NCBI GenBank assembly: GCA_963663165.1
Contig: OY760175.1
Location: 1,664,001-1,728,000, forward strand
Length of the DNA stretch: 64,000 bases
Direction: 5' to 3'
Origin: an uncultured Desulfospira sp.
GTDB taxonomy: Bacteria > Desulfobacterota > Desulfobacteria > Desulfobacterales > Desulfobacteraceae
Of the stretch, positions 1 through 64,000 are shown piece by piece. Positions within the stretch are counted from its first letter, which is position 1, and every line of letters begins with the position of its first letter. The notes beneath the pieces are model-generated. The model was not told where the DNA came from and ran no database searches. It saw only the letters and a list, made by a program, of their open reading frames with translations. The position numbers were made by a program, and so were the translations under genes.

Positions 1-860
1 CCAGCTATGTTCTGGTTAGATTTTCCATCAGCGATGAAAGCTACGTGGGCCAGGTGGGCAAAACCAGCCAGGAAAGAATGGAAAAAGCCATTGCTAAAGG
101 CTTGAGAATCAACTTGGCTTTTAAAGGATTAACCGGTGCCGCATACCTTGAAACCAATTACTTTCCCGATGAAACGGCTTCTTTAAATATCTCCTGGGAA
201 CCGGAGCATCTGTACATCCCATCCCGAAAAAGCCGGATGAAACGGCTGGAAAGCACCCTGACCGGCATTCTGGAAAACCTTTCCCAGATCAATATCAACG
301 GGATCACCAATGATCTTGAAACCCTGGTGAAAACACTGAACCAGAAACTCTCAGCCGTCCATACCGCCAGGATCTCCGATCAGGCTGAAAATCTGCTCAA
401 AGAACTGCGGCAGACCAACCAGGGGATTTCAGACACCTTAAAATCAGACCGCCTGAAGACCATTCTTGAAGATTCCCAGACCGCACTGGCATCTTTGAAA
501 ACCATATTGCAAAATGCCGGTCCTCCCATGGATTCTGGCCTTAAGGACTTTCAGGCAACCCTTGGCAATGTCAAAAACCTGACCAGTGAACTGGATGTAA
601 AACTATCCAGCCAGCTCACAGATATGGGAACCCGCATCGATACCCTGCTGGAAAGCATCAACAAAACAGCCAAAATGCTGGAAAACGTGGTCTGGCTGAA
701 TTCAGACGCTGTCAACCAGACCATTGGCAACCTTGAACAGACCTCGGAAAACCTGAAACAGCTGACCCACGAACTCATCCGGTACCCCGGCCGGCTGCTC
801 CTTGAAAAACCGCCTGAAAAATTCACCCCTGAAACCGAAACCCCAGAGGAAACCAAATGA
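1..860 (+). CDS. MCE/MlaD-family protein, 5' truncated by window edge
   Basis: Frame open from position 3; GLRINLAFKGLTGAAYLE matches the end of an MCE domain, followed by a long helical region and a PGRLL-type C-terminus; overlaps the next gene (ATGA). Confidence 0.8.
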   Translation, partial: SYVLVRFSISDESYVGQVGKTSQERMEKAIAKGLRINLAFKGLTGAAYLETNYFPDETASLNISWEPEHLYIPSRKSRMKRLESTLTGILENLSQININGITNDLETLVKTLNQKLSAVHTARISDQAENLLKELRQTNQGISDTLKSDRLKTILEDSQTALASLKTILQNAGPPMDSGLKDFQATLGNVKNLTSELDVKLSSQLTDMGTRIDTLLESINKTAKMLENVVWLNSDAVNQTIGNLEQTSENLKQLTHELIRYPGRLLLEKPPEKFTPETETPEETK

Positions 861-1480
861 CCGCCTTGCTGAAAAGATTAGAGATCAGCCTTGTTCTTAT
901 GGGCCTTTTCCTGACGGCCGCCTGTTCGGGCATTAAAACCGATTTCCAGCAGCCCAGCCAGTTCAGGCTCACCCTGTCCCCAGGCGCCCATGGCCCGGAA
1001 AACATCGGAAAAGGAGACGGGCTGCTGGTCAGGCTTTTTGACGTATCCCCTGAGTTTGACTTTGAGTCGCTAACCTACCGGGTTGCCGCAGACCGGTATG
1101 AAACCGATTTCTACAATAAATTCATGACCTCCCCCGGCCGGATGATCACCCAGGTGATCAAAGAAGGCCTGTATGCCTCCAGCCACTTTACCAGTGTCAC
1201 GGCCAATGATCCGGAAAATATCCGGTACCGCCTGCGGGGAACGGTTCTTGAGCTATACGGCGATGCCATGGTCAAAAACAGGCCAATGGCGGTCATGACC
1301 ATTCGATTCAAACTTGAAAAGCAGGATCAGGATGGATTCTCCCCTGTTGTCACCAAGACGTATTCACAACAAATCGGTTTGGAAACCCTGAACGCACAAC
1401 ATCTTATCCAGGCATGGAATCAATGCATTGAACAGATCCTGACAGACTTTTTAAAAGATACAGCAACGGCAGTCAAATAA
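857..1480 (+). CDS. ABC-type transport auxiliary lipoprotein (PqiC-like)
   Basis: Lipobox LTAAC; YETDFYNKFMTSPGRMI segment; directly follows the MCE gene. Confidence 0.75.
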   Translation: MTALLKRLEISLVLMGLFLTAACSGIKTDFQQPSQFRLTLSPGAHGPENIGKGDGLLVRLFDVSPEFDFESLTYRVAADRYETDFYNKFMTSPGRMITQVIKEGLYASSHFTSVTANDPENIRYRLRGTVLELYGDAMVKNRPMAVMTIRFKLEKQDQDGFSPVVTKTYSQQIGLETLNAQHLIQAWNQCIEQILTDFLKDTATAVK

Positions 1481-1489
1481 CGAAAACCT

Positions 1490-1614
1490 GTGTTTGGACG
1501 AAAAGCTGCCCAGATGCAAGGCGCCGAAAAAATGGCAACCGGAGCAACCTTACGGTTGTGAGGATTGCCATTTTTTCGGCAACGCAGCAGATGGATGGCT
1601 TTTCGTTCAAACAC
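1490..1614. repeat. 125-bp imperfect palindromic intergenic element (REP/MITE-like)
   Basis: Nested inverted arms GTGTTTGGACGAAAAGC/GCTTTTCGTTCAAACAC, GCCGAAAAAATGGCAA/TTGCCATTTTTTCGGC and GCAACC/GGTTGT; lies between convergent genes. Confidence 0.8.
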
Positions 1615-1617
1615 CAG

Positions 1618-2718
1618 CTATTCATCCGTGATCTGAACGTTCTTCATGGCACGATACCCCACCGGAGGCTCATAATTCCAGTCATTGGTCTGGATAATTT
1701 CCTTGCCGTTGGTGAAATTGCGCTCATACCCCATGTCAATGAGATACCGGGCCCCGGTCCCGGTATCTTCATACTTATCCTCCCCCATCAGGGTGTTGTG
1801 TTCATGTTCCTGTATCACAGATCGGGTCTGGTCCCGGCTGGCCACGATCTCATTGTCGATCCGGTTGATCTCCTGCTGCACCTTTCGCAGCTTCTCAGAA
1901 ATCTTTCTGTCCATGTCACGGATTTGGGCCTGGGTGGCGGCCACCCCTTTGGTGCATTTTTCAAATGCGGCCGAAGTCCTTGCAAGCCAGCCCGAATCCA
2001 TGCGAAAGGATGTCATCACCGCTTTGAGAACCGGCGACAGCTGGTCTGCCTTGTCTAACGGCACCCGCGCGGCCACCGTAAAGTCCGGCATCCATATGGT
2101 GCTGCTGTATACGGTAACGCTGGTGATCAGGGAGGTCCACAATTCGCCGAAACGCACTCCGCCGTGGTCATAGGCCACTTCAATGGATTGGGCAGCCATC
2201 TGCGGGGTGACCGGGTCATCGGCATGAAAGGCTTTTTGCCAGGCCAAGGCCAGGGAGGACAGCGATTTCATCTCCCCCCACTGAACGTTCCTTACACCGG
2301 CGCGTTCCGAAGGGAACACCACCTGGCGCACGTAAGCCACAGGCGACAGCACCTGGGGCATCTGGACCATCCCGTTGAGAACCTGGCCTGCCGGAATCTG
2401 GAAAACAGCTGTCCCCGGGGCCTGGGTGGCGTACATTTCCATTGGGAAATATGTGATGCCGGCCTGGGTCACCGGATCATAGATGGAAAAATAAAGTTTC
2501 TTTCCGCACCCGTCCACAACCGTCCGGATCTGGTTGGGGGCAATGTTCATGATCCCGCCCCTGACCTGCCATCCTTTGGGAACCATCACCGTAAATGCCT
2601 TTTCAGTGGTGTCCTGGTAGAGCTGGTACTGATACACAGGCCCTTTGGCCCCGGATAAAGCCGGTAAGCAAAGAATCAAAACCAGAAATAAACAATTGGC
2701 TGCAGCTATGCGTCTCAT
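1618..2718 (-). CDS. Exported hypothetical protein with C-terminal coiled coil
   Basis: ATG at 2718 preceded by GGAGGAC; signal peptide MRRIAAANCLFLVLILCLPALSGA; heptad region QIRDMDRKISEKLRKVQQEINRID. Confidence 0.75.
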   Translation of the reverse strand: MRRIAAANCLFLVLILCLPALSGAKGPVYQYQLYQDTTEKAFTVMVPKGWQVRGGIMNIAPNQIRTVVDGCGKKLYFSIYDPVTQAGITYFPMEMYATQAPGTAVFQIPAGQVLNGMVQMPQVLSPVAYVRQVVFPSERAGVRNVQWGEMKSLSSLALAWQKAFHADDPVTPQMAAQSIEVAYDHGGVRFGELWTSLITSVTVYSSTIWMPDFTVAARVPLDKADQLSPVLKAVMTSFRMDSGWLARTSAAFEKCTKGVAATQAQIRDMDRKISEKLRKVQQEINRIDNEIVASRDQTRSVIQEHEHNTLMGEDKYEDTGTGARYLIDMGYERNFTNGKEIIQTNDWNYEPPVGYRAMKNVQITDE

Positions 2719-2853
2719 TGTCCCGTCCTCCGTGTACCAAAAATGATATCCCGTCATCGTCAGTGTGGTGCGAGTGCAAGTTGACTATATGGGGTTATCC
2801 AGATCACTGTCAACCCATTTGCTCTGCAGGGTAACCGCATTGGAATATTACAC

Positions 2854-2963
2854 TTGATCTCCAATTGTGGACTTTGGACTTGGGATATGGGACTTGGGGA
2901 TTGCCGTATCCATGGCCTCCCCAAGTCCCAAGTCCCATATCCCAAGTCCCAATTTTATACATT
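2854..2963 (+). repeat. Short form of dispersed element with inverted heptamer arrays
   Basis: GATCTCCAAT, then (GGACTTG/GGATATG)n, spacer, (CCCAAGT/CCCATAT)n, then TATACATT; same ends and arrays as 11190-11549 and 46122-46489. Confidence 0.85.
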
Positions 2964-3057
2964 AAATTCACAAACGATATCAAAATATCATGCCGAATTA
3001 CAAATGCTGTTTCCCTGATTTGCTCGGCTTTCAATGGGTTGTGGGGATAAAAACATA

Positions 3058-3130
3058 GAGACCGGAAACCGGATATTGCGAATCCTTAGAGTTTACGCTT
3101 CCGGTCTGCGGCCTGCCGTCTTCCGGTCTC
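3058..3130. repeat. Inverted GA(G/A)ACCG-type heptamer array
   Basis: GAGACCGGAAACCGGA ... TTCCGGTCTGCGG...TTCCGGTCTC, just 3' of the DUF2325 gene. Confidence 0.6.
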
Positions 3131-3139
3131 CTTTCCAGC

Positions 3140-4366
3140 TTAATTCAAAATCATCTGATTCTGGCTGTCCGGGACAAACAGGGCGTTGGAAACCGCGGAC
3201 AGACTTGAGCTGCTCAGAATTTTCAATTCAATATTATGGCGCGTGCAAAGCTGTTTCACCTTAAGGCAGGCCGTGTGGCTGTTGCAGTTGACCGGACACA
3301 GGACCAGGTCCGAGCGTTTTACCCGGGCTTCAAGGTTGGCCGTGGTGTTCTTAAGGTAACCGTCATGGTAATCAAACTGCCCCCCGGCCTTTTCAATGAT
3401 ATCTTTATAATAGGCTTTCATCTTGGTGATGCCGCCGACCATGAAAACCCTTTTGGCGCAAAGCCGGTATCGTTCACAGGCTTCTTTTAAACACCGGTTA
3501 TCCTCACAGGGAAGGCCTGGGGCATGGTCCGGGTCTTCCTTGGCGGCAAACCGGCCAAAATTCTCAACCAGGGCCGTGAATTCATTTTTAAGGGTTTGAT
3601 TTTCGTTTTCCAGACTGAAGGCCTGAATCTGAAGCTTTCTTTTCTCTCTTTCCACAAGGCGATACTTTTCGTTCAGGTCCCGGAGCTTAAGTTCCAGGGA
3701 ATCCATCTGTTGTTTTAATTCGAGGACCTCCGGGCGAACATGGCATGGTGTGCCGGCCTGCTGCCCAAGCGCCCTGGCCCGGGTTTCCAGGTTCCGGTTT
3801 TCGGCTTCCAAAGCGGCCGTCCTTGCGGCATCGGCTTTTCTGATTTTAACCAGCTCCTTGATCCGGCCTTCCTTTTCCCGGACCCGCTGCTGTTCTCTGG
3901 CCAGAACTTCATTGTTTTTCACCAGCTGCTTTTGCATGTCAAACACCCGGGTCATATTGGCATGGGACAGCATGTGGACCTCGCCGTACACATCGCAAAG
4001 CAGGTCAACATCAGACTCTTTACAGGCGACGATGGCAAACATCATGGGCCCTACGTTTCCGGACTCCCTGGCCTCATCCCACAGTTGCCTTGCTTTGTTT
4101 TCATCGGCCCCGGCCACCTGGACCATGGATCTGCGGCAATTGCTTTTAATAAAATTATTGACCTTAATGGATACGGCGTTCCTGTCTGAAAGTTTCATCA
4201 TGATCTGCTGATGGTACTCATAGGGTTTGAGCCCTGAAACATCATACCCGCATTTTTCAAGAAGTGTCCGGTGTTTTTCGGCTGAAAGCATGGCCCCGAC
4301 AACCGGGCATTTAAAATGTGGTTCGATTTCCCATATGTCCATGAATCCGGATAAATCACACGCCAT
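3140..4366 (-). CDS. DUF2325 domain protein with central coiled coil
   Basis: C-terminal RVFMVGG...DYHDG...DLVLCPVNCNSHTAC signature; N-terminal FKCPVVGA; AAGGAG RBS. Confidence 0.8.
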   Translation of the reverse strand: MACDLSGFMDIWEIEPHFKCPVVGAMLSAEKHRTLLEKCGYDVSGLKPYEYHQQIMMKLSDRNAVSIKVNNFIKSNCRRSMVQVAGADENKARQLWDEARESGNVGPMMFAIVACKESDVDLLCDVYGEVHMLSHANMTRVFDMQKQLVKNNEVLAREQQRVREKEGRIKELVKIRKADAARTAALEAENRNLETRARALGQQAGTPCHVRPEVLELKQQMDSLELKLRDLNEKYRLVEREKRKLQIQAFSLENENQTLKNEFTALVENFGRFAAKEDPDHAPGLPCEDNRCLKEACERYRLCAKRVFMVGGITKMKAYYKDIIEKAGGQFDYHDGYLKNTTANLEARVKRSDLVLCPVNCNSHTACLKVKQLCTRHNIELKILSSSSLSAVSNALFVPDSQNQMILN

Positions 4367-4411
4367 TGTTTTGCTCCTTTAAAATTTAAAGCCAGACTAT
4401 AATTTTACCGG

Positions 4412-4440
4412 ACAATACAAGACAATTTATAAGATGTCAA
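4412..4440 (-). promoter_or_regulatory. sigma70-type promoter of the DUF2325 gene
   Basis: Minus strand TTGACA-17 nt-TATTGT. Confidence 0.6.
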
Positions 4441-4618
4441 TAAAAAGTTAGTGCTGACTTAGAGTTTTATATTTGTCAAAAAAACGGGCGTCAAACCATC
4501 ACTGACCCGCCAGGCAAGCCAGTGTCCTGATCCTCCCCAAGATTTCACCTTTACTTTATCCATGATTTTACATACATTCAAAACAATTTGATTTAGGACT
4601 ATTTCCACGGGAACTGCC

Positions 4619-6520
4619 ATGAGAAACCGTGCCCTGGCGGCCATGATCCTCGTTTGGACAATTATTTTTGCCCCTTTGTCCGGTGCTGGACAGCAAAAGG
4701 TCATTTATGTGGATTCCCTTCAGCCCGGATGCCAGTGGGGTGCCCAGATTTCCCGGGGGATCAGTTCGGTATTACAAAACCGATCCGATGTGGACCTGAA
4801 AATTCTCAGGATGGACATCAAAGAAAATGCGTCTGATGCGCAAAAACAAGCGGCGTCCCTTGAAGCCAGAAACACCATTGAGGCCTTTGGCCCCGATGTG
4901 GTAATTGCCTCGGGGGATACCGCCGCCAAATACCTGATCCTGCCCTACTACAAGTCAGGCCCCCTGCCCGTTGTTGTCTGCGGCATTCTCTGGGATGTGT
5001 CCGGGTTCGGGTTCCCGGCAAAGAATGTGGCCGGCGTGGTGCAGAAAATCTCTTTTGGGTCTGCCATCAAAACCCTGAAGCAATTTTCAAAAGGCGACCG
5101 GATTGGATTTATATCCGCTGACACCGGCGGCGCGCACAAAACCCTTCAATGTCTGTCCACCTTATTTGATGTTCAGTTTAATGCCCGGTTTGTCACCTCT
5201 TTTGACGAGTTCAAACATGCATTTTTAAACCTGGAAGAGGCATGTGACATGCTGCTGATCGGGCAATGCCTTTCACTTAAAGGGTATTCCCCTGGCCAGA
5301 TGACTGATTTTATCCGTATCAAGACCTGTATTCCCACCCTTTCGTTAGACAGCCGCCTGGCCGAGTATGCCCTTTTGACCTACGCCCCCACAGGAACGTT
5401 CCAGGGGAAGAAGGCGGCCCGGACCGCCCTTGGAATCCTGTCCGGCCGGCCTTTGGAAACCTTTGGCCTTATGGTGAACCAGGATACCCAGGTTTATCTG
5501 AACATGGCCCTTGCCAAAAAACTGAACATCAAATTTCCCATTGACCTCATGGAATATGCCCGGCTCACCGGCATTGAGAAAAAAAAGCTGTTTTTCATCA
5601 ACTCTTATCACCAGGGATTCTCATGGAGCGACGACATTGAAACCGGTCTTGCCAAAGCCCTGGACATACGCATCAATCCGGACCGTTCCCTGGATATGTC
5701 CCAGGCCCGGGTGGATTTAAAAATTTTCCGCATGGATACCAAGCGCAACCCGTCTGAATCATTTATTAAAGGCGCTGCCCTCAAAGCCAAAGAAATGATT
5801 GACGCCTGGCAGCCGGATATTCTGGTGGCCGGTGATGACGGTGCCGTCAAATACGTGATTGCCCCGTATTACGTTAACTCAGACTTAAACGTGGTCTTTT
5901 GCGGATTAAACGGCAAGGTGTCGGAATATGGGATATCGGCCCCCAATATCACCGGAATGGTTGAATCCGCCCCCTATGACCAGACCCTTATCCTGCTCCA
6001 AAAATTTGCCAAAGGGAACCGGGTTGCCGTCATTGGTTCAGACGCTTACTGCAACCGGAAAGAATTTGCCAAACCCGAGCGAAAACAGATCCTCCAGGAC
6101 GGGGAGATGCGGCTGGTCAATAATTATGAATCATGGAAAACCGCCTACCTGGAACTCCAGGACAAAGCCGATATGCTTGTCCTGCTGGACCTGGAAGGCA
6201 TTAAAAACTGGAACAGCCAAACCGTCAGGCAGTTTATTCTGGAGAATACCAAAATAGTGACCGGGGCCTTTTTTGATTGTGAGATCCAATATGCCCTGAT
6301 GGGATGGACCGCCATTGCCGAAGAACATGGCTGGTGGTCAGGCAAAACCGCCTTGAAAATCCTGAACGGGGCCTGCCCGGCCGACATTCCCATTACCATC
6401 AACCGGCACTCAAAACTCTATCTGAATCTGGAGCTGGCCGACCGCCTTGGCATCAAATTTCCCGTTGACCTGATGGAACAGGCCAATTTTATCCCCCCAT
6501 TGAGAAAAAAGAGACCTTAA
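4619..6520 (+). CDS. Periplasmic binding protein with two tandem ABC substrate-binding-like domains
   Basis: Signal peptide; internal duplication (VDLKILRMDIKEN vs VDLKIFRMDTKRN; YLNMALAKKLNIKFPIDLME vs YLNLELADRLGIKFPVDLME). Confidence 0.8.
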   Translation: MRNRALAAMILVWTIIFAPLSGAGQQKVIYVDSLQPGCQWGAQISRGISSVLQNRSDVDLKILRMDIKENASDAQKQAASLEARNTIEAFGPDVVIASGDTAAKYLILPYYKSGPLPVVVCGILWDVSGFGFPAKNVAGVVQKISFGSAIKTLKQFSKGDRIGFISADTGGAHKTLQCLSTLFDVQFNARFVTSFDEFKHAFLNLEEACDMLLIGQCLSLKGYSPGQMTDFIRIKTCIPTLSLDSRLAEYALLTYAPTGTFQGKKAARTALGILSGRPLETFGLMVNQDTQVYLNMALAKKLNIKFPIDLMEYARLTGIEKKKLFFINSYHQGFSWSDDIETGLAKALDIRINPDRSLDMSQARVDLKIFRMDTKRNPSESFIKGAALKAKEMIDAWQPDILVAGDDGAVKYVIAPYYVNSDLNVVFCGLNGKVSEYGISAPNITGMVESAPYDQTLILLQKFAKGNRVAVIGSDAYCNRKEFAKPERKQILQDGEMRLVNNYESWKTAYLELQDKADMLVLLDLEGIKNWNSQTVRQFILENTKIVTGAFFDCEIQYALMGWTAIAEEHGWWSGKTALKILNGACPADIPITINRHSKLYLNLELADRLGIKFPVDLMEQANFIPPLRKKRP

Positions 6521-6522
6521 AA

Positions 6523-8502
6523 TTGAAACTTTACTCCCTTACCGCCAAACTGCTTTTTTTAATTGCCTGCACCTTTATCATCACTACTGCGGCGATCCTG
6601 ATTCTGGCGGATATGGAACTGACAAGGATCATTGACGCCGGGCAAAAGGCCATTAATCAACATCGGATAACGGTCATTGCCGGGTATCTGGAGGTCACCT
6701 ACAATAAACTGTTAAAGACAGGCCTGGTGGACGCCTACGAAGCAGAGTACAAAGCACTGGCCATAGAAAACCTTCACAAATACGTCAAAGTATCGGAAAA
6801 AGACGCCATGGAAGTGTTTATCCTGGACGCCGACGGAAAAAATATTTTCAACCACCGGCTGCCCCAGGGGGAAATCGCGCCCATTGTGGCCCAGTCCAAA
6901 GGCCGGCTCATGGAAGAAAGCCACGGAGATTTTGATTACACGGCCCACGGGGAACCGCGCTGGTGTATTTTCAAACAATTTGACCCCTGGCACTGGACCA
7001 TCGGGTACACCATGCCCCTTGACCTTAAATACGCCAGCGTCAAAACCTTTTCAAAATTTTTGTTTTTCATCATGGCCGGCATCGGCCTGGCCGCTATTTT
7101 GCTTCTCTCCTTTGTAGTGGCCCGGTTCACCCGGCCCATTACCCGGTTAACCCATATTTCAATGCAAATGGCCCAGGGCGATCTGAACCAGGAAATCAAA
7201 ATCAGCAGCCGGGATGAAATCGGGGTCCTGGCCCGGTCTTTTGAGGCCATGCGCGATGCCATTGCCAGGGACATCACCCAAAGAAAAGCACATGAACTGG
7301 AATTAAAGCGCCTTCGCAATTATTTGTCCAATATCATTGATTCCATGCCCTCAATTCTCATCGGCGTGGACAAGGACGGCATGGTCACCCAGTGGAACAA
7401 AACCGCCGAAAAGACCACAGGCATAGACGAGACATCCGCTATCGGCTGTTCCCTGGCCGATGTATTTCCCAAAATGGCCGATGAAATCAGCCAGATCAAT
7501 GACAGCATCCGGTCAGGCCAGCCCAGTCAGAAAAGAAAACTGATCAGCCACCCCGAGAAAGGGACCCTTTATCAGGATATGACCATTTACCCGCTTATTG
7601 CCGACGGCGTGGAAGGCGCTGTGATCCGGGTGGATGACGTCACGGAAAAGGTCAGGCTCGAAGAGATGATGGTCCAGTCTGAAAAAATGCTTTCCGTGGG
7701 GGGGCTGGCTGCGGGCATGGCCCATGAAATCAACAATCCCCTGGCCGGCATGCTCCAGACGGCCAATGTTCTGGAAAGGCGCCTTTCCTGCAGCGAGACC
7801 CTGCCCGCTAATATCCGGGCCGCTGAAAAAAACGGGATCAGCCTGGAAAGCCTGAATGGCTACATGAATGACCGGGGCATCCCCAAAATGCTTTATGCCA
7901 TCAAGGAATCCGGCGTCAGAATGGCCGGGATTGTCCAGAACATGCTCAGTTTTTCCAGGAAAAGCGATGCTCAAATTTGCCTTTGCGCCCTTGACGAGGT
8001 CATGGATAAAACCCTGGAACTGGCTGCCACAGATTATGATATGAAAAAAGAGCATGATTTTAAGCTCATCCACATCATAAAAGAATATGAACCCGTGCCA
8101 AAGGTTCCCTGTGAGCAGGGCAAGATCCAGCAGGTGCTGCTCAATATTTTAAGAAACGGGGCCCAGGCCATGCAGGAAGCAGGCATTGCCGCACCGAGCT
8201 TTACCTTGAGAATATACCTTCAACCCATTTTAAACCTGGTCTGCATGGAAATTGAAGACAACGGGCCGGGCATGGACGAAAAGACCCGCAAGCGGATATT
8301 TGAACCTTTTTTTACGACCAAGCCCGTTGGCATCGGCACCGGCCTTGGCTTGAGCGTGTCTTATTTTATCATCAAAGAAACCCATAAAGGCGACATATGG
8401 GCGCAGTCCCATCCCGGAAAGGGGACCAAATTTTATATCTGCCTTCCGGTAAAGACGGACATAGGGAGACCGGAGATAGGAGACCGGGGGCCGGAAGCCT
8501 AA
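6523..8502 (+). CDS. Membrane sensor histidine kinase (Cache-like, HAMP, PAS, HisKA, HATPase)
   Basis: TTG start; two TM segments; HAMP RDEIGVLARSF; H-box AHEINNPL; DNGPG, FEPFFTTK, GTGLGL. Confidence 0.9.
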   Translation: MKLYSLTAKLLFLIACTFIITTAAILILADMELTRIIDAGQKAINQHRITVIAGYLEVTYNKLLKTGLVDAYEAEYKALAIENLHKYVKVSEKDAMEVFILDADGKNIFNHRLPQGEIAPIVAQSKGRLMEESHGDFDYTAHGEPRWCIFKQFDPWHWTIGYTMPLDLKYASVKTFSKFLFFIMAGIGLAAILLLSFVVARFTRPITRLTHISMQMAQGDLNQEIKISSRDEIGVLARSFEAMRDAIARDITQRKAHELELKRLRNYLSNIIDSMPSILIGVDKDGMVTQWNKTAEKTTGIDETSAIGCSLADVFPKMADEISQINDSIRSGQPSQKRKLISHPEKGTLYQDMTIYPLIADGVEGAVIRVDDVTEKVRLEEMMVQSEKMLSVGGLAAGMAHEINNPLAGMLQTANVLERRLSCSETLPANIRAAEKNGISLESLNGYMNDRGIPKMLYAIKESGVRMAGIVQNMLSFSRKSDAQICLCALDEVMDKTLELAATDYDMKKEHDFKLIHIIKEYEPVPKVPCEQGKIQQVLLNILRNGAQAMQEAGIAAPSFTLRIYLQPILNLVCMEIEDNGPGMDEKTRKRIFEPFFTTKPVGIGTGLGLSVSYFIIKETHKGDIWAQSHPGKGTKFYICLPVKTDIGRPEIGDRGPEA

Positions 8503-11027
8503 CCCTTCCCCGGATCATCCGGCCACGCATGTTTGGGATACCGTCCCATCAGGTCTTTTTTAACCTCTTTATAGGTGTTGGCCCAAAAATTTTCCAGATC
8601 CCTGGTGATTTGGACGGGCCTGCCTGCCGGAGACAGCAGCTGGATGGTCAGGGGTATCCCGCAAACCTCCGGGGTCCGGGCAAGCCCGAACATCTGCTGG
8701 ACCCGGGCCGCCAAAACCGGCGCGTCCAGAACCCGGCCGGCGTCTGAATAGCTTAAGGCAATTTTAGCCCCGGACGGAACCTGAATATGGGTGGGGGCAT
8801 TTTTCTCAATAAACTGCCGGTCCTTAAAACTGATCAGGGCCGTGAGGGCCGAAAAAAGATCGACCTTCTTTAATCCGGCGGCTGACCGGATCCCGTCAAG
8901 AAAGGGGGCAAGCCAGATTTCAAGGCCCCGCGCAAGCCCGGAATCAGACAGGTCCGGCAACTGGGTTTGCCCTGCCTTTTCCCGTAAAAAAACAACCCGC
9001 CAGCGAAAACTCTCCGCTTTTTTTGTCCAGGCCAGACGGTTTATCCCCATCAACCGGACCCCCTTGATCAGTGCGGCGGTTACCTTCCCGGGATCAGCCC
9101 CTTCCATGGGCGCCTCTTTTAAAACAAGGTGTTGATAACAGGTCCGGCGAACCGCCCGGACCATTAACCGGTCCTGGTCCCATGTCACATCTTCGATAGT
9201 GGTAAGGGCGTCTTTAAAATCGGACATCAGGTCCGCCAGGGCATAGGGTGCCCCAAGGAAAATGGCGGCGTTCCGGGGATTGCCGTCCACCTGGGCGGCC
9301 ACGATCAGCTCATATTCCGATATGCTGTTGACGCTTTTAAAACAGGCCCCGCCCCCCGAGGCCATGACATAGGAAAGGGGCTGCCGTTTCTGGGCCACCC
9401 GGTCGGGATAGGCAAAGGCCAGCAAAGCCCCGGCCTGGTTGATATCCGGTTTCCCGGAATTGATTTTCATTTTTTTTTGAAGAAACCCGGCGGTTTTCAA
9501 AACATTCCGGGCAGGCCCCATTTTCACATCTTTGCCGGCCATTTTGTCAGGGTTTTGCTGAATTTTTTCAAGAACTTCCAGGCGCAGCCGGATATCCGGA
9601 TCAGCCATGTTCCCATAAAAATCCATTATATCAGAAGATTCCAAAAGGGCCGCCAGCCAACAGGCCAGATCGCCAATGCCCCTTTCCTCAGCCTTTAAAA
9701 TCATCCGGGCAAGCCGGGGATGGACACCGGACCGGGCCATTTTTCGGCCATGGTCCGTGATCCTCCCTGTCCGATCCAGGGCGCCCAGGCTTTCCAGCAG
9801 TTCCCGGGCCTGGCTCACGCCGGCGTCAGGGGGCGGGTCCAGCCATTTTAACTCATTTGGATCTGTCACCCCCCAAAGGGCCAGTTCCAGAACAAGGGGG
9901 GCCAGGTCTTCACTCAGGATTTCAGGCCGGGTATAGGGAACCAGCCCCTTGTGGACATGGGCAGACCAGATCCGGTAACAGGTCCCGGAATCGGTCCGTC
10001 CGGCCCGGCCCCGGCGCTGATCAGCCGAGGCCTTTGACACCGGAACGGTTTCAAGGCGGCTCATGCCGGTTCCCGGAAAAAACCTTGGCAGGCGCATCAG
10101 CCCCGCATCCACCACCACCCGGATGCCCTCAATGGTCAACGAAGTTTCGGCCAGGGAGGTGGACAGAACCACTTTCCGTTTTCCCGGTTCAGGCAAGGAT
10201 ATGGCCCGGGTCTGCGCTTTAAGGGAAAGGGCACCGTAAAGGGGAAGAATAAGGGTATCCGCCTTAGCCCGGGAACAAAGAACCCTTTGCACCTGACGAA
10301 TTTCAGACTGTCCGGGAAGGAATACCAGAATATCCCCGGGATCATTGTCAAGGGCGGTCTCCACCGCTTTTATACAGCCGTCCAGAATATGGGAAAAGGG
10401 CCCGTAGAACCCGAAAAAGGACGGCCCGCCCTGAACGGGCCTGGGCAGAACATGGGCGGTGGCCACCGGGAATACCTTTCCGGTGGACTGAATCACCGGG
10501 GCATTGTCCATAAGGCCGGAGACCGCCCCCACATCCATGGTGGCGGACATGACCAGAATTCTTAAATCCGGCCTGAAAACCGCAGAGGCTTCAAGGCTTA
10601 AGGCCAGCCCCAGGTCCGAATGGATATGGCGCTCGTGAAACTCATCAAAAATAACCAGACCGGTTCCCTCAAGAGAAGGGTCTGACTGAATCATCCGGGT
10701 TAAAATCCCCTCGGTAATGATCAATATCCGGGTGGACGGAGCGGATTTGTTTTCCATCCGGATCCGGTATCCCACGGTCTTTCCCACGCTCTCGTTGAGC
10801 ATTTCTGCCATGTAGTGGGCGCAGGACCGGGCCGCAAGCCTTCTGGGTTCGAGCATCAGGATCTGCTGGTCCCCAAGCCAGGGTTCCCGGCAAAGGGCCA
10901 AAGGCACCCGGGTGGTTTTGCCGGCCCCGGGCTGGGCCTGAAGCACGGCTCTTTTCCGGTCTGAAAGTGCGGCCTTGACATCCGGGATGACCTGATCAAC
11001 CGGCAGGATGGGGCTGGGTTTAATAAT
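8499..11027 (-). CDS. hrpB: ATP-dependent helicase HrpB (start probably ATT at 11027 or 11024; ORF track starts at GTG 10946)
   Basis: PGAGKTT, DEFHER, MSAT, QRRGRAGR and the C-terminal LLSPAGRPVQIT...GRYPKHAWPDDP; HrpB-like LPVDQVIPDVKAAL lies in frame upstream of 10946. Confidence 0.92.
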   Translation of the reverse strand: MIKPSPILPVDQVIPDVKAALSDRKRAVLQAQPGAGKTTRVPLALCREPWLGDQQILMLEPRRLAARSCAHYMAEMLNESVGKTVGYRIRMENKSAPSTRILIITEGILTRMIQSDPSLEGTGLVIFDEFHERHIHSDLGLALSLEASAVFRPDLRILVMSATMDVGAVSGLMDNAPVIQSTGKVFPVATAHVLPRPVQGGPSFFGFYGPFSHILDGCIKAVETALDNDPGDILVFLPGQSEIRQVQRVLCSRAKADTLILPLYGALSLKAQTRAISLPEPGKRKVVLSTSLAETSLTIEGIRVVVDAGLMRLPRFFPGTGMSRLETVPVSKASADQRRGRAGRTDSGTCYRIWSAHVHKGLVPYTRPEILSEDLAPLVLELALWGVTDPNELKWLDPPPDAGVSQARELLESLGALDRTGRITDHGRKMARSGVHPRLARMILKAEERGIGDLACWLAALLESSDIMDFYGNMADPDIRLRLEVLEKIQQNPDKMAGKDVKMGPARNVLKTAGFLQKKMKINSGKPDINQAGALLAFAYPDRVAQKRQPLSYVMASGGGACFKSVNSISEYELIVAAQVDGNPRNAAIFLGAPYALADLMSDFKDALTTIEDVTWDQDRLMVRAVRRTCYQHLVLKEAPMEGADPGKVTAALIKGVRLMGINRLAWTKKAESFRWRVVFLREKAGQTQLPDLSDSGLARGLEIWLAPFLDGIRSAAGLKKVDLFSALTALISFKDRQFIEKNAPTHIQVPSGAKIALSYSDAGRVLDAPVLAARVQQMFGLARTPEVCGIPLTIQLLSPAGRPVQITRDLENFWANTYKEVKKDLMGRYPKHAWPDDPGKG

Positions 11028-11050
11028 AGTGATACCTCTCTATTAGGGAT

Positions 11051-11109
11051 TTAGGCTGAAAGGGGTTAGGCTGAAGGATATTGCCTTCCACCTTCAGTCT
11101 TCAGTCTAA
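11051..11109. repeat. Inverted AGGCTGA/TCAGTCT short-repeat module
   Basis: TTAGGCTGAA twice, then CTTCAGTCTTCAGTCTAA. Confidence 0.55.
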
Positions 11110-11189
11110 TTAGCTAACCGTATTCATATATCGACTAAGGAAAAATTGGTAAAGGACAAATTAACCGGGAAATTGCATGTAAAAATAAG

Positions 11190-11549
11190 TTAGATCTCCA
11201 ATCAAAGGGACTTGGGATATGGGACCTGGGACTTGGGGATTGCAGCGCCCGTGGCCTCCCCAAATCCCAAGCCGGTAGTTAGCATGGCCCCGTTTAATTT
11301 ACCCTTCACAAACAACATGTTATATGGACAATGGTGGGCAACGCTTTAAAAAAACTCTCGCAACGGCGCAAAGCTTAACTTCCCTTGGGCAATAGTATTC
11401 TTTACGCCTTAGCGCCTTTGGGTGAGAATATAAAAAAAGAGGGCGAAGCCCTCAATTTTAGGATGACAGAGCAAGGAGAAAAGCATTCCATACATTGGGA
11501 ACCTCTTGCTACCCCATATCCCAAGTCCCAAGTCTCAATTCTATACATT
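11190..11549 (+). mobile_element. About 360-bp non-coding dispersed element, copy 1
   Basis: Near-identical reverse-complement copy at 46122-46489; heptamer shell with an approximately 250-bp insert containing an inverted octamer module. Confidence 0.8.
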
Positions 11550-11649
11550 ATTATCCATCCTCATATTTCCAACAGATGACAGATGATGCCCCTGGACAAA
11601 TTAGCCTATTGTCCTGACGGGTATTTTAAGATACAACCGTTATAAACCG

Positions 11650-12129
11650 ATGGGACGCAAATATATGGGACCGGAACCAAAACAAATCATTGTGCCAAAA
11701 GAGAATGCGGTTTTCTGGCTGGACAAAAACGGGGTCTGGCACAATGAGCATGGCCGGCTTGAACACCCTAAAATCATCCGGTACTTTCATAAGTCCATTC
11801 AAAAGGACGAAAACGGATACCATTTATGCCAGACCCGGGACGGTTTTCTGGAAAAGGTCTATTTCCCCCATGAAGAAACGGCCCTGTTCGTTTTTGACCT
11901 GAAAAAAAAAGAAACCGGCCTTGTCCTGATCCTGAACACCGGCAACACCCTGGACATGGATCCGGAACAGCTCTTTTCAAGAAACGACCAGCTTTATCTG
12001 AAAACGCCGGAACACTTAATCAAATTCGCCCCGGATGCCCTGGTTAAGCTGTCCCGCTTCATGGGCGACGATGAAGACCGGCTCACCCTCTGCCTTGACG
12101 AAAACACATTTATCATTCCCGAAGAATAG
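11650..12129 (+). CDS. Conserved hypothetical protein
   Basis: 159-aa ORF with FWLDKNGVWHNEHG...HPKIIRYF segment; no function recognised. Confidence 0.7.
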   Translation: MGRKYMGPEPKQIIVPKENAVFWLDKNGVWHNEHGRLEHPKIIRYFHKSIQKDENGYHLCQTRDGFLEKVYFPHEETALFVFDLKKKETGLVLILNTGNTLDMDPEQLFSRNDQLYLKTPEHLIKFAPDALVKLSRFMGDDEDRLTLCLDENTFIIPEE

Positions 12130-12279
12130 TTTGGTGCTATTGGCTTTCAACTCGCACCTGCCGCCATGACCGCTTAACCCCATGGACTAAAAGCCCTCAA
12201 CAAGCCATACAAGATCGCGAAACATGCAGCCCTAAAAGTCTTCAGCCTATACCCCCTCCACCTTTCAAATAAAATTGAG

Positions 12280-12308
12280 TTGCCCTGAAAACCAAACCTC
12301 AGTATAGT
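12280..12308 (+). promoter_or_regulatory. sigma70-type promoter of the diguanylate cyclase
   Basis: TTGCCC-17 nt-TATAGT. Confidence 0.5.
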
Positions 12309-12440
12309 AAATCCATTACCACTAACATCCCCTTTGAAAATTTTCTTTCACCGGGCCGGTGGACACCGCATCCTGGATCCTGAAAAAAACCTGAGCGAAA
12401 CGCTCATGGGGTTTTACATTGTAACAAGGACCGATAATTT

Positions 12441-13775
12441 ATGGCGAAAATCCCTTCTTCCCTCTCATCTGATCCCGTCTTTAATGAGGCGGTTAGCGTA
12501 CTGCAAGGCAAGTCTGATGTTCTGGACAATATCATGAGTTCCATGGGGGACGGCCTGAGCATTCAGGACCGGAATATGCGCATTGTTTACCAGAACAAAT
12601 TCATGGTGGACGCCTTTGGATCCCATATCGGGGCGTATTGTTACAACGTATACGAAAACCGTGACACCCTGTGTGAAAACTGCCCGGTTGTTGAGGCATA
12701 TGAAACTGAAAATACCGTCAAAGCGTTGCGCATCGCCACCACTAAAGAAAAAGAGCGTTTCCGTTTTGAAAACATCGCCTCGGTGCTTCGCAACAGCAAG
12801 GGCAAAATTGTCGCCGGAATAGAACCGGTCCGGATTGTCGAAGAGCGGGAGCGGGCTTTGGAAGAGCTTCGGGCGGCCATGGAAAAACTATCTTTGGCCA
12901 AAGCCGTTTATGAAAGCAGTTCCGAAGGCATTATGGTGATGGACCAGGATGACCGCATCATCTCCATCAATCCGGCCTTTGAACGGATTACCGGCTACAG
13001 CCATGATGAGGTGGTCGGAATCGACCCGGGCATTCTTCGTTCCGGCCGCCACTCCCAAGCGTTTTACAATGAAATCAAACGATCCTTGGACGAAATCGAT
13101 ACCTGGCAGGGAGACCTGTGGAACAAACGCAAAGACGGCCAGATATACGCCCAGTTTATGCGGATCGACACGGTTCGAAGCGATGACGGAACCGTCACCA
13201 AGCGGGTCTGTATTTTTTCCGACACCACAGAAAAAAAGCTGGAAGAAGAACAGATCAAGTATATGGCACTGCACGACGCCCTCACCGACCTGCCCAACCG
13301 GACCCTTTTCACGGACCGGCTACACCAGGCACTCACCGTGGCCCAGCGCAACAAAGCCAGTGCGGCACTGCTTTACATCGACCTTGACGAGTTCAAGCCC
13401 GTTAACGACCGTTACGGCCATAAGATGGGAGACCTGCTGCTCAAAGCCGTCGCCCAGCGGCTGACAAAATCATTGAGAAAATCAGAAACCATTTCCCGGC
13501 TGGGGGGGGATGAATTTGCCGTGCTTTTACCGGAAATTGCCTTCCCCAAAGATGCCCTGATCGTAGCGGAAAAAATTCGCAGCCAGCTTGAAGACCCTTT
13601 TATCATCAACGGCAAAGAACTTAAGATCTCCTCCAGCATCGGCTGTGCTGTTTACCCCGATGACGGACAGGATGACATCACCCTTACCCAGAACGCAGAC
13701 CAGGCCATGTACAAGGCAAAGCAAAACGGCCGCAACCGGGTCTATTCCGCCGCAGGAGAACCCCACGCCAATTAA
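12441..13775 (+). CDS. PAS-PAS-GGDEF diguanylate cyclase
   Basis: Two PAS domains (INPAFERITGYS), HDALTDLPNR, DLDEFKPVNDRYGH, RLGGDEF. Confidence 0.92.
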   Translation: MAKIPSSLSSDPVFNEAVSVLQGKSDVLDNIMSSMGDGLSIQDRNMRIVYQNKFMVDAFGSHIGAYCYNVYENRDTLCENCPVVEAYETENTVKALRIATTKEKERFRFENIASVLRNSKGKIVAGIEPVRIVEERERALEELRAAMEKLSLAKAVYESSSEGIMVMDQDDRIISINPAFERITGYSHDEVVGIDPGILRSGRHSQAFYNEIKRSLDEIDTWQGDLWNKRKDGQIYAQFMRIDTVRSDDGTVTKRVCIFSDTTEKKLEEEQIKYMALHDALTDLPNRTLFTDRLHQALTVAQRNKASAALLYIDLDEFKPVNDRYGHKMGDLLLKAVAQRLTKSLRKSETISRLGGDEFAVLLPEIAFPKDALIVAEKIRSQLEDPFIINGKELKISSSIGCAVYPDDGQDDITLTQNADQAMYKAKQNGRNRVYSAAGEPHAN

Positions 13776-13847
13776 CGGCAGGATAAGGCCACCGGCAATA
13801 ATGTAGAAAAGGTAATTAGGCCGAAGTGGGTTAAGCTTCCATAACAC

Positions 13848-15587
13848 TTAAACCGAACCGCCCTTGGATAATTTGTTGATATTCTCCCTGGCAAAATCAA
13901 TGGAAGGATCAATTTCAAGGGCGGTTTCATAGTATTTTATCGCCGTTTCCACGACCCCAAGCTCCCGGTAGCAGGACCCGATATTGGCGTAGTTGATGGC
14001 AAGGGACGGGTCGATTTTGATGGCTTTTTCAAAGGCGATAACGGCCTTGTCAAAGGTTTTGGACATGAAATGACAGGCCCCCACGGTGTTGAACAGGTCC
14101 GGGCGCTGGGGATCCACGGCAAGGCCCTTTTCGCACACCTTGACAGCCCTTTCATACTGGCCAAGGTCCTTGAGGCAGGCCCCGGTATGGGAGCAGATAT
14201 CCGGCAGGTTCAAGGGTTCGGGGTCCCGGTCCAGGGAGGTCTCAAATTCCGCTAAGGCCGCTTCCTGGTCATACAGGGCATTGTGCATCAGCCCCTTGTA
14301 AAAGCTGGTATAATACCGGCCCGGGAGCGCGGTTTCAAGGTCATCAAGCCTTGCCAATGCCTGGACCGGGTCCAGGGTTTCGGTGATCAGGCGGCAAAGA
14401 AACATGCCCACACTGGCCCTGGCAGCCCGCTCCCTGAAATGGGCCCCGGGGATGATGTTGTACAGGGCCGGCACCTGAAGGTCTTTGTGGGTGGTGTTCA
14501 CGGACAGGACCCGAAACCCCTTTTTTTCAAGGGTGGCGATCAGATTTTCCGCCTCAACCCGGATGTTGTCGGCGGACAGGTCCGGCAGGTCTGAAGCATT
14601 GACCATGGCGGAAGGGCCGGTGATGAAACCGGCATCCTCTATGCGGGTAAACTTGGGCAGGCCTGAGGCCACGTAATTGGAACCGGTGTTAAAGTCACCG
14701 GCCAGCTGGGCGGTTTCCGACAACGCCCGGCTCATGGCCTTTTCAGGATCAGGGGCCGTGCCCGCAGTCCAGACAATCTCGCTGGTTTCAGGGAAAGTGG
14801 ACGGATCCCAGGCCAGAACCCCCACCGTTGAAATCCCCGTATCCAGGGAAAAATCACTGGCATACACCTTGATTCCCTGGCGCTCATACTTTTGGAGCAT
14901 CTCCTTGACCAGGGGATCGGTAAAAGAAGAGAGCCGGATCCCCGGGACATCAAGCTTCCCATGGCTGATGATGGACGAGACATGCCGCTCCACAATCTCA
15001 CAGACGCCCTGGATCAATGCCTCTTCAATGCAGTTTCCGGCCGAGGGACCGTTGAATTCGTTGATCATGTAAAACCAGTCAAAGGGAATCAGGACCTCCT
15101 GCCGGGTGGTCATATTGTACCCCCGGGTCCACTTGAGGGGAAGTTTATCAAAGATGGGTTTTACCGCAAGGGCATCTGCTTCGTTGTCATGGACGGATTG
15201 AATGATCCGGTCATAGCCTAAGGCCTTGTCGCCGACTTCGGCATAAGGGGCATAAAAAAAATTATCCTCATTGTCGGCAAAGGAAAAAAAGCTGAACCGT
15301 TCGGCCAGCTCCATAACCGCACTGGCCTCGGATTGTTCCGGGGTGCCGCCCTTTCCCATCTGCTTGTTGGTCCGGGTAATCCGCCGGGCATCTTCCCCGC
15401 ACTCGCTGAAAAAAACCGGGATGCCCAGCCGTCCGTTATCAATGCGCCGGGTCCCTTTCAAAATATCCAGATCCATTTTTTCCAGCCGCTGTTTAAACCG
15501 CTTTACGGTTTCTTCAGGGGAAATCAGTTTATCCTGGTCATAGGTATACCCTTTGCCGGCATCTTTGAGTTCAATTTTGTACGCCAT
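13848..15587 (-). CDS. YcaO-family protein with C-terminal TPR repeats
   Basis: QMGKG, SAVMELAER, NGPSAGN..EEALIQGVCEIVER, RALSETAQ; about four TPRs (AFEKAIKIDPSLAINYANIGSCY). Confidence 0.88.
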   Translation of the reverse strand: MAYKIELKDAGKGYTYDQDKLISPEETVKRFKQRLEKMDLDILKGTRRIDNGRLGIPVFFSECGEDARRITRTNKQMGKGGTPEQSEASAVMELAERFSFFSFADNEDNFFYAPYAEVGDKALGYDRIIQSVHDNEADALAVKPIFDKLPLKWTRGYNMTTRQEVLIPFDWFYMINEFNGPSAGNCIEEALIQGVCEIVERHVSSIISHGKLDVPGIRLSSFTDPLVKEMLQKYERQGIKVYASDFSLDTGISTVGVLAWDPSTFPETSEIVWTAGTAPDPEKAMSRALSETAQLAGDFNTGSNYVASGLPKFTRIEDAGFITGPSAMVNASDLPDLSADNIRVEAENLIATLEKKGFRVLSVNTTHKDLQVPALYNIIPGAHFRERAARASVGMFLCRLITETLDPVQALARLDDLETALPGRYYTSFYKGLMHNALYDQEAALAEFETSLDRDPEPLNLPDICSHTGACLKDLGQYERAVKVCEKGLAVDPQRPDLFNTVGACHFMSKTFDKAVIAFEKAIKIDPSLAINYANIGSCYRELGVVETAIKYYETALEIDPSIDFARENINKLSKGGSV

Positions 15588-15712
15588 TCTGGTTCGCTCT
15601 GCTCAGTTAACGGTTATGCCCTTTGGTTCAGTTATTTTCCAGGGCCGTATGCCAACATCATATACCACTTTTGCGGTTACTTGGAAACCTGCCCGTTCAC
15701 CCCGGCACCAAC

Positions 15713-15749
15713 ATAACGGTTGACGTTATTATCGGATTGCGTTATCAAT
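15713..15749 (+). promoter_or_regulatory. higBA promoter with overlapping palindromic operator
   Basis: ATAACG-GTTGA-CGTTAT (15713-15729) overlaps TTGACG -35; TATCAAT follows 17 nt later. Confidence 0.6.
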
Positions 15750-15755
15750 TTACCC

Positions 15756-16037
15756 ATGATAAAATCTTTTCAAGATAAAGAAACGGAAAAGATATTCAAC
15801 CGGCAGATTTCAAAAAAACTGCCCCAGGATACCCAGCGTGTGGCACGCAAAAAATTGCTTATTCTTGATGCTGCGGTGCAATTAAATGATCTGCAAATAC
15901 CACCGGGCAATCGACTGGAAGCCTTGAAAGGAAATCGGAAAGGGCATCACAGCATACGAATCAATGACCAATGGCGGCTTTGTTTTAAATGGCAGGATGG
16001 AAATGCACATAACGCTGAAATAGCAGATTATCATTAG
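15756..16037 (+). CDS. higB: HigB (RelE/ParE family) toxin
   Basis: MIKSFQDKETEKIF...PPGNRLEALKGNRKGHHSIRINDQWRLCFKW...IADYH. Confidence 0.93.
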   Translation: MIKSFQDKETEKIFNRQISKKLPQDTQRVARKKLLILDAAVQLNDLQIPPGNRLEALKGNRKGHHSIRINDQWRLCFKWQDGNAHNAEIADYH

Positions 16038-16045
16038 GAGGATAT

Positions 16046-16351
16046 ATGAACCAAAAACTTGCCCCCATCCATCCCGGTGAAATTCTGATGGAAGAATTTT
16101 TAGAGCCCATGGGAATCAGCCAGTATCGGCTGGCCAAAGATATAAGCGTTCCCCCAAGGCGTATCAATGAAATTGTCCATGGAAAAAGATCCATTACCGC
16201 AGATACCGCGCTCAGACTCGGGCGTTTTTTTGGGATGTCGGCTCAATTCTGGCTGAATCTCCAGATAAGATACGACCTTGAAACAACTGAAAACGCTTTA
16301 GCACATAGACTTGATACTGAAGTTCAAGCGCTTCATGCCCAGGCGGGCTGA
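16046..16351 (+). CDS. higA: HigA antitoxin (XRE HTH)
   Basis: PIHPGEILMEEFL...RINEIVHGKRSITADTALRL...FWLNLQ; AGGAGG RBS; toxin-first gene order. Confidence 0.93.
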   Translation: MNQKLAPIHPGEILMEEFLEPMGISQYRLAKDISVPPRRINEIVHGKRSITADTALRLGRFFGMSAQFWLNLQIRYDLETTENALAHRLDTEVQALHAQAG

Positions 16352-16515
16352 ACGTTAATCGGATTGACTCCCATCCAAAAACCTTTTTCATGAACCAGAC
16401 AAAACCGGTCCAAAGGACGGGACGGCTTGCCGCTACCGTCAGGCGTTGTTGTTCTGGCTCAACTGCATCCCCAAGCTGATTGATCAAGGGCAGCTGCATT
16501 TGGAATAATATGTTC

Positions 16516-16734
16516 GATCTTCAATTACGTTGAATTTTCAGCGTGCCGATTCAAACAGGGGTACCGTTCGAAATCGAAATCTAAATCGATATCGAAATCG
16601 GAAAATAAAGGTTACCGCATTATAAGTTTTATAGGCAGCGCCTGAAATGGTGATGGTGCCCGGATTGTGAGACACCGTCCACGTTTTGAACCGATTTCGA
16701 TTTCGATTGCGACTGTCCAGTCGGAATATACATT
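16516..16734 (+). repeat. Dispersed element with inverted hexamer arrays and shared end motifs
   Basis: GATCTTCAAT ... (TCGAAA)n 16568-16601 ... (CGATTT)n 16691-16712 ... TATACATT. Confidence 0.65.
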
Positions 16735-16779
16735 TACCCAAAAGCTTTCTGCGGCCCTGCCGTTCTATACCCCCAAGTC

Positions 16780-18384
16780 TTATGGCTCTGAAAGCTTAAC
16801 CTGTTCAAACGCATGGACTGGAAGGGAAACCGCTTCGGGCAAAATAGCGGCCATGCCCGGTGTGCCGATTCGATGCAGCCGAACCGCCGGATAGGAGTGC
16901 CCCTGTTCATCAAAATACGACAGATACACCCGGGTCAGCCGGGAGTCATCGGGTTTTGACGAGAACACCAGCCACCGGCCGTTGGGTGAAAAGCTGTGCC
17001 ATGAATTAAGCTCCGGCCGGTTGCATCGCATGATCCGCGGGGTGCCCCCGGCGGCCGGCAGGACCACCAGTTTGCTGCCGGGCTGGGAAACCAGGCCGGT
17101 ATCGCATTGACAAAATACAATCCAGCGGCCGTCCGGGGAATACCGGGGGAAATAATTACTTTTTTGGTTGGCGCAGGCCCCTTGTAAAGGGGTGGCCTGT
17201 CCGCCTTCACCATCGGCAAAAGGGACCTGCCATAAATCAAAGTGCATCCGGTATTTCTGATTTAAAAAATCAATGGTTTGGCCTGGGGCCGCATCCAGCA
17301 GGGGTTTATTTCCCAATGCCTGCCAAAGGTTATCCGGCGACTGGGCCCGGGCAAAAACAATGGTCCGGCCGTCCGGGCTCCATGCCGGGCTGGTTTGAAT
17401 TACATTGGGATCATCAGCACCCTTCAAAGGCGTAATCTTGCCGGTCAGCCGGGAATAAAACGCCAGGTATCCGGTCAAGGGGAAAAACAGCTGAGAATAA
17501 GCCGGATCATCAATCCGGATCAGAAAGGGCTTGTCTTTAACGGTGGCGATCACATGTTCGCCATCCGGTGATATCCTGGCAAACAGGCCGCGGCTGACCT
17601 GCCCTTCCCCCCGCTGATGATCATTCCAGGAAATAATATCTTCCCGGTGCAGATCCATTTGGGGCTTAACATCGGTAAGCACATACCCGCCCCGGTCTTT
17701 CCGGTAATCCATATCCATGCCAAAGGTTGTCCCGTCCCGGGAAAAGGTATGGCAGCAGCCGCAGTACGGCAGGCCCGTCAAAACGGTTTGGGGCGGTTCC
17801 AAAGATGCCGGCTCAAAGGTGCGCCAGGCAAACCGGTCCACATGCTTTGCCGCGTAATTAAAGGGGACCGGCAGTTCCTGATACACCACCCGGCAGGCCA
17901 GGGGCTCCGGCGAGACGCAAAAATGAACCTTGCCGTGGCTGGCCACCTTACGGTCTTTAATCTGCATCACGGTGACGGTCAGCGGTTCCCCCAAGGCCAG
18001 ATTTTTAATACGCTCCCAGTCTTCGGGGATTGGCTGCCAGGGGTTTTTAGAGACCCTGAGAAACAGCAAACGGCCCTGTGCCTCAACCCGGACCAGCCAG
18101 CGGCCGGATGAGGGTCCCTGCCATGAAAACAGGGGCGGTGCCAGGTCTATGGGATAAACGGCCCCGTCTGCGGGTTCATTGATCACCAGAGGTCCTGTTG
18201 TATCGCCGGTCTCCATTTTAGCCAGGTTCGCGGGGTCAATGATTTCGGTCTTTGATGCCAGCTGCAAGGCACACCCGGCTATCAGCCCGGCCAAGAGCAG
18301 CAGCAGGCCGAAAACCAGTCCATCCTTTTTTGAGAAATGTTTAACCATTACCATTTTTCTGTCTTTCCGGAGCATTACCCCCAT
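16780..18384 (-). CDS. TolB-like (PD40 beta-propeller) lipoprotein; true start may be 18354 or 18348
   Basis: Lipobox LIAGC; repeats PAWSPDGR, PRYSPDGRWIVF, HSFSPNGRWLVFSS; CGCCH motif. Confidence 0.82.
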   Translation of the reverse strand: MGVMLRKDRKMVMVKHFSKKDGLVFGLLLLLAGLIAGCALQLASKTEIIDPANLAKMETGDTTGPLVINEPADGAVYPIDLAPPLFSWQGPSSGRWLVRVEAQGRLLFLRVSKNPWQPIPEDWERIKNLALGEPLTVTVMQIKDRKVASHGKVHFCVSPEPLACRVVYQELPVPFNYAAKHVDRFAWRTFEPASLEPPQTVLTGLPYCGCCHTFSRDGTTFGMDMDYRKDRGGYVLTDVKPQMDLHREDIISWNDHQRGEGQVSRGLFARISPDGEHVIATVKDKPFLIRIDDPAYSQLFFPLTGYLAFYSRLTGKITPLKGADDPNVIQTSPAWSPDGRTIVFARAQSPDNLWQALGNKPLLDAAPGQTIDFLNQKYRMHFDLWQVPFADGEGGQATPLQGACANQKSNYFPRYSPDGRWIVFCQCDTGLVSQPGSKLVVLPAAGGTPRIMRCNRPELNSWHSFSPNGRWLVFSSKPDDSRLTRVYLSYFDEQGHSYPAVRLHRIGTPGMAAILPEAVSLPVHAFEQVKLSEP

Positions 18385-18401
18385 TTGTTGTCGGGTGCCG
18401 A

Positions 18402-19037
18402 TCAGTATCCGCCATCACTGTCATTACCGCCATTGCTTTGACTGCCAAAGCTGCCGGATTTGCTGCTGTTTGCGCTGGCAGCACCCTTAATGGCGTTTTC
18501 CACTTCAGCGATTTCCTTTTCCTTACGTTCGATATAGCCTTCGATGGTCCGCTTCTGAGCGGTGGCCTCTGCGACCTGGGCCAGCTGTTCGGCAATGCCG
18601 GCGGTAAAGCCCTGGTTCTGGACATAGCTTTTATGAAATTCAATGATGGTATCAATTTCATCGGGTTTGTATATTCCCGCGTTTTCGTATTCCTTGCGCA
18701 GGTTTTCAAAATTCATTTTCCAATGTTTGCTCGGGCTGTGCGAAACCCCTCCGGCAGTGGTGACCAGCCCGTTGGGATCCGCTTTGACACGCCCCACCTT
18801 CTCCACCGTACTGGTCATGTTCTGGGCCATTTCAGCCTTGGCTGTGGCAATCTGGTCATTCACAATTTTTTTCAAGTTTTTCAGATTTTGCAGCTCTTTT
18901 GCCTTTTTCTGCTTCTGTGCCTCCAGGTCGCTCATATGCTGTCCGATTTGACTGGTTGGCCAGGCCTGAACCAAGGGGGGTGAAACATACAGGAACAAAA
19001 ATGCCAGAACAGCCGCTATCGTTTTTGCCTTCATCAT
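18402..19037 (-). CDS. Exported coiled-coil hypothetical protein
   Basis: Signal peptide ending VQA-W; two coiled coils; Ser/Gly/Asn-rich tail; GGAGG RBS. Confidence 0.75.
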   Translation of the reverse strand: MMKAKTIAAVLAFLFLYVSPPLVQAWPTSQIGQHMSDLEAQKQKKAKELQNLKNLKKIVNDQIATAKAEMAQNMTSTVEKVGRVKADPNGLVTTAGGVSHSPSKHWKMNFENLRKEYENAGIYKPDEIDTIIEFHKSYVQNQGFTAGIAEQLAQVAEATAQKRTIEGYIERKEKEIAEVENAIKGAASANSSKSGSFGSQSNGGNDSDGGY

Positions 19038-19043
19038 AACCTC

Positions 19044-19871
19044 CTACATCAACCGGTTCACGGGACCAAAGACGATTCGCCGGTAAAGATGCCGCAGCAG
19101 GGCCGCATCCACTATACCGGTGACCGCAATTTGCTGATCTCTTTGAAACTGCTGGACAGCGCTTCTGGTCCCGGACCCCGGAATTCCGTCAATGGCAGAT
19201 TTGTAATACCCCAGAGACTTTAAAGCGGTCTGGGCCCGTTTGACCCGCTGCTGATACTCAAGCTTGGGATCAAATGGCGGCAGGGGACCTGAACCGGCCA
19301 GAACCTCCGCCTTTGTCCATTCCTTTGGGATATCTTCGCCATGGTCGGCCGCCTGTTTGTACCAGTAAGCTGCGGCTTCGGGATTGCGGGAAGACCCATG
19401 CCCCGTGTAGTAAAGGTAACCTAACGTCATCATGGACAGTGTATCCCCGCTTCTGGCCGCCTGTTCCAGAAAAGAAACCCCCTGTCCCGGATCCCGGGGA
19501 CATCCGAAGTCTGCGTTCAAAAGATAGGTGCCAAGGTCCCTTGACGCTTCCACATGCCCCTGGGCCGCTGCCTTTTTGAGCCACTGAACGCCCTGGGCAT
19601 AATCGGCAGGGATCCCGTCATTGAATAACAGCATCTGGGCAACCTGGTATTGGGCGCCCGGATCGCCTTTCTGGGCCGCTTGCTTATATATCTGGTACGC
19701 CCGCGGCTTATCGTCGGTAAAATAAGATGCCTCTGCCTGGGGATTCTCATATTGCGGCGTACTCTGGCTCTGTGTCATACTTTGAACACAGCCGGAGGCC
19801 AGCAGGGCGCATCCGAACATTCCACACCAAATGATTATCTTGTTAAACACCTGGCTTTTTCTCCTTTTCAA
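19044..19871 (-). CDS. SEL1-repeat lipoprotein with C-terminal peptidoglycan-binding domain
   Basis: Lipobox LLASGC; WLKKAAAQG and WYKQAADHG repeats; AQTALKSLGYY..IDGIPGSGTRSAVQQFQ..TGIVD. Confidence 0.85.
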   Translation of the reverse strand: MKRRKSQVFNKIIIWCGMFGCALLASGCVQSMTQSQSTPQYENPQAEASYFTDDKPRAYQIYKQAAQKGDPGAQYQVAQMLLFNDGIPADYAQGVQWLKKAAAQGHVEASRDLGTYLLNADFGCPRDPGQGVSFLEQAARSGDTLSMMTLGYLYYTGHGSSRNPEAAAYWYKQAADHGEDIPKEWTKAEVLAGSGPLPPFDPKLEYQQRVKRAQTALKSLGYYKSAIDGIPGSGTRSAVQQFQRDQQIAVTGIVDAALLRHLYRRIVFGPVNRLM

Positions 19872-20108
19872 AAACAGGCCTCATCCCGGCGTCATGGGGT
19901 AGAAATCGGGTAAACATGCCGGCGGGATAACAAAAACAGTGAGTTAAAAATTGATTTAATAGATAAGGGAGGAATTTTTTTCTGTCAAGAAATATGTATT
20001 TTGGGACACAATTTTCGCTAAAATGGTATCCCCGTGGGATAATATGTGATTGATCATGGCCTCAGGCACTGGTGCCCCATAGTATCCATGAGAACCTGTT
20101 TTAGGATT

Positions 20109-20756
20109 TCAGGTTAAACAGCCCCCCCTGGTCACCAGCCTTTCTAAGGCTTCGTAAGGTCTTGCCCCCACCAGGCGATCCGTTCCCATGATAAAGGTTG
20201 GGGCCGCAACCAGCCCAAGCTTTTTTGAAAGGGCCCAGTCCCGGTCAACGGCCGGGGCAAACGATCGCTGTTCAAGGACCTGCCTGCCTTTGCCCGCATC
20301 CAGTCCGGCTGAGGCCATCAGGTCAAGAAGCACCTCCTTTCCGGAAATATTTCGCCCGTCCACAAAATAGGCCTTAAAGGCCGCATCATGAAATGCTTCG
20401 GCCCGGCCGCACGCCTGTGCCCAGAGGCCAGCCTCCTGGGCCAGCCGGGAGTTGTACACCATTTTGTTTCCCCCAAAGGGGACCTTGAAGCGTTCAGCCG
20501 TTTCTTTGAGACTGGCCGTGACCTGGTCCGCATTGACCGGCACCCCTTTTTTTTCAAGCACCGTTTCAAGGGGGATTCCCTCATCAGGGACATCCGGCTG
20601 CAGCGGGTAAGCCCGCCACAGCAGGGCAATATCGTAATTTTTTCTTAACCGTTCAATGCTCCCGGCAATGAAGTAGCACCAGGGTCAAATATAATCAGAA
20701 AAAATTTCCAGAATTTTTCGATCAGGGCCTGATTCTGCGGTTTCATTTGCTTTCAT
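20109..20756 (-). CDS. DsbA/FrnE-family oxidoreductase, selenoprotein (in-frame TGA at 20685-20687, UPWC)
   Basis: From ATG 20756: ...LEIFSDYI-TGA-PWCYF...WRAYPLQPD continues in frame into the 150-aa ORF; matches the FrnE SDxxCPWCY motif; hairpin just after the TGA. Confidence 0.85.
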
Positions 20757-20927
20757 ATTGTTTCGCTTTGGGCTTTTGTTTTGTTTATTTTTCACCGGGC
20801 ATGACGGGTTGGTTGCTCACCATGCCCCGTCTGTTTTACACGATTTGCAGTACCAAATTCAAATGAATCCTGAGCAAGGCTGAATATTAAAATATTGCCC
20901 CTGGTCACCTTGCTGTCTTTGATTTAT

Positions 20928-20992
20928 GGAGACCGGAAACGGAAGACCGGAATGCAAAACCCGAGGAGGACGCGATTACCGGTCTCCGGTCT
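20928..20992. repeat. Inverted GAGACCG-type heptamer array
   Basis: GGAGACCGGAAACGGAAGACCGGA ... CCGGTCTCCGGTCT. Confidence 0.55.
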
Positions 20993-21077
20993 TTAAAAAT
21001 TCACCTGTAAAAAGAATATGTTTGGGTTACGAATTTCGGTGTGTTTTTAAACAACCGGCGGCCGTATCAGCGGCCCG

Positions 21078-23363
21078 TTATTCTTCAAGGGCCGCTTTGA
21101 CGCTCAGGGCAATGGTTTCAAAACTGTAGGGTTTTTTGATAAACCGGCGGACCCCGAGGGCCATGGCCTTTTGAATCCGGCGGGTTTTGGAATACCCGCT
21201 GGCAATCACGGCTTTCTGGCCGGGATGAAGGGCGATGATCCGCTTATAGGTTTCAAGCCCGTCAATACCCGGTTCCATAATCATGTCCAGCACCACCAGG
21301 TCCACTGAACGGGTTTTCAAGACTTCCACGGCTTTTTCCCCGCTTTCCACGGCCACCGGGTTATATCCAAGGGTTGTGAGTATGGTCAGGGCAATGTCCC
21401 GCTGTTCCTTTAAATCATCGACCACCAGAATGGCCTGGCCGTTTCCCCGGCAGGATTCTATGGACAGGACCGCATGGGATCCGGTGTCTGCGGTTTTCCG
21501 GGTTACCGGAAAATACAGGTCAAACCGGGTTCCCTTCCCAAGGGCCGTGGTCACGTCAATGTATCCGTTATGGTCTTTTACCGTCCCCCATACCACTGAC
21601 ATGCCAAGGCCTGTGCCGCTTCTGCCCATGATCTTCCGGGTATAAAAGGGTTCAAATATTTTCTCGCACTCCTCCGGGGCCATCCCGGTTCCCGTGTCGG
21701 CCACACTCAGGCGGATATACTCCCCCGCTTCTATTTTGTCGGTGTTGCCCAATGGCTCGCCGATGTAAAAGCTTTTTGTGGAAATGGTGACGGTGCCGCC
21801 CCCGGGCATGGCCTCGGCCGCGTTGGTGACCAGATTCATGATTGTTTTTGACAGATGGACCGGAGAGCCCATAATATTGAAAGGACCCTGTTCAAGATCT
21901 GTTTTGACCCGGACATTATCGTGGTAAGTCAGAAGCTTGAGATGCTCAGGGCTTTGCAGGTAGCTTTTGATGATGGTGTTCAAATGAAGGACTTCGTTGG
22001 CCACCACCCCCCTGCGGGCCAGGGTCAGCAGGTCCCGCACAACAGCAGCGGCTTTCTGGCCCGATTCTTTGATGGTCAAGAGCGGTTCCTTAAGGGAGCT
22101 GTCTTCGGGGACCTGCATGAGCAGAAGGTCCGGGTAACTGACAATGCTGGTGAGGATGTTGTTCAGGTCATGGGCCACCCCGCCGGCCAGAAGGCCGATG
22201 GCCTCCATTTTCTTGCCCCGCTGGATATGGGCTTCGAGTTTTATCCGGGCGGCTTCCAGCCGTTTGCTCTCGGCCATCTGGGCCTGTAGCTGTTCGTTTT
22301 TAAGGGCAATGTCCTTTTCCCGCCGGGCTGCTTCCCTTACCTGGGCCTTTAATACCAGATTCCGGGTAAAGACGGCCATAATGACAATGGCGGCCCCCAA
22401 CAGAACCGCAAACACAAGAATCATTGCCAACAGCAGTTGTTGTGGAGACTGGGTGCCGATGATCTTTGTTAAAGAGGCGATTTCCCGAAGTTCCAGGCGG
22501 GTATCCCCCACGTTGCAGGAAAGCGCCAGAACCTCTTCAGAGGCTTTGAAAGCTGACAGCCACCGGGGGTAAAGGTGATCCGGAAAAAGGATTTGCCCGT
22601 TGGCCGGGGGAAAGGGTGCGGCAGCCCCATCCCCTGAGCCGATCAGATGGCCGGACGGGGCAAACAATCCGGTAAACAGGCCCCCCTGGACCGGAACCAG
22701 AAACCTGGACCGGAGGAGGGCCGTGGAAAATACGGCAATCCCATGGGCGGCGTACCGGCCTTTATAATGATAGGGAAAGGCCATAAAAAAAACAGACGGC
22801 GGGGTGCCCGGCTCCCTGTCCCGTATCTGACAGGCGTAAAACCCTTCGGGCAGCTGCAACAGGGATTTTGGCCATAACGGATCATCAGGCAGAACCGGTG
22901 CGGCCCCGTCACTTTGGGCCACCATGGCACCACGGGTATCGTAGATGGCCACCCCTTTAAAAACCGGTTCACCATCAAACCGCACCTTGTCCACCAGTTC
23001 ATTTAATTCCACGGTCAGGGCCGTGAGGTTGAACCCCAGCCCATACCGCAGGGACATGCCCAGGGCTTTGTTCTCAAAATAAAGGGGCAATTGGCTTTTT
23101 TCAGCGGCGCCGCATTTTATACGCCTGCCATTGATGTCCAGAAAATTGGCCAGGCTTAGTCCCCGGGAATTGAATTCATGTTTGTACTGGTTCAGGGCAG
23201 CGGCTTGGAGTTTCATTAAAGACCGGTAATTGGCAAACAGCAAAAAGCCCACAAATCCCATGAGGATCAGGGAAATCCCCAAAAGGGCCGCCCATCCTTT
23301 CCGGGCCTGGAACCTTGACGATTGGGGCATGGCCATTCCCCCCCTTTCATTACCGGGGTTCAT
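21078..23363 (-). CDS. Hybrid sensor kinase (HisKA, HATPase, REC); true start likely 23336 or 23330
   Basis: Two TMs; AHDLNNIL; DTGTG, FEPFYT, GTGLG; REC ILVVDD..VLDMIM..FIKKP. Confidence 0.9.
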   Translation of the reverse strand: MNPGNERGGMAMPQSSRFQARKGWAALLGISLILMGFVGFLLFANYRSLMKLQAAALNQYKHEFNSRGLSLANFLDINGRRIKCGAAEKSQLPLYFENKALGMSLRYGLGFNLTALTVELNELVDKVRFDGEPVFKGVAIYDTRGAMVAQSDGAAPVLPDDPLWPKSLLQLPEGFYACQIRDREPGTPPSVFFMAFPYHYKGRYAAHGIAVFSTALLRSRFLVPVQGGLFTGLFAPSGHLIGSGDGAAAPFPPANGQILFPDHLYPRWLSAFKASEEVLALSCNVGDTRLELREIASLTKIIGTQSPQQLLLAMILVFAVLLGAAIVIMAVFTRNLVLKAQVREAARREKDIALKNEQLQAQMAESKRLEAARIKLEAHIQRGKKMEAIGLLAGGVAHDLNNILTSIVSYPDLLLMQVPEDSSLKEPLLTIKESGQKAAAVVRDLLTLARRGVVANEVLHLNTIIKSYLQSPEHLKLLTYHDNVRVKTDLEQGPFNIMGSPVHLSKTIMNLVTNAAEAMPGGGTVTISTKSFYIGEPLGNTDKIEAGEYIRLSVADTGTGMAPEECEKIFEPFYTRKIMGRSGTGLGMSVVWGTVKDHNGYIDVTTALGKGTRFDLYFPVTRKTADTGSHAVLSIESCRGNGQAILVVDDLKEQRDIALTILTTLGYNPVAVESGEKAVEVLKTRSVDLVVLDMIMEPGIDGLETYKRIIALHPGQKAVIASGYSKTRRIQKAMALGVRRFIKKPYSFETIALSVKAALEE

Positions 23364-24231
23364 TGGGTTGAAAAAAATCAGGAAAGTAGCCGGCGGCGCC
23401 CGGATAATAGGTCTGGACCAGTTCCATATACCGGCCGTTTTCCTGAAGTGTTTTCAGGTATTGGTTAAACGTTTCCCGCAGACCGGCATCGGATTTGCGA
23501 AAGCCGCATCCCATCTTCTGGGGAGGGGAAACCGGACCAATCACTTTAAGCTGTCCCGGCCACTTTTCCAGAGAAAGCAGGGCCACTGGAACATCCAGAA
23601 GACTGCATTCAGCTTCACCGTTAATCACGGCCGGCACAAATTCACACATTTTCAGGTTCAAGGAGACAAAGTTGGCCCCGGTGGTATGAAACCCGTATAG
23701 TTCAGGATCAAGACAGGTCCCGGGCATGGCCAGGACGGTGATCCCTTTGATCAGTGATTTTACCGCTTCAATGTCCGTTTTGATCCCATTGCCCGGCTGA
23801 ATGGGCGAAAGACGGGAATCAGCCCGGGCAACCAGCCAGACCCCGCTTGGAAAGGTGGGGATTGAATAATCAATAAGCTCCCGGCGCCAGGGCAGAATGG
23901 TCATGCCGCTGGCAATGATGTCCCCCTTGACGGGGCACTGCCCGGTCAGGGTTGCCTTCCCCTTTTCAAGGGCATAGGTTTTCCCGGTCAAATCCTGAAT
24001 CACCGTTGTCCAGGTGGAGGGCACATATTCATAATCCACATTCAGGGAAGCGGCAAACCCTTTGACCAGGTCCGCGCAAAGCCCGTCGCAGCTGCCAATG
24101 GAAAACCGGGCATAGGAAACCCCCAGGTGGCGGAGGACGCCTTTTTCCCTGATCTCATCAAGGCCTGCCAGGAGGGCATGGGCCTGAAAAAAAATGAGCA
24201 GTACAGCCCAAAAAGCAATTCTCATGAACAC
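23350..24231 (-). CDS. Family 3 solute-binding protein (amino-acid type)
   Basis: Signal peptide; LDEIREKGVLR, GDIIASGMTILPWRRELIDYSIPTF, GFRKSD..LRETFNQYL. Confidence 0.82.
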   Translation of the reverse strand: MFMRIAFWAVLLIFFQAHALLAGLDEIREKGVLRHLGVSYARFSIGSCDGLCADLVKGFAASLNVDYEYVPSTWTTVIQDLTGKTYALEKGKATLTGQCPVKGDIIASGMTILPWRRELIDYSIPTFPSGVWLVARADSRLSPIQPGNGIKTDIEAVKSLIKGITVLAMPGTCLDPELYGFHTTGANFVSLNLKMCEFVPAVINGEAECSLLDVPVALLSLEKWPGQLKVIGPVSPPQKMGCGFRKSDAGLRETFNQYLKTLQENGRYMELVQTYYPGAAGYFPDFFQPNEPR

Positions 24232-24332
24232 GGTTAAACTTTTTTAAAAAGTGAATAATGCTTAACTGTCCGGTGGCCTTTTTGCCCTTTCTTAGTGAAC
24301 TTTTTTAATATTTGTCAAGGCGGATATAAAAA

Positions 24333-27300
24333 TTACCCGTATTTATGGACCCCCAGTTTTTTCATCCGTGCCGCCAGGGTCGTCCGTTTCATTCCCAATA
24401 CCTCAGCGGCACCGCCTTTTCCGCTGATCCGGCCGTTTGTTATGTCAAGCACATAGGAAATATACCGCTGCTGCAGTTCATCCATGGTGGGCAGGTCTTC
24501 GAAGGGATTGCCGGCGGGGTTTATGTCTGCCTTTGGAAAAAGGTCTGTTCCCAAAAGGTTATCAGAGGAGAGCAGCACAGCGCATTCGACCACATTTTTC
24601 AACTCCCGGATATTGCCCGGCCAGTGATACTGTAAAAAATTGGCCTGGGCTTTTTCGCTGAACTGCAAGCTGGTTTTGCCATGTTTTTTTGAAAAATGCT
24701 TGAGAAAATGATTGGCCAGAAGCAGGATATCATCGCCCCGGTCCCGCAGGGGCGGCACTTTTATGGGAACCACATTGATCCGGTAAAACAGGTCTGCCCG
24801 GAACCTTCCCAAAAGCACGTCCTGTTCCAGATCCTGATTGGTGGCGGCCAAAAGCCTGAAATCCGTTTTTACGGTATTGGTCCCCCCCACGCGCACAACG
24901 CTTTTCTCCTGAAGCGCCCGCAGCAGTTTGCTTTGAATGGTGAGGGGGATATTGCCGATTTCATCAATAAACAGCGTGCCGCCGTTGGAAAGTTCCAGCC
25001 GCCCGAGCTTTCTTTGATCCGCGCCGGTAAATGCGCCCTTTTCATAGCCGAACAATTCACTTTCGATCAATGATTCGGCAATATTGCTGACATCCACCAC
25101 ATGGAAGGGTCCACTGCCCCGTTTCCGGTTCATCCGGTGCAGCCTTTGGGCCAGCAGTTCCTTGCCCACACCGGTTTCCCCCAAGATGAGAATGGAGGCA
25201 TCGGAGTCCGCGGCCTTGTCCGCCAATGACAGCAGTTTTTTCATTATGGGGCTTTCAGCCTTGAGTTCGCTGCCCGGAGAATGGCCGGCCGTGCTGGTCT
25301 GAACCGCTTTTTCATATGAAGACGCCATGATGCCTTCAAAATAGGTGGTCACACAGCTGATCAGGCGGCCCATGTACTGGCAGAGCACATCCAGTTCATT
25401 GCCGGACAGGCGGTCAAACGCCTTCTCGTCATAGGCATTGTCATAATAGAAAACCCCTTTGACCTGCCCGTCAATTTCCAGGGGCATGCACAGCACGGCC
25501 AACGGTGTGGTTTTAAGGTTCCGGGCCGATTTAAGCGCCTTTCGAATCAGAATGGTGCTGTTTTGCCTGAATGTTTTTTGAATGGCCAGCAGACTGTTCC
25601 GAAAGTCCTGTCTTAATGACTCTTCTTCAGACAGATTGTAGCCGACTTTATAGGCGGCCTTTTTGGGGTCAGGCGCGTCTTTCCAGAAAACGGCGCCCCG
25701 GGCCGCGCCAAAAAAATTGCCCACAATGGACAAAACCCGTTGAAGGAAAGAGTCCACATTGTGGCTTAAAATAAGCTTGTCCAGCGCATCAATAATTTTA
25801 TCCAGGTGGTTGTCCGCCGGCGGGGGCTGGTAAAAAACCGGCTGATCCACTTTTCTTTCAAGGGCCGGTCTTAAGTCCGGCGGAAAAAGGGCCGGATTAA
25901 CGCCGGTAAGCGACTCCCGCGCCATCAAAGAATAATTCCATGCCGACTCAAACTGTTTTTTTCTTAATTTAAACCGGGCGATTTCCACCAGGGTCTTACC
26001 AAGTTCTATGGGGTTCCCGGACTGTCTTAAATACTGCTCGCTGCGTTTAAACAAGGCCGCCACTTTCCGGGAATCATTATGCTGAAAAATGGCTTCCTTG
26101 GCCTTGAGCCTGAGGGCGACACCCCGCAGCATGACATTGGAACCGCCGGCTTTTGTTTCCAGCTCGCTTTCATAATCAAAGGCCGGTAAGGGACCGTATT
26201 TGAGCCGGTTGAACCCATACAGCATTTCAAGAAACCAGGGCCATGTGTACTGCCGGAACAGACAATTGTGGTCCATGGCCTCCGTCACCGCCTCCTGCAT
26301 CAGCTGATGGGCCTCCCGGGGCCTGTTTTCAAGATAATGAAAATAGGCAATGCCTATTTTTCCCCAGAGAATGGCATGCCGGTTTCCCCGGCTCTTTGCC
26401 CCCTCAAGCATTTCGCTCAGATGCCGGTAGGCCTCATCCGTTTTACCGGCGATCAGCAGGACGATGCCAAGATCACTTCTGAAGTGGTCGGCCAGGGCCG
26501 GTTCAGACCGGTATTGCGCCCTTCGAAAATTGGTGTCAAACACGCCGATGGCCCGATGAAACTGGCCGGTATAGGCGGCACATAAACCCAGCCAGTGGGG
26601 AATTAAAAAGGCCACCGGCCGGTCCTGGTTCAGCTCCACCCGTTGAAAGGCCTCTTCAAAAAAGGTGAGGGCTTCCTTGTGCATGCCCTTGAAAAAGTAA
26701 TATACCCCGGTAAATTCCGTTGACAAGGACTGGAAATCATCGCCCAGTGTCTTGGCAATATCCAGGGCTTTGCGGCTGGTTTCAATGGCCTCTTCAAACC
26801 GGTTCTCATGGCAGATATGCCTGACCTTATGCAGTTCGAGCAGGACGTTGGTATGGGTGTCCTTTCGCTGTACCGCGGCCTGCTGGGCCATATTCAACAA
26901 CTCAGGAATTTCATTGAGCCCTTCACCGGAGCAAAACCGAAGGTGAGACAGCTGCAGCACCGCCGAGGTAAATAAGTGCTGCTGTTTTAAATCTTCTCCC
27001 GGGGAGGGAATCCATGCCAGGGTCTGTTCAAAATGCGTCAGGGCTTTCCCAAGGTGCCCCTTTTCAAGGGCTTTATACCCGATCTCGTTTTCAATGGTGG
27101 CCGCTTCGGTGATTTTTCCGGACCAGTAATACAGGCTGGCCTGTATTTCCATATCCTCAGCTTCGGGCAGATCGGATTTTAACAGGCGGTCAAGAAAGGT
27201 GTCGGCAAGGTCGGGTGTACAGACTGAGGACAGTTTTGTTTGGACGGCGTCAGCAAGCTTTGAAGAAATGATATGGCATCCGCTGGGGGCTTCCCGGATG

Positions 27301-27461
27301 TAATTCATTTCAATGCCGCGGGTGATCAGCTCATTGAGCTTTGACGGCAAAAGCTTTGCCAGGACGGCAAGGACATCCGCTGATAACGGCCGGCCCAGCA
27401 TCCGCATGGCCGCAACCGCATGCCATTGGGAGACGGAGAATTCAAAACGGTGGGTTGACAT
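24333..27461 (-). CDS. sigma54-dependent transcriptional activator with TPR-like region and GAF domain
   Basis: GETGVGKE, ESELFGYEKGAFTGA, LFIDEIG, FRADLFYR, WPGNIREL and a C-terminal HTH. Confidence 0.92.
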   Translation of the reverse strand: MSTHRFEFSVSQWHAVAAMRMLGRPLSADVLAVLAKLLPSKLNELITRGIEMNYIREAPSGCHIISSKLADAVQTKLSSVCTPDLADTFLDRLLKSDLPEAEDMEIQASLYYWSGKITEAATIENEIGYKALEKGHLGKALTHFEQTLAWIPSPGEDLKQQHLFTSAVLQLSHLRFCSGEGLNEIPELLNMAQQAAVQRKDTHTNVLLELHKVRHICHENRFEEAIETSRKALDIAKTLGDDFQSLSTEFTGVYYFFKGMHKEALTFFEEAFQRVELNQDRPVAFLIPHWLGLCAAYTGQFHRAIGVFDTNFRRAQYRSEPALADHFRSDLGIVLLIAGKTDEAYRHLSEMLEGAKSRGNRHAILWGKIGIAYFHYLENRPREAHQLMQEAVTEAMDHNCLFRQYTWPWFLEMLYGFNRLKYGPLPAFDYESELETKAGGSNVMLRGVALRLKAKEAIFQHNDSRKVAALFKRSEQYLRQSGNPIELGKTLVEIARFKLRKKQFESAWNYSLMARESLTGVNPALFPPDLRPALERKVDQPVFYQPPPADNHLDKIIDALDKLILSHNVDSFLQRVLSIVGNFFGAARGAVFWKDAPDPKKAAYKVGYNLSEEESLRQDFRNSLLAIQKTFRQNSTILIRKALKSARNLKTTPLAVLCMPLEIDGQVKGVFYYDNAYDEKAFDRLSGNELDVLCQYMGRLISCVTTYFEGIMASSYEKAVQTSTAGHSPGSELKAESPIMKKLLSLADKAADSDASILILGETGVGKELLAQRLHRMNRKRGSGPFHVVDVSNIAESLIESELFGYEKGAFTGADQRKLGRLELSNGGTLFIDEIGNIPLTIQSKLLRALQEKSVVRVGGTNTVKTDFRLLAATNQDLEQDVLLGRFRADLFYRINVVPIKVPPLRDRGDDILLLANHFLKHFSKKHGKTSLQFSEKAQANFLQYHWPGNIRELKNVVECAVLLSSDNLLGTDLFPKADINPAGNPFEDLPTMDELQQRYISYVLDITNGRISGKGGAAEVLGMKRTTLAARMKKLGVHKYG

Positions 27462-27564
27462 AAGGATTCACCAGCCATTGCGATTGAGGGGGTATGAATA
27501 AAATGAGCATTGATAACAAAAAGATAATGACCATATATTGGCATTATGATGGTTGGCGGCCAAA

Positions 27565-27806
27565 GTCAAGGCAAAAATGGAATCCGTTTCCGCCTGGGCG
27601 GCACCGGGCAGCACTATGCCGGCAACGGCCTGGGCCGCAGGGGTCATGAACTTGTCATGGACCACGCTAAAGAACCGCTTGCGCACGGTTTCACAATGCC
27701 GTTTGGAATCTTGGGCCGTGCCGTCTACAAAGGGGCTGGTAAACCAAAAGAGCGCCTTAATGGGGGTAAGGGCTGCCGCTTTCCATCTGTTCCAGGACGG
27801 TCCCTG
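27565..27806 (-). pseudogene. Frameshifted internal fragment of a molybdopterin (DMSO reductase family) oxidoreductase
   Basis: TVLEQMESGSPYP/+1 C/IKALFWF...QDSKR..ETVRKRFFSVVHDKFMTPAAQAVAGIVLPGAAQAETDSI resembles the PYPIKA...D.FMTPTA..ADIVLP....E segment. Confidence 0.65.
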
Positions 27807-27822
27807 GTAACGGATAAATCAA

Positions 27823-29094
27823 TCATCGCCCATGGGTACCCGTGGCTTTGCCCGCTTTTTCCCAGGCCTTTTCCATGGCCGCAATCAACGGCAGTTTATC
27901 ACCGCTAAGAAAGCGCACCATGGCCCCGCCGGCGGTGCAGATGTAATCAATCTTTGAAAGATCAGTGAACCGGGATGCGGCACTCACACTGTCTCCGCCG
28001 CCAATAATACTGTAACCGGGCGCATCGGCAATGGCTCGCCACAGCTGCCTTGTGCCGGCGGCCCATTTGTCATCTTCAAAAGCGCCGGCAGGGCCGTTGA
28101 CAAAAACGGTGCCGGCCGTTGCAATGACCTGCCGGTATCGGTCAATGGTCCCGCTGCCGATATCCGGAAACAATACCGGCGGCAATGCCGCGGCAACGCC
28201 CGTTTCAGCCCGGCCTCCGTTGCCGTCATCGTATGCCAGGTCCTCAGGGAAGCGGATTTTCCCGGGGTAAGCGTTCAGATACTGCCTGGCCGGCCGGATA
28301 AACAGATCCAGGCTGCGCTTTTCTAAAAAGTCCTTGACGGCAGGGCCTAAATCTATGCCATGGGCCATGAGAAACACCAGGCCCGTGACACCGGCGGTCA
28401 GGATCATGTCCGCACTGCCGTTGGACAGGACCTGTTCCATCATTCCAAAGGCATCGGAAATCTTAGCCCCGCCAAGCAGAAAGACCGTCGGCCTGGCAGG
28501 CCTTTCCATCAGCGAGGACAGCACGCTGACCTCTTCAAAAAAGAGCCGGCCGGCCGCCGAGGGCAGCACCTCCTGAAAGGCCACCATACTCGGGGCATTC
28601 CGGTGGGCCGCCGCAAACGCGTCATTGACATAACAGTCAAACAATGGCGAAAGGCTGCGGACAATCCAGGTGCCGGCCATTTCTCCGGCTGTCAGGGGGA
28701 CATTGTTTTCAAAGGTGCTGACCTCTTCGGTCAGATACCGCAGGTTTCCTAAAATTACCAGGTCCCCGGGACCAAGTGCGGCCACGGCTTCTCTGGCAGC
28801 CGGCCCGCACACATCGTCGATATAGCCGACATGCCGCCCCAATAATCGGGTCAGGCGCGCCGCATGTTCAGCTAAGGGAATCAGGTTCTGATAGTCCAGG
28901 GTATCTCCCTGGTGGGCAATGATGGCGACGGCCGCCCCCTGGCCGATAAGGTATGCCAGGGTGGGCAGGCTTTTTTTAAGTCGGTTGTCATTGACAATGG
29001 TTTTGGTCTCAGGCTCCAGGGGAGAATTGATGTCAAGGCGGACCAGGACCTTTTTTTGGTACACATCAAGTTGTTTCAGGCTTAAAATTTTCAT
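27823..29094 (-). CDS. pgk: Phosphoglycerate kinase family protein (archaeal-like, variant substrate site)
   Basis: VRLDINSP, AHQGD, GNLRY, VNDAFAAAHR, LGGAKISD, NGPAGAFE, GGGDS, TAGGA. Confidence 0.88.
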   Translation of the reverse strand: MKILSLKQLDVYQKKVLVRLDINSPLEPETKTIVNDNRLKKSLPTLAYLIGQGAAVAIIAHQGDTLDYQNLIPLAEHAARLTRLLGRHVGYIDDVCGPAAREAVAALGPGDLVILGNLRYLTEEVSTFENNVPLTAGEMAGTWIVRSLSPLFDCYVNDAFAAAHRNAPSMVAFQEVLPSAAGRLFFEEVSVLSSLMERPARPTVFLLGGAKISDAFGMMEQVLSNGSADMILTAGVTGLVFLMAHGIDLGPAVKDFLEKRSLDLFIRPARQYLNAYPGKIRFPEDLAYDDGNGGRAETGVAAALPPVLFPDIGSGTIDRYRQVIATAGTVFVNGPAGAFEDDKWAAGTRQLWRAIADAPGYSIIGGGDSVSAASRFTDLSKIDYICTAGGAMVRFLSGDKLPLIAAMEKAWEKAGKATGTHGR

Positions 29095-29240
29095 GTCAGT
29101 TCCATGCCCGCAGGGCAATCATATGTGACCTTGCTACTGTTTAACTTTACCCAATGCCATGTCAGTGCGCAGCACGGACACGCTGTCCTGCTCAACTCCA
29201 AAAGTTTAAAATTTTGTTAAGCTTATTTTGGGGGAAATAA

Positions 29241-29288
29241 TATCTCCAATTAAGCAGGGAGACCGGAAACCGGAGACAGCGGACCGGA
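29241..29288 (+). repeat. ATCTCCAAT end motif followed by GAGACCG-type heptamers
   Basis: TATCTCCAATT...GGAGACCGGAAACCGGAGACAGCGGACCGGA. Confidence 0.5.
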
Positions 29289-29407
29289 TAGCAAATTCGT
29301 CGGATTGGCATCTTGCTCTGAATAGTTTGAGCAAGGGCAAGAAAACCAACCTTGTTGAGCGGGCCAAGCCCACAATTTATAAAACCAGGGGGTTAAAGAA
29401 GCATAAA

Positions 29408-30892
29408 TCAACCTTTTAATATGTCATACCAGGGTTTTTCAACTTCCCCGGTGGTGTCGATATAGATATGTTTGGTCAGGGTGTACTCTTCCAGAACCAT
29501 TTTGGACAGGTCCTTGCCCCAGCCCGATTCCTTGCACCCGCCCCATGGGGTATCGCAAAAAACAATCAGGTGCTCATTGATCCAGACGGTGCCGGCCTTG
29601 ATCTGCCCGGCCAGCCGGATGGCCGTTGCCGTATTTTTGCTCCAGACCGATGCCGACAACCCAAACGGTGTATCGTTCACCATGTTTACGGCATCTTGGG
29701 TCTCTTTGAACTTACAAAGCCCGGCCACAGGCCCGAAGATTTCCTCTCGCATAAACGGGGCGTTGTGGTCACAGTCTTTGAATATGGTGGGGGCCACAAA
29801 AAATCCGTCCTGGGTCTGTTCGGTTGCCGGGCGTTCTCCGCCCAACAGCAATGTGGCCCCGCTTTGTCTGGCATTTTCAATATAGCCTTCGACTTTATCC
29901 CTGTGGGCCTCATAAGCCACAGGCCCGATAACGGTTTCCATTTTTTCAGGATCACCCATCACCAGTTTTTTGGCCTCATCCGCAAATTTCTGGGCAAAGG
30001 ACTCATAAACGGATTCATGAATGTAAAACCGGCTGGCAGCGGCGCACACCTGTCCTGAATTGAAAAAAGCCCCAAAAACAGCCCCCTGAACCGCGGCATC
30101 CACATCAGCATCCGCCAGGACCACAAATGCGTTTTTCCCGCCCAGTTCCAGCCCGACCGGTTTGACATTATCGGCCGCCAGAGCCATGATCCGTTTTCCC
30201 GTGGACGTGTCTCCGGTAAAACCGATTTTGGCCACTTTGGGGTGTTTCACCAGGGCTTCGCCGATTTTGGCCCCGGGTCCGGGGATCACATTCACCACCC
30301 CGGCAGGGGCCCCGGCCTCGGTAAAGATCTCAGCCAGCTTCAAGGTGGTCAGCGGCGCAATGGACGGCGGTTTGATCACGCAGGTATTCCCGGTGACCAG
30401 GGCCGCACCAAGCTTCCAGACCACCATCAGGGCCGGAAAATTCCAGGGGGTAATCAGACCGACCACCCCTAAGGGCTCGTGAACCGTGGCGGACAGGCAC
30501 CAGGGACCCACGGGCAGGGTATCCCCGGTCATGGCCCGGGCCACACCGGCAAAATATTCAAGCTGCTCCGCACAAAGGGGCACATCAAAGTTCATGGTCT
30601 TGCGCAAGGGAGAGCCGTGCTCCATGGTCTCAAGCCTGGCCAGTTCCTCTTGTTTTTCCATGATCAGTTCAGAGGCTTTGAGCAATACTTTTGACCGGTC
30701 CGCCACCGGCGTGTCTGCCCATGCCGTGCCGCTCTTTTGAGCCGCGTCAACCGCCTTGTTCAAATCATCAATGCCGCAGCAGGCGACCCGGGCAACAACC
30801 TTCCCGTTGGCCGGATTGATAACGGGCGTCTTTTGTCCGTCCGTTGCGTCCACCCAGCAGCCGTTGATAAATGCCTTGTAATATTCCGTCAT
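29408..30892 (-). CDS. NAD(P)-dependent aldehyde dehydrogenase
   Basis: ITPWNFP, FTGDTSTG, LELGGKN, catalytic GQVC, EEIFGPV. Confidence 0.93.
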   Translation of the reverse strand: MTEYYKAFINGCWVDATDGQKTPVINPANGKVVARVACCGIDDLNKAVDAAQKSGTAWADTPVADRSKVLLKASELIMEKQEELARLETMEHGSPLRKTMNFDVPLCAEQLEYFAGVARAMTGDTLPVGPWCLSATVHEPLGVVGLITPWNFPALMVVWKLGAALVTGNTCVIKPPSIAPLTTLKLAEIFTEAGAPAGVVNVIPGPGAKIGEALVKHPKVAKIGFTGDTSTGKRIMALAADNVKPVGLELGGKNAFVVLADADVDAAVQGAVFGAFFNSGQVCAAASRFYIHESVYESFAQKFADEAKKLVMGDPEKMETVIGPVAYEAHRDKVEGYIENARQSGATLLLGGERPATEQTQDGFFVAPTIFKDCDHNAPFMREEIFGPVAGLCKFKETQDAVNMVNDTPFGLSASVWSKNTATAIRLAGQIKAGTVWINEHLIVFCDTPWGGCKESGWGKDLSKMVLEEYTLTKHIYIDTTGEVEKPWYDILKG

Positions 30893-30927
30893 TGTCTCTT
30901 CCTTCCTTTAGGGTATGGCCGTTGTAT

Positions 30928-31953
30928 TTATCGTGGGCAAAGGTTCAGGTACTGGTTGGTTTTGGCAAGCCCGTCCTCTCTTATGGTCTGCATTTTTGTG
31001 GCAGCCCGGACCGCATCAATGTTTTCCGGAATCACCACCGCTTCCTGGGGAATGTTGATGGCGAACATGATGTCGGCACCGGATTTAACCACACTTTCCT
31101 CAAAGACCGCAATTTCATACATATCCCCCCGGGGATTGCCCAGATCCCGGGCATATTTAAACAAACTGGCATTGCCCAAAAAGCCGTCTTCAATGCGCAC
31201 CACCCGGATCCGGGAATGGGCCCGGAAAATCTCTATCAATTTTTCTTTTGAGATATCCTGTCTGGTGGTGACCACGGGAACAATAATATGGCCGCATGTC
31301 ACCGGGGTATGGACCAGAATACCGGTGGCATCCACATGGGGCATGATGGTTTTCAGGTCCACGGCCTGATGATTGGGCGCCGGATCAACCTTCAGGGCAT
31401 CGGTCAGCCCGCGGTGGTAGTCGCCGGGATCAGACACCCGCCGGATAATGGTGATGGCGGTCTTAACGACCCCGGCTTCCCGGTCAATGGCGTCAATGGC
31501 CCGGATCAGGCCCGTGGTGTTGCAGCTGGTCAGTTTGAGATAATCCGCGCCCACGCCTTTTTCGTAATTGGCATACCCATGGAAAAAAATGTCCGCCACC
31601 TCGTTTTTCTCTCCGCCCTGAAACACGGCTTTGGTGTTGTACTGTTGATACACGGTTTTGTTTTTGGCCCCGATACCGGCGCTGGCGGCGTCCAGCATGA
31701 TGTCGGCCTCCTGAACCAGCGCCTCAAGGGTGCCGCTGACCGTGACGCCGGTCCGGGTCAGCAGGTCTATGTTTTCAGGTTGCGCGGTAAAAAATTTATA
31801 GGGCATGCCCCGTTCGGCAAGGGCGCGCACCGGCAGGGTCGGCGCGATATCCGCCACGCCGATAAGTTCCATGTCCTCCTGACGGCTGACACCGTCAGCC
31901 AGACGCTGTCCGATGACGCCGTAACCGGCGACACCGACTTTTACTTTGGTCAT
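30928..31953 (-). CDS. Type II (archaeal-type) glyceraldehyde-3-phosphate dehydrogenase family protein
   Basis: GYGVIGQRLAD, FQGGEK, SCNTTGL, IRRVSDP, RGDMYE, QEAVVIPENIDAVRA. Confidence 0.9.
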   Translation of the reverse strand: MTKVKVGVAGYGVIGQRLADGVSRQEDMELIGVADIAPTLPVRALAERGMPYKFFTAQPENIDLLTRTGVTVSGTLEALVQEADIMLDAASAGIGAKNKTVYQQYNTKAVFQGGEKNEVADIFFHGYANYEKGVGADYLKLTSCNTTGLIRAIDAIDREAGVVKTAITIIRRVSDPGDYHRGLTDALKVDPAPNHQAVDLKTIMPHVDATGILVHTPVTCGHIIVPVVTTRQDISKEKLIEIFRAHSRIRVVRIEDGFLGNASLFKYARDLGNPRGDMYEIAVFEESVVKSGADIMFAINIPQEAVVIPENIDAVRAATKMQTIREDGLAKTNQYLNLCPR

Positions 31954-32049
31954 GTTATCTGTCTCCTGAATTTTTTTTGGTTCAGGCTCAATGGGTGAAA
32001 TGAGCCCTGGTTTGTACGATGCTGAAAATTAACCCGGATAATTTAAAGA

Positions 32050-33069
32050 TTAGGCCGCCTGGAACCCCGGCCTTTCAAGATCAATCTTCACCTTTAACGG
32101 CCCCTTTTCTCCCATGGTTTTGCCGATGGCATTGGCAATGCCCTGGGGGTTGGGCAGAACCACATGCTCCAGGGGGCCTGCGGGAACCGGCAGATTCGCG
32201 GCCGCCACCCGCTCAACCGGCGCCTTAAGGCTGCCCCATGCCTGTTCCATGATCAGCATGGAAAGTTCTCCGGTAACACCGCAGCGAAGGTTGTCTTCAT
32301 CCACAATGACCACCCGGCCCGTTTTGTTGACCGATGCCATGATGGTATCCATATCCAGGGGTTCAAGGGTTCTCAGGTCAATGACCTCAACGCTGATCCG
32401 GTCTTTCAGCGCCTGGGCCACGGCCAGGGCCATGTGCACCATATAGGAGGTGCAAAGCACCGTGACCTGTTCTCCGGGCATTTTGATATCGGCCTTGCCA
32501 AAGGCGATGGTGTACTCACCCTCGGGCACCTCGCCGGTGGTGTTCAGCAGCTGTTTATGGAACAGATACACCACCGGATTGTTGTCCCGTATGGCGGTTT
32601 TAAGCAGTCCCTTGGCATCATAAGGGGTTGAGGGAAGCGCTATTTTCAGCCCGGGCCGGTGCCATAAAAATCCTGACGGCACCTGGGAGTGCATCGGCCC
32701 GCCCCCGCTGTAACCGCCCACAGCCGCTTTAATGACCATGGGCACTCGGGTCCGGCCGCCGTTTGAAAACCGGTGGGTGGCGGCCTGATTCAGGATTTCA
32801 TCGGTGGCGCAGAACATGAAATCGGCGTACATGATATCCGCGATGGGCCGGTATCCGGCCAGTGCCGCCCCGACAGCGGCGCCCACAATAAAATTTTCGC
32901 TGATGGTGGTGTCCCGGATGCGCTCTTTGCCGAATTTTTCCACCAGCCCCTGATGGGTATTCCAGTTGTCCCGGCACATATTCTCGCCCAGAATAAACAC
33001 CTTCTCATCTCTTGCCATTTCTTCGGTAAAGGCTTCGTTGATGGCCTCTCTATAGGTGATGTCTCTCAT
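32050..33069 (-). CDS. 2-oxoacid/acetoin dehydrogenase E1 beta-like subunit
   Basis: ITYREAI, RIRDTTISENFIVGAAVGAA, PSTPYDAKGLL, EVIDLRTLEPLD; AGGAG upstream of ATG 33069. Confidence 0.9.
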   Translation of the reverse strand: MRDITYREAINEAFTEEMARDEKVFILGENMCRDNWNTHQGLVEKFGKERIRDTTISENFIVGAAVGAALAGYRPIADIMYADFMFCATDEILNQAATHRFSNGGRTRVPMVIKAAVGGYSGGGPMHSQVPSGFLWHRPGLKIALPSTPYDAKGLLKTAIRDNNPVVYLFHKQLLNTTGEVPEGEYTIAFGKADIKMPGEQVTVLCTSYMVHMALAVAQALKDRISVEVIDLRTLEPLDMDTIMASVNKTGRVVIVDEDNLRCGVTGELSMLIMEQAWGSLKAPVERVAAANLPVPAGPLEHVVLPNPQGIANAIGKTMGEKGPLKVKIDLERPGFQAA

Positions 33070-33136
33070 ATCGTTCACGGTTCTCCTAAATTGCTCGGTT
33101 AAAACATTTGTTTTCAGATAATGCGGCAAGGGGGGA

Positions 33137-34117
33137 TTATTCAGCGTACAATGCGTCTTCTAAGATGCCCGGTTCGGCAACAGGGCTTTCATTGGCGAAT
33201 TTTTCCGCCGCCTGAATTTCCGCGGCCGCCTCATTATATATACGCTCAATGCCGGCCTGATCCAGAATGCCTTCTTTTTTGAGCGCTTCTTGAAACAGTT
33301 TAACAGGGTCCCTTTGTTTCCAGTGCGCCACCTCTTCTTCACTGCGCATGCCGTCCATGCAAAGGTCCGGGGCACCTTCAACCTGGGCGTTATACCGGCA
33401 GGTTTTCAATTCGATGAAACTTGGGCCCTCACCCTTTCGGGCCCTGTCTATAGCCGTCTTTGCGGCGTTGTGTACGGCGCATACATCCTGGCCGTCCACA
33501 ATTTCAGACGGGATATTGTACCCGAAGGCCCAGTCGGCAATGTTTTCTTTGGGATAAGCCACATCCACGGGCACCCACATGCTCATGCCGTTGTTGGAGC
33601 AGATCCAGATCAGCGGCAGCTTCCAGTTGGCGCTCATCAGCATGGCCGTATGGACACTGCCCTCGCCAATGGCGCCGTCACCGATAAAGCAGGCCACCAC
33701 CTGATTTTTATTGGCCAGTTTAGCGGCAAGGGCCACACCGCCGGCCAGGGTGGCCTCTCCGCCCACAGTGCCGCCCATGCCGAATATGCCTTTATCCGGG
33801 CTGCACGTGTTGATAAACCCGATGCCCCGGCATGAGCCGGTTTCTTTTCCATAATGTTCGGCAACAATTTGTCTTGCCGGCACCCCTTTGGACAACACCT
33901 CGCAAATGCCGTGGCCCCGGTGGGTGTACCAGACATAATCGTCCTCATTTAAAAAGGTGCAGACCCCGACACCGATGGCTTCCTGGCCCTGCTGGCTGTG
34001 GTAGAACGGGCCGGCCAGCTTTTTGGTGAAATAGGCGTCCACAAGGAATTCATCCAGGGCCCTGACCCGGACCATGTTGGTATAAAGTTCTAATTTCTGT
34101 TTTTTGTCTAATCCCAT
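33137..34117 (-). CDS. ThDP-dependent dehydrogenase E1 alpha-like subunit
   Basis: HSQQGQEA, THRGHG, ThDP motif GDGA...NN, VDGQD, GPSFIE. Confidence 0.9.
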   Translation of the reverse strand: MGLDKKQKLELYTNMVRVRALDEFLVDAYFTKKLAGPFYHSQQGQEAIGVGVCTFLNEDDYVWYTHRGHGICEVLSKGVPARQIVAEHYGKETGSCRGIGFINTCSPDKGIFGMGGTVGGEATLAGGVALAAKLANKNQVVACFIGDGAIGEGSVHTAMLMSANWKLPLIWICSNNGMSMWVPVDVAYPKENIADWAFGYNIPSEIVDGQDVCAVHNAAKTAIDRARKGEGPSFIELKTCRYNAQVEGAPDLCMDGMRSEEEVAHWKQRDPVKLFQEALKKEGILDQAGIERIYNEAAAEIQAAEKFANESPVAEPGILEDALYAE

Positions 34118-34132
34118 AACATTGTCCTTCTT

Positions 34133-35020
34133 TTATGATTCTATGGTTGTGTTGGACATTAACTCCAGTAACTTGACGATACCCGAATGATCCCAGTCCT
34201 TGCCGCCATCCTGGGCCAAAGCCGCATTCCACAGCTGGGACATCATGGATACCCCGGGCAGATAAAGGTTCATTTTCAACGCCGCATCAAGGGCGATCCG
34301 GGTATCTTTTTGGTGAATGCCGACCCTGGCACCGGGGGTGAACTGCCGCCGGGTCATTCGCCGGCCGTGAACCTCCAGGACCCGGCTCTGGGCAAACCCG
34401 CCCATGAGGGCGGCGCGCACTTTTTCAGGATCAACCCCTGACCGGGAGGCCATTAACAGGGCTTCGGCAACCGCCTCAATGGACAGGGCCACGATCATCT
34501 GGTTGGCGCATTTGGCAATCTGTCCGGCACCGCTGTCCCCCACATGGCTGATATTCCGGCCCATGGCCTTAAATACGGGCAGCATCCGGTTAAAGGCGTC
34601 CTCATTGCCGCCGGCCATGATGGACAGCGTGGCCTCCTGAGCGCCGACATCGCCGCCGCTGACCGGGGCATCCAGTAAAAACGCCCCTTTTCTTCGAAAC
34701 AGCGGCGCCATTTTCCGGGGCAGATCCGGCGACGTGGTGCTCATATCAATGGCCACGGCCTCCGGTTCTATCCCTTCCAGAATACCGTTTTCCCCAAGGC
34801 AGACCGACTCGACAACCCGGTCATCGGGCAGTATCGTAATGACGGCGTCGGCTGATTGCGCCGCATCAGCGGGCGAATCCGCTATTTGGGCCCCTGATTT
34901 TGCCAATATTTGAGACGGCTCAGGGCTTCGGTTGAACACCTTGACGGAAAACCCTTTTTGGATAAGGTTTTTCGCCATGGGCCGCCCCATAATGCCCAGG
35001 CCGATAAATCCGATTTTCAA
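34133..35020 (-). CDS. beta-hydroxyacid dehydrogenase (2-hydroxy-3-oxopropionate reductase-like)
   Basis: TTG start after AAGGGGG; IGFIGLGIMG, DMSTTSP, LDAPVSGG, AKCANQ, GGFAQSRVLEVHG. Confidence 0.88.
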   Translation of the reverse strand: MKIGFIGLGIMGRPMAKNLIQKGFSVKVFNRSPEPSQILAKSGAQIADSPADAAQSADAVITILPDDRVVESVCLGENGILEGIEPEAVAIDMSTTSPDLPRKMAPLFRRKGAFLLDAPVSGGDVGAQEATLSIMAGGNEDAFNRMLPVFKAMGRNISHVGDSGAGQIAKCANQMIVALSIEAVAEALLMASRSGVDPEKVRAALMGGFAQSRVLEVHGRRMTRRQFTPGARVGIHQKDTRIALDAALKMNLYLPGVSMMSQLWNAALAQDGGKDWDHSGIVKLLELMSNTTIES

Positions 35021-35033
35021 TTGATCCCCCTTT

Positions 35034-35480
35034 TTACGGCTCATCATATTGTGCCAGTTCAACGATTAACTGTTCGGGCCCCAAGATATAGGTCGCCCAG
35101 ACACCCGGCCGCAAATTCTGGGGGGCTGTGGTAAACCTGGCCCCGCTGTTGAGCATCTGCCCGTAGGCCTTATCAATATCGGCCACCTTAAGGCAGATAT
35201 GGGTAAAACCGTGGTCGCACTGTCTGAACGCGGCCCGGGGCTCCCCCTCAGGGTGCTTAAATTTTAACAGCTCAATATGGACCCCGTAGCCTTTAAGGAG
35301 AACCACATGAGCCTTGACATCTTCCAGTCCGATGACCTTGTCCAAAGGCTCTCCCGAACGGTTCGGATCTTCGATTTCAACTTCAAACCCTAATTTTTCA
35401 CAGAAAAAAGAGACCATTTTTTCCATATCGCCCACAGAGACGGCGACATGGTGAAATGCCGTTACACCCAATGTATTCAT
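35034..35480 (-). CDS. VOC (glyoxalase/epimerase) family protein
   Basis: FHHVAVSV, IELL, THICLKV, IVELAQ metal-ligand pattern. Confidence 0.85.
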   Translation of the reverse strand: MNTLGVTAFHHVAVSVGDMEKMVSFFCEKLGFEVEIEDPNRSGEPLDKVIGLEDVKAHVVLLKGYGVHIELLKFKHPEGEPRAAFRQCDHGFTHICLKVADIDKAYGQMLNSGARFTTAPQNLRPGVWATYILGPEQLIVELAQYDEP

Positions 35481-35493
35481 GAACAACTCCCCT

Positions 35494-36804
35494 TTAACGG
35501 ACCAGTATTTTCGGCAGCCAGAGTGAAAGAATGGGAAACGCCACAAGGATGGTCAGCCGGACAAAATCCGCCAGCAAAAATGGAATGATGCCGATAAACA
35601 GCGTCTTTAAGGGATACTGTTCTTTGATAATCCCGTGCAGCATATAAATGTTGATTCCCATGGGCGGGGTGATCATTCCGATCTCAACCAGCACAATATT
35701 GACAATGCCCCACCAGATGGGCGAATACCCCATGCTGATGATCAGGGGCAGCACAAAGGGCATGGTGATCACCATGGCGCCCACGGTATCGAAAATACTG
35801 CCCAGAATGATATAGACCGCCATCAATATAAACAGGATCATAAAATTGGGCAGACCCGACTGAATGATGGTGTTGGCCAGGGTGTCCGGAAAATGCGTGA
35901 TCACAATATAATAATTGAACACCGCGGATCCCAGCAAAATAACATATATCATGGCGGTGTTGTTGGCCGTGTTGACCAGGGCGCCCCAGAACCTTTCCCA
36001 GGTCATCTGCCCTTTGACCAGGGCCAGCAGAAAAGACAGAATCACCCCCAGGGACGCCGCTTCAGTGACGGTGAACACCCCGCCGTATATCCCGAAGGCA
36101 ATGGTCCCGATCAGGACCACGGCAACCCAGCTTCTGGACAGCATTCTGAACCGTTCTGCCCAGGGCAGGGCTTCTGTGGCCGGGCCAGAGTCCGGATATA
36201 TCTTCACATAAATGGCAATGGCAACAAAATAAAGCAAAATGGTGACAATGGCCGGAATAATGGCGGCCACAAAGAGCTCCACAATAAACTGTTCGGATAA
36301 AACCGCATACATGACCAGGATGACCGAAGGCGGAACCAGTGACCCCAGGGTTCCCCCGCCGCCGATACTGCCGGTGGAAAGGGAGGGGGAGTATCCCCTC
36401 TGGGTCATTTCCGGCAGGGCGATGCGGCCGAAAGTGGCCGTCGTGGCCACGGAAGACCCGCAAACCGCGCCGAACAGGCCGCAGCCGCCCACCGTGGCCA
36501 TGGCCAGGCCGCCGCGCCGGTGGCCTAAGAAAGCGGAGGCGATATTGTACATATCCGTGGAAATACCGCCGGCCACGGCAAAATTGCCCATCAGGACAAA
36601 CAGCGGCACCACGGCCAGATCCATGTTGGCAATATTTCGAACCGCCTCTGTGGCCAGAATGGATGACCCCGTATGGAACGAGGCGGTCATCAGGCTGTAG
36701 CCCACCACGCCGACAACGGCCATGGATATGCCGATGGGCACGTGAAGGGCGATCAGAATGAACATGACTAAAATGGCTAAAATGGCAAGGGTAAACGGGC
36801 TCAT
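35494..36804 (-). CDS. dctM: TRAP transporter large permease
   Basis: VPLFVLMG, GAVCGSSVAT, GTLGSLVPPS, EIGMITPPMGIN. Confidence 0.92.
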   Translation of the reverse strand: MSPFTLAILAILVMFILIALHVPIGISMAVVGVVGYSLMTASFHTGSSILATEAVRNIANMDLAVVPLFVLMGNFAVAGGISTDMYNIASAFLGHRRGGLAMATVGGCGLFGAVCGSSVATTATFGRIALPEMTQRGYSPSLSTGSIGGGGTLGSLVPPSVILVMYAVLSEQFIVELFVAAIIPAIVTILLYFVAIAIYVKIYPDSGPATEALPWAERFRMLSRSWVAVVLIGTIAFGIYGGVFTVTEAASLGVILSFLLALVKGQMTWERFWGALVNTANNTAMIYVILLGSAVFNYYIVITHFPDTLANTIIQSGLPNFMILFILMAVYIILGSIFDTVGAMVITMPFVLPLIISMGYSPIWWGIVNIVLVEIGMITPPMGINIYMLHGIIKEQYPLKTLFIGIIPFLLADFVRLTILVAFPILSLWLPKILVR

Positions 36805-36811
36805 AGACTTC

Positions 36812-37336
36812 TCATGATTGAAGTGGTTTTTGATTTTCTGGTTCAAATTTGACGGCAGCGCCCACGGCGCTGAAAAAACAAACCAGCTCAATGGGAATGC
36901 AAAGGGTAATCAGCACTGCCGCCGCCAGCCACCAGGGGTAAAGAGGGATATGAACGATCCAGGTGCTCTCATGGGTTCCCATGAGCTCCAGGGCATATTT
37001 CCAGAGCTGAACCGTTAAAAATGTAAAAAACACCAGGGAAATAAGGGCACTGAAAGCGTCGAACAGGTGGCGGGTTCTGCCGCCGATGGCGGTCCCCAGC
37101 ACATTGACATTAATATGGGCGCGTTCAACGCTTGTCAGAGGGAAACAAGCGGTCACGATAACAACGACAATCAACTCCGACGCATCATAAATCCCCAGAA
37201 TGGATATTCCGAACACGGCCCTGAGCAACACCGCCCCTACCGTGATAACCGACAGGCAAAGCAATCCGATAAGGCCGATCAGTGACAGCCGTGTCGACCA
37301 CTTTGCGATCTTTTCCTCAATACGTTTCAGTGCCAT
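36812..37336 (-). CDS. dctQ: TRAP transporter small permease
   Basis: Four TMs, HINVN motif; lies between dctP and dctM. Confidence 0.88.
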   Translation of the reverse strand: MALKRIEEKIAKWSTRLSLIGLIGLLCLSVITVGAVLLRAVFGISILGIYDASELIVVVIVTACFPLTSVERAHINVNVLGTAIGGRTRHLFDAFSALISLVFFTFLTVQLWKYALELMGTHESTWIVHIPLYPWWLAAAVLITLCIPIELVCFFSAVGAAVKFEPENQKPLQS

Positions 37337-37351
37337 TATGATCCCTTTGTT

Positions 37352-38365
37352 TTATTTGTTTTCAGCCCGGACGGCCTCAAGTTCGTTCATGTATTGCTCG
37401 AGCAGTTCCGTGCGCCCGCTTTCCTTTCCCGCCCACCATTCCAGCGTGGGTTTCAAGGCGTCTTTCCATTGCTGGACTTCCCCGGCGGTCAGCTTGATAA
37501 TCTGGGTCTTTGGATCGGTTTGGGCCATGTCGTACAACTCTTTGCCATGGTCGACAACGGCCTGCTGCCACATCAATCCAAGCTTGGGCCCGTTTTCGAG
37601 AATGGCTGACTGCGCCTTTTCAGGAAGGCTGTCAAACTTGGGCCGGTTCATGACCACAGCCAGGGGAAAGGTGCCCAGAGGGGCCACGGTATGGTATTTG
37701 GCCACATCGGCAACCCTGAAGGTAATGACGGCGCTGTCGTCATTAATGGTGCCTTCGATGACGCCGCGGCTTAAATTCTCAGCGGCCTGAACATATTGCA
37801 TGGCCACGGGAACCGCGCCGAGGTTGTGAAGCACCTGGGCCCAGAAGTCATTTCCCGCCCGGATTTTGCGCCCTTTGATGTCCTCAGGCACCCGCACCGG
37901 GAAAGTAGTATGCAAATGAAACACATCGGTGGTGTAATGGGCAACGCAGATCAGGTCTCCCGTATATCCTTTGAGCAGCCCCTTGTCCAGCATGCGCTGG
38001 GAGGCAATGGTGGATTCAAACCCGTTTTCGGCAATCCCCGGCAGGGTGAACACCTCGTCCTGGGGGAACCGTCCCTGGACATAGGGCGGATTAAAATAGG
38101 TCAGATCGGCCACCCCGTCAGCCACCAGTTTGGCCTGTACCCGTGAATCCCGGCCCAGGGTCCCGCCGGGATAGACCTGGATTTTCACGGTTCCTTGGGA
38201 TGCTTTTTCAACAATTTCACACCAGGGCTCGTAGGCCTTTTTAACGGTTGGGGCCTGGGCGGAATCCACCACCGCAAATTTCAAGGTTACCGGATTGGCC
38301 AGCGCTGACTGACCGATGAATAACGCAAACACTGCCAATAAAACTGAAAAACAACCCTTTTTCAT
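37352..38365 (-). CDS. dctP: TRAP transporter substrate-binding protein
   Basis: Signal peptide; VYPGGTLG, GRFP, EDIKGRKIR (conserved carboxylate-binding Arg), LSRGVIEG. Confidence 0.9.
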   Translation of the reverse strand: MKKGCFSVLLAVFALFIGQSALANPVTLKFAVVDSAQAPTVKKAYEPWCEIVEKASQGTVKIQVYPGGTLGRDSRVQAKLVADGVADLTYFNPPYVQGRFPQDEVFTLPGIAENGFESTIASQRMLDKGLLKGYTGDLICVAHYTTDVFHLHTTFPVRVPEDIKGRKIRAGNDFWAQVLHNLGAVPVAMQYVQAAENLSRGVIEGTINDDSAVITFRVADVAKYHTVAPLGTFPLAVVMNRPKFDSLPEKAQSAILENGPKLGLMWQQAVVDHGKELYDMAQTDPKTQIIKLTAGEVQQWKDALKPTLEWWAGKESGRTELLEQYMNELEAVRAENK

Positions 38366-38505
38366 GGAACCTCCTTTTGATTGAACCTGTTGTTGTTAAT
38401 CCGATGTGTCCACCGGTTGAAAACACTATCATTTATATCCCCTTTATCAAGGGGTGACGCCGGTTAATAACAGCGGTTTTTTCTATCGGTTTAGCCCCGG
38501 CGGGC

Positions 38506-39474
38506 TTATGCCTCCTTTTTTCGGGTGATCTGGTGAAACACTTTAAGCTGCATCAGCAGATGGGTATTAATGTCATTTCGAATTTCTTGAATATCCCTGC
38601 CGCTGTAATCATACCAGCCCTTTCCGGATTTAATGCCAAGCTCGCCGCGCCGTACTTTTTCCCGCAGGGATTCGGCGGCTTCCGTCCGGTTGCTCAATGT
38701 CTTGTAAATCAGGTCCGACACCCGCTCAGCCGTATCCAGCCCGATCACATCTTCGGCTTCCATGGGCCCAAGACAGGCCAGCCGGAACCCGTAGCTGGCC
38801 TTTAACACCGCATCCAGGTCCTCAGGGGTGACAATGCCTTCATCCAGCAGATAATCCACCTCCCTTTCCACGGCCCCCTGGAGCCGGTTGACGATAAAGC
38901 CGGGGACCTCTTTGCGGACCAGGGCCGGGGTTTTACCGGCCCTGACCATTAAGGCCCTTGTCAGATCCAGTGTTTCCCTTGACGTCTGCTTTGCCCGGTG
39001 AATCTCAACCGCCGGAATGATATGGGCCGGGTTAAAATAGTGAAGCCCCACCACCCGCTGGGGGTTATTCACGCCATCGGCCATGGGGGTCATGGTTAAA
39101 CTGCCGGTATTGCTGGCCAGGATTGCCTCTTTGGGGGCGGCGTTCCCCAGGCGGGCAAACAGCGCCTTCTTAAGATCAAGGACTTCAGGGATACTCTCCA
39201 CCACGAACTGGCAGCCGCTGACCACCGTGTCCAGGTCTGCCAGCAGATGCGGTTTGATCCTTCCCAGGATATCAGGGATCTCATCTTTCAGAAGGCCGTG
39301 GGCCTCAAGCAATTCCAGGTTGGCCTGAATCTGTGTATGGGCGCCATCCAGGGCGGATGCGGCCTGGTCAATCAACCGCACTGAAAACCCGGCCTGGGCA
39401 AACCCCTGAGCAATGCCGCTGCCCATGATACCGGCACCGATGACCGCTATATCCGTTATGTCTTCAAGCTTCAT
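38506..39474 (-). CDS. 3-hydroxyacyl-CoA dehydrogenase family protein
   Basis: GAGIMGSGIA, ESIPE, ASNTG, GLHYFNP, GFIVNRL, GELGIKSGKGWYDY. Confidence 0.9.
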   Translation of the reverse strand: MKLEDITDIAVIGAGIMGSGIAQGFAQAGFSVRLIDQAASALDGAHTQIQANLELLEAHGLLKDEIPDILGRIKPHLLADLDTVVSGCQFVVESIPEVLDLKKALFARLGNAAPKEAILASNTGSLTMTPMADGVNNPQRVVGLHYFNPAHIIPAVEIHRAKQTSRETLDLTRALMVRAGKTPALVRKEVPGFIVNRLQGAVEREVDYLLDEGIVTPEDLDAVLKASYGFRLACLGPMEAEDVIGLDTAERVSDLIYKTLSNRTEAAESLREKVRRGELGIKSGKGWYDYSGRDIQEIRNDINTHLLMQLKVFHQITRKKEA

Positions 39475-39498
39475 TTTGCTTTTATGTCTCCATTATCC

Positions 39499-40494
39499 TT
39501 AGGGTTTGATCACCGTGTTGCGCAGAATGCCGATGCCTTCCACTTCGAGTTCTATGGTATCCCCGGGCTTGATCCATCGGTCCATTTCATCGCCGCATCC
39601 GTTCATGGGAGTGCCGGAGCCGATAAAATCACCCGGATAAAGGGTTTCCGACTGTGAAATCCATTCGATGATCTGGGGGAACCGCCAGAACATGTCCGAG
39701 GTCCTGGCCGAGGACCAGACCTCGCCGTTGATCCGGGCTTCCATTTTAATGTCCGAGACATCGAGCTCATCGGCCGTGACCATGCAGGGGCCCATGATAT
39801 ACCCGGTGGCCATATCCTTGCCTTTGCCCGGCCCAAGAAAGGTGCTGACGTCCTCGGTGAGGACGTCCCGGGCGCTGATATCATTAAAAATCGTATAACC
39901 GGCAATGTATTCGTGGGCTTTGTCTGCCGGGATATCCCTGCCCTGTTTGCCGATATAGATGCCAAATTCCAGTTCATAGTCCAGCTTGTTTGTAAAGGGC
40001 GGCCAGACCACGGGCTCATCCGGGCCGATCACGTTGCCCGGATTGCCCTTGTAGTAGGACGGCCGCTGATACCAGACCGGGGGACTGGGTTTTCCGGTAA
40101 TCTTTTCAAAATTTTTCATATGCCCTTCAAAACTCATGGTATCCCGGACCAAATGGGGTTTTGGCACCGGGGCATGAAGGGTGACCTGATCCGGGGAAAA
40201 CACCACCTGCTCCCCCTGGGGGCCTGTAATGTCCTGCCCGCCGGCCAGGTGTTTGCCGACATAGCCGGCTGTTTCATCGGCGGCATCCCTTGACAGCTGA
40301 CCGCCCTTTAGAAATTCGAGCATGTCCGGGGGCAGCAGTCCTGCAGCAATCTCGTATGCCCGGCCTGTTTTCCGGGATCCGGACAGCAGACTGACATATC
40401 CCATATTCAGGTCAATGATCCGGTTGTTTGCCAGCATGCCCATGCGGATATGTTTGCCCGCCGGGGTCCGGAAGCTGAATGTGACAAGTTTCAT
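39499..40494 (-). CDS. Fumarylacetoacetate hydrolase family protein
   Basis: LDYELE, GYTIFNDISARD, GKGKD, PGDFIGSGTP, GIGILRN. Confidence 0.9.
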   Translation of the reverse strand: MKLVTFSFRTPAGKHIRMGMLANNRIIDLNMGYVSLLSGSRKTGRAYEIAAGLLPPDMLEFLKGGQLSRDAADETAGYVGKHLAGGQDITGPQGEQVVFSPDQVTLHAPVPKPHLVRDTMSFEGHMKNFEKITGKPSPPVWYQRPSYYKGNPGNVIGPDEPVVWPPFTNKLDYELEFGIYIGKQGRDIPADKAHEYIAGYTIFNDISARDVLTEDVSTFLGPGKGKDMATGYIMGPCMVTADELDVSDIKMEARINGEVWSSARTSDMFWRFPQIIEWISQSETLYPGDFIGSGTPMNGCGDEMDRWIKPGDTIELEVEGIGILRNTVIKP

Positions 40495-40525
40495 AAATCC
40501 ATTCTCTTTTTTTAAATTATGATTT

Positions 40526-40762
40526 TCATTTTAAAGTTTTTTGTTTGGAAAACGGTGAAGAACCGGTCCGGATCTCTTGTTGAAATCTGGCCATGCCCAG
40601 GGTTATCCGCTCTGCCTGGGCATCGGCCAGGCGGCCTTTTTTGACCGCATCGCCAAGGTAATCTCCTAAAGTATCCATGATGAAAACACGATCCAGGCCG
40701 GCATAATCCAGGGCTAAGATCAGTTCTTTTAACAAGTCTTGCGGTTCGATCGTCATAAGCAT
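40526..40762 (-). CDS. Small hypothetical protein, first ORF of the catabolic operon
   Basis: 78-aa amphipathic ORF, GC-richer than its flanks; no clear RBS. Confidence 0.5.
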   Translation of the reverse strand: MLMTIEPQDLLKELILALDYAGLDRVFIMDTLGDYLGDAVKKGRLADAQAERITLGMARFQQEIRTGSSPFSKQKTLK

Positions 40763-40850
40763 ATGGTCAAAATTAAAATGTAAAAAACAGGGTGCAAGCC
40801 AGCACCATGTCCTGACAGTTTTCTATTCTGTTTCTATTCTGTTGCTGTTT

Positions 40851-40866
40851 TGCAAATATGATACCG
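40851..40866 (-). promoter_or_regulatory. sigma54 (-24/-12) promoter
   Basis: Minus strand CGGTATCATATTTGCA, GG-N10-GC spacing; AT-rich upstream region; activator gene at the far end of the cluster. Confidence 0.65.
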
Positions 40867-41197
40867 GATTAAAATTAAAGCGCAGGATGAATGGTGAAAA
40901 TATGGTACCGGTCACGGCAAAACAAAAATTTTGTCAATTATTTCAATGGGGAAACATTTAAAATTTTTTATAACAGACCGGCTGAAAATTTATTTTTTGA
41001 AAAAAAGAGGTGGGATTTTCGTGATATTCTGAAGGCAGAAAAAAGAAATGACGATATTTGGTCACAGGAATGTTAACATACGGGCAGCGGCTCGTGACCA
41101 GTTTAAACGCCTGCACCTGATACAGACGTGTAAAGCAAAAGAAACCGGACCAATGCACCAGAAAGAAACGCCCCAGGGCCGGCACGGCATGATTGAT

Positions 41198-41235
41198 AAA
41201 AGGGGGCCTTCAGATAGCTCTTTTGGGCCCCCTTT
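41198..41235 (-). terminator. Probable intrinsic terminator after the IOR gene
   Basis: AAAGGGGGCC...GGCCCCCTTT stem with T4 tail on the minus strand. Confidence 0.6.
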
Positions 41236-41251
41236 GGTGAGGGGTTACGGG

Positions 41252-43765
41252 TTAGACAAGGCCAACCCCGGCGTTAAAGGCGGCAAAGTTGCTGTCCCAT
41301 ATGGCCGGTTTGGGGCTGACGTTTTTCAAGGCCTTGAGCCAGACCTCTTTGGGTACCGTATTGAACGGGGCAAGGGTGCTCAATGCCCCGAGCATGACCA
41401 CGTTGGCGGTCTTGCCGGTGCTGTCCCCAAGGTCCATGGCTGTCTTTAAGACATCGGCCCGGACCACATCAAACCCCTTCAGGGCATTGTCAATGGCCTG
41501 GTCATCGGGGTAACCGGCCGGGTCCATGCCCTGGGGGACCACCTGGGTATTGGCCATGAGGACAGTGCCGCCGGGTTTGAGGCAGGAGATAAACCCGGGC
41601 CGCAGCACCTCGCTTTTTTCCATGACAATAAGGGCATCGGCCGTTCCGGGCAGGATCTGGGGACTGTAAACCTTGCCGCAGCCAAAGGTGGAGATAACCG
41701 GACCGCCCATCTGGGCCATGCCGTGGGTCTCGCCTTTAATCAGGTTCTGCTCGGCATAACCGGCCAGAAAGGCCATCTGGGCCAGAACCTTGCCGAAAAA
41801 CAGATTCCCCTGTCCCCCGACCCCGCGGATGGCAAGGCTGAGGCGGTCCGGGAGGCTTGAGGGGTCAATTTCCGGCAGATTGATTTCTCCAGGCGCTGCT
41901 TGGGCAGCCGGTCCGGCAGATGAGGCCATGGCGGACTTGGCCGCCTGGATCTCTTCGGGTGTGGCCACCCGGATGGCGCCGGCAGGGCACATCTGCAGGC
42001 AGGCCGGGGTGTTGGACACACAGCCGGAACACAGGTTGTTCCAGACCGGGTGGTTGTTTTCATCATATTCAATGCCCGCACAGAAATTGCAGATCCCGCA
42101 CTCTTTGCACTTGTCCGCATCCACAACCATTTTCTGTCCGTAAGCGGTCTTGGGCACCCGGCGGATGCAGGTTCCGTTAATGACAATGATGGTGAATTCG
42201 CCGCCTTCGGCTTTTTTCAAGGCATCCTTTAAGGCGGCCCGGATGGCCTTAAGGTCATAGGCGCCCACTTCAACCACACTTGCGCCCTCGCCCCGCAATG
42301 CATTGGCCAGGTTAAATTTATTTTCCTGCCCTTTATAATTGACCGGGGAGGCCGGGGAGTTCTGGCCGCCGGTCATGGCGGTCCACTCGTTGTCCAGCAC
42401 CACCTTGACCCCCGGGCTGTTCCGGTAAATGGCGTTCCGGGTGGCATCCATGCCCGAATGGCATTCGGTGGAATCCCCGATGACGGAGATGCACTTTGCC
42501 GCTGATTCCGGCTTGGAGGCGACATAACCGGTCCGTTTGCTTTCGCTGGCACCCATGCCCACGCCCGTGTCCATGGCGTTGAGAAAATACAGCAGGGCAT
42601 TGCAGCCGATATCCCCGAAAATGGCCTCAAGGGCTCCCCGGTTTTTCATTTTGGAAACCACCGCGCCAAACAGGGCATAGGGGCACCCCGCACAGATCAT
42701 GGGCGGCCGGGGCACCGGGGCTGTGGATACGGCAACAGATTCGGTCTGATGGCCAAGAAAGTCTGCCACCAGGGCCGGCGTGTATTCGGTAAGGGTGCTT
42801 TGGAATGGCTTTCCAATGACTGAAAGCCCTGCCTGCATACAGGCTTCCTCAATAAAGCGGAACCCGTCCTCAACCACATAGACATCCCCGTCAATGCGGT
42901 CACAAAAAGACTTGATCAGGTTCATGGGCAGGGGATTGGTGAATGCCAGGGACAGAATGTCCAGGTCCGGTTCAAACCGCTCCCTGTACTCTTCCACAAA
43001 AAGGGTGTTGACCCCGTGGGTAATAACCCCTTTTTTGCCCGCCCCTTTGGTCCACTGGTTTAAGGGGGATTCTTCCACCATTTTGATCAGCCCCGGCACC
43101 CGTTCAGCCTGGATCCGGTCGTAACTGGCCCTGGCCATGACCGGCAGGCAGTTAAAGGCATGCAGGTCCCCCATTTTCACAGGATCACGGCGCTGCTCTG
43201 CCATGAGGGAGATCAATCCTTCACTGTGGCACAGGATGCCTGAGGCCAGGATGACCGTGGAGGTGTTGAACTGCCTGGCAATTTTTACGGCAACGGCGGC
43301 GGCTTCGTGCATTTCCTGGTGGTTCCGGGGTTCAAATACCGGCATAAAGCAGCTTTTGAACAGATATTTGGGGTCAATAACATGCTGGGTGGAACTCGGG
43401 GTAAAATCCGAGGCCAAAAAATAGATCAGGGCGCCCCGTTCCTGGGTAAAACAGGATGCACTGGTCACGATATCCCCGGCCTGGAACAGTCCCGGGATTT
43501 TCATGGTGACCACACAGTCCCGGCCGGCCAGGGAGTGGCCGTGCCCCACGCCGGCAGCCACGGCTTCACTCACGGACCAGTTGGCCTCGATCAGGTCCTG
43601 AACCTGGGAAAGCCCCCGGTCCAGCACTTCGGTACTCGGCGTGCCCGGATACCCGTCAACCGCATGAATGCCGGCCCTGACACAGCCGACGGCAAAGGCG
43701 ATATTGCCCTGGAGGACATGGGGTTTGCCGGGTTTGTCCGTACACATTTGTCTGATGGCGTTCAT
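41252..43765 (-). CDS. Indolepyruvate:ferredoxin oxidoreductase, fused alpha and beta subunits
   Basis: GYPGTPSTE, RPPMICAGCP, GDIGC, DNEWTAMTGGQ, CKECGIC ferredoxin motif, Ala/Pro linker, GVGGQG and ETHGMAQMGG. Confidence 0.88.
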   Translation of the reverse strand: MNAIRQMCTDKPGKPHVLQGNIAFAVGCVRAGIHAVDGYPGTPSTEVLDRGLSQVQDLIEANWSVSEAVAAGVGHGHSLAGRDCVVTMKIPGLFQAGDIVTSASCFTQERGALIYFLASDFTPSSTQHVIDPKYLFKSCFMPVFEPRNHQEMHEAAAVAVKIARQFNTSTVILASGILCHSEGLISLMAEQRRDPVKMGDLHAFNCLPVMARASYDRIQAERVPGLIKMVEESPLNQWTKGAGKKGVITHGVNTLFVEEYRERFEPDLDILSLAFTNPLPMNLIKSFCDRIDGDVYVVEDGFRFIEEACMQAGLSVIGKPFQSTLTEYTPALVADFLGHQTESVAVSTAPVPRPPMICAGCPYALFGAVVSKMKNRGALEAIFGDIGCNALLYFLNAMDTGVGMGASESKRTGYVASKPESAAKCISVIGDSTECHSGMDATRNAIYRNSPGVKVVLDNEWTAMTGGQNSPASPVNYKGQENKFNLANALRGEGASVVEVGAYDLKAIRAALKDALKKAEGGEFTIIVINGTCIRRVPKTAYGQKMVVDADKCKECGICNFCAGIEYDENNHPVWNNLCSGCVSNTPACLQMCPAGAIRVATPEEIQAAKSAMASSAGPAAQAAPGEINLPEIDPSSLPDRLSLAIRGVGGQGNLFFGKVLAQMAFLAGYAEQNLIKGETHGMAQMGGPVISTFGCGKVYSPQILPGTADALIVMEKSEVLRPGFISCLKPGGTVLMANTQVVPQGMDPAGYPDDQAIDNALKGFDVVRADVLKTAMDLGDSTGKTANVVMLGALSTLAPFNTVPKEVWLKALKNVSPKPAIWDSNFAAFNAGVGLV

Positions 43766-43805
43766 TGATATCTCCTTATTAAAATTAGATGTATAGTTTA
43801 TATAT

Positions 43806-45890
43806 TTAAGTTAAAATCCTGGCATCTACGACATAAAGGTTATCTTCCACCCCTTTGACCGGATTCAAATCCAGTTCCTTAATCACGGGAAAATCCGTTA
43901 CCAGCCGTGCCGTGCGGGCCAGGGTCATGGCCAGGGTGTCAATACAGACCCCGGGCTCTCCCCTCACCCCTTCAAGAATGGCATAGGAACGGATCTTTTG
44001 AATCATCTGGGTTGCCTCTTCCAGACTCAGCGGTGTTTCAGGGGTGGACAGGGCAAAGCTGACATCTTTGAGAACCTCGGCATGAATCCCCCCAAGGCCG
44101 AACATGATCAGCTGGCCGAATCCGGGATCGTTCACTGTGCCCATGATGATCTCAGGCCCGCTGACCATGGTCTGGAGCATCACCCCTCTGGCATCGGGGA
44201 TGGCCATCAGTTCCTGCCAGGCTTTCACGGCTTTTTCCGGGGTATCAATATGGAGCCTGACACCGCCCACATCGGTTTTGTGCAGGGGGCCGTCCACCTT
44301 CATGGCCAGGGGAAAGCCCATGGCCTTGCAGGCAGGTTCCAGCTGATCTTCAGCGGCAATGACCTGCTGCCCGGGAAGGGGAAAGCCGGACGCCTTGAGT
44401 ACCTGTTTGGTCAAATCTGACGACAGTGCCCCGGTCTGGCCGGACAGCAAGGATTCCAACGCACCACGGTCATAGCCGGACAGATCGGTTGCTTTATTCC
44501 GGAGCCGCGGCCGGTTGACGATCCTGCCAAAAGCCCTGCCTGCCGGCACCTCATCCAGAAAGTAAACCTTTCCCTGCCGGGCCCAGCCGTTTAGATAGTC
44601 CGCACAGGTGGTGGCCGAAGACAGAACCGGGAAAATGGGAATGGGACAGGTCTTTTTGGCCTCCTGAACGGCATCGTAAATCTGCCCGTTGTCGGACAGC
44701 CCTGAATTGCCGGACAGGAAAAAAGCCGCGTCCAGATTTCCGGCCTCTTTTTCACCGAGAATCTCAAACACGGATTTCAGCTGTTCGGCGGTCCGGCTGG
44801 GCAGGCAGTCAATGGGATTTTTAAGGGATGCCTGGGGGGGCAGCACCTGCCCAAGGGCTTCAAGTGTGTCCTCAGAAAACGAAGGCAGGCAGACGCCGTT
44901 TTTTTCAAGTTCGTCGGTGAGCATCACGCCGGGGCCGCCGGCATCGGTGATAATGCAGGCCCGGCTGCCTTTGGGCAGCCGGTTCATGGAGCTTAAGGCG
45001 CAGGCGGTTTCAATCAGGTCAATCTTTGAGGCCACCCGGATAATGCCGGCCTTGTCAAACAGGGCCTGGACCGTATGGTCGGCGGTGGCCATGGCCCCGG
45101 TATGGGAGGCAGCGGCCCTGGCCCCGGCCCGGGAAACACCGGATTTAATGCCGGCAAGGGTACACCCCTTCCGGATCAGGCTCCGGGCATGTCGCAGCAG
45201 CTTCAGGGGCTTGTTCACGGCTTCCATGTATAGCAGGATGATTTTTGAACTGTCCGGCCCGTGGTTTTCATCAAGAAGTTCGAGCATGTCTTCCACCCCG
45301 AGCTGGATGGAATTGCCCATGTTGACCACATGGCTGAACTTAAGCCCCCTGGTCTGGGCCTGTTCCATAAAATAGTCCACGGTGGCACCGGACCCGGAAA
45401 CGAAATCAATGGTGCCGGGTGACAGATCCGGGAGGATACCGGCAAACTTGCCGGCATACACCGGGGTCAGAAACCCGGAGCAGTTGGGGCCGACAATGGC
45501 CATATCATGGGCTTTGGCCGTGTCAAGGATCTGTTGTTCCACGGCCTTTCCCTCGGGAGAGACTTCCCCGAACCCGGCGGTCAATATAATGGTGGCCCGG
45601 TTTCCTTTCCGGCCAAGGGCATCCACCGTGTCCAGTACAAAAGGGGCCGGAATGGCGATCAGGGCCAGGTCCGGGGCATGGGGAAGGGATTCAATATCGG
45701 CATAGGCCGGTTTATCCATAATCTGGGATTCTTTGGGATTGATTGGCCAGAGTTCTCCGTTATAGCCGCTGATCAGGATATTTTCAAACACCCGCCCCCC
45801 GGGTTTCAGACGGTTTTTGCTGGCGCCGATAACGGCAATACTTCTGGGTTGAAACAGATTCTTAAACATCTCATTGGTGTCCACCATCAC
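43806..45890 (-). CDS. ADP-forming acyl-CoA synthetase (acetate-CoA ligase family), alpha-beta fusion
   Basis: SIAVIGAS, GPNCSG, AAASHTGAMA, NPID, HKTDVGGV, ELDLNP..VVDARI. Confidence 0.9.
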   Translation of the reverse strand: MMVDTNEMFKNLFQPRSIAVIGASKNRLKPGGRVFENILISGYNGELWPINPKESQIMDKPAYADIESLPHAPDLALIAIPAPFVLDTVDALGRKGNRATIILTAGFGEVSPEGKAVEQQILDTAKAHDMAIVGPNCSGFLTPVYAGKFAGILPDLSPGTIDFVSGSGATVDYFMEQAQTRGLKFSHVVNMGNSIQLGVEDMLELLDENHGPDSSKIILLYMEAVNKPLKLLRHARSLIRKGCTLAGIKSGVSRAGARAAASHTGAMATADHTVQALFDKAGIIRVASKIDLIETACALSSMNRLPKGSRACIITDAGGPGVMLTDELEKNGVCLPSFSEDTLEALGQVLPPQASLKNPIDCLPSRTAEQLKSVFEILGEKEAGNLDAAFFLSGNSGLSDNGQIYDAVQEAKKTCPIPIFPVLSSATTCADYLNGWARQGKVYFLDEVPAGRAFGRIVNRPRLRNKATDLSGYDRGALESLLSGQTGALSSDLTKQVLKASGFPLPGQQVIAAEDQLEPACKAMGFPLAMKVDGPLHKTDVGGVRLHIDTPEKAVKAWQELMAIPDARGVMLQTMVSGPEIIMGTVNDPGFGQLIMFGLGGIHAEVLKDVSFALSTPETPLSLEEATQMIQKIRSYAILEGVRGEPGVCIDTLAMTLARTARLVTDFPVIKELDLNPVKGVEDNLYVVDARILT

Positions 45891-46004
45891 TACTCCCCTG
45901 GTATCAATTATTAAACTGTTCTAATCAACTGTCCTGATAAACTGTTCATCGGCCCCCCGGATTTGCGCCCCGGCTTCGGGCCGGCTGTATCGAATGGTTT
46001 ATTT

Positions 46005-46018
46005 TTCTGCATACAGAA
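46005..46018. promoter_or_regulatory. Palindromic operator, copy 1 (probable IclR site)
   Basis: TTCTGCATACAGAA, identical core at 46520-46533. Confidence 0.7.
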
Positions 46019-46121
46019 CCTTTTTTTGTATTCTGGAAAACACCCTAATATGGTTTATTGAAGCTTGTCAAGGTCTTTTTTTTTGCTAAGAAACATCCTG
46101 TCTTCAGTGGGTTGGGAGGAG

Positions 46122-46489
46122 GATGTATATTGTTGAGACGTGGGACTTGGGATATGGGGCAGCAAGGGGTTCTCAATGTATGGAATGCTTTTCTCCTTGC
46201 TCTGTCATCCTAAAATCGAGGGCTTCGCCCTCTTTTTTTATATTCTCACGCAAAGGCGCTAAGGCGCAAAGAATACTATTGCCCAAGGGAAGTTAAGCTT
46301 TGCGCCGTTGCGCCTTTGCGTGAGTTTTTTTTAAAGCGTTGCCCACCATTGTCCATAAAACATGTTGTTTGTGAGGGGTAAATCAAACGGGCCATGCTAA
46401 CTACCGGCTTGGGACTTGGGGAGGCCACGGACCCTGCAATCCCCAAGCCCCAAGTCCCATATCCCAAGTCCATTTTATTGGAAATCTAA
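46122..46489 (-). mobile_element. About 368-bp non-coding dispersed element, copy 2
   Basis: Reverse complement of 11190-11549 with one extra octamer unit; sits between two divergent promoters. Confidence 0.8.
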
Positions 46490-46517
46490 TATTGAGGCCG
46501 GCATTTTTAGATAAAAC

Positions 46518-46535
46518 TTTTCTGCATACAGAAAA
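46518..46535. promoter_or_regulatory. Palindromic operator, copy 2 (probable IclR site)
   Basis: TTTTCTG-CATA-CAGAAAA upstream of the B3/B4-IclR genes. Confidence 0.7.
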
Positions 46536-46602
46536 ATGATCTTGTATTTCCCCCAGCCATGATATACCCTGCCACCGGATATCAAACAAAAAAGGAGTTA
46601 TT

Positions 46603-47307
46603 TTGAGGCAGATCATTGTTCAGGATTCTATTTTTGAAATGTTCCCCGAGTTTTACAGAGGGATTATCATTATAAACGATTTCACCAACCATCCCTCTTT
46701 AAAACGGGTGCGCAAGGAACTCAAAAAAGCCGTAGATGAACAGGCCGGCATTGATATTGCCGCTGACGAACGGCTTACAGTATGGGACAAAGCCCACAGG
46801 GAATTTGGTTCCAACCCCAATAAGTTTTTGCCCTCCATTAAATCTTTGCTCAAACGGCTCCAGAAAAATCCGGCCCTGCCCTACATCAACACGGCGGTGG
46901 CCCTGTTCAACTATATCTCCATTAAATACTGCCTGCCCTGCGGCGGGGACGATACCGCCTGCATAGAGGGGGATCTGGTTCTAGGGGTATCGGACGGAAC
47001 CGAATCCTTTCTGGCTTTAGGATCAGATAAAGAAGAAAGCCCGGTGCCCGGCGAGGTGATTTATTTTGACAGCCTCACCAAAAATGTCATGTGCCGCCGC
47101 TGGAACTGGCGCAACGGGGATAAAACCAAAATTACGGAAGACAGCCGGCAGCTGGTCATCAACATTGACTGCATGCTGGAAAACGGCCGGCAGGCCGCCA
47201 ATGAGGCCAGGGATGAAATGGCCGCGCTGCTCAAAGAGCATTGCAATGCCGATCTTGTCACGGATGCCCTGCATGCAGACAGGCCCAAGATCGAAATCGC
47301 CATATGA
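46603..47307 (+). CDS. Stand-alone B3/B4 domain protein (PheRS beta editing domain-like)
   Basis: TTG start with AAGGAG; PSIKSLLKR, LPYINTAVALFNYIS, GEVIYFD, CRRWNWR..DKTKIT. Confidence 0.88.
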   Translation: MRQIIVQDSIFEMFPEFYRGIIIINDFTNHPSLKRVRKELKKAVDEQAGIDIAADERLTVWDKAHREFGSNPNKFLPSIKSLLKRLQKNPALPYINTAVALFNYISIKYCLPCGGDDTACIEGDLVLGVSDGTESFLALGSDKEESPVPGEVIYFDSLTKNVMCRRWNWRNGDKTKITEDSRQLVINIDCMLENGRQAANEARDEMAALLKEHCNADLVTDALHADRPKIEIAI

Positions 47308-47308
47308 A

Positions 47309-47378
47309 ATTAGCTGTCAGCTGTTAGCTATAAGCGTGTTGCCTTTCACCAAATGGCTAACCGCTAATGGCTAACCGC
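47309..47378. repeat. Inverted TTAGCTG/GCTAACN heptamer array
   Basis: TTAGCTGTCAGCTGTTAGCTATAAGC ... GCTAACCGCTAATGGCTAACCGCT. Confidence 0.7.
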
Positions 47379-47402
47379 TCTCATATGAAAGGACAGAATG
47401 CC

Positions 47403-48203
47403 ATGACACCCGCAGATACCCCCCGGAACAATCAACCGGATGAAAAAAAAAGCCGCTATAAATCCACGGTTCCGGCCGTGGATCAGTGCATGCAGGTCCT
47501 GAACTGCCTGGCCGAATCGCCCCGCCGGCAGCTAAGCCTTTCTGAAATCTGTGATATGGCCGGCATTCATAAGAGCCGGGGGTACACCATCCTCAATACC
47601 CTCATGGCCCACAACTTCATTGAAAAAAACCCCCACACCAAGGTGTACAAGTTAGGCATAGGCATTGTCTCTTTGGCAAGAAACGTCCTCAATGACCTCA
47701 ACCTTGGGGACATTGTCAACCCCCACCTTCAAACCCTGGCCCGAAACACGGATGCCACGGCCCATTACGGCGTCATCTCCGGTAACCGGTTTTATATTGT
47801 GGCAAAGGAGGAAAGCTCCGACACCTTTGGATATACCATGCGTCTGGGGATTCAGCACCACCTGACCCACGGCGCCCACGGCAAGGCCATTGTGGCGCTC
47901 ATGCCCGAAAAGGACAGGGAACAGATCCTGGCGGCCGAGCCCCTTTGCTTTTACGGCGACGGCAAGCCCGTAGACTTAGATTATTTAAAAGAAGAATTTG
48001 AGACCATACGGGAATTAGGCTATGCCGTAGATCTTGGGGAGACAAATCCCAATATCACCTGCATCAGTGCACCGGTCACCAACCTTGAGGGAAAGCTGGC
48101 CGGGGCCATTGTTCTGATCGGGGTGTTTCAGCGCGCCAGGGTCAAAACCTTTGGCCCCATGGTGGTGGAGGCTGCCCGGCGAGTATCCGAGAGAATGATT
48201 TAA
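47403..48203 (+). CDS. IclR-family transcriptional regulator
   Basis: VPAVDQCMQVL, HTH LSEICDMAGIHKSRGYTILNTL, AHGKAI, IRELGYAVD, CISAPV. Confidence 0.92.
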   Translation: MTPADTPRNNQPDEKKSRYKSTVPAVDQCMQVLNCLAESPRRQLSLSEICDMAGIHKSRGYTILNTLMAHNFIEKNPHTKVYKLGIGIVSLARNVLNDLNLGDIVNPHLQTLARNTDATAHYGVISGNRFYIVAKEESSDTFGYTMRLGIQHHLTHGAHGKAIVALMPEKDREQILAAEPLCFYGDGKPVDLDYLKEEFETIRELGYAVDLGETNPNITCISAPVTNLEGKLAGAIVLIGVFQRARVKTFGPMVVEAARRVSERMI

Positions 48204-48248
48204 TTCTTTCAAAACGAACCGGGGTTTCTTAACCCGGATATATCCGGG

Positions 48249-51242
48249 TCAAACAGCACCGGGACATGAAATACGATTACGCCCCTCCGCTTTGGATTTG
48301 TAGAGCATCTCATCGGTCTTTTTCACCATTTCATCAAAGGATTCAACGCCATCAGAGTAATGGGCCACCCCCAGGCTCAAGGTCAGTTTCAGATGGCCGC
48401 CGCCCTTTACCCCAAAGGTCTTTTTTTCAAAAATAGAGCGAATCTTGTCGGCCACCGGAATGGCGCCCTTAAGGCCGGTCCCGGGAAGGATGATCATAAA
48501 TTCATCCCCGCCATACCTTCCCGGAATATCGATTGCCCTAAGATTTTTCCGGATAATGGAAGACACCTGTTTTAACACCCTGTCTCCGATATCATGGCCA
48601 TACCTGTCATTGACCTCTTTGAAATAGTCGATATCTATCATGATAACGGACAGACTACCCTTTTTACGCCTTACCGTTTCAAATTCCCGTTTTCCGAAAT
48701 CCATGAAATATCTTCGGTTGTAAAGCCCTGTCAAGGGATCGATATTGGCCAGCCGCGCATTTTCAATGGCTCTGGCCGCAGCGTCTTTCAAGGAAAGATG
48801 AATATCAATTTTGGCAGACAGTTCGGTTTTGTCCACTGGTTTTACGATATAATCATTGGCCCCTACTTCAAAGGCGGTGACAATGTCGCCGGGTTGATTT
48901 TTTGCCGTTAGAAATATGATGGGCAGTTCAAACGTGGTGTAATTTTCCCTTAGCTTCCGGCAAACCTCATACCCGGACATTCTCGGCATCATGATATCCA
49001 GAAGGACAAGGTCATACCTGCAGGTTTTAACTCTTTCCAGGGCCAGACGCCCGCTTGGTACAAATTCAGCCCCCAGTTTTTTTACGCCCAGATAGTTGAG
49101 CAGAACCTGGCCGTTTATGGCCTCGTCATCAACGACGAGCACTTTTTCCGAACGTTCACAGATGCGGATATCGGGCAAGAAACCACAGGCGTCGGGAAAA
49201 GGCAGAATGCCGCTTAAAGGCGTTGGATCAAACCGGAACCCTTCAGCTTTTCTCTCATTGGCAGCCGCCTGTGGAAAGGTAAATATAAAACTGGCGCCCT
49301 TGCCCGGTTCTGATTCAACCCGGATATTCCCTTCGTGTAATTCCACCAGTTTTTTAGTGATGGGAAGCCCCAGCCCGGTTCCTTTGTATTCCCGTTCAAT
49401 AGAACCGTCACCCTGCTCAAACGATTTGAAAATTCGCTCTTTTAATGAAGGGTTTATCCCCATCCCCGAATCCTCAACCCGGATCTCCATTGTGCTTGCC
49501 CCGGGGCCTGTCCCCGGGGTGGCACTGACCCTGACATAGCCTTTTTCCGTATACTTTACACCGTTGCCGATGAGATTATACAAAATCTGCTGAAGTCTGT
49601 TTTCATCGCCGTAAGCAAAGGGCATGTCTTCGGGGATATCATTTATTAAATGGATGGCCTTATTTGGCGTGGTGGATTTTATAACGGTCATGACAACCAG
49701 GACCATCCGCCTTAAATCCAGGGGTTTTTTAGAAATCAGGATATCGTTGTTCCTGAGCTTGGAAAAGTCCAGGACATCGTTGATAAGCGTTGAAAGCCGC
49801 TTTCCGCTTGAGGCAATAAGGCCAAGGTTCTGGCGGGCTTCTCCGGACAGAGGCCCGGCCGCACCGTTGATCAATGACTCGGCAATGCCAATGATACCGT
49901 TGATTGGGGTTCTCAATTCATGGGAGGTGTTGGCAAGGAATTCATCTTTGAGGCGGTCAACAACCTTGAGTTTTTCAGACAGCAGGGCAACGGTCCGATG
50001 CTCCCGTGAAAATTTGATGGCCAGCATGAGGGACTCGACCAAAATGAACCCAAGAAAAAACAAGGCCAGGTAATACCCTGTATTGATCAGCTGCAGATAG
50101 TGCAGCATGTCATTGACAACCCCGGCGGCCAGGACCATGCTCCCGGATAAAAAGAGAATAGAGTACGCTGCTTTGTTCCCAATGGCCTTCAAATTAATGT
50201 AAAGGATAAACAAAACGCTGACCGCCACCATTGCCAGGTAATATTTGAACATAGCGGAGTAAGCCATTGTAGATAAAAAAGGGATACAGCCGGCATAAAG
50301 AACATGCACCGCCGTTATTAGCCAGAAGAGGGGCCAGGGAAAATCTTTTTTAAAAAAATAGGCGGTAAACAGCTGAAACGAGATAACACAACAGGGAATG
50401 GTGGCTGTGGCAAGCCGTGATCCGGTTGAAAAGGTCAGGTCAGGGATTATCCAGGAAATCAATGTATTGCCCGTGAATACGGTTCTAAGGGCAAGCATAA
50501 AACAAAACAAACCAAAATAAAGCAGCTCCTTTTCTTTTTGCCGGAACAAAAAGATGATGGTGTGGTAAACTCCGGCAAACAGGCAGATGGAGATCAGCAT
50601 GATCTCCATGGACGTGCTGATCATGAACTTGCGATACACTTGTTTTTCCGTACCCAGAATAAAACTTTGGGCAATGCCCGCGTTTCCATGAAGCCGGTTT
50701 CTTATTTGCAGAACAATTTCCACATCACCTGTATCAGAGGAAAAGGCCAGGATGTCCGGTTTAAGGAACCGGATCGGCTCGTCCGGCAAGATACCGTTCT
50801 GCCGGACCACCCCCCCATTGATCCACAGGCGGTATTCAGTAAACAGTTCCGGGGTCTGCAATGCCAGGCCCCTTTTTTTTTCGGATGTTTTTACAATAAG
50901 CCGGTAAGTGGCACACCCCGCAGCCGAAAAGCTATGGCGAGAATAGGTTGTCCAGAAGCGGGGAACCGGATAAAAAGCGGTCAGGTCAGGATCGGTCCAC
51001 TCCCCTGAATCAGGCCCGAGAAGCCTGTTCCAGCGAAACTGCCAGTTACCGTCAAGTTTAACCGGCCCGGTTTTTTGCAAATCCATGCCTCTTAAGTCTA
51101 AAACCCCGCTGACGATTTCCAGCCCTTCCCCGCTATGGCTCCCGGCCCATACCCTGGGGCCGGGCAGACCCGTGGCAATGGAAATTGCAATTGCCAAAAT
51201 TATTATTTGCAATTTTAAGGAACTCAGAACATCTATCATCAT
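48249..51242 (-). CDS. 7TM-DISM sensor histidine kinase with REC and GGDEF output domains
   Basis: Extracellular beta domain (LDGNWQFRW), about seven TMs, SHELRTP, GTGLGL, LVVDD..LLDIMMP, DPLTGLYNRR, RYGGDEF. Confidence 0.9.
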   Translation of the reverse strand: MMIDVLSSLKLQIIILAIAISIATGLPGPRVWAGSHSGEGLEIVSGVLDLRGMDLQKTGPVKLDGNWQFRWNRLLGPDSGEWTDPDLTAFYPVPRFWTTYSRHSFSAAGCATYRLIVKTSEKKRGLALQTPELFTEYRLWINGGVVRQNGILPDEPIRFLKPDILAFSSDTGDVEIVLQIRNRLHGNAGIAQSFILGTEKQVYRKFMISTSMEIMLISICLFAGVYHTIIFLFRQKEKELLYFGLFCFMLALRTVFTGNTLISWIIPDLTFSTGSRLATATIPCCVISFQLFTAYFFKKDFPWPLFWLITAVHVLYAGCIPFLSTMAYSAMFKYYLAMVAVSVLFILYINLKAIGNKAAYSILFLSGSMVLAAGVVNDMLHYLQLINTGYYLALFFLGFILVESLMLAIKFSREHRTVALLSEKLKVVDRLKDEFLANTSHELRTPINGIIGIAESLINGAAGPLSGEARQNLGLIASSGKRLSTLINDVLDFSKLRNNDILISKKPLDLRRMVLVVMTVIKSTTPNKAIHLINDIPEDMPFAYGDENRLQQILYNLIGNGVKYTEKGYVRVSATPGTGPGASTMEIRVEDSGMGINPSLKERIFKSFEQGDGSIEREYKGTGLGLPITKKLVELHEGNIRVESEPGKGASFIFTFPQAAANERKAEGFRFDPTPLSGILPFPDACGFLPDIRICERSEKVLVVDDEAINGQVLLNYLGVKKLGAEFVPSGRLALERVKTCRYDLVLLDIMMPRMSGYEVCRKLRENYTTFELPIIFLTAKNQPGDIVTAFEVGANDYIVKPVDKTELSAKIDIHLSLKDAAARAIENARLANIDPLTGLYNRRYFMDFGKREFETVRRKKGSLSVIMIDIDYFKEVNDRYGHDIGDRVLKQVSSIIRKNLRAIDIPGRYGGDEFMIILPGTGLKGAIPVADKIRSIFEKKTFGVKGGGHLKLTLSLGVAHYSDGVESFDEMVKKTDEMLYKSKAEGRNRISCPGAV

Positions 51243-51417
51243 AGATAAAACTCGTCAGATGGAGGACATTTATTTTTTCTTAAGCAAACCTTTAGCGCTT
51301 CCTTTTTTCACTTGTACAGTCAAGATCAGTTCTGGGGTACAACAAAAGAGATAAAAAAACAATAGCCTGAAGCGGTTTTAAAAAGGACGACACAAGTACG
51401 GGCCACTGAAACCGGAT

Positions 51418-52278
51418 TTATCCGAGCTGCATATCGGAAAGGATCGCACCGTTGCTTTCGGCAAGCGCAAGGTATCGGGCTCCTTCTTTTTCCCGGCCCC
51501 GTTTCATGCAGCCGTTGGCGTAAATCCGGCATTTTTCCTTAAATACCGTTAAAGCGGCCTGTTCCTGGTCGCAGGAAAGAACCTTTGACCGGATCAGGTT
51601 CAGGATAGCCTGGATACGGAACCGGTCCTGGGAATGGGCAGCGGACAGCTGGTCTTCATGCCCCCCGGTTTTAATGGTCAGCGGCCGGTCAATGAGGTAT
51701 ACGGGGGTGTCATAAGAGATCCGAAGCCAGAGGTCATAATCCTCGCACACCCAAAAATCCTCGTTAAAGCCCCCTTTTTTTTTAAAAAGCTTCTTTCGCA
51801 TCATGACGGCCGAGGGGCTGACCAGGCAAAGGTGAAGGGAGGGTTCAAAGATCATCCCCGAGGGTTTTTGATGCTTTTTTTTAGGGTTGACCCGTTTCCC
51901 TTTTCTGATCCAGATTTCCCCGGTCTGGCAGATCTGTGCCCCGGGGTTGGCTTTAAAAAACGACACCTGGCAGGACAGCTTTTCTGTTTCCCACGCATCA
52001 TCTGAATCCAGCAGGGCGATAAATTCCCCCCGGCTATGGGCAATTCCGAGATTCCGGGCCGAGCTCACCCCTTTGTTTTCCTGAACCAGGATCCGGACAT
52101 CATTCTGGTAGGCCTTGAGCCGCTCAGGGGTGTCATCCGTTGACCCGTCGTCCACCACAATGATTTCTGTGTTGCCATAATCCTGGGCCAGCACCGAATC
52201 AAGGGCCCGGTTCAGGGACCATGCCCGGTTAAAGGTCGGGATGATGACACTGACCATATCTGTTGTTTCACATGCCAT
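51418..52278 (-). CDS. Glycosyltransferase family 2
   Basis: VSVIIPTFNR, VVDDGSTD, GVSSARN, LDSDD, EDYDLWLR. Confidence 0.92.
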   Translation of the reverse strand: MACETTDMVSVIIPTFNRAWSLNRALDSVLAQDYGNTEIIVVDDGSTDDTPERLKAYQNDVRILVQENKGVSSARNLGIAHSRGEFIALLDSDDAWETEKLSCQVSFFKANPGAQICQTGEIWIRKGKRVNPKKKHQKPSGMIFEPSLHLCLVSPSAVMMRKKLFKKKGGFNEDFWVCEDYDLWLRISYDTPVYLIDRPLTIKTGGHEDQLSAAHSQDRFRIQAILNLIRSKVLSCDQEQAALTVFKEKCRIYANGCMKRGREKEGARYLALAESNGAILSDMQLG

Positions 52279-52618
52279 GGCAGTTGGTTATCCCACTAAA
52301 CCGGTGGCCCTGTCAACGGGTGCAAAAAAAGCTTTCAAAAAACTCAAAAGGCTGTAAAATTTAAATCAAGGCTGATGCCGGTTTTATTCCAAAACCGTAA
52401 TTTTTTTATTTTTTTTAAAGAAAATAATTGTAAACCCCCCTTTGTTTCTGATAAAAGCATGGGTCAAATTTATACAGCAAATATAAAGCAACCCATCCAT
52501 ATTTAACCACAAACCATCATAGACCAAACTATTGATAATCCTTGAGACAACAAATTGGACATCGCTTAAGGAAGAGCCCGGCTATTGAACGGGCTCATCA
52601 ACCCGCAATGAGGATACT

Positions 52619-52840
52619 ATGGGAAAAGGCAAATCCGTTAAACACATTATTGACAAAGAATGGTGCAAGGGATGCGGCATCTGCGTTCACTTCTGCCCGA
52701 AACATGTTCTGGAACTGGACAACAACGGGAAAGTGACGGCGGCCCGCCCCGAAGACTGCATTGCATGCATGCTGTGCGAACTTCGGTGCCCTGATCTGGC
52801 AATCCAAATCATAAACCATCAGGAAGGGGAAAATGACTAA
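52619..52840 (+). CDS. korD: 2-oxoacid:ferredoxin oxidoreductase delta subunit (2x[4Fe-4S])
   Basis: CKGCGICVHFCP and CIACMLCELRCP. Confidence 0.85.
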   Translation: MGKGKSVKHIIDKEWCKGCGICVHFCPKHVLELDNNGKVTAARPEDCIACMLCELRCPDLAIQIINHQEGEND

Positions 52841-53981
52841 TACCATCAAGTTTGTCCAGGGAAACGAGGCCTGCGTTGAAGGGGCCCTTTATGCGGGACT
52901 GAACTTTTTTGCCGGCTACCCCATCACCCCGTCCACAGAGATCGCAGAACACCTGTCTTCCGCCCTTCCCCAAAGGGGGGGGAAATTCATCCAGATGGAA
53001 GACGAGATTGCCTCCATGAGCGCCATCATCGGGGCATCGCTGACGGGCAACAAGGTCATGACCGCCACATCCGGCCCGGGATTTTCCTTAAAGCAGGAAG
53101 CCTTGGGATATGCCTGCATGGCCGAGATTCCCTGTGTCATTGCCAATGTCCAGCGGGGCGGCCCGTCCACGGGCAACCCCACCCATGTCAGCCAGGGGGA
53201 TGTGAACCAGGCCCGGTGGGGGACCCATGGGGATCATGCCATTGTGGCCATGACCGCCTCCAACCACCAGGATGTATTTAAAATCACGGTGGAAGCCTTT
53301 AACATCGCTGAAACCTACCGGACCCCGGTGATTCTTCTTTTAGACGAGGTCATCGGCCACATGAGGGAAAAACTCGTGGTGCCGGCACCGGGCGAGATCC
53401 CCGTGGTGGGGCGCCTGCGAACCTCGGTTCCCAAAGGGGTGGACTACCATCCCTATCTGCCCAGGGAGGATGACCGGCTTCCCATGTCGGATTTCGGCGG
53501 GGAACACCGGTACAATGTCACGGGCCTGTTCCATGACATGTGGGGCTTTCCCAGCAACAACCCCTCCCTTGTCAGCAGCCTGCTCCACCATCTGGTGGAT
53601 AAAATCGAAAACAACGTCAACAGTATTGCCATGTATAAAAAACACTGGCTGGACGACGCCGAATATGTCCTGATTTCCTATGGATCTTCTGCCAGGAGCG
53701 CCATCCATGTGGCCAAAAACCGGCGGGCAAGGGGGGTCAAAATCGGTGTACTTGAACTTCAGACCATCTGGCCTTTTCCCGTGGACATTGTCAGGGAAAG
53801 TTGCGCCAATGCCAAAGCCGTGCTGGTGGTTGAAATGAACATGGGCCAGGTCATCACCCAGGTTAAAAATGCCGTGGACAATCCCCACAACGTATTTTTG
53901 GCCAACCGGATCGACGGACAGCTCATCTCACCCACCGACATTAAAACCGTTCTGAGAATGATCCAGGGAAAGGGGGTCTAA
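52833..53981 (+). CDS. korA: 2-oxoacid:ferredoxin oxidoreductase alpha subunit
   Basis: AGYPITPSTE, QMEDEIAS, TATSGPGFSL, QRGGPSTG. Confidence 0.88.
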   Translation: MTNTIKFVQGNEACVEGALYAGLNFFAGYPITPSTEIAEHLSSALPQRGGKFIQMEDEIASMSAIIGASLTGNKVMTATSGPGFSLKQEALGYACMAEIPCVIANVQRGGPSTGNPTHVSQGDVNQARWGTHGDHAIVAMTASNHQDVFKITVEAFNIAETYRTPVILLLDEVIGHMREKLVVPAPGEIPVVGRLRTSVPKGVDYHPYLPREDDRLPMSDFGGEHRYNVTGLFHDMWGFPSNNPSLVSSLLHHLVDKIENNVNSIAMYKKHWLDDAEYVLISYGSSARSAIHVAKNRRARGVKIGVLELQTIWPFPVDIVRESCANAKAVLVVEMNMGQVITQVKNAVDNPHNVFLANRIDGQLISPTDIKTVLRMIQGKGV

Positions 53982-53985
53982 GAAA

Positions 53986-54810
53986 ATGAACCAGAAACCA
54001 TTTGATTTTAAAGATTATATCAGGGCCCGGTTTTTCCCCCACATGTGGTGCCCGGGCTGCGGCCACGGCATTGTTCTGGGCTGCCTGCTCAGGGCGGTTC
54101 ATGAACTGGAACTGGATAAAAATGAAATTGTCATGACCTCGGGGATCGGGTGTTCGTCCAGAATATCCGGGTATGTGGATTTCCACTCCCTGCACACCAT
54201 CCACGGCAGGGCCCTGGCCTTTGCCACCGGTGTCAAGCTGTCCAAACCCAGCCTCAAAGCCATTGTTCCCATGGGGGACGGAGATGCCTTAGCCATTGGC
54301 GGCAACCACTTTATTCACGCAGCCAGAAGAAACATCGACATTACGGCCATTGTCATGAACAACCGGATCTACGGCATGACCGGCGGGCAGTTTTCCCCGC
54401 TTTCGGGAACCGGAAAAAAGGCCACCACAGCGCCCTACGCCACCATTGACCCGCCCTTTGATGTGGTGCAGTTAGCCCAAAGTGCCGGGGCCACCTTTGT
54501 GGCCAGATCCACCACCTTTCATGCCAGCGAGGCCAAGGACTTCATCAAAAAGGCCATCCAGCACAAGGGCTTTTCCGTGGTTGAAATTCTTTCCCAGTGC
54601 CCCACTTATTACGGCCGGAAAAACAAGGAAGGGGATGCGGCCCAGATGATGGAAAGCTATAAAACCAACACCGTAAAAATCGGGTCCAAAAAGCTGGAAA
54701 CCAATCCCGGCCTGATTCAACGGGGAATCTTTGTGGATGATGCCGATAAACCCGAATACTGCGAAGCCTACGATGCAATCATTGAAACAGCCATGAAAGG
54801 AAAGGCATAA
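53986..54810 (+). CDS. korB: 2-oxoacid:ferredoxin oxidoreductase beta subunit
   Basis: WCPGCG, SGIGCS, GDGD..AIGGNH, YGMTGGQ. Confidence 0.88.
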   Translation: MNQKPFDFKDYIRARFFPHMWCPGCGHGIVLGCLLRAVHELELDKNEIVMTSGIGCSSRISGYVDFHSLHTIHGRALAFATGVKLSKPSLKAIVPMGDGDALAIGGNHFIHAARRNIDITAIVMNNRIYGMTGGQFSPLSGTGKKATTAPYATIDPPFDVVQLAQSAGATFVARSTTFHASEAKDFIKKAIQHKGFSVVEILSQCPTYYGRKNKEGDAAQMMESYKTNTVKIGSKKLETNPGLIQRGIFVDDADKPEYCEAYDAIIETAMKGKA

Positions 54811-55364
54811 TGGAACGGTCAAGAATTGTTTTTTCAGGGTCAGGCGGCCAGGGGGTCATCACCGCAGCCATTATCCTTGCCAAGGCAGCCGTGATTTTTG
54901 AGGGCAAGAACGCCATCCAGTCCCAGAGTTACGGGGCAGCGGCCCGGGGCGGCGCCACCCGAAGCGATGTGTTGATTGCCGAATCCGAGATCTACTTTCC
55001 CAAGGTAAACCAGCCCAATATCCTGATCAGCTTAACCCAGGAAAGCTATAATACCTTTTCACCTATTATCCGGCCGGGGGGGCTGCTTCTGGTGGATTCC
55101 CGGTACGTTACCATCGGCAAAAAAATTGATGCCAAACATGTGTCACTGCCCATGTATGACACGGTGATGGCAGACATTAAAAACCCCATTGTGTTTAACA
55201 TCTGCATGCTTGGCGCACTGATCGGGCTGACTCAAATCATAAAACCCGAGTCTATCCTTAAAGTCCTGGAGACCACCATTCCCAAAGATTTTATGGAAAT
55301 GAACAAAAAAGCCCTGGATCTTGGAATGGATATGGGCAGTACCGCTGCAAATGGAGAAGGATGA
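54810..55364 (+). CDS. korC: 2-oxoacid:ferredoxin oxidoreductase gamma subunit
   Basis: SGSGGQGV, QSYGAAARGG, NICMLGAL. Confidence 0.85.
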   Translation: MERSRIVFSGSGGQGVITAAIILAKAAVIFEGKNAIQSQSYGAAARGGATRSDVLIAESEIYFPKVNQPNILISLTQESYNTFSPIIRPGGLLLVDSRYVTIGKKIDAKHVSLPMYDTVMADIKNPIVFNICMLGALIGLTQIIKPESILKVLETTIPKDFMEMNKKALDLGMDMGSTAANGEG

Positions 55365-55368
55365 TTTT

Positions 55369-55447
55369 AAGCGTTTAGCTATCAGCCTTTAGCTGTTAGC
55401 AATTAGCTTATGGCCGGCTTTGCTAACGGCTAATAGCTAACAGCTGA
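55369..55447. repeat. Inverted TTAGCTR/GCTAACN heptamer array
   Basis: TTAGCTATCAGCCTTTAGCTGTTAGCAATTAGCT ... GCTAACGGCTAATAGCTAACAGCTGA between convergent genes. Confidence 0.7.
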
Positions 55448-55453
55448 ATTCTT

Positions 55454-55981
55454 TTATTTCATCAGGCTTTTTACAGCTTTCTCCATCCCTTTCCAGTCAA
55501 ATCCTTTGGCCAGGGCCAGGCTGTCATCTTCGGAAATGCCCTCGTAGGCAATGGAAAAAATGGCCGATTTACCCTGGCCTGGAGACTCGAATAAAAGGAC
55601 GGTCACGGTGCCAGCTTTTTCTTCCCCGTCATGGGCTTCAAGCACTTTAAATCCGTCCATCTCACTGGTTTTAACCTTTACCTGGCCCTGTTCCATGCTC
55701 ATCTGCTGGAACCCGGCCATTCCCATGGAACCCATCCCCGTGGATGAGACCATAACGGTGGCGGTAACGGTCTGATCGCCTTTTTCATAAACCCGAACCG
55801 CATTGATCATCTGCATGCCGTTCATGTTCATGTTCATGTCCTGGGCCTCTTCGGCCTGCCAGCCGTCAAGGGCCGGCAAGAATTCTTTAAGGGAATCGCC
55901 GGCAAGCAGGGTTGAAGCAAAGAAAGCGATATACAGAATCGCGGTCACAGGGATAAAAAACAATCTGGATGATGTTTTCAC
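55454..55981 (-). CDS. Exported hypothetical protein
   Basis: GTG start with AAGGAG; signal peptide; FLPALDGWQAEE segment, Met-rich. Confidence 0.72.
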   Translation of the reverse strand: MKTSSRLFFIPVTAILYIAFFASTLLAGDSLKEFLPALDGWQAEEAQDMNMNMNGMQMINAVRVYEKGDQTVTATVMVSSTGMGSMGMAGFQQMSMEQGQVKVKTSEMDGFKVLEAHDGEEKAGTVTVLLFESPGQGKSAIFSIAYEGISEDDSLALAKGFDWKGMEKAVKSLMK

Positions 55982-56082
55982 AACGCTCTCCTTTAATCGT
56001 GGGGTAAACCAAAAAACTTACGAACAATTGTGGGATAAATAACACATTTTTTATTCAAAAGGAAATGAATAAACGGGAGGGC

Positions 56083-56141
56083 AGAAACCGGAAGTCCGCA
56101 GACCGGATACCAAACCCGAGTGTACGCGACATCCGGTCTCC
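56083..56141. repeat. GA(A/G)ACCG-type heptamer array
   Basis: AGAAACCGGAAGTCCGCAGACCGGAT ... ATCCGGTCTCC. Confidence 0.45.
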
Positions 56142-56184
56142 ATTCATTATCATCCCGGATTACAAATGAGGGGGGCCGGAATGT

Positions 56185-58224
56185 TTATTTGGCTTCCGTA
56201 TTTTCCAGCACCACGGCGGTCCGGGCCGGCAGGTAAAGGCTAAGATCATTGTGAATGCGGGGCTTTTTCTCAAACAGGGTGAAATGGACCTGGCCGGTTT
56301 TAAGCCGTCCCTGGCCGAAGAACTCGGTTTCGTCACTGTTGAAAACCATCTTGTATTTACCGGGCCGGGGGGCCTCAAACCGGTAGTCTGAAAAGGACCT
56401 TTCAGCGTGAAAGTTGAATACAAACACCAGGTCATGGCGTTCAAAGGCGATGATCCGGTTGGTCTCGTGGATATGGATGAGCCGGGGGGTACAATCGAAA
56501 AACCCTTCCCGTTCCCGGATCAGGGAAACCATCCCCTGGTCAAAGGCCCACAAACAGGAATAGACCAGGTCCTTGTCATAGGCCAGGGACCACTGGCGGC
56601 GGGCATAGTGAAATGAAAATTGATTCCGCTCACTGGGAAAATCAATCCATTCGGGATGGCCGAACTCGTTGCCCATGAAGTTAAGGTACCCGGAACCGGC
56701 ACAGGCAAGGGTAATCAGCCGGATCATTTTATGTAAAGAGGCCGCCCTGAAGGCATAAACGCTTTGGTCACAGGTTCGCATGTCCGTATAGATCCGGTCT
56801 CCCATCAACCGCATGATCAGGGTCTGGTCCCCGACCAGGGCCTGGTCGTGGGACTCGGCATAGCTGATGGTTTTTTCTTCTTTTCTGCGGCAGGTCAGTT
56901 CATACCAAAGAGAACCCAGGTGCCAGTCTTCATCCCTAACTTCCTTGAGCAGCTTGATCCAGTAATCGGCAATGCCCATGGCATACCGGAAATCAAATCC
57001 AACGCCCCCCTCTTTTATAGGGGCGGCAAGGCCGGGATAGCCGCTCACATCTTCGGCAATGGTCACAAATGAAGATTTCAGGTCATGGACCAGGTGATTG
57101 GCGCACCGAAGATAGGACAGGGCGTCTTTGTCCACATCATCCCCGTAATAGGCCGCGTAATTGTTAAAACTTATGCCAAGGCCGTGATCCTCAAACAGCA
57201 TGCTGGTGACCCCGTCAAACCGGAACCCATCCACGTGGAATTCTTCGATCCAGTACCGCAGGCAGGACAGTAAAAACCGGGCCACCTCGGGCTTACCGTA
57301 ATCAAAACACTTTGAATCCCACTGCCGGTGATGGCCTTTGGGGCCGTCATGGAAAAACTGAAAAGCAGTGCCGTCAAATCTTGACAAGCCCTCCACCTCG
57401 TTGGCCACGGCATGGGACTGGACCATGTCTATAAAAACCGATAGCCCGGCCCCATGGGCGGTATCAATCAGGGATTTTAACTCTTCGGGGGTGCCAAACC
57501 GTGAGGATGGGGCAAAAAAACCAGCCACATGATACCCTATAGAACCATAATAGGGATGTTCCAAAAGGGCCATAATTTGAAGGGTGTTGTACCCTGATGT
57601 CACGATCTTGGGCAGGATATACCGCTCAAACTCGGCAAAGGTCCCTACCCTGCCGTCCTCTAAAGCCATGCCCACGTGGGTTTCGTAGATGAGCAACGGA
57701 TGTTTGGATGGGGTAAAATGGGGGATCTTCCATTCATAGGGATGTTCCGGCTCCCAGACCTGGGCATTGAAAATCAGGGTTTCCGGGTCCTGAACCACCC
57801 GGCGGACCGCCGTGGGGATACGGTCCCCTTCCCCGCCGGGCCAGGATACCTTGAGCCGGAAAAGATCGCCATGATGAAGCATGTTTTTTTCAAACCGGGC
57901 CTCAAAGATCTGATCGTCTTTCTTGGGGACCCTGAACCGTTCCTGCTTTTCCCAGCCCGAAGCCGGACAGACCAGGTGCATGTCACGGGCATGGGGGGCC
58001 CATTCCCGGAACACCCAGCCGTCACTGTCCCGATGGAGGCCAAAGTCCTCGTGATAGTCGGACACATCCATCAAGGACCGGCCAAAGGTTTGAACCAGTT
58101 TTTTCTCATAGGCCAGGGCATGGTCCTGACGACCTGAAATCACAGGCTCAAAAGGAATCAGCAAAGGATCGTTGAACAACCCCTTACCGGAACCGTTGAT
58201 ATCCGGCTGTTTAATCTTAGACAA
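56185..58224 (-). CDS. glgB: 1,4-alpha-glucan branching enzyme (GH13); start uncertain (TTG 58224 or ATG 58251)
   Basis: FREWAP, IYETHVGM, EHPYYGSIGYHV, DGFRFDGVTSM, IAEDVSG, YAESHDQALVGD, YLNFMGNEFGHPEWIDFP. Confidence 0.92.
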   Translation of the reverse strand: MSKIKQPDINGSGKGLFNDPLLIPFEPVISGRQDHALAYEKKLVQTFGRSLMDVSDYHEDFGLHRDSDGWVFREWAPHARDMHLVCPASGWEKQERFRVPKKDDQIFEARFEKNMLHHGDLFRLKVSWPGGEGDRIPTAVRRVVQDPETLIFNAQVWEPEHPYEWKIPHFTPSKHPLLIYETHVGMALEDGRVGTFAEFERYILPKIVTSGYNTLQIMALLEHPYYGSIGYHVAGFFAPSSRFGTPEELKSLIDTAHGAGLSVFIDMVQSHAVANEVEGLSRFDGTAFQFFHDGPKGHHRQWDSKCFDYGKPEVARFLLSCLRYWIEEFHVDGFRFDGVTSMLFEDHGLGISFNNYAAYYGDDVDKDALSYLRCANHLVHDLKSSFVTIAEDVSGYPGLAAPIKEGGVGFDFRYAMGIADYWIKLLKEVRDEDWHLGSLWYELTCRRKEEKTISYAESHDQALVGDQTLIMRLMGDRIYTDMRTCDQSVYAFRAASLHKMIRLITLACAGSGYLNFMGNEFGHPEWIDFPSERNQFSFHYARRQWSLAYDKDLVYSCLWAFDQGMVSLIREREGFFDCTPRLIHIHETNRIIAFERHDLVFVFNFHAERSFSDYRFEAPRPGKYKMVFNSDETEFFGQGRLKTGQVHFTLFEKKPRIHNDLSLYLPARTAVVLENTEAK

Positions 58225-59719
58225 TGAAGGGCCGCTGGAGCATTTTTTCATACAGGTCAATATACCCCTGGGCGCACCGGCTGTGGTTAAACTCAAGAAT
58301 CCCCTCAATCATGATCCGGCGAATCTGGGTCTCTTTAACATCCGGATCCATCCGGGTAAACGCCATGGCCCGGTCAACGGCCCAGAAAAGCCCCTGGCTA
58401 TCATGGACGTTGAACAAAAACCCGTTGCCCGTATCGTGGTCCGTATCCAGGGGATGAACCGTGTCGTGGAGCCCGCCGGTATCATGGACAATGGGCAGAC
58501 TGCCATAGATGGTGCCGATCATCTGAGGCAGGCCGCAGGGTTCAAAGGATGACGGCATGAGAACAAAATCGCTGGCCGCAAAGCCCTGATGGCTCAACCC
58601 CTCGTTAAAACCGCACACGCATACCCGCCGGCCGATACCGTGGAGCCGGACAATATCATGAAAATGTTTCTGGAATTCGCCGCTGGCCACCAACACCACC
58701 TGAAGGTTGGACTCCCAGTACTTGGCCACCATGTCATAAAGGATCCGGGTTAACAGCTGGGGCCCTTTTTGGACCGGGTCCAGGCGGGAAGGCCAGAAAA
58801 ACATGGCCGCGTTCTCATCCTGGTCCAGATCCAGAATTTTCTGCAAAAACAGCTTGTTCTTCTTTTTTTCGTCCCTGTGGTTTTTGGGGCCGAAGGGATA
58901 CCGGATCATTTCATCCACGGCCGGGTTCAGCTCCGGTTCCGGGGCATTTAAAATCCCGGTGGCGCATCCGGCATGGTATTTATGGGTCAGTTCGGCCTTA
59001 AGGCAGGGCTCCACAAAAGGGTGGCGGTTGTCCACGATCTCCTTTAAAAAGGTAGGGCTCACCGTATTGACATAATGGGCCGAAAACACCCCGGAGGTTA
59101 AGAAATCCACCCGGTTCCAGTCCCGGCTTTCCTCATAATTATGGGGGGTTTTCTTAAAAAACAGCCATTGCCAGAACGAGGCGGCATCAATGCCCCGGTC
59201 CTCAATTTCGGCCATGGTGGATGTCATGGTGTGAATATTATGGATGGTAAACAGGCAGGGGATCTCCAGCTGCCTTGCCATGGCCGGGATCAGGCCGGTC
59301 ATCCAGTCGTTGCAGTGAATAATATCCGGGTTGACCCGGGGGATGATATTGTTGATCACCTCCCGCTGAAAGGCCAGGGACGCCTTGAGGTCCTGGTCGG
59401 AATAGCCTGAATACACGTTGTTCAGATAGTAAAAGGCCCGGTCCTGGGCCAGGTGGATCCGGTCTTCATCCAGCTTGGTCCGGATCCGTTCAAGTTTTCT
59501 GTCCCGATTGGCCGACACTTTCCCGTCAAATATGGACCGGTAATCGGGGAGGGCCACATGAACATCGCACTGAAGTTCAAACAGGGCGCTGATCAATGCG
59601 GCAGACACATCGGCCAGCCCCCCGGCCTTGGCCGAATACTGGGAAGAATCATCCATATCCTTGGGAAGATAGGTCACTTCAGGGGTCACGATTAATATTC
59701 TGGGTTTTGTCTGGGGCAT
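58217..59719 (-). CDS. glgA: Glycogen synthase (GT5)
   Basis: KAGGLADV, IHCNDW, FTIHN, SRLDPVQKG, MPSSFEPCGL, TGGLHDTV. Confidence 0.9.
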   Translation of the reverse strand: MPQTKPRILIVTPEVTYLPKDMDDSSQYSAKAGGLADVSAALISALFELQCDVHVALPDYRSIFDGKVSANRDRKLERIRTKLDEDRIHLAQDRAFYYLNNVYSGYSDQDLKASLAFQREVINNIIPRVNPDIIHCNDWMTGLIPAMARQLEIPCLFTIHNIHTMTSTMAEIEDRGIDAASFWQWLFFKKTPHNYEESRDWNRVDFLTSGVFSAHYVNTVSPTFLKEIVDNRHPFVEPCLKAELTHKYHAGCATGILNAPEPELNPAVDEMIRYPFGPKNHRDEKKKNKLFLQKILDLDQDENAAMFFWPSRLDPVQKGPQLLTRILYDMVAKYWESNLQVVLVASGEFQKHFHDIVRLHGIGRRVCVCGFNEGLSHQGFAASDFVLMPSSFEPCGLPQMIGTIYGSLPIVHDTGGLHDTVHPLDTDHDTGNGFLFNVHDSQGLFWAVDRAMAFTRMDPDVKETQIRRIMIEGILEFNHSRCAQGYIDLYEKMLQRPFIV

Positions 59720-59728
59720 AGCTTATCA

Positions 59729-59898
59729 AGAAACTGGAAACAAGAAACAAGAAACAAGATTTTTGAATATCCTGTCTTCTTGTCTTCCGCTATTTGTTCC
59801 CCGTCTCCTGTCTCCTATTTTTTTCCAATCTTCTGTCTCTTGCTTCTTATCTCTTGTCTCTCGCCTCTTGTTTCTTGTTTCTTGTCTCTTGTCTCTTG
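59729..59898. repeat. Long inverted AAGAAAC/TCTTGTC heptamer array inside the glycogen operon
   Basis: (AAGAAAC)n then more than ten degenerate TCTTGT(C/T) units fill the glgP-glgA spacer. Confidence 0.8.
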
Positions 59899-62454
59899 CT
59901 AGTCTTCCGCCCAGGTCATCAGCCCGGGCGTGTTGGCCAGCACCTCATCCCCCTCGGGGACCACCCTTGCCGTATACCCGAACCTTCCGGAATCCAGGCA
60001 GGGGATGGTGCAGCTGTACAGGTACGTCCCCTCTGACAGGGTTTGCACAAGTTCCATGGATTCAGACCGGGCACCGGCCAGAACGTTGGAACCGGTAACC
60101 CGGCCATGGTAAATCTCAACCTTTACCTCACCGGGTGCAAGCTGTCCTAAGGCAACTTCCACACTGATCTTGAAATGGTCCCCTACCTTGAAATTTTCAC
60201 CGGAATCCAATTTTGGCCGGGACAATTTGATATCCCCCCACAGGGCCGTAAGTCTTGCCTGAACCCTGGCTAGTTCCCCGGCTTTTTTTGCGTTGTCCTG
60301 GGTCAGGCGCCGAAAATAGGTTGAGGCCGGCACATAAAACCGGACCGCGTAATCCCTGACCATCCGGTCGCTGGAAAACTCGCTGATGGCCATTTTCATG
60401 GACTCTTTCATCATGGTGATCCACCGCAAGGGCGGGTTTCCCCTGGTCCGTTCATAATACGTCGGGATCACATCATTTTCAAGGATATTGTACAATGTTT
60501 GGCTTTCCATATCGTCCTGGTAGACCGGGTCATCAAAAATATTCCCGTTTCCAATATTCCAGCCCCGGTCCCCCCGGTACCCTTCGCACCACCACCCGTC
60601 AAGGATGGACAGGTTAAGGGCCCCGTTGGCCGCAGCCTTCATGCCCGATGTCCCGCAGGCCTCCATGGGGCGCCGGGGGGTATTGAGCCAGACATCGCAG
60701 CCCTGGACCATGTACCGGGCAATATTAATGTCATAATTTTCAATAAACGCCACCCGGTGCCGGACATCGTGCCGATTGGCAAATTCCACGATCTGCTGGA
60801 TAATGTCTTTGCCTTCGGTATCGTTGGGATGGGCCTTTCCGGCAAAAATAAACTGGACCGGGAACTCATCATTGTTGACCATCCGGGCCAACCGCCTGAT
60901 GTCTGATAAAATCAGGGAAGCCCGCTTATAGGTAGCAAACCGCCGGGCAAAACAGATGGTCAGCACATGGGGGTCTAAGACCCCGGACACTTCGTCGAGC
61001 AGGTTTCTCGGGGCATTTCTGCGTTCATACTGGGTAATGAGCAGTTCCCGGCATTTTCGAATCAGGTTGGACCGGTCCAGTTCATGGACATGCCACAGGT
61101 CTGAATCCTCTATGGTCTCAATCCGCGTGATCAGGCCGGCATCAGACATTCTCTCAGCCCAGTCATGGGCCAGATACCGCTCTAACAAGGCGTTCTTATG
61201 CCGGGACAAATAGGAGCAGACATGGACCCCGTTGGTAATGTGGGAAATGGGGACTTCCTCTTCATACCGGTTGGGCCATAAATGGCGCCACATTTTCCGG
61301 GCCACCTGGCCGTGGAGCCGGCTGACCCCGTTGATGTGGCTGCACATCTTGGCCCCGAGGATGAACATGGAAAATTTATCATCCTTGCCGGCGTTCCGGA
61401 CCTTTCCCCAGGCAAGGATCTCTTCCTCCGAAACCTGGAATTTACCGAGATAAGGGGTGATATAGGGCCGGACCAGGTCGTTCTCAAATTCATCATGGCC
61501 GGCAGCCACCGGGGTATGGGTGGTAAACAGGCTGGTCCGCCGGGCAATCTGAAAGGCCGCATCAAAATCGGTCTTATGCCGGTCCATAACCATTGATATC
61601 CGTTCTAAGCCTGCAAAGGCGCAATGCCCCTCGTTCATGTGGCAAACCGCCGGAAAAATATCCATGGCAATGAGGGCCTTGATCCCGCCGATGCCCAGAA
61701 GAATTTCCTGGGCCACCCGGATCCTGCCGTGGCTGGCATAGAGTCTCGACGTGATATCCCTGATACTCTGGGGATTTTCAGCAAGGTTGGTATCCAGAAG
61801 ATAAAGCTTGATCCGTCCGACCTTTAACAGCCAGATACAGGCGATCATGTCCCCTTCAGGACCGGGGACCCTGATCCGGATCTCTTTGCCTTCCTGGTCC
61901 AGGACCTTTTGAAGGGGCAGTTCAAACACATCGTTAATGGGATAGGTTTCCTGCTGCCAGCCGGTATGGTCCAGGTACTGCTGGAAATACCCTTCCCGGA
62001 ACATCAGTCCCACGGCGGTTAAGGAAAGTCCCAGGGAAGAGGCCGCCTTTAAATGGTCCCCGGCCAGGACCCCCAGGCCCCCGGCAAACAGGGGAAGGGA
62101 TTCGTGAAGCCCGAATTCCATGGAAAAATAGGCAACGGTTTCTTTGGGCTCCAGATCAAATCCCTTGATCCTTACATCTGTGGAAAACATGTACTCAAAC
62201 TTGTTTTTCACCCGGGTCAGATGGCCCAGAAAACTTTCATCCTTTTCCAGCTCTTTAAACCGGCGCTGGGAAATATGGGTTAGAAACACCACCGGGTTTT
62301 TTCCTGATTTTTCCCACCTTGCGGGATCGATGCGGTGAAACAACTCTATGGCTTCATGGTTCCAGCACCACCACAGATTCCTTGCCAGATAATCCAGAAA
62401 TTCGAGAGACTCGGGAATGGCCGGGTAGACCTTATAAATGTTTAAATTTTTCAC
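59899..62454 (-). CDS. glgP: Alpha-glucan (glycogen) phosphorylase
   Basis: NLWWCW, YFSMEFG, GGLGVLAGDHLK, HMNEGH, ARRFATYKR, EACGTSGMK (PLP lysine). Confidence 0.95.
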   Translation of the reverse strand: MKNLNIYKVYPAIPESLEFLDYLARNLWWCWNHEAIELFHRIDPARWEKSGKNPVVFLTHISQRRFKELEKDESFLGHLTRVKNKFEYMFSTDVRIKGFDLEPKETVAYFSMEFGLHESLPLFAGGLGVLAGDHLKAASSLGLSLTAVGLMFREGYFQQYLDHTGWQQETYPINDVFELPLQKVLDQEGKEIRIRVPGPEGDMIACIWLLKVGRIKLYLLDTNLAENPQSIRDITSRLYASHGRIRVAQEILLGIGGIKALIAMDIFPAVCHMNEGHCAFAGLERISMVMDRHKTDFDAAFQIARRTSLFTTHTPVAAGHDEFENDLVRPYITPYLGKFQVSEEEILAWGKVRNAGKDDKFSMFILGAKMCSHINGVSRLHGQVARKMWRHLWPNRYEEEVPISHITNGVHVCSYLSRHKNALLERYLAHDWAERMSDAGLITRIETIEDSDLWHVHELDRSNLIRKCRELLITQYERRNAPRNLLDEVSGVLDPHVLTICFARRFATYKRASLILSDIRRLARMVNNDEFPVQFIFAGKAHPNDTEGKDIIQQIVEFANRHDVRHRVAFIENYDINIARYMVQGCDVWLNTPRRPMEACGTSGMKAAANGALNLSILDGWWCEGYRGDRGWNIGNGNIFDDPVYQDDMESQTLYNILENDVIPTYYERTRGNPPLRWITMMKESMKMAISEFSSDRMVRDYAVRFYVPASTYFRRLTQDNAKKAGELARVQARLTALWGDIKLSRPKLDSGENFKVGDHFKISVEVALGQLAPGEVKVEIYHGRVTGSNVLAGARSESMELVQTLSEGTYLYSCTIPCLDSGRFGYTARVVPEGDEVLANTPGLMTWAED

Positions 62455-62475
62455 CGGATTCGGCTTTGCTCCTGA

Positions 62476-64000
62476 TCAAGACGGTTTAAGTTTATGAATC
62501 ACCCTTGCAAATTCACTGCTGGACCACCCCTGGGCATCACATCCCCTGGGGGTATGGGGAAAATCCCCGTCCAGGATCTCGGGGATGTACCCGGCAGATC
62601 CGGTCCGCATCAAATCTGCCACACTGCCAAGCCAGGCCAGGCAGGTGGCATAGCTCTTCTGGCCGAAGACATGGGCCCAGGCTTCACAAAAGACCGGAAA
62701 GGGCCAGGTCCAGGCCGTGCCGTTGTGATAGGCCGGCTTTCGTTTTGTATCCTCGTCCCCCTGGTAGGTTCCGGCGTAGGGCCGATGGGGGTCGTTTAGC
62801 AACTGGTCATTATAGAAGATATGCAGGCCGGTTTCAAGGGGGCGGTCCGAAAGACTTCGAATGCCGCCGGGCACCAGAAGATCCATGCAGGTTTCAAGGC
62901 AGACACAGGCTTTTTTCGGGTCATCCACCACCCCGAAGGGGATTAGAAACAGCTGGTTGGGCCGCAGGGCATCGTCAGGCCTGGCATTTTGGGCGCCCAC
63001 AGGCCCGTCCCCATGAAGGCAGTCAGAAAAATACCCCTTGTCCTGCAGATAAAACAGATCGTTAACCGATGTCCTGACCTGCCTTGCCCGGTCAGCCCAT
63101 ATGGCTTCATCCGGCCCTGGGATATGGGCAAGAAAGCTTAAGGCATGGTGCCACAGGCCCTGGATCTCCACGGGATACCCCTGCCTGGGGCTGCCGGCCG
63201 GATAGTTGGTGTCCATCCAGGTAAAGTGGGAGGGGCTGTACAACAAAAGGGTGTCGGGATCAGCCTTGACCCCGGTCGGGGTGCCTTCCATCATGGACCC
63301 TGCCATGGAAAAAAGGATCTCCTTAATGGTTCGTTTGGACAGTTTTTCATCCAGGAAAGCCAGACTGCCCTCTTTATCACAAAGCTCTTTGCAGCAGGTG
63401 AAAAACCATAAAGGGGCATCCGAGGTCTCAATGTTGCCGGCGTCTTTTCCCCGAATCATATTGGGCAGGGTGCCCTTGTTTTCAAACCGGCCGAACAGTT
63501 TTAAGACAGCCCGGGCATCTTCAAGCCTTCCAAGCTCAATAAGCCCCCGGCAGAAGATCAGGCTGTCCCGGCCCCAGTCCAGGAACCAGGGGTACCCGGC
63601 AATCACGCTTTTATCCTTGTCCCGGTCTACCAGAAAGGCGTCCATGCTGTCATAAACAGCCTGTTCCAGGGGAAGGGTTTCAGGGAAATCCCCTTTGACC
63701 TTAACCGTTTTTTTAGCTTTTAACTGCTGTTCATTCTCCCCTACCCGGCCCCAGAGACTGACGGTTCCCCCTCCCAGGCATTCGGCGATAAAATACCCCG
63801 GGGAAAACAGGTCCGAATCCGGGTCAAGCCCCCGTTGGGCTTCCAGGGGCCGGTACACCATATAATGCCATTCAGGTTCCGTAAAATATTGGCCCGAAGA
63901 GATATCCAGCCGGAAGGTCTGTCCCCTTGACAGGGAAAAATCAAAACCGGTTTCAAAGGCTAAAACCGCCCGGGGCCAGTCATTTTCCGGCCCGGTAAAG
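62476..64000 (-). CDS. Glycogen debranching enzyme (amylo-alpha-1,6-glucosidase domain), 5' truncated
   Basis: Frame open to the window edge; IAGYPWFLDWGRD, TWMD, LRPNQ, AYHNGTAWTW, PEILDGDFPHTPRGCDAQGWS. Confidence 0.9.
   Translation of the reverse strand, partial: FTGPENDWPRAVLAFETGFDFSLSRGQTFRLDISSGQYFTEPEWHYMVYRPLEAQRGLDPDSDLFSPGYFIAECLGGGTVSLWGRVGENEQQLKAKKTVKVKGDFPETLPLEQAVYDSMDAFLVDRDKDKSVIAGYPWFLDWGRDSLIFCRGLIELGRLEDARAVLKLFGRFENKGTLPNMIRGKDAGNIETSDAPLWFFTCCKELCDKEGSLAFLDEKLSKRTIKEILFSMAGSMMEGTPTGVKADPDTLLLYSPSHFTWMDTNYPAGSPRQGYPVEIQGLWHHALSFLAHIPGPDEAIWADRARQVRTSVNDLFYLQDKGYFSDCLHGDGPVGAQNARPDDALRPNQLFLIPFGVVDDPKKACVCLETCMDLLVPGGIRSLSDRPLETGLHIFYNDQLLNDPHRPYAGTYQGDEDTKRKPAYHNGTAWTWPFPVFCEAWAHVFGQKSYATCLAWLGSVADLMRTGSAGYIPEILDGDFPHTPRGCDAQGWSSSEFARVIHKLKPS

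Follow-up and report, generated by a model that had tools for sequence, protein, structure and literature searches.

The window, a stretch of 64,000 nucleotides from an uncultured Desulfospira sp. (contig OY760175.1, source genome G000), carries on its minus strand an operon that opens with a fumarylacetoacetate hydrolase (FAH)-family gene and ends with a gene for a phosphoglycerate kinase (PGK)-like protein (Table 1). As the sequence-only reading had stated, a type II GAPDH and the PGK lie on either side of an aldehyde dehydrogenase (ALDH). All three genes are on the minus strand, and profile searches of the window ORFs gave no further glycolytic gene in the operon. The operon also has no sugar kinase, racemase, malic enzyme, D-malate dehydrogenase, transketolase or iol gene. 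Searches for relatives of the FAH, VOC, DctP, 3-hydroxyacyl dehydrogenase and ALDH proteins resolved to the family level only. The patchwork between ALDH and pgk has 53 further blastn matches in the source genome, and in contigs it is marked by elevated depth and by loose ends. A promoter and terminator scan of the window was no better than chance, and the sigma-54 promoter pattern gave 61 matches against 81 expected, none of them upstream of FAH.

Table 1. Features of the operon and its downstream flank, in window coordinates.
Feature	Position	Strand	Basis
Sigma-54 activator (TPR-GAF-AAA), downstream of pgk, putative operon regulator at most	24333..27461	-	
PGK-like protein, putative acyl-phosphate:ADP kinase, HQGD clade, 423 aa from ATG (431 aa from alternative start TTG at 29118)	27823..29094	-	PF00162, alignment, predicted fold, tree
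Intergenic patchwork of genome-wide repeats between ALDH and pgk	29095..29407	.	blastn, contigs
ALDH, 494 aa, local insertion	29408..30892	-	
Type II (archaeal-type) phosphorylating GAPDH-like dehydrogenase, 341 aa	30928..31953	-	TIGR01546, NF003251
ThDP-dependent E1 beta subunit	32050..33069	-	
ThDP-dependent E1 alpha subunit, Gln245 at human His263 position	33137..34117	-	
Beta-hydroxyacid dehydrogenase, tartronate semialdehyde reductase-like	34133..35020	-	324 bits, below cut-off of 340.75
VOC/glyoxalase-family protein	35034..35480	-	family-level match
TRAP transporter DctM, DctQ, DctP	35494..38365	-	
3-Hydroxyacyl-CoA dehydrogenase-family NAD dehydrogenase	38506..39474	-	under every equivalog cut-off
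FAH-family protein, first gene of the run	39499..40494	-	

The PGK-like protein belongs to the PGK fold family (PF00162, 332.6 bits), and its AlphaFold2 model, made with an 85-row alignment, has a pLDDT of 94 and a TM score of 0.86 to P. horikoshii PGK (2cun); a fold from the single sequence reached a pLDDT of 36 and was discarded. The codon at 28903-28905, which is ATC on the plus strand, reads GAT and encodes Asp64 in the motif AHQGDT, while the other catalytic motifs are intact, as had been claimed, with Asp21, Asn23, Arg38, His61, Arg119, His164 and Arg165 all retained. The arginine of the HxGR motif, taken as canonical in the earlier reading, is the usual residue at this site but not a universal one, since 2cun has HQGK. 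The canonical basic patch, which binds the 3-phosphate, is formed by Arg65, Arg122 and Arg170 (roles of substrate-binding residues from PMC7729029), and is incomplete in the window protein, in which Asp64 is the Arg65 equivalent and the two other arginines are present. The change from Arg to Asp alone would be insufficient to establish a new substrate. The R65Q PGK structure 1qpg is among the structure-search matches of the window model.

The source genome has a class I gap adjoining tpi and an HLGRP-type pgk (513 bits), both outside the operon, so the window pair is not the housekeeping one. The window PGK falls in a single bacterial clade nested among archaeal PGKs (121 sequences, FastTree support 0.999), as sister (0.999) to the proteins of loci L006, L007 and L086, which all have a transketolase and, at two of them, a D-malate/tartrate dehydrogenase. 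Arg64 is missing in 129/129 clade loci and present in 14/14 of the outgroup; the 2-OH and carboxyl ligands and the two other arginines are retained, and Asp27Glu is the sole departure of the window PGK from the clade-invariant residues. HQGD-type PGK and type II GAPDH are encoded by adjacent genes at 128 of the 129 loci that hold both. Both window genes are placed in their clades and Arg65 is lost, which makes them members of this gap-pgk module, with the direct adjacency broken by ALDH and the repeat; the window operon is an unusual variant of the module. A second full-length PGK that scores as canonical is encoded in 44 of 50 carrier genomes, and up to four paralogs occur in a single genome (G404). 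In many anaerobes (Spirochaetes, Clostridia, Actinobacteria, Gammaproteobacteria and Dehalococcoidia) the module genes carry plain GAPDH and PGK annotations. No description of the GAPDH-II/HQGD-PGK module was found in the literature; the supplements of LarA papers may show its gene context.

The window GAPDH scores above both type II cut-offs (TIGR01546, 292.8 against 232.9 bits; NF003251, 395.6 against 185 bits) and retains the catalytic Cys144 and His222. It has the clade marks Asp35 and Gln196, and Asp35 is found in 133/134 clade GAPDHs, with Lys in 6/6 archaeal ones. Asp at this position confers a preference for NAD, and the cofactor of the clade is probably NAD+. Three further residues, Cys220, Lys201 and Asp185, are specific to this lineage and replace His220 (136/136 in the clade columns), Met201 (135/136) and Asn185 (130/136), and the three closest relatives have no such departures. 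Because His220, kept in all 136 relatives, is changed here, the substrate may differ in this lineage. The gene context argues against glyceraldehyde 3-phosphate (GAP) as physiological substrate of the window GAPDH.

Across 139 module loci, the nickel-pincer racemase LarA is found on 50, malic enzyme on 31 and either of them on 55, while tartrate/D-malate dehydrogenase is found on 19, with an overlap of zero between the two outlets. The LarAH6 malate racemase cut-off is passed by 6 of 7 module LarAs tested, and the best solved match of module LarA is Mar2 (456 against 256 bits). Transketolase is present on 46 loci, never together with E1 (3), HpcH aldolase (11) or aminotransferase (8). Of 20 IolD-positive Clostridia taken without selection, 9 lack the kinase IolC and 6 of these carry the module, whereas none of the 11 with IolC does; G401 and G402, the two closest genomes tested, do have IolC and are the only 2 of 16 that do, and transketolase is absent from the DNA examined at 13 of 32 iol loci. 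The Fisher values (5e-5 and 0.002) overstate the associations, because related loci do not count as independent cases and many loci are truncated. The neighbour genes point to D-malate as the product of the module. Malate racemases and the D-malate dehydrogenase family accept tartrate too (PMC11770544, PMC11353897), so tartrate semialdehyde is a possible substrate as well. The source genome has a LarA at C1:4111.5 kb, 2.4 Mb from the operon, which shares 55-59% identity with module-linked LarAs and branches among them, with a score of 372 against the LarAH6 cut-off of 500. It also encodes LarC, NAD-malic enzyme and fumarase; no tartrate/D-malate dehydrogenase was found in it, LeuB only.

We give a probability of roughly 0.55 to the reading that the GAPDH/PGK pair is a catabolic module of substrate-level phosphorylation, which would convert an acid aldehyde, likely malic semialdehyde, through an acyl phosphate to D-malate and ATP, and which here would be fed by E1. 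The general scheme of the earlier reading, in which an aldehyde that lacks the 3-phosphate is converted through an acyl phosphate to an acid with gain of ATP, is thus kept as the best one; the neutral aldehydes that it listed are not, as the neighbourhoods favour a carboxylate look-alike of GAP. We infer every reaction from what was observed directly, namely the sequences, the clade, the gene associations and the gene absences. The module, derived from archaeal GAPDH and PGK, would act on a non-phosphorylated 2-hydroxyaldehyde with a far-end carboxylate, most likely (R)-malic semialdehyde (3-hydroxy-4-oxobutanoate, OHC-CHOH-CH2-COO-), which the GAPDH-like enzyme would convert with Pi to the 1-acyl phosphate, and the PGK-like enzyme would pass the phosphate to ADP. 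In most genomes the aldehyde would arise by transketolase cleavage of 2-deoxy-5-ketogluconate (an inositol route without IolC), or from an aminotransferase or aldolase, and D-malate would leave through malate racemase and malic enzyme or through D-malate dehydrogenase. In the window, an acid imported by the TRAP transporter may be converted by FAH, the two dehydrogenases and the VOC protein to an alpha-hydroxyketone, which the E1 alpha/beta enzyme, lacking E2, would split non-oxidatively into two aldehydes. The acid aldehyde would enter GAPDH/PGK and the neutral fragment ALDH, and D-malate would be processed elsewhere in the genome by the module-type racemase, malic enzyme and fumarase.

The E1 alpha histidine, which assists acyl transfer to lipoate (PMC2663715), is replaced by Gln245, and the E2 acyltransferase family (PF00198) has no match in the source genome (96.7% complete, one contig), so that both marks of a complex, E2 partner and histidine, are absent. 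Among relatives with at least 58% identity, 39 of 54 have Gln in place of His; below that level 62 of 65 have His, as do 15/15 E2-linked loci; locus L231 has an E1 pair in a genome without E2 and nonetheless retains His. No close relative of the Gln type was found among 400 genomes of the phylum, 150 of the family and 300 of the class Dehalococcoidia.

Three sources of the substrate were rejected. The phloroglucinol route uses a ring hydrolase that belongs to the cyclase family and not to FAH (PMC10470551), so this route does not match the window operon. For the hydroxyhydroquinone route, E1 relatives at 48-49% adjoin E2, an M24 peptidase and, at L233, a molybdoenzyme, none of which is in the window operon; the paper on this route leaves the protein families of BqdLMS unstated. 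For inositol, the source genome has no match to IolB, D, E or G.

The suggestion that ALDH is a bypass without ATP fared poorly. ALDH occurs on just 2 of 139 related loci, never between gap and pgk there, and the window enzyme has a paralog with 86% identity in a different operon of the genome (G000:C1:4803249). In malic semialdehyde dehydrogenase, Arg166 and Arg284 clamp the substrate carboxylate (PMC11353897); Trp159 and Phe277 stand at these positions in the window ALDH, with the positions taken from the numbering shift between the catalytic Glu and Cys of the two enzymes (256 and 290 in malic semialdehyde dehydrogenase, 249 and 283 in the window ALDH) and not from an alignment. ALDH is a local insertion that probably serves another aldehyde.

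The same acyl-phosphate chemistry may have shifted in this lineage to tartrate semialdehyde, tartronate semialdehyde or glyceraldehyde, a minority reading that we take seriously. For example, the 3-hydroxyacyl-type dehydrogenase would form a 3-keto acid, E1 would cleave it to give tartronate semialdehyde together with another aldehyde, and glycerate would be the common product of the reductase-like enzyme and of GAPDH/PGK, with ALDH as bypass. Several features fit this: the three GAPDH replacements, the lack of a D-malate gene in the operon, the near-cut-off tartronate semialdehyde reductase, which just one of the 139 other loci has, and a MOFRL-type glycerate kinase encoded in the source genome. 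Against it, PGK departs from the clade-invariant residues at one position only, the genome has the module-type racemase, and the retention of Arg119, Arg165 and His61 favours a far-end anion. It is improbable that the inserted ALDH took over the oxidation and left GAPDH/PGK to decay. At columns at least 97% conserved there are three departures, more than in 128/134 clade members, repeats separate pgk from the operon, and against a near-identical strain GAPDH has 3 non-synonymous and 4 synonymous differences, where both E1 genes, the reductase and FAH have no non-synonymous one; these counts are small, both window frames are intact with all catalytic residues, and PGK shows a conservative pattern, with 9 synonymous and 4 non-synonymous differences. 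At L216 the GAPDH gene has lost one base, which would also fit decay, but short-read contigs X3, X4 and X6 of a similar strain do not have this deletion. Ordinary GAP/3-phosphoglycerate isoenzymes serving triose phosphate from the pathway are likewise improbable: both proteins pass family cut-offs, two of three patch arginines remain, yeast PGK Arg65 mutants remain active and 2cun, with Lys at the site, is listed with bound 3-phosphoglycerate, but such enzymes would be redundant with housekeeping copies (and with each other in G404), the operon has no sugar kinase, and the kinase-free contexts, the IolC exclusion and the two D-malate outlets that never occur together would be left unexplained.

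To our knowledge, PGK is regarded as a single-substrate enzyme. If the preferred reading of D-malate formation is true, the module would be an unrecognised substrate-level phosphorylation in many anaerobes and a natural form of malate kinase chemistry, which is only engineered so far; it would give genomes without IolC a kinase-free inositol route and would be where the nickel-pincer malate racemases obtain D-malate physiologically. The window, from a sulfate-reducing bacterium, would then contribute a form of the module in which the thiamine enzyme has no E2 partner and the substrate may have changed. Tentatively, and with more doubt than confidence, this could be a natural ATP-yielding "carboxylate glycolysis" of phosphorylating D-malic semialdehyde dehydrogenase and D-malate kinase, by which ketols would be fermented without the ATP cost of a kinase, fed in the window by a new lipoyl-independent Gln-type E1 ketol lyase that releases free aldehydes, possibly from a ring-opened aromatic or cyclitol acid.

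Among known systems, P. horikoshii PGK 2cun is alike in fold (TM 0.86, 37% identity), and its 2-OH, carboxyl and nucleotide-site residues are retained in the window PGK; the clade PGKs differ in replacing the Arg65 equivalent by Asp, or by Ser with a neighbouring Asp, in an invariant HQGDTLDY or HQGSD loop, and in being a second copy beside a canonical PGK. Archaeal type II GAPDHs (P. horikoshii 2czc, M. fervidus 1cf2) share the fold family, the SCNTTG cysteine, the RR motif, the catalytic His and TIGR01546, whereas the bacterial clade has Asp35 for Lys, Gln196 for His and His220 for Leu (Cys in the window), and is accessory and always paired with the altered PGK. The alpha2beta2 E1 of 2-oxoacid and acetoin dehydrogenases has the same alpha and beta folds and ThDP motif as the window E1, whose relatives at 45-50% adjoin E2, SDR and Zn-alcohol dehydrogenases, while the window enzyme has Gln at the acyl-transfer His and no E2 family match in its genome. 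The carnitine route of Acinetobacter baumannii, formed by malic semialdehyde dehydrogenase and a decarboxylating D-malate dehydrogenase (PMC11353897), shares the proposed aldehyde and product, and its downstream dehydrogenase family matches that of 19 loci; it uses one non-phosphorylating ALDH and yields no ATP, whereas the module would use two steps via an acyl phosphate. The engineered malyl-4-phosphate pathway (PMC5481828), whose authors describe malate kinase and malate semialdehyde dehydrogenase activities as previously unreported, has the chemistry proposed for the module, but it runs reductively on the C4 carboxyl of L-malate with aspartate kinase and Asd, where the module would run oxidatively on the C1 carboxyl of D-malate with GAPDH and PGK folds.

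The minus-strand gene run and the Asp64 codon of its PGK, both described from the sequence alone, proved correct on rereading. The genes encode, in order, FAH, a 3-hydroxyacyl-type dehydrogenase, TRAP DctP/DctQ/DctM, VOC, a tartronate semialdehyde reductase-like protein, E1 alpha, E1 beta, type II GAPDH, ALDH and PGK. In profile scoring the GAPDH exceeds the two type II cut-offs, and its sole solved relatives are four archaeal enzymes. The PGK is nearest to P. horikoshii 2cun (278 bits; next 192 bits), and its model, built on an 85-row alignment (pLDDT 94), has a TM of 0.86 to that structure. A review of PGK names Arg65, Arg122 and Arg170 as 3-phosphate ligands and Asp23/Asn25 as 2-OH ligands (PMC7729029); among the ligands named there, the window PGK lacks only the Arg65 equivalent.

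Coordinates of the operon features and of side observations (window positions unless a locus or contig is named)
Feature	Position	Remark
E1 alpha	33137-34117	minus strand; Gln-type
E1 beta	32050-33069	minus strand
Type II GAPDH	30928-31953	minus strand
ALDH	29408-30892	minus strand
Intergenic mosaic	29095-29407	dispersed repeats
PGK	27823-29094	minus strand
PGK Asp64 codon	28903-28905	
Hairpin	41199-41235	separates operon from upstream genes
Upstream genes	41252-45890	fused indolepyruvate ferredoxin oxidoreductase (837 aa) behind ADP-forming acyl-CoA synthetase
Small gene pair	15720-16351	resembles HigB/HigA-type toxin-antitoxin module (from translation only)
PGK-LarA fusion	L008 9950-12493	single frame, 848 aa
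LarA-GAPDH fusion	L023 6100-8541	single frame, 814 aa
ALDH paralog operon (L165)	G000:C1:4796-4805 kb	iron alcohol dehydrogenase, TRAP, beta-hydroxyacid dehydrogenase, GntR, ALDH; also in G1130 (L230)
LarA locus (L166)	L166 4977-8749; G000:C1:4109-4113 kb	LarA at C1:4111.5 kb
E1 locus L231	G1169:C56:422-10615	E1 genes directly followed by DhaL, DhaK, ABC importer, aldehyde:ferredoxin oxidoreductase
Sulfate reducer locus L233 (likewise L205)	G1147:C1:7289-7300 kb	E1/E2(/E3) with SDR, M24 peptidase, molybdopterin enzyme; resembles hydroxyhydroquinone ring-cleavage cluster

The GAPDH/PGK pair is real and conserved. HQGD-type PGKs form one clade and travel with type II GAPDH. The HQGD[T/S] motif is present in all of the best 120 of 5951 protein matches. 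The comparison set is the 139 loci with a clade gene that came from 80 genome and 80 metagenome loci; those of the window itself, L005 (near-identical) and 20 outgroup loci were set aside. Among 129 clade loci, residue 64 of the PGK is most often Asp (98) or Ser (29), with Gly and Asn once each and Arg never, while all 14 outgroup PGKs have Arg. The two genes are adjacent in 128 of the 129 loci holding both, the exception (L036) having malic enzyme and LarA between them. In the PGK tree, the 121 clade sequences long enough to be included make one group inside archaeal PGKs (support 0.999), and the window PGK branches as sister to those of three transketolase-bearing loci. Clade GAPDHs have Gln196 and His220 (136/136). 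At position 35 they carry Asp, in contrast to the Lys of six archaeal enzymes, a replacement that we take to be a mark of NAD use and of the oxidative direction.

A search of 250 further genomes from the same order did not find the GAPDH clade and gave one 36% match, and the whole operon was found in 1 of 150 other genomes of the family. Because the loci closest to the window module are from Spirochaetes, transfer is likely. A cluster recurring in six Spirochaete loci (L008, L011, L015, L022, L029, L045) comprises an Ldh2-family dehydrogenase, IolN-like hydrolase, fucose-isomerase-like and UroD-like proteins, HpcH aldolase, the pair and an Asp/Glu racemase family member.

Separate housekeeping copies exist apart from those of the window. 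In the genome holding the window (G000; a single contig at 96.7% completeness), each of the PGK and GAPDH families is matched twice: once by the window gene and once elsewhere, the PGK there being of HLGRP type and the gap, which adjoins tpi, of class I. Fifty of an initial 54 variant-carrying genomes were examined: a second full-length PGK above 430 bits is present in 44, while four have a fragmentary second copy and two a single PGK match. One Spirochaetia genome (G404) has four copies of the pair (L009, L014, L017, L029) in differing sugar-catabolic contexts, plus a canonical PGK. In this pair two textbook folds probably carry out an activity that is new for them, and the pair very probably acts on a non-phosphorylated aldehyde with a gain of ATP.

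Downstream of the pair, LarA (malate racemase family) is found on 50 of the 139 loci, malic enzyme on 31 and either or both on 55; the tartrate/D-malate dehydrogenase family is found on 19, and no locus of the 139 has both outlet types. D-malate, which oxidation of the aldehyde proposed below would give, is the only product common to the two outlets. A representative module LarA is nearest to the malate racemase Mar2, and six of seven scored pass the LarAH6 malate racemase cut-off, below which a second LarA subtype (18 loci) falls. TIGR02089 is the best score for all eight module dehydrogenases examined, five of them above cut-off. Both outlet families are described as also accepting tartrate, as a side substrate (PMC11770544).

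Upstream of the pair there is a split transketolase on 46 loci and IolD on 31, while E1 (3 loci), HpcH aldolase (11) and aminotransferase (8) never accompany transketolase. IolG, E, D and B yield 2-deoxy-5-keto-D-gluconate. From this, transketolase would remove a C2 ketol unit to leave (R)-3-hydroxy-4-oxobutanoate (malic semialdehyde), to be oxidised to D-malate. This aldehyde is GAP with a carboxylate replacing the phosphate ester, and transamination of 4-amino-3-hydroxybutyrate gives it too. Transketolase was not seen on 13 of 32 iol loci within the fetched DNA. The IolC cut-off is passed in 2 of 16 module genomes picked for iol genes, both being the window's closest relatives. As an unselected control, 399 Clostridia genomes were scored, of which 21 have IolD; leaving out the centre genome (n = 20), 11 have IolC, with the module in none of them, and the module is in six of the nine without IolC (Fisher 0.002, overstated since kin are not independent).

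The window E1 pair is the sole one in G000, a genome in which the search for the E2 family gave no match. Residue 245 of the window alpha subunit is Gln, at the place of human His263, which corresponds to Geobacillus His271. The Geobacillus residue is described as assisting acyl transfer to lipoate (PMC2663715). Gln is present in 39 of 54 E1 alpha relatives of at least 58% identity, whereas 62 of the 65 relatives below that level have His, as do all 15 E2-linked loci; L231 has no E2 in its genome, yet keeps His. The Gln-type subfamily (window and P0122-P0160) is, from sequence, a candidate group of lipoyl-independent ThDP lyases. The window E1 would perform non-oxidative ketol cleavage or decarboxylation, freeing aldehydes, and would fill the place held by transketolase at other loci.

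There is no outlet gene within the window operon, and LeuB alone was found for the tartrate/D-malate dehydrogenase family in G000. The G000 LarA at C1:4111.5 kb, behind an FAD 2-hydroxyacid dehydrogenase with an Fe-S/FlpD protein alongside, has 55-59% identity to module-linked LarAs and nests among them; its uncharacterised subtype accompanies the module in other loci. LarC, NAD-malic enzyme and fumarase are also encoded. We give a probability of roughly 0.55 to malic semialdehyde being the substrate in the window operon as modelled. The window GAPDH departs from the clade by Cys220 for His (136/136), Lys201 for Met (135) and Asp185 for Asn (130), all common to the near-identical strain (L216), and the PGK by Asp27Glu alone. 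These GAPDH departures could reflect a substrate shifted in the window lineage, which is the less likely reading, or early decay of the module, which is improbable. No close relative of the operon that might point to the imported compound was found in 400 phylum, 150 family and 300 Dehalococcoidia-class genomes.

The ALDH, proposed earlier as a bypass without ATP, is indeed present, but that role does not hold well: handling the second fragment is a likelier task for it than bypassing GAPDH/PGK. The gene is a local insertion, judging by its 86% identity to a paralog in another G000 TRAP operon, the genome-wide repeats that follow it (53 further matches in G000) and its presence on just 2 of 139 other module loci. 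By numbering offset, the enzyme lacks both carboxylate-binding Arg of malic semialdehyde dehydrogenase.

In the literature, covered mostly through listings of open-access papers, neither this pair nor any natural malate kinase was found described. The report of an engineered C4 version states that such malate kinase-type activities had been unreported until then (PMC5481828). The conversion of malic semialdehyde via D-malate to pyruvate is described as established in Acinetobacter (PMC11353897); unlike the route proposed here, the malic semialdehyde is there oxidised by an ALDH.
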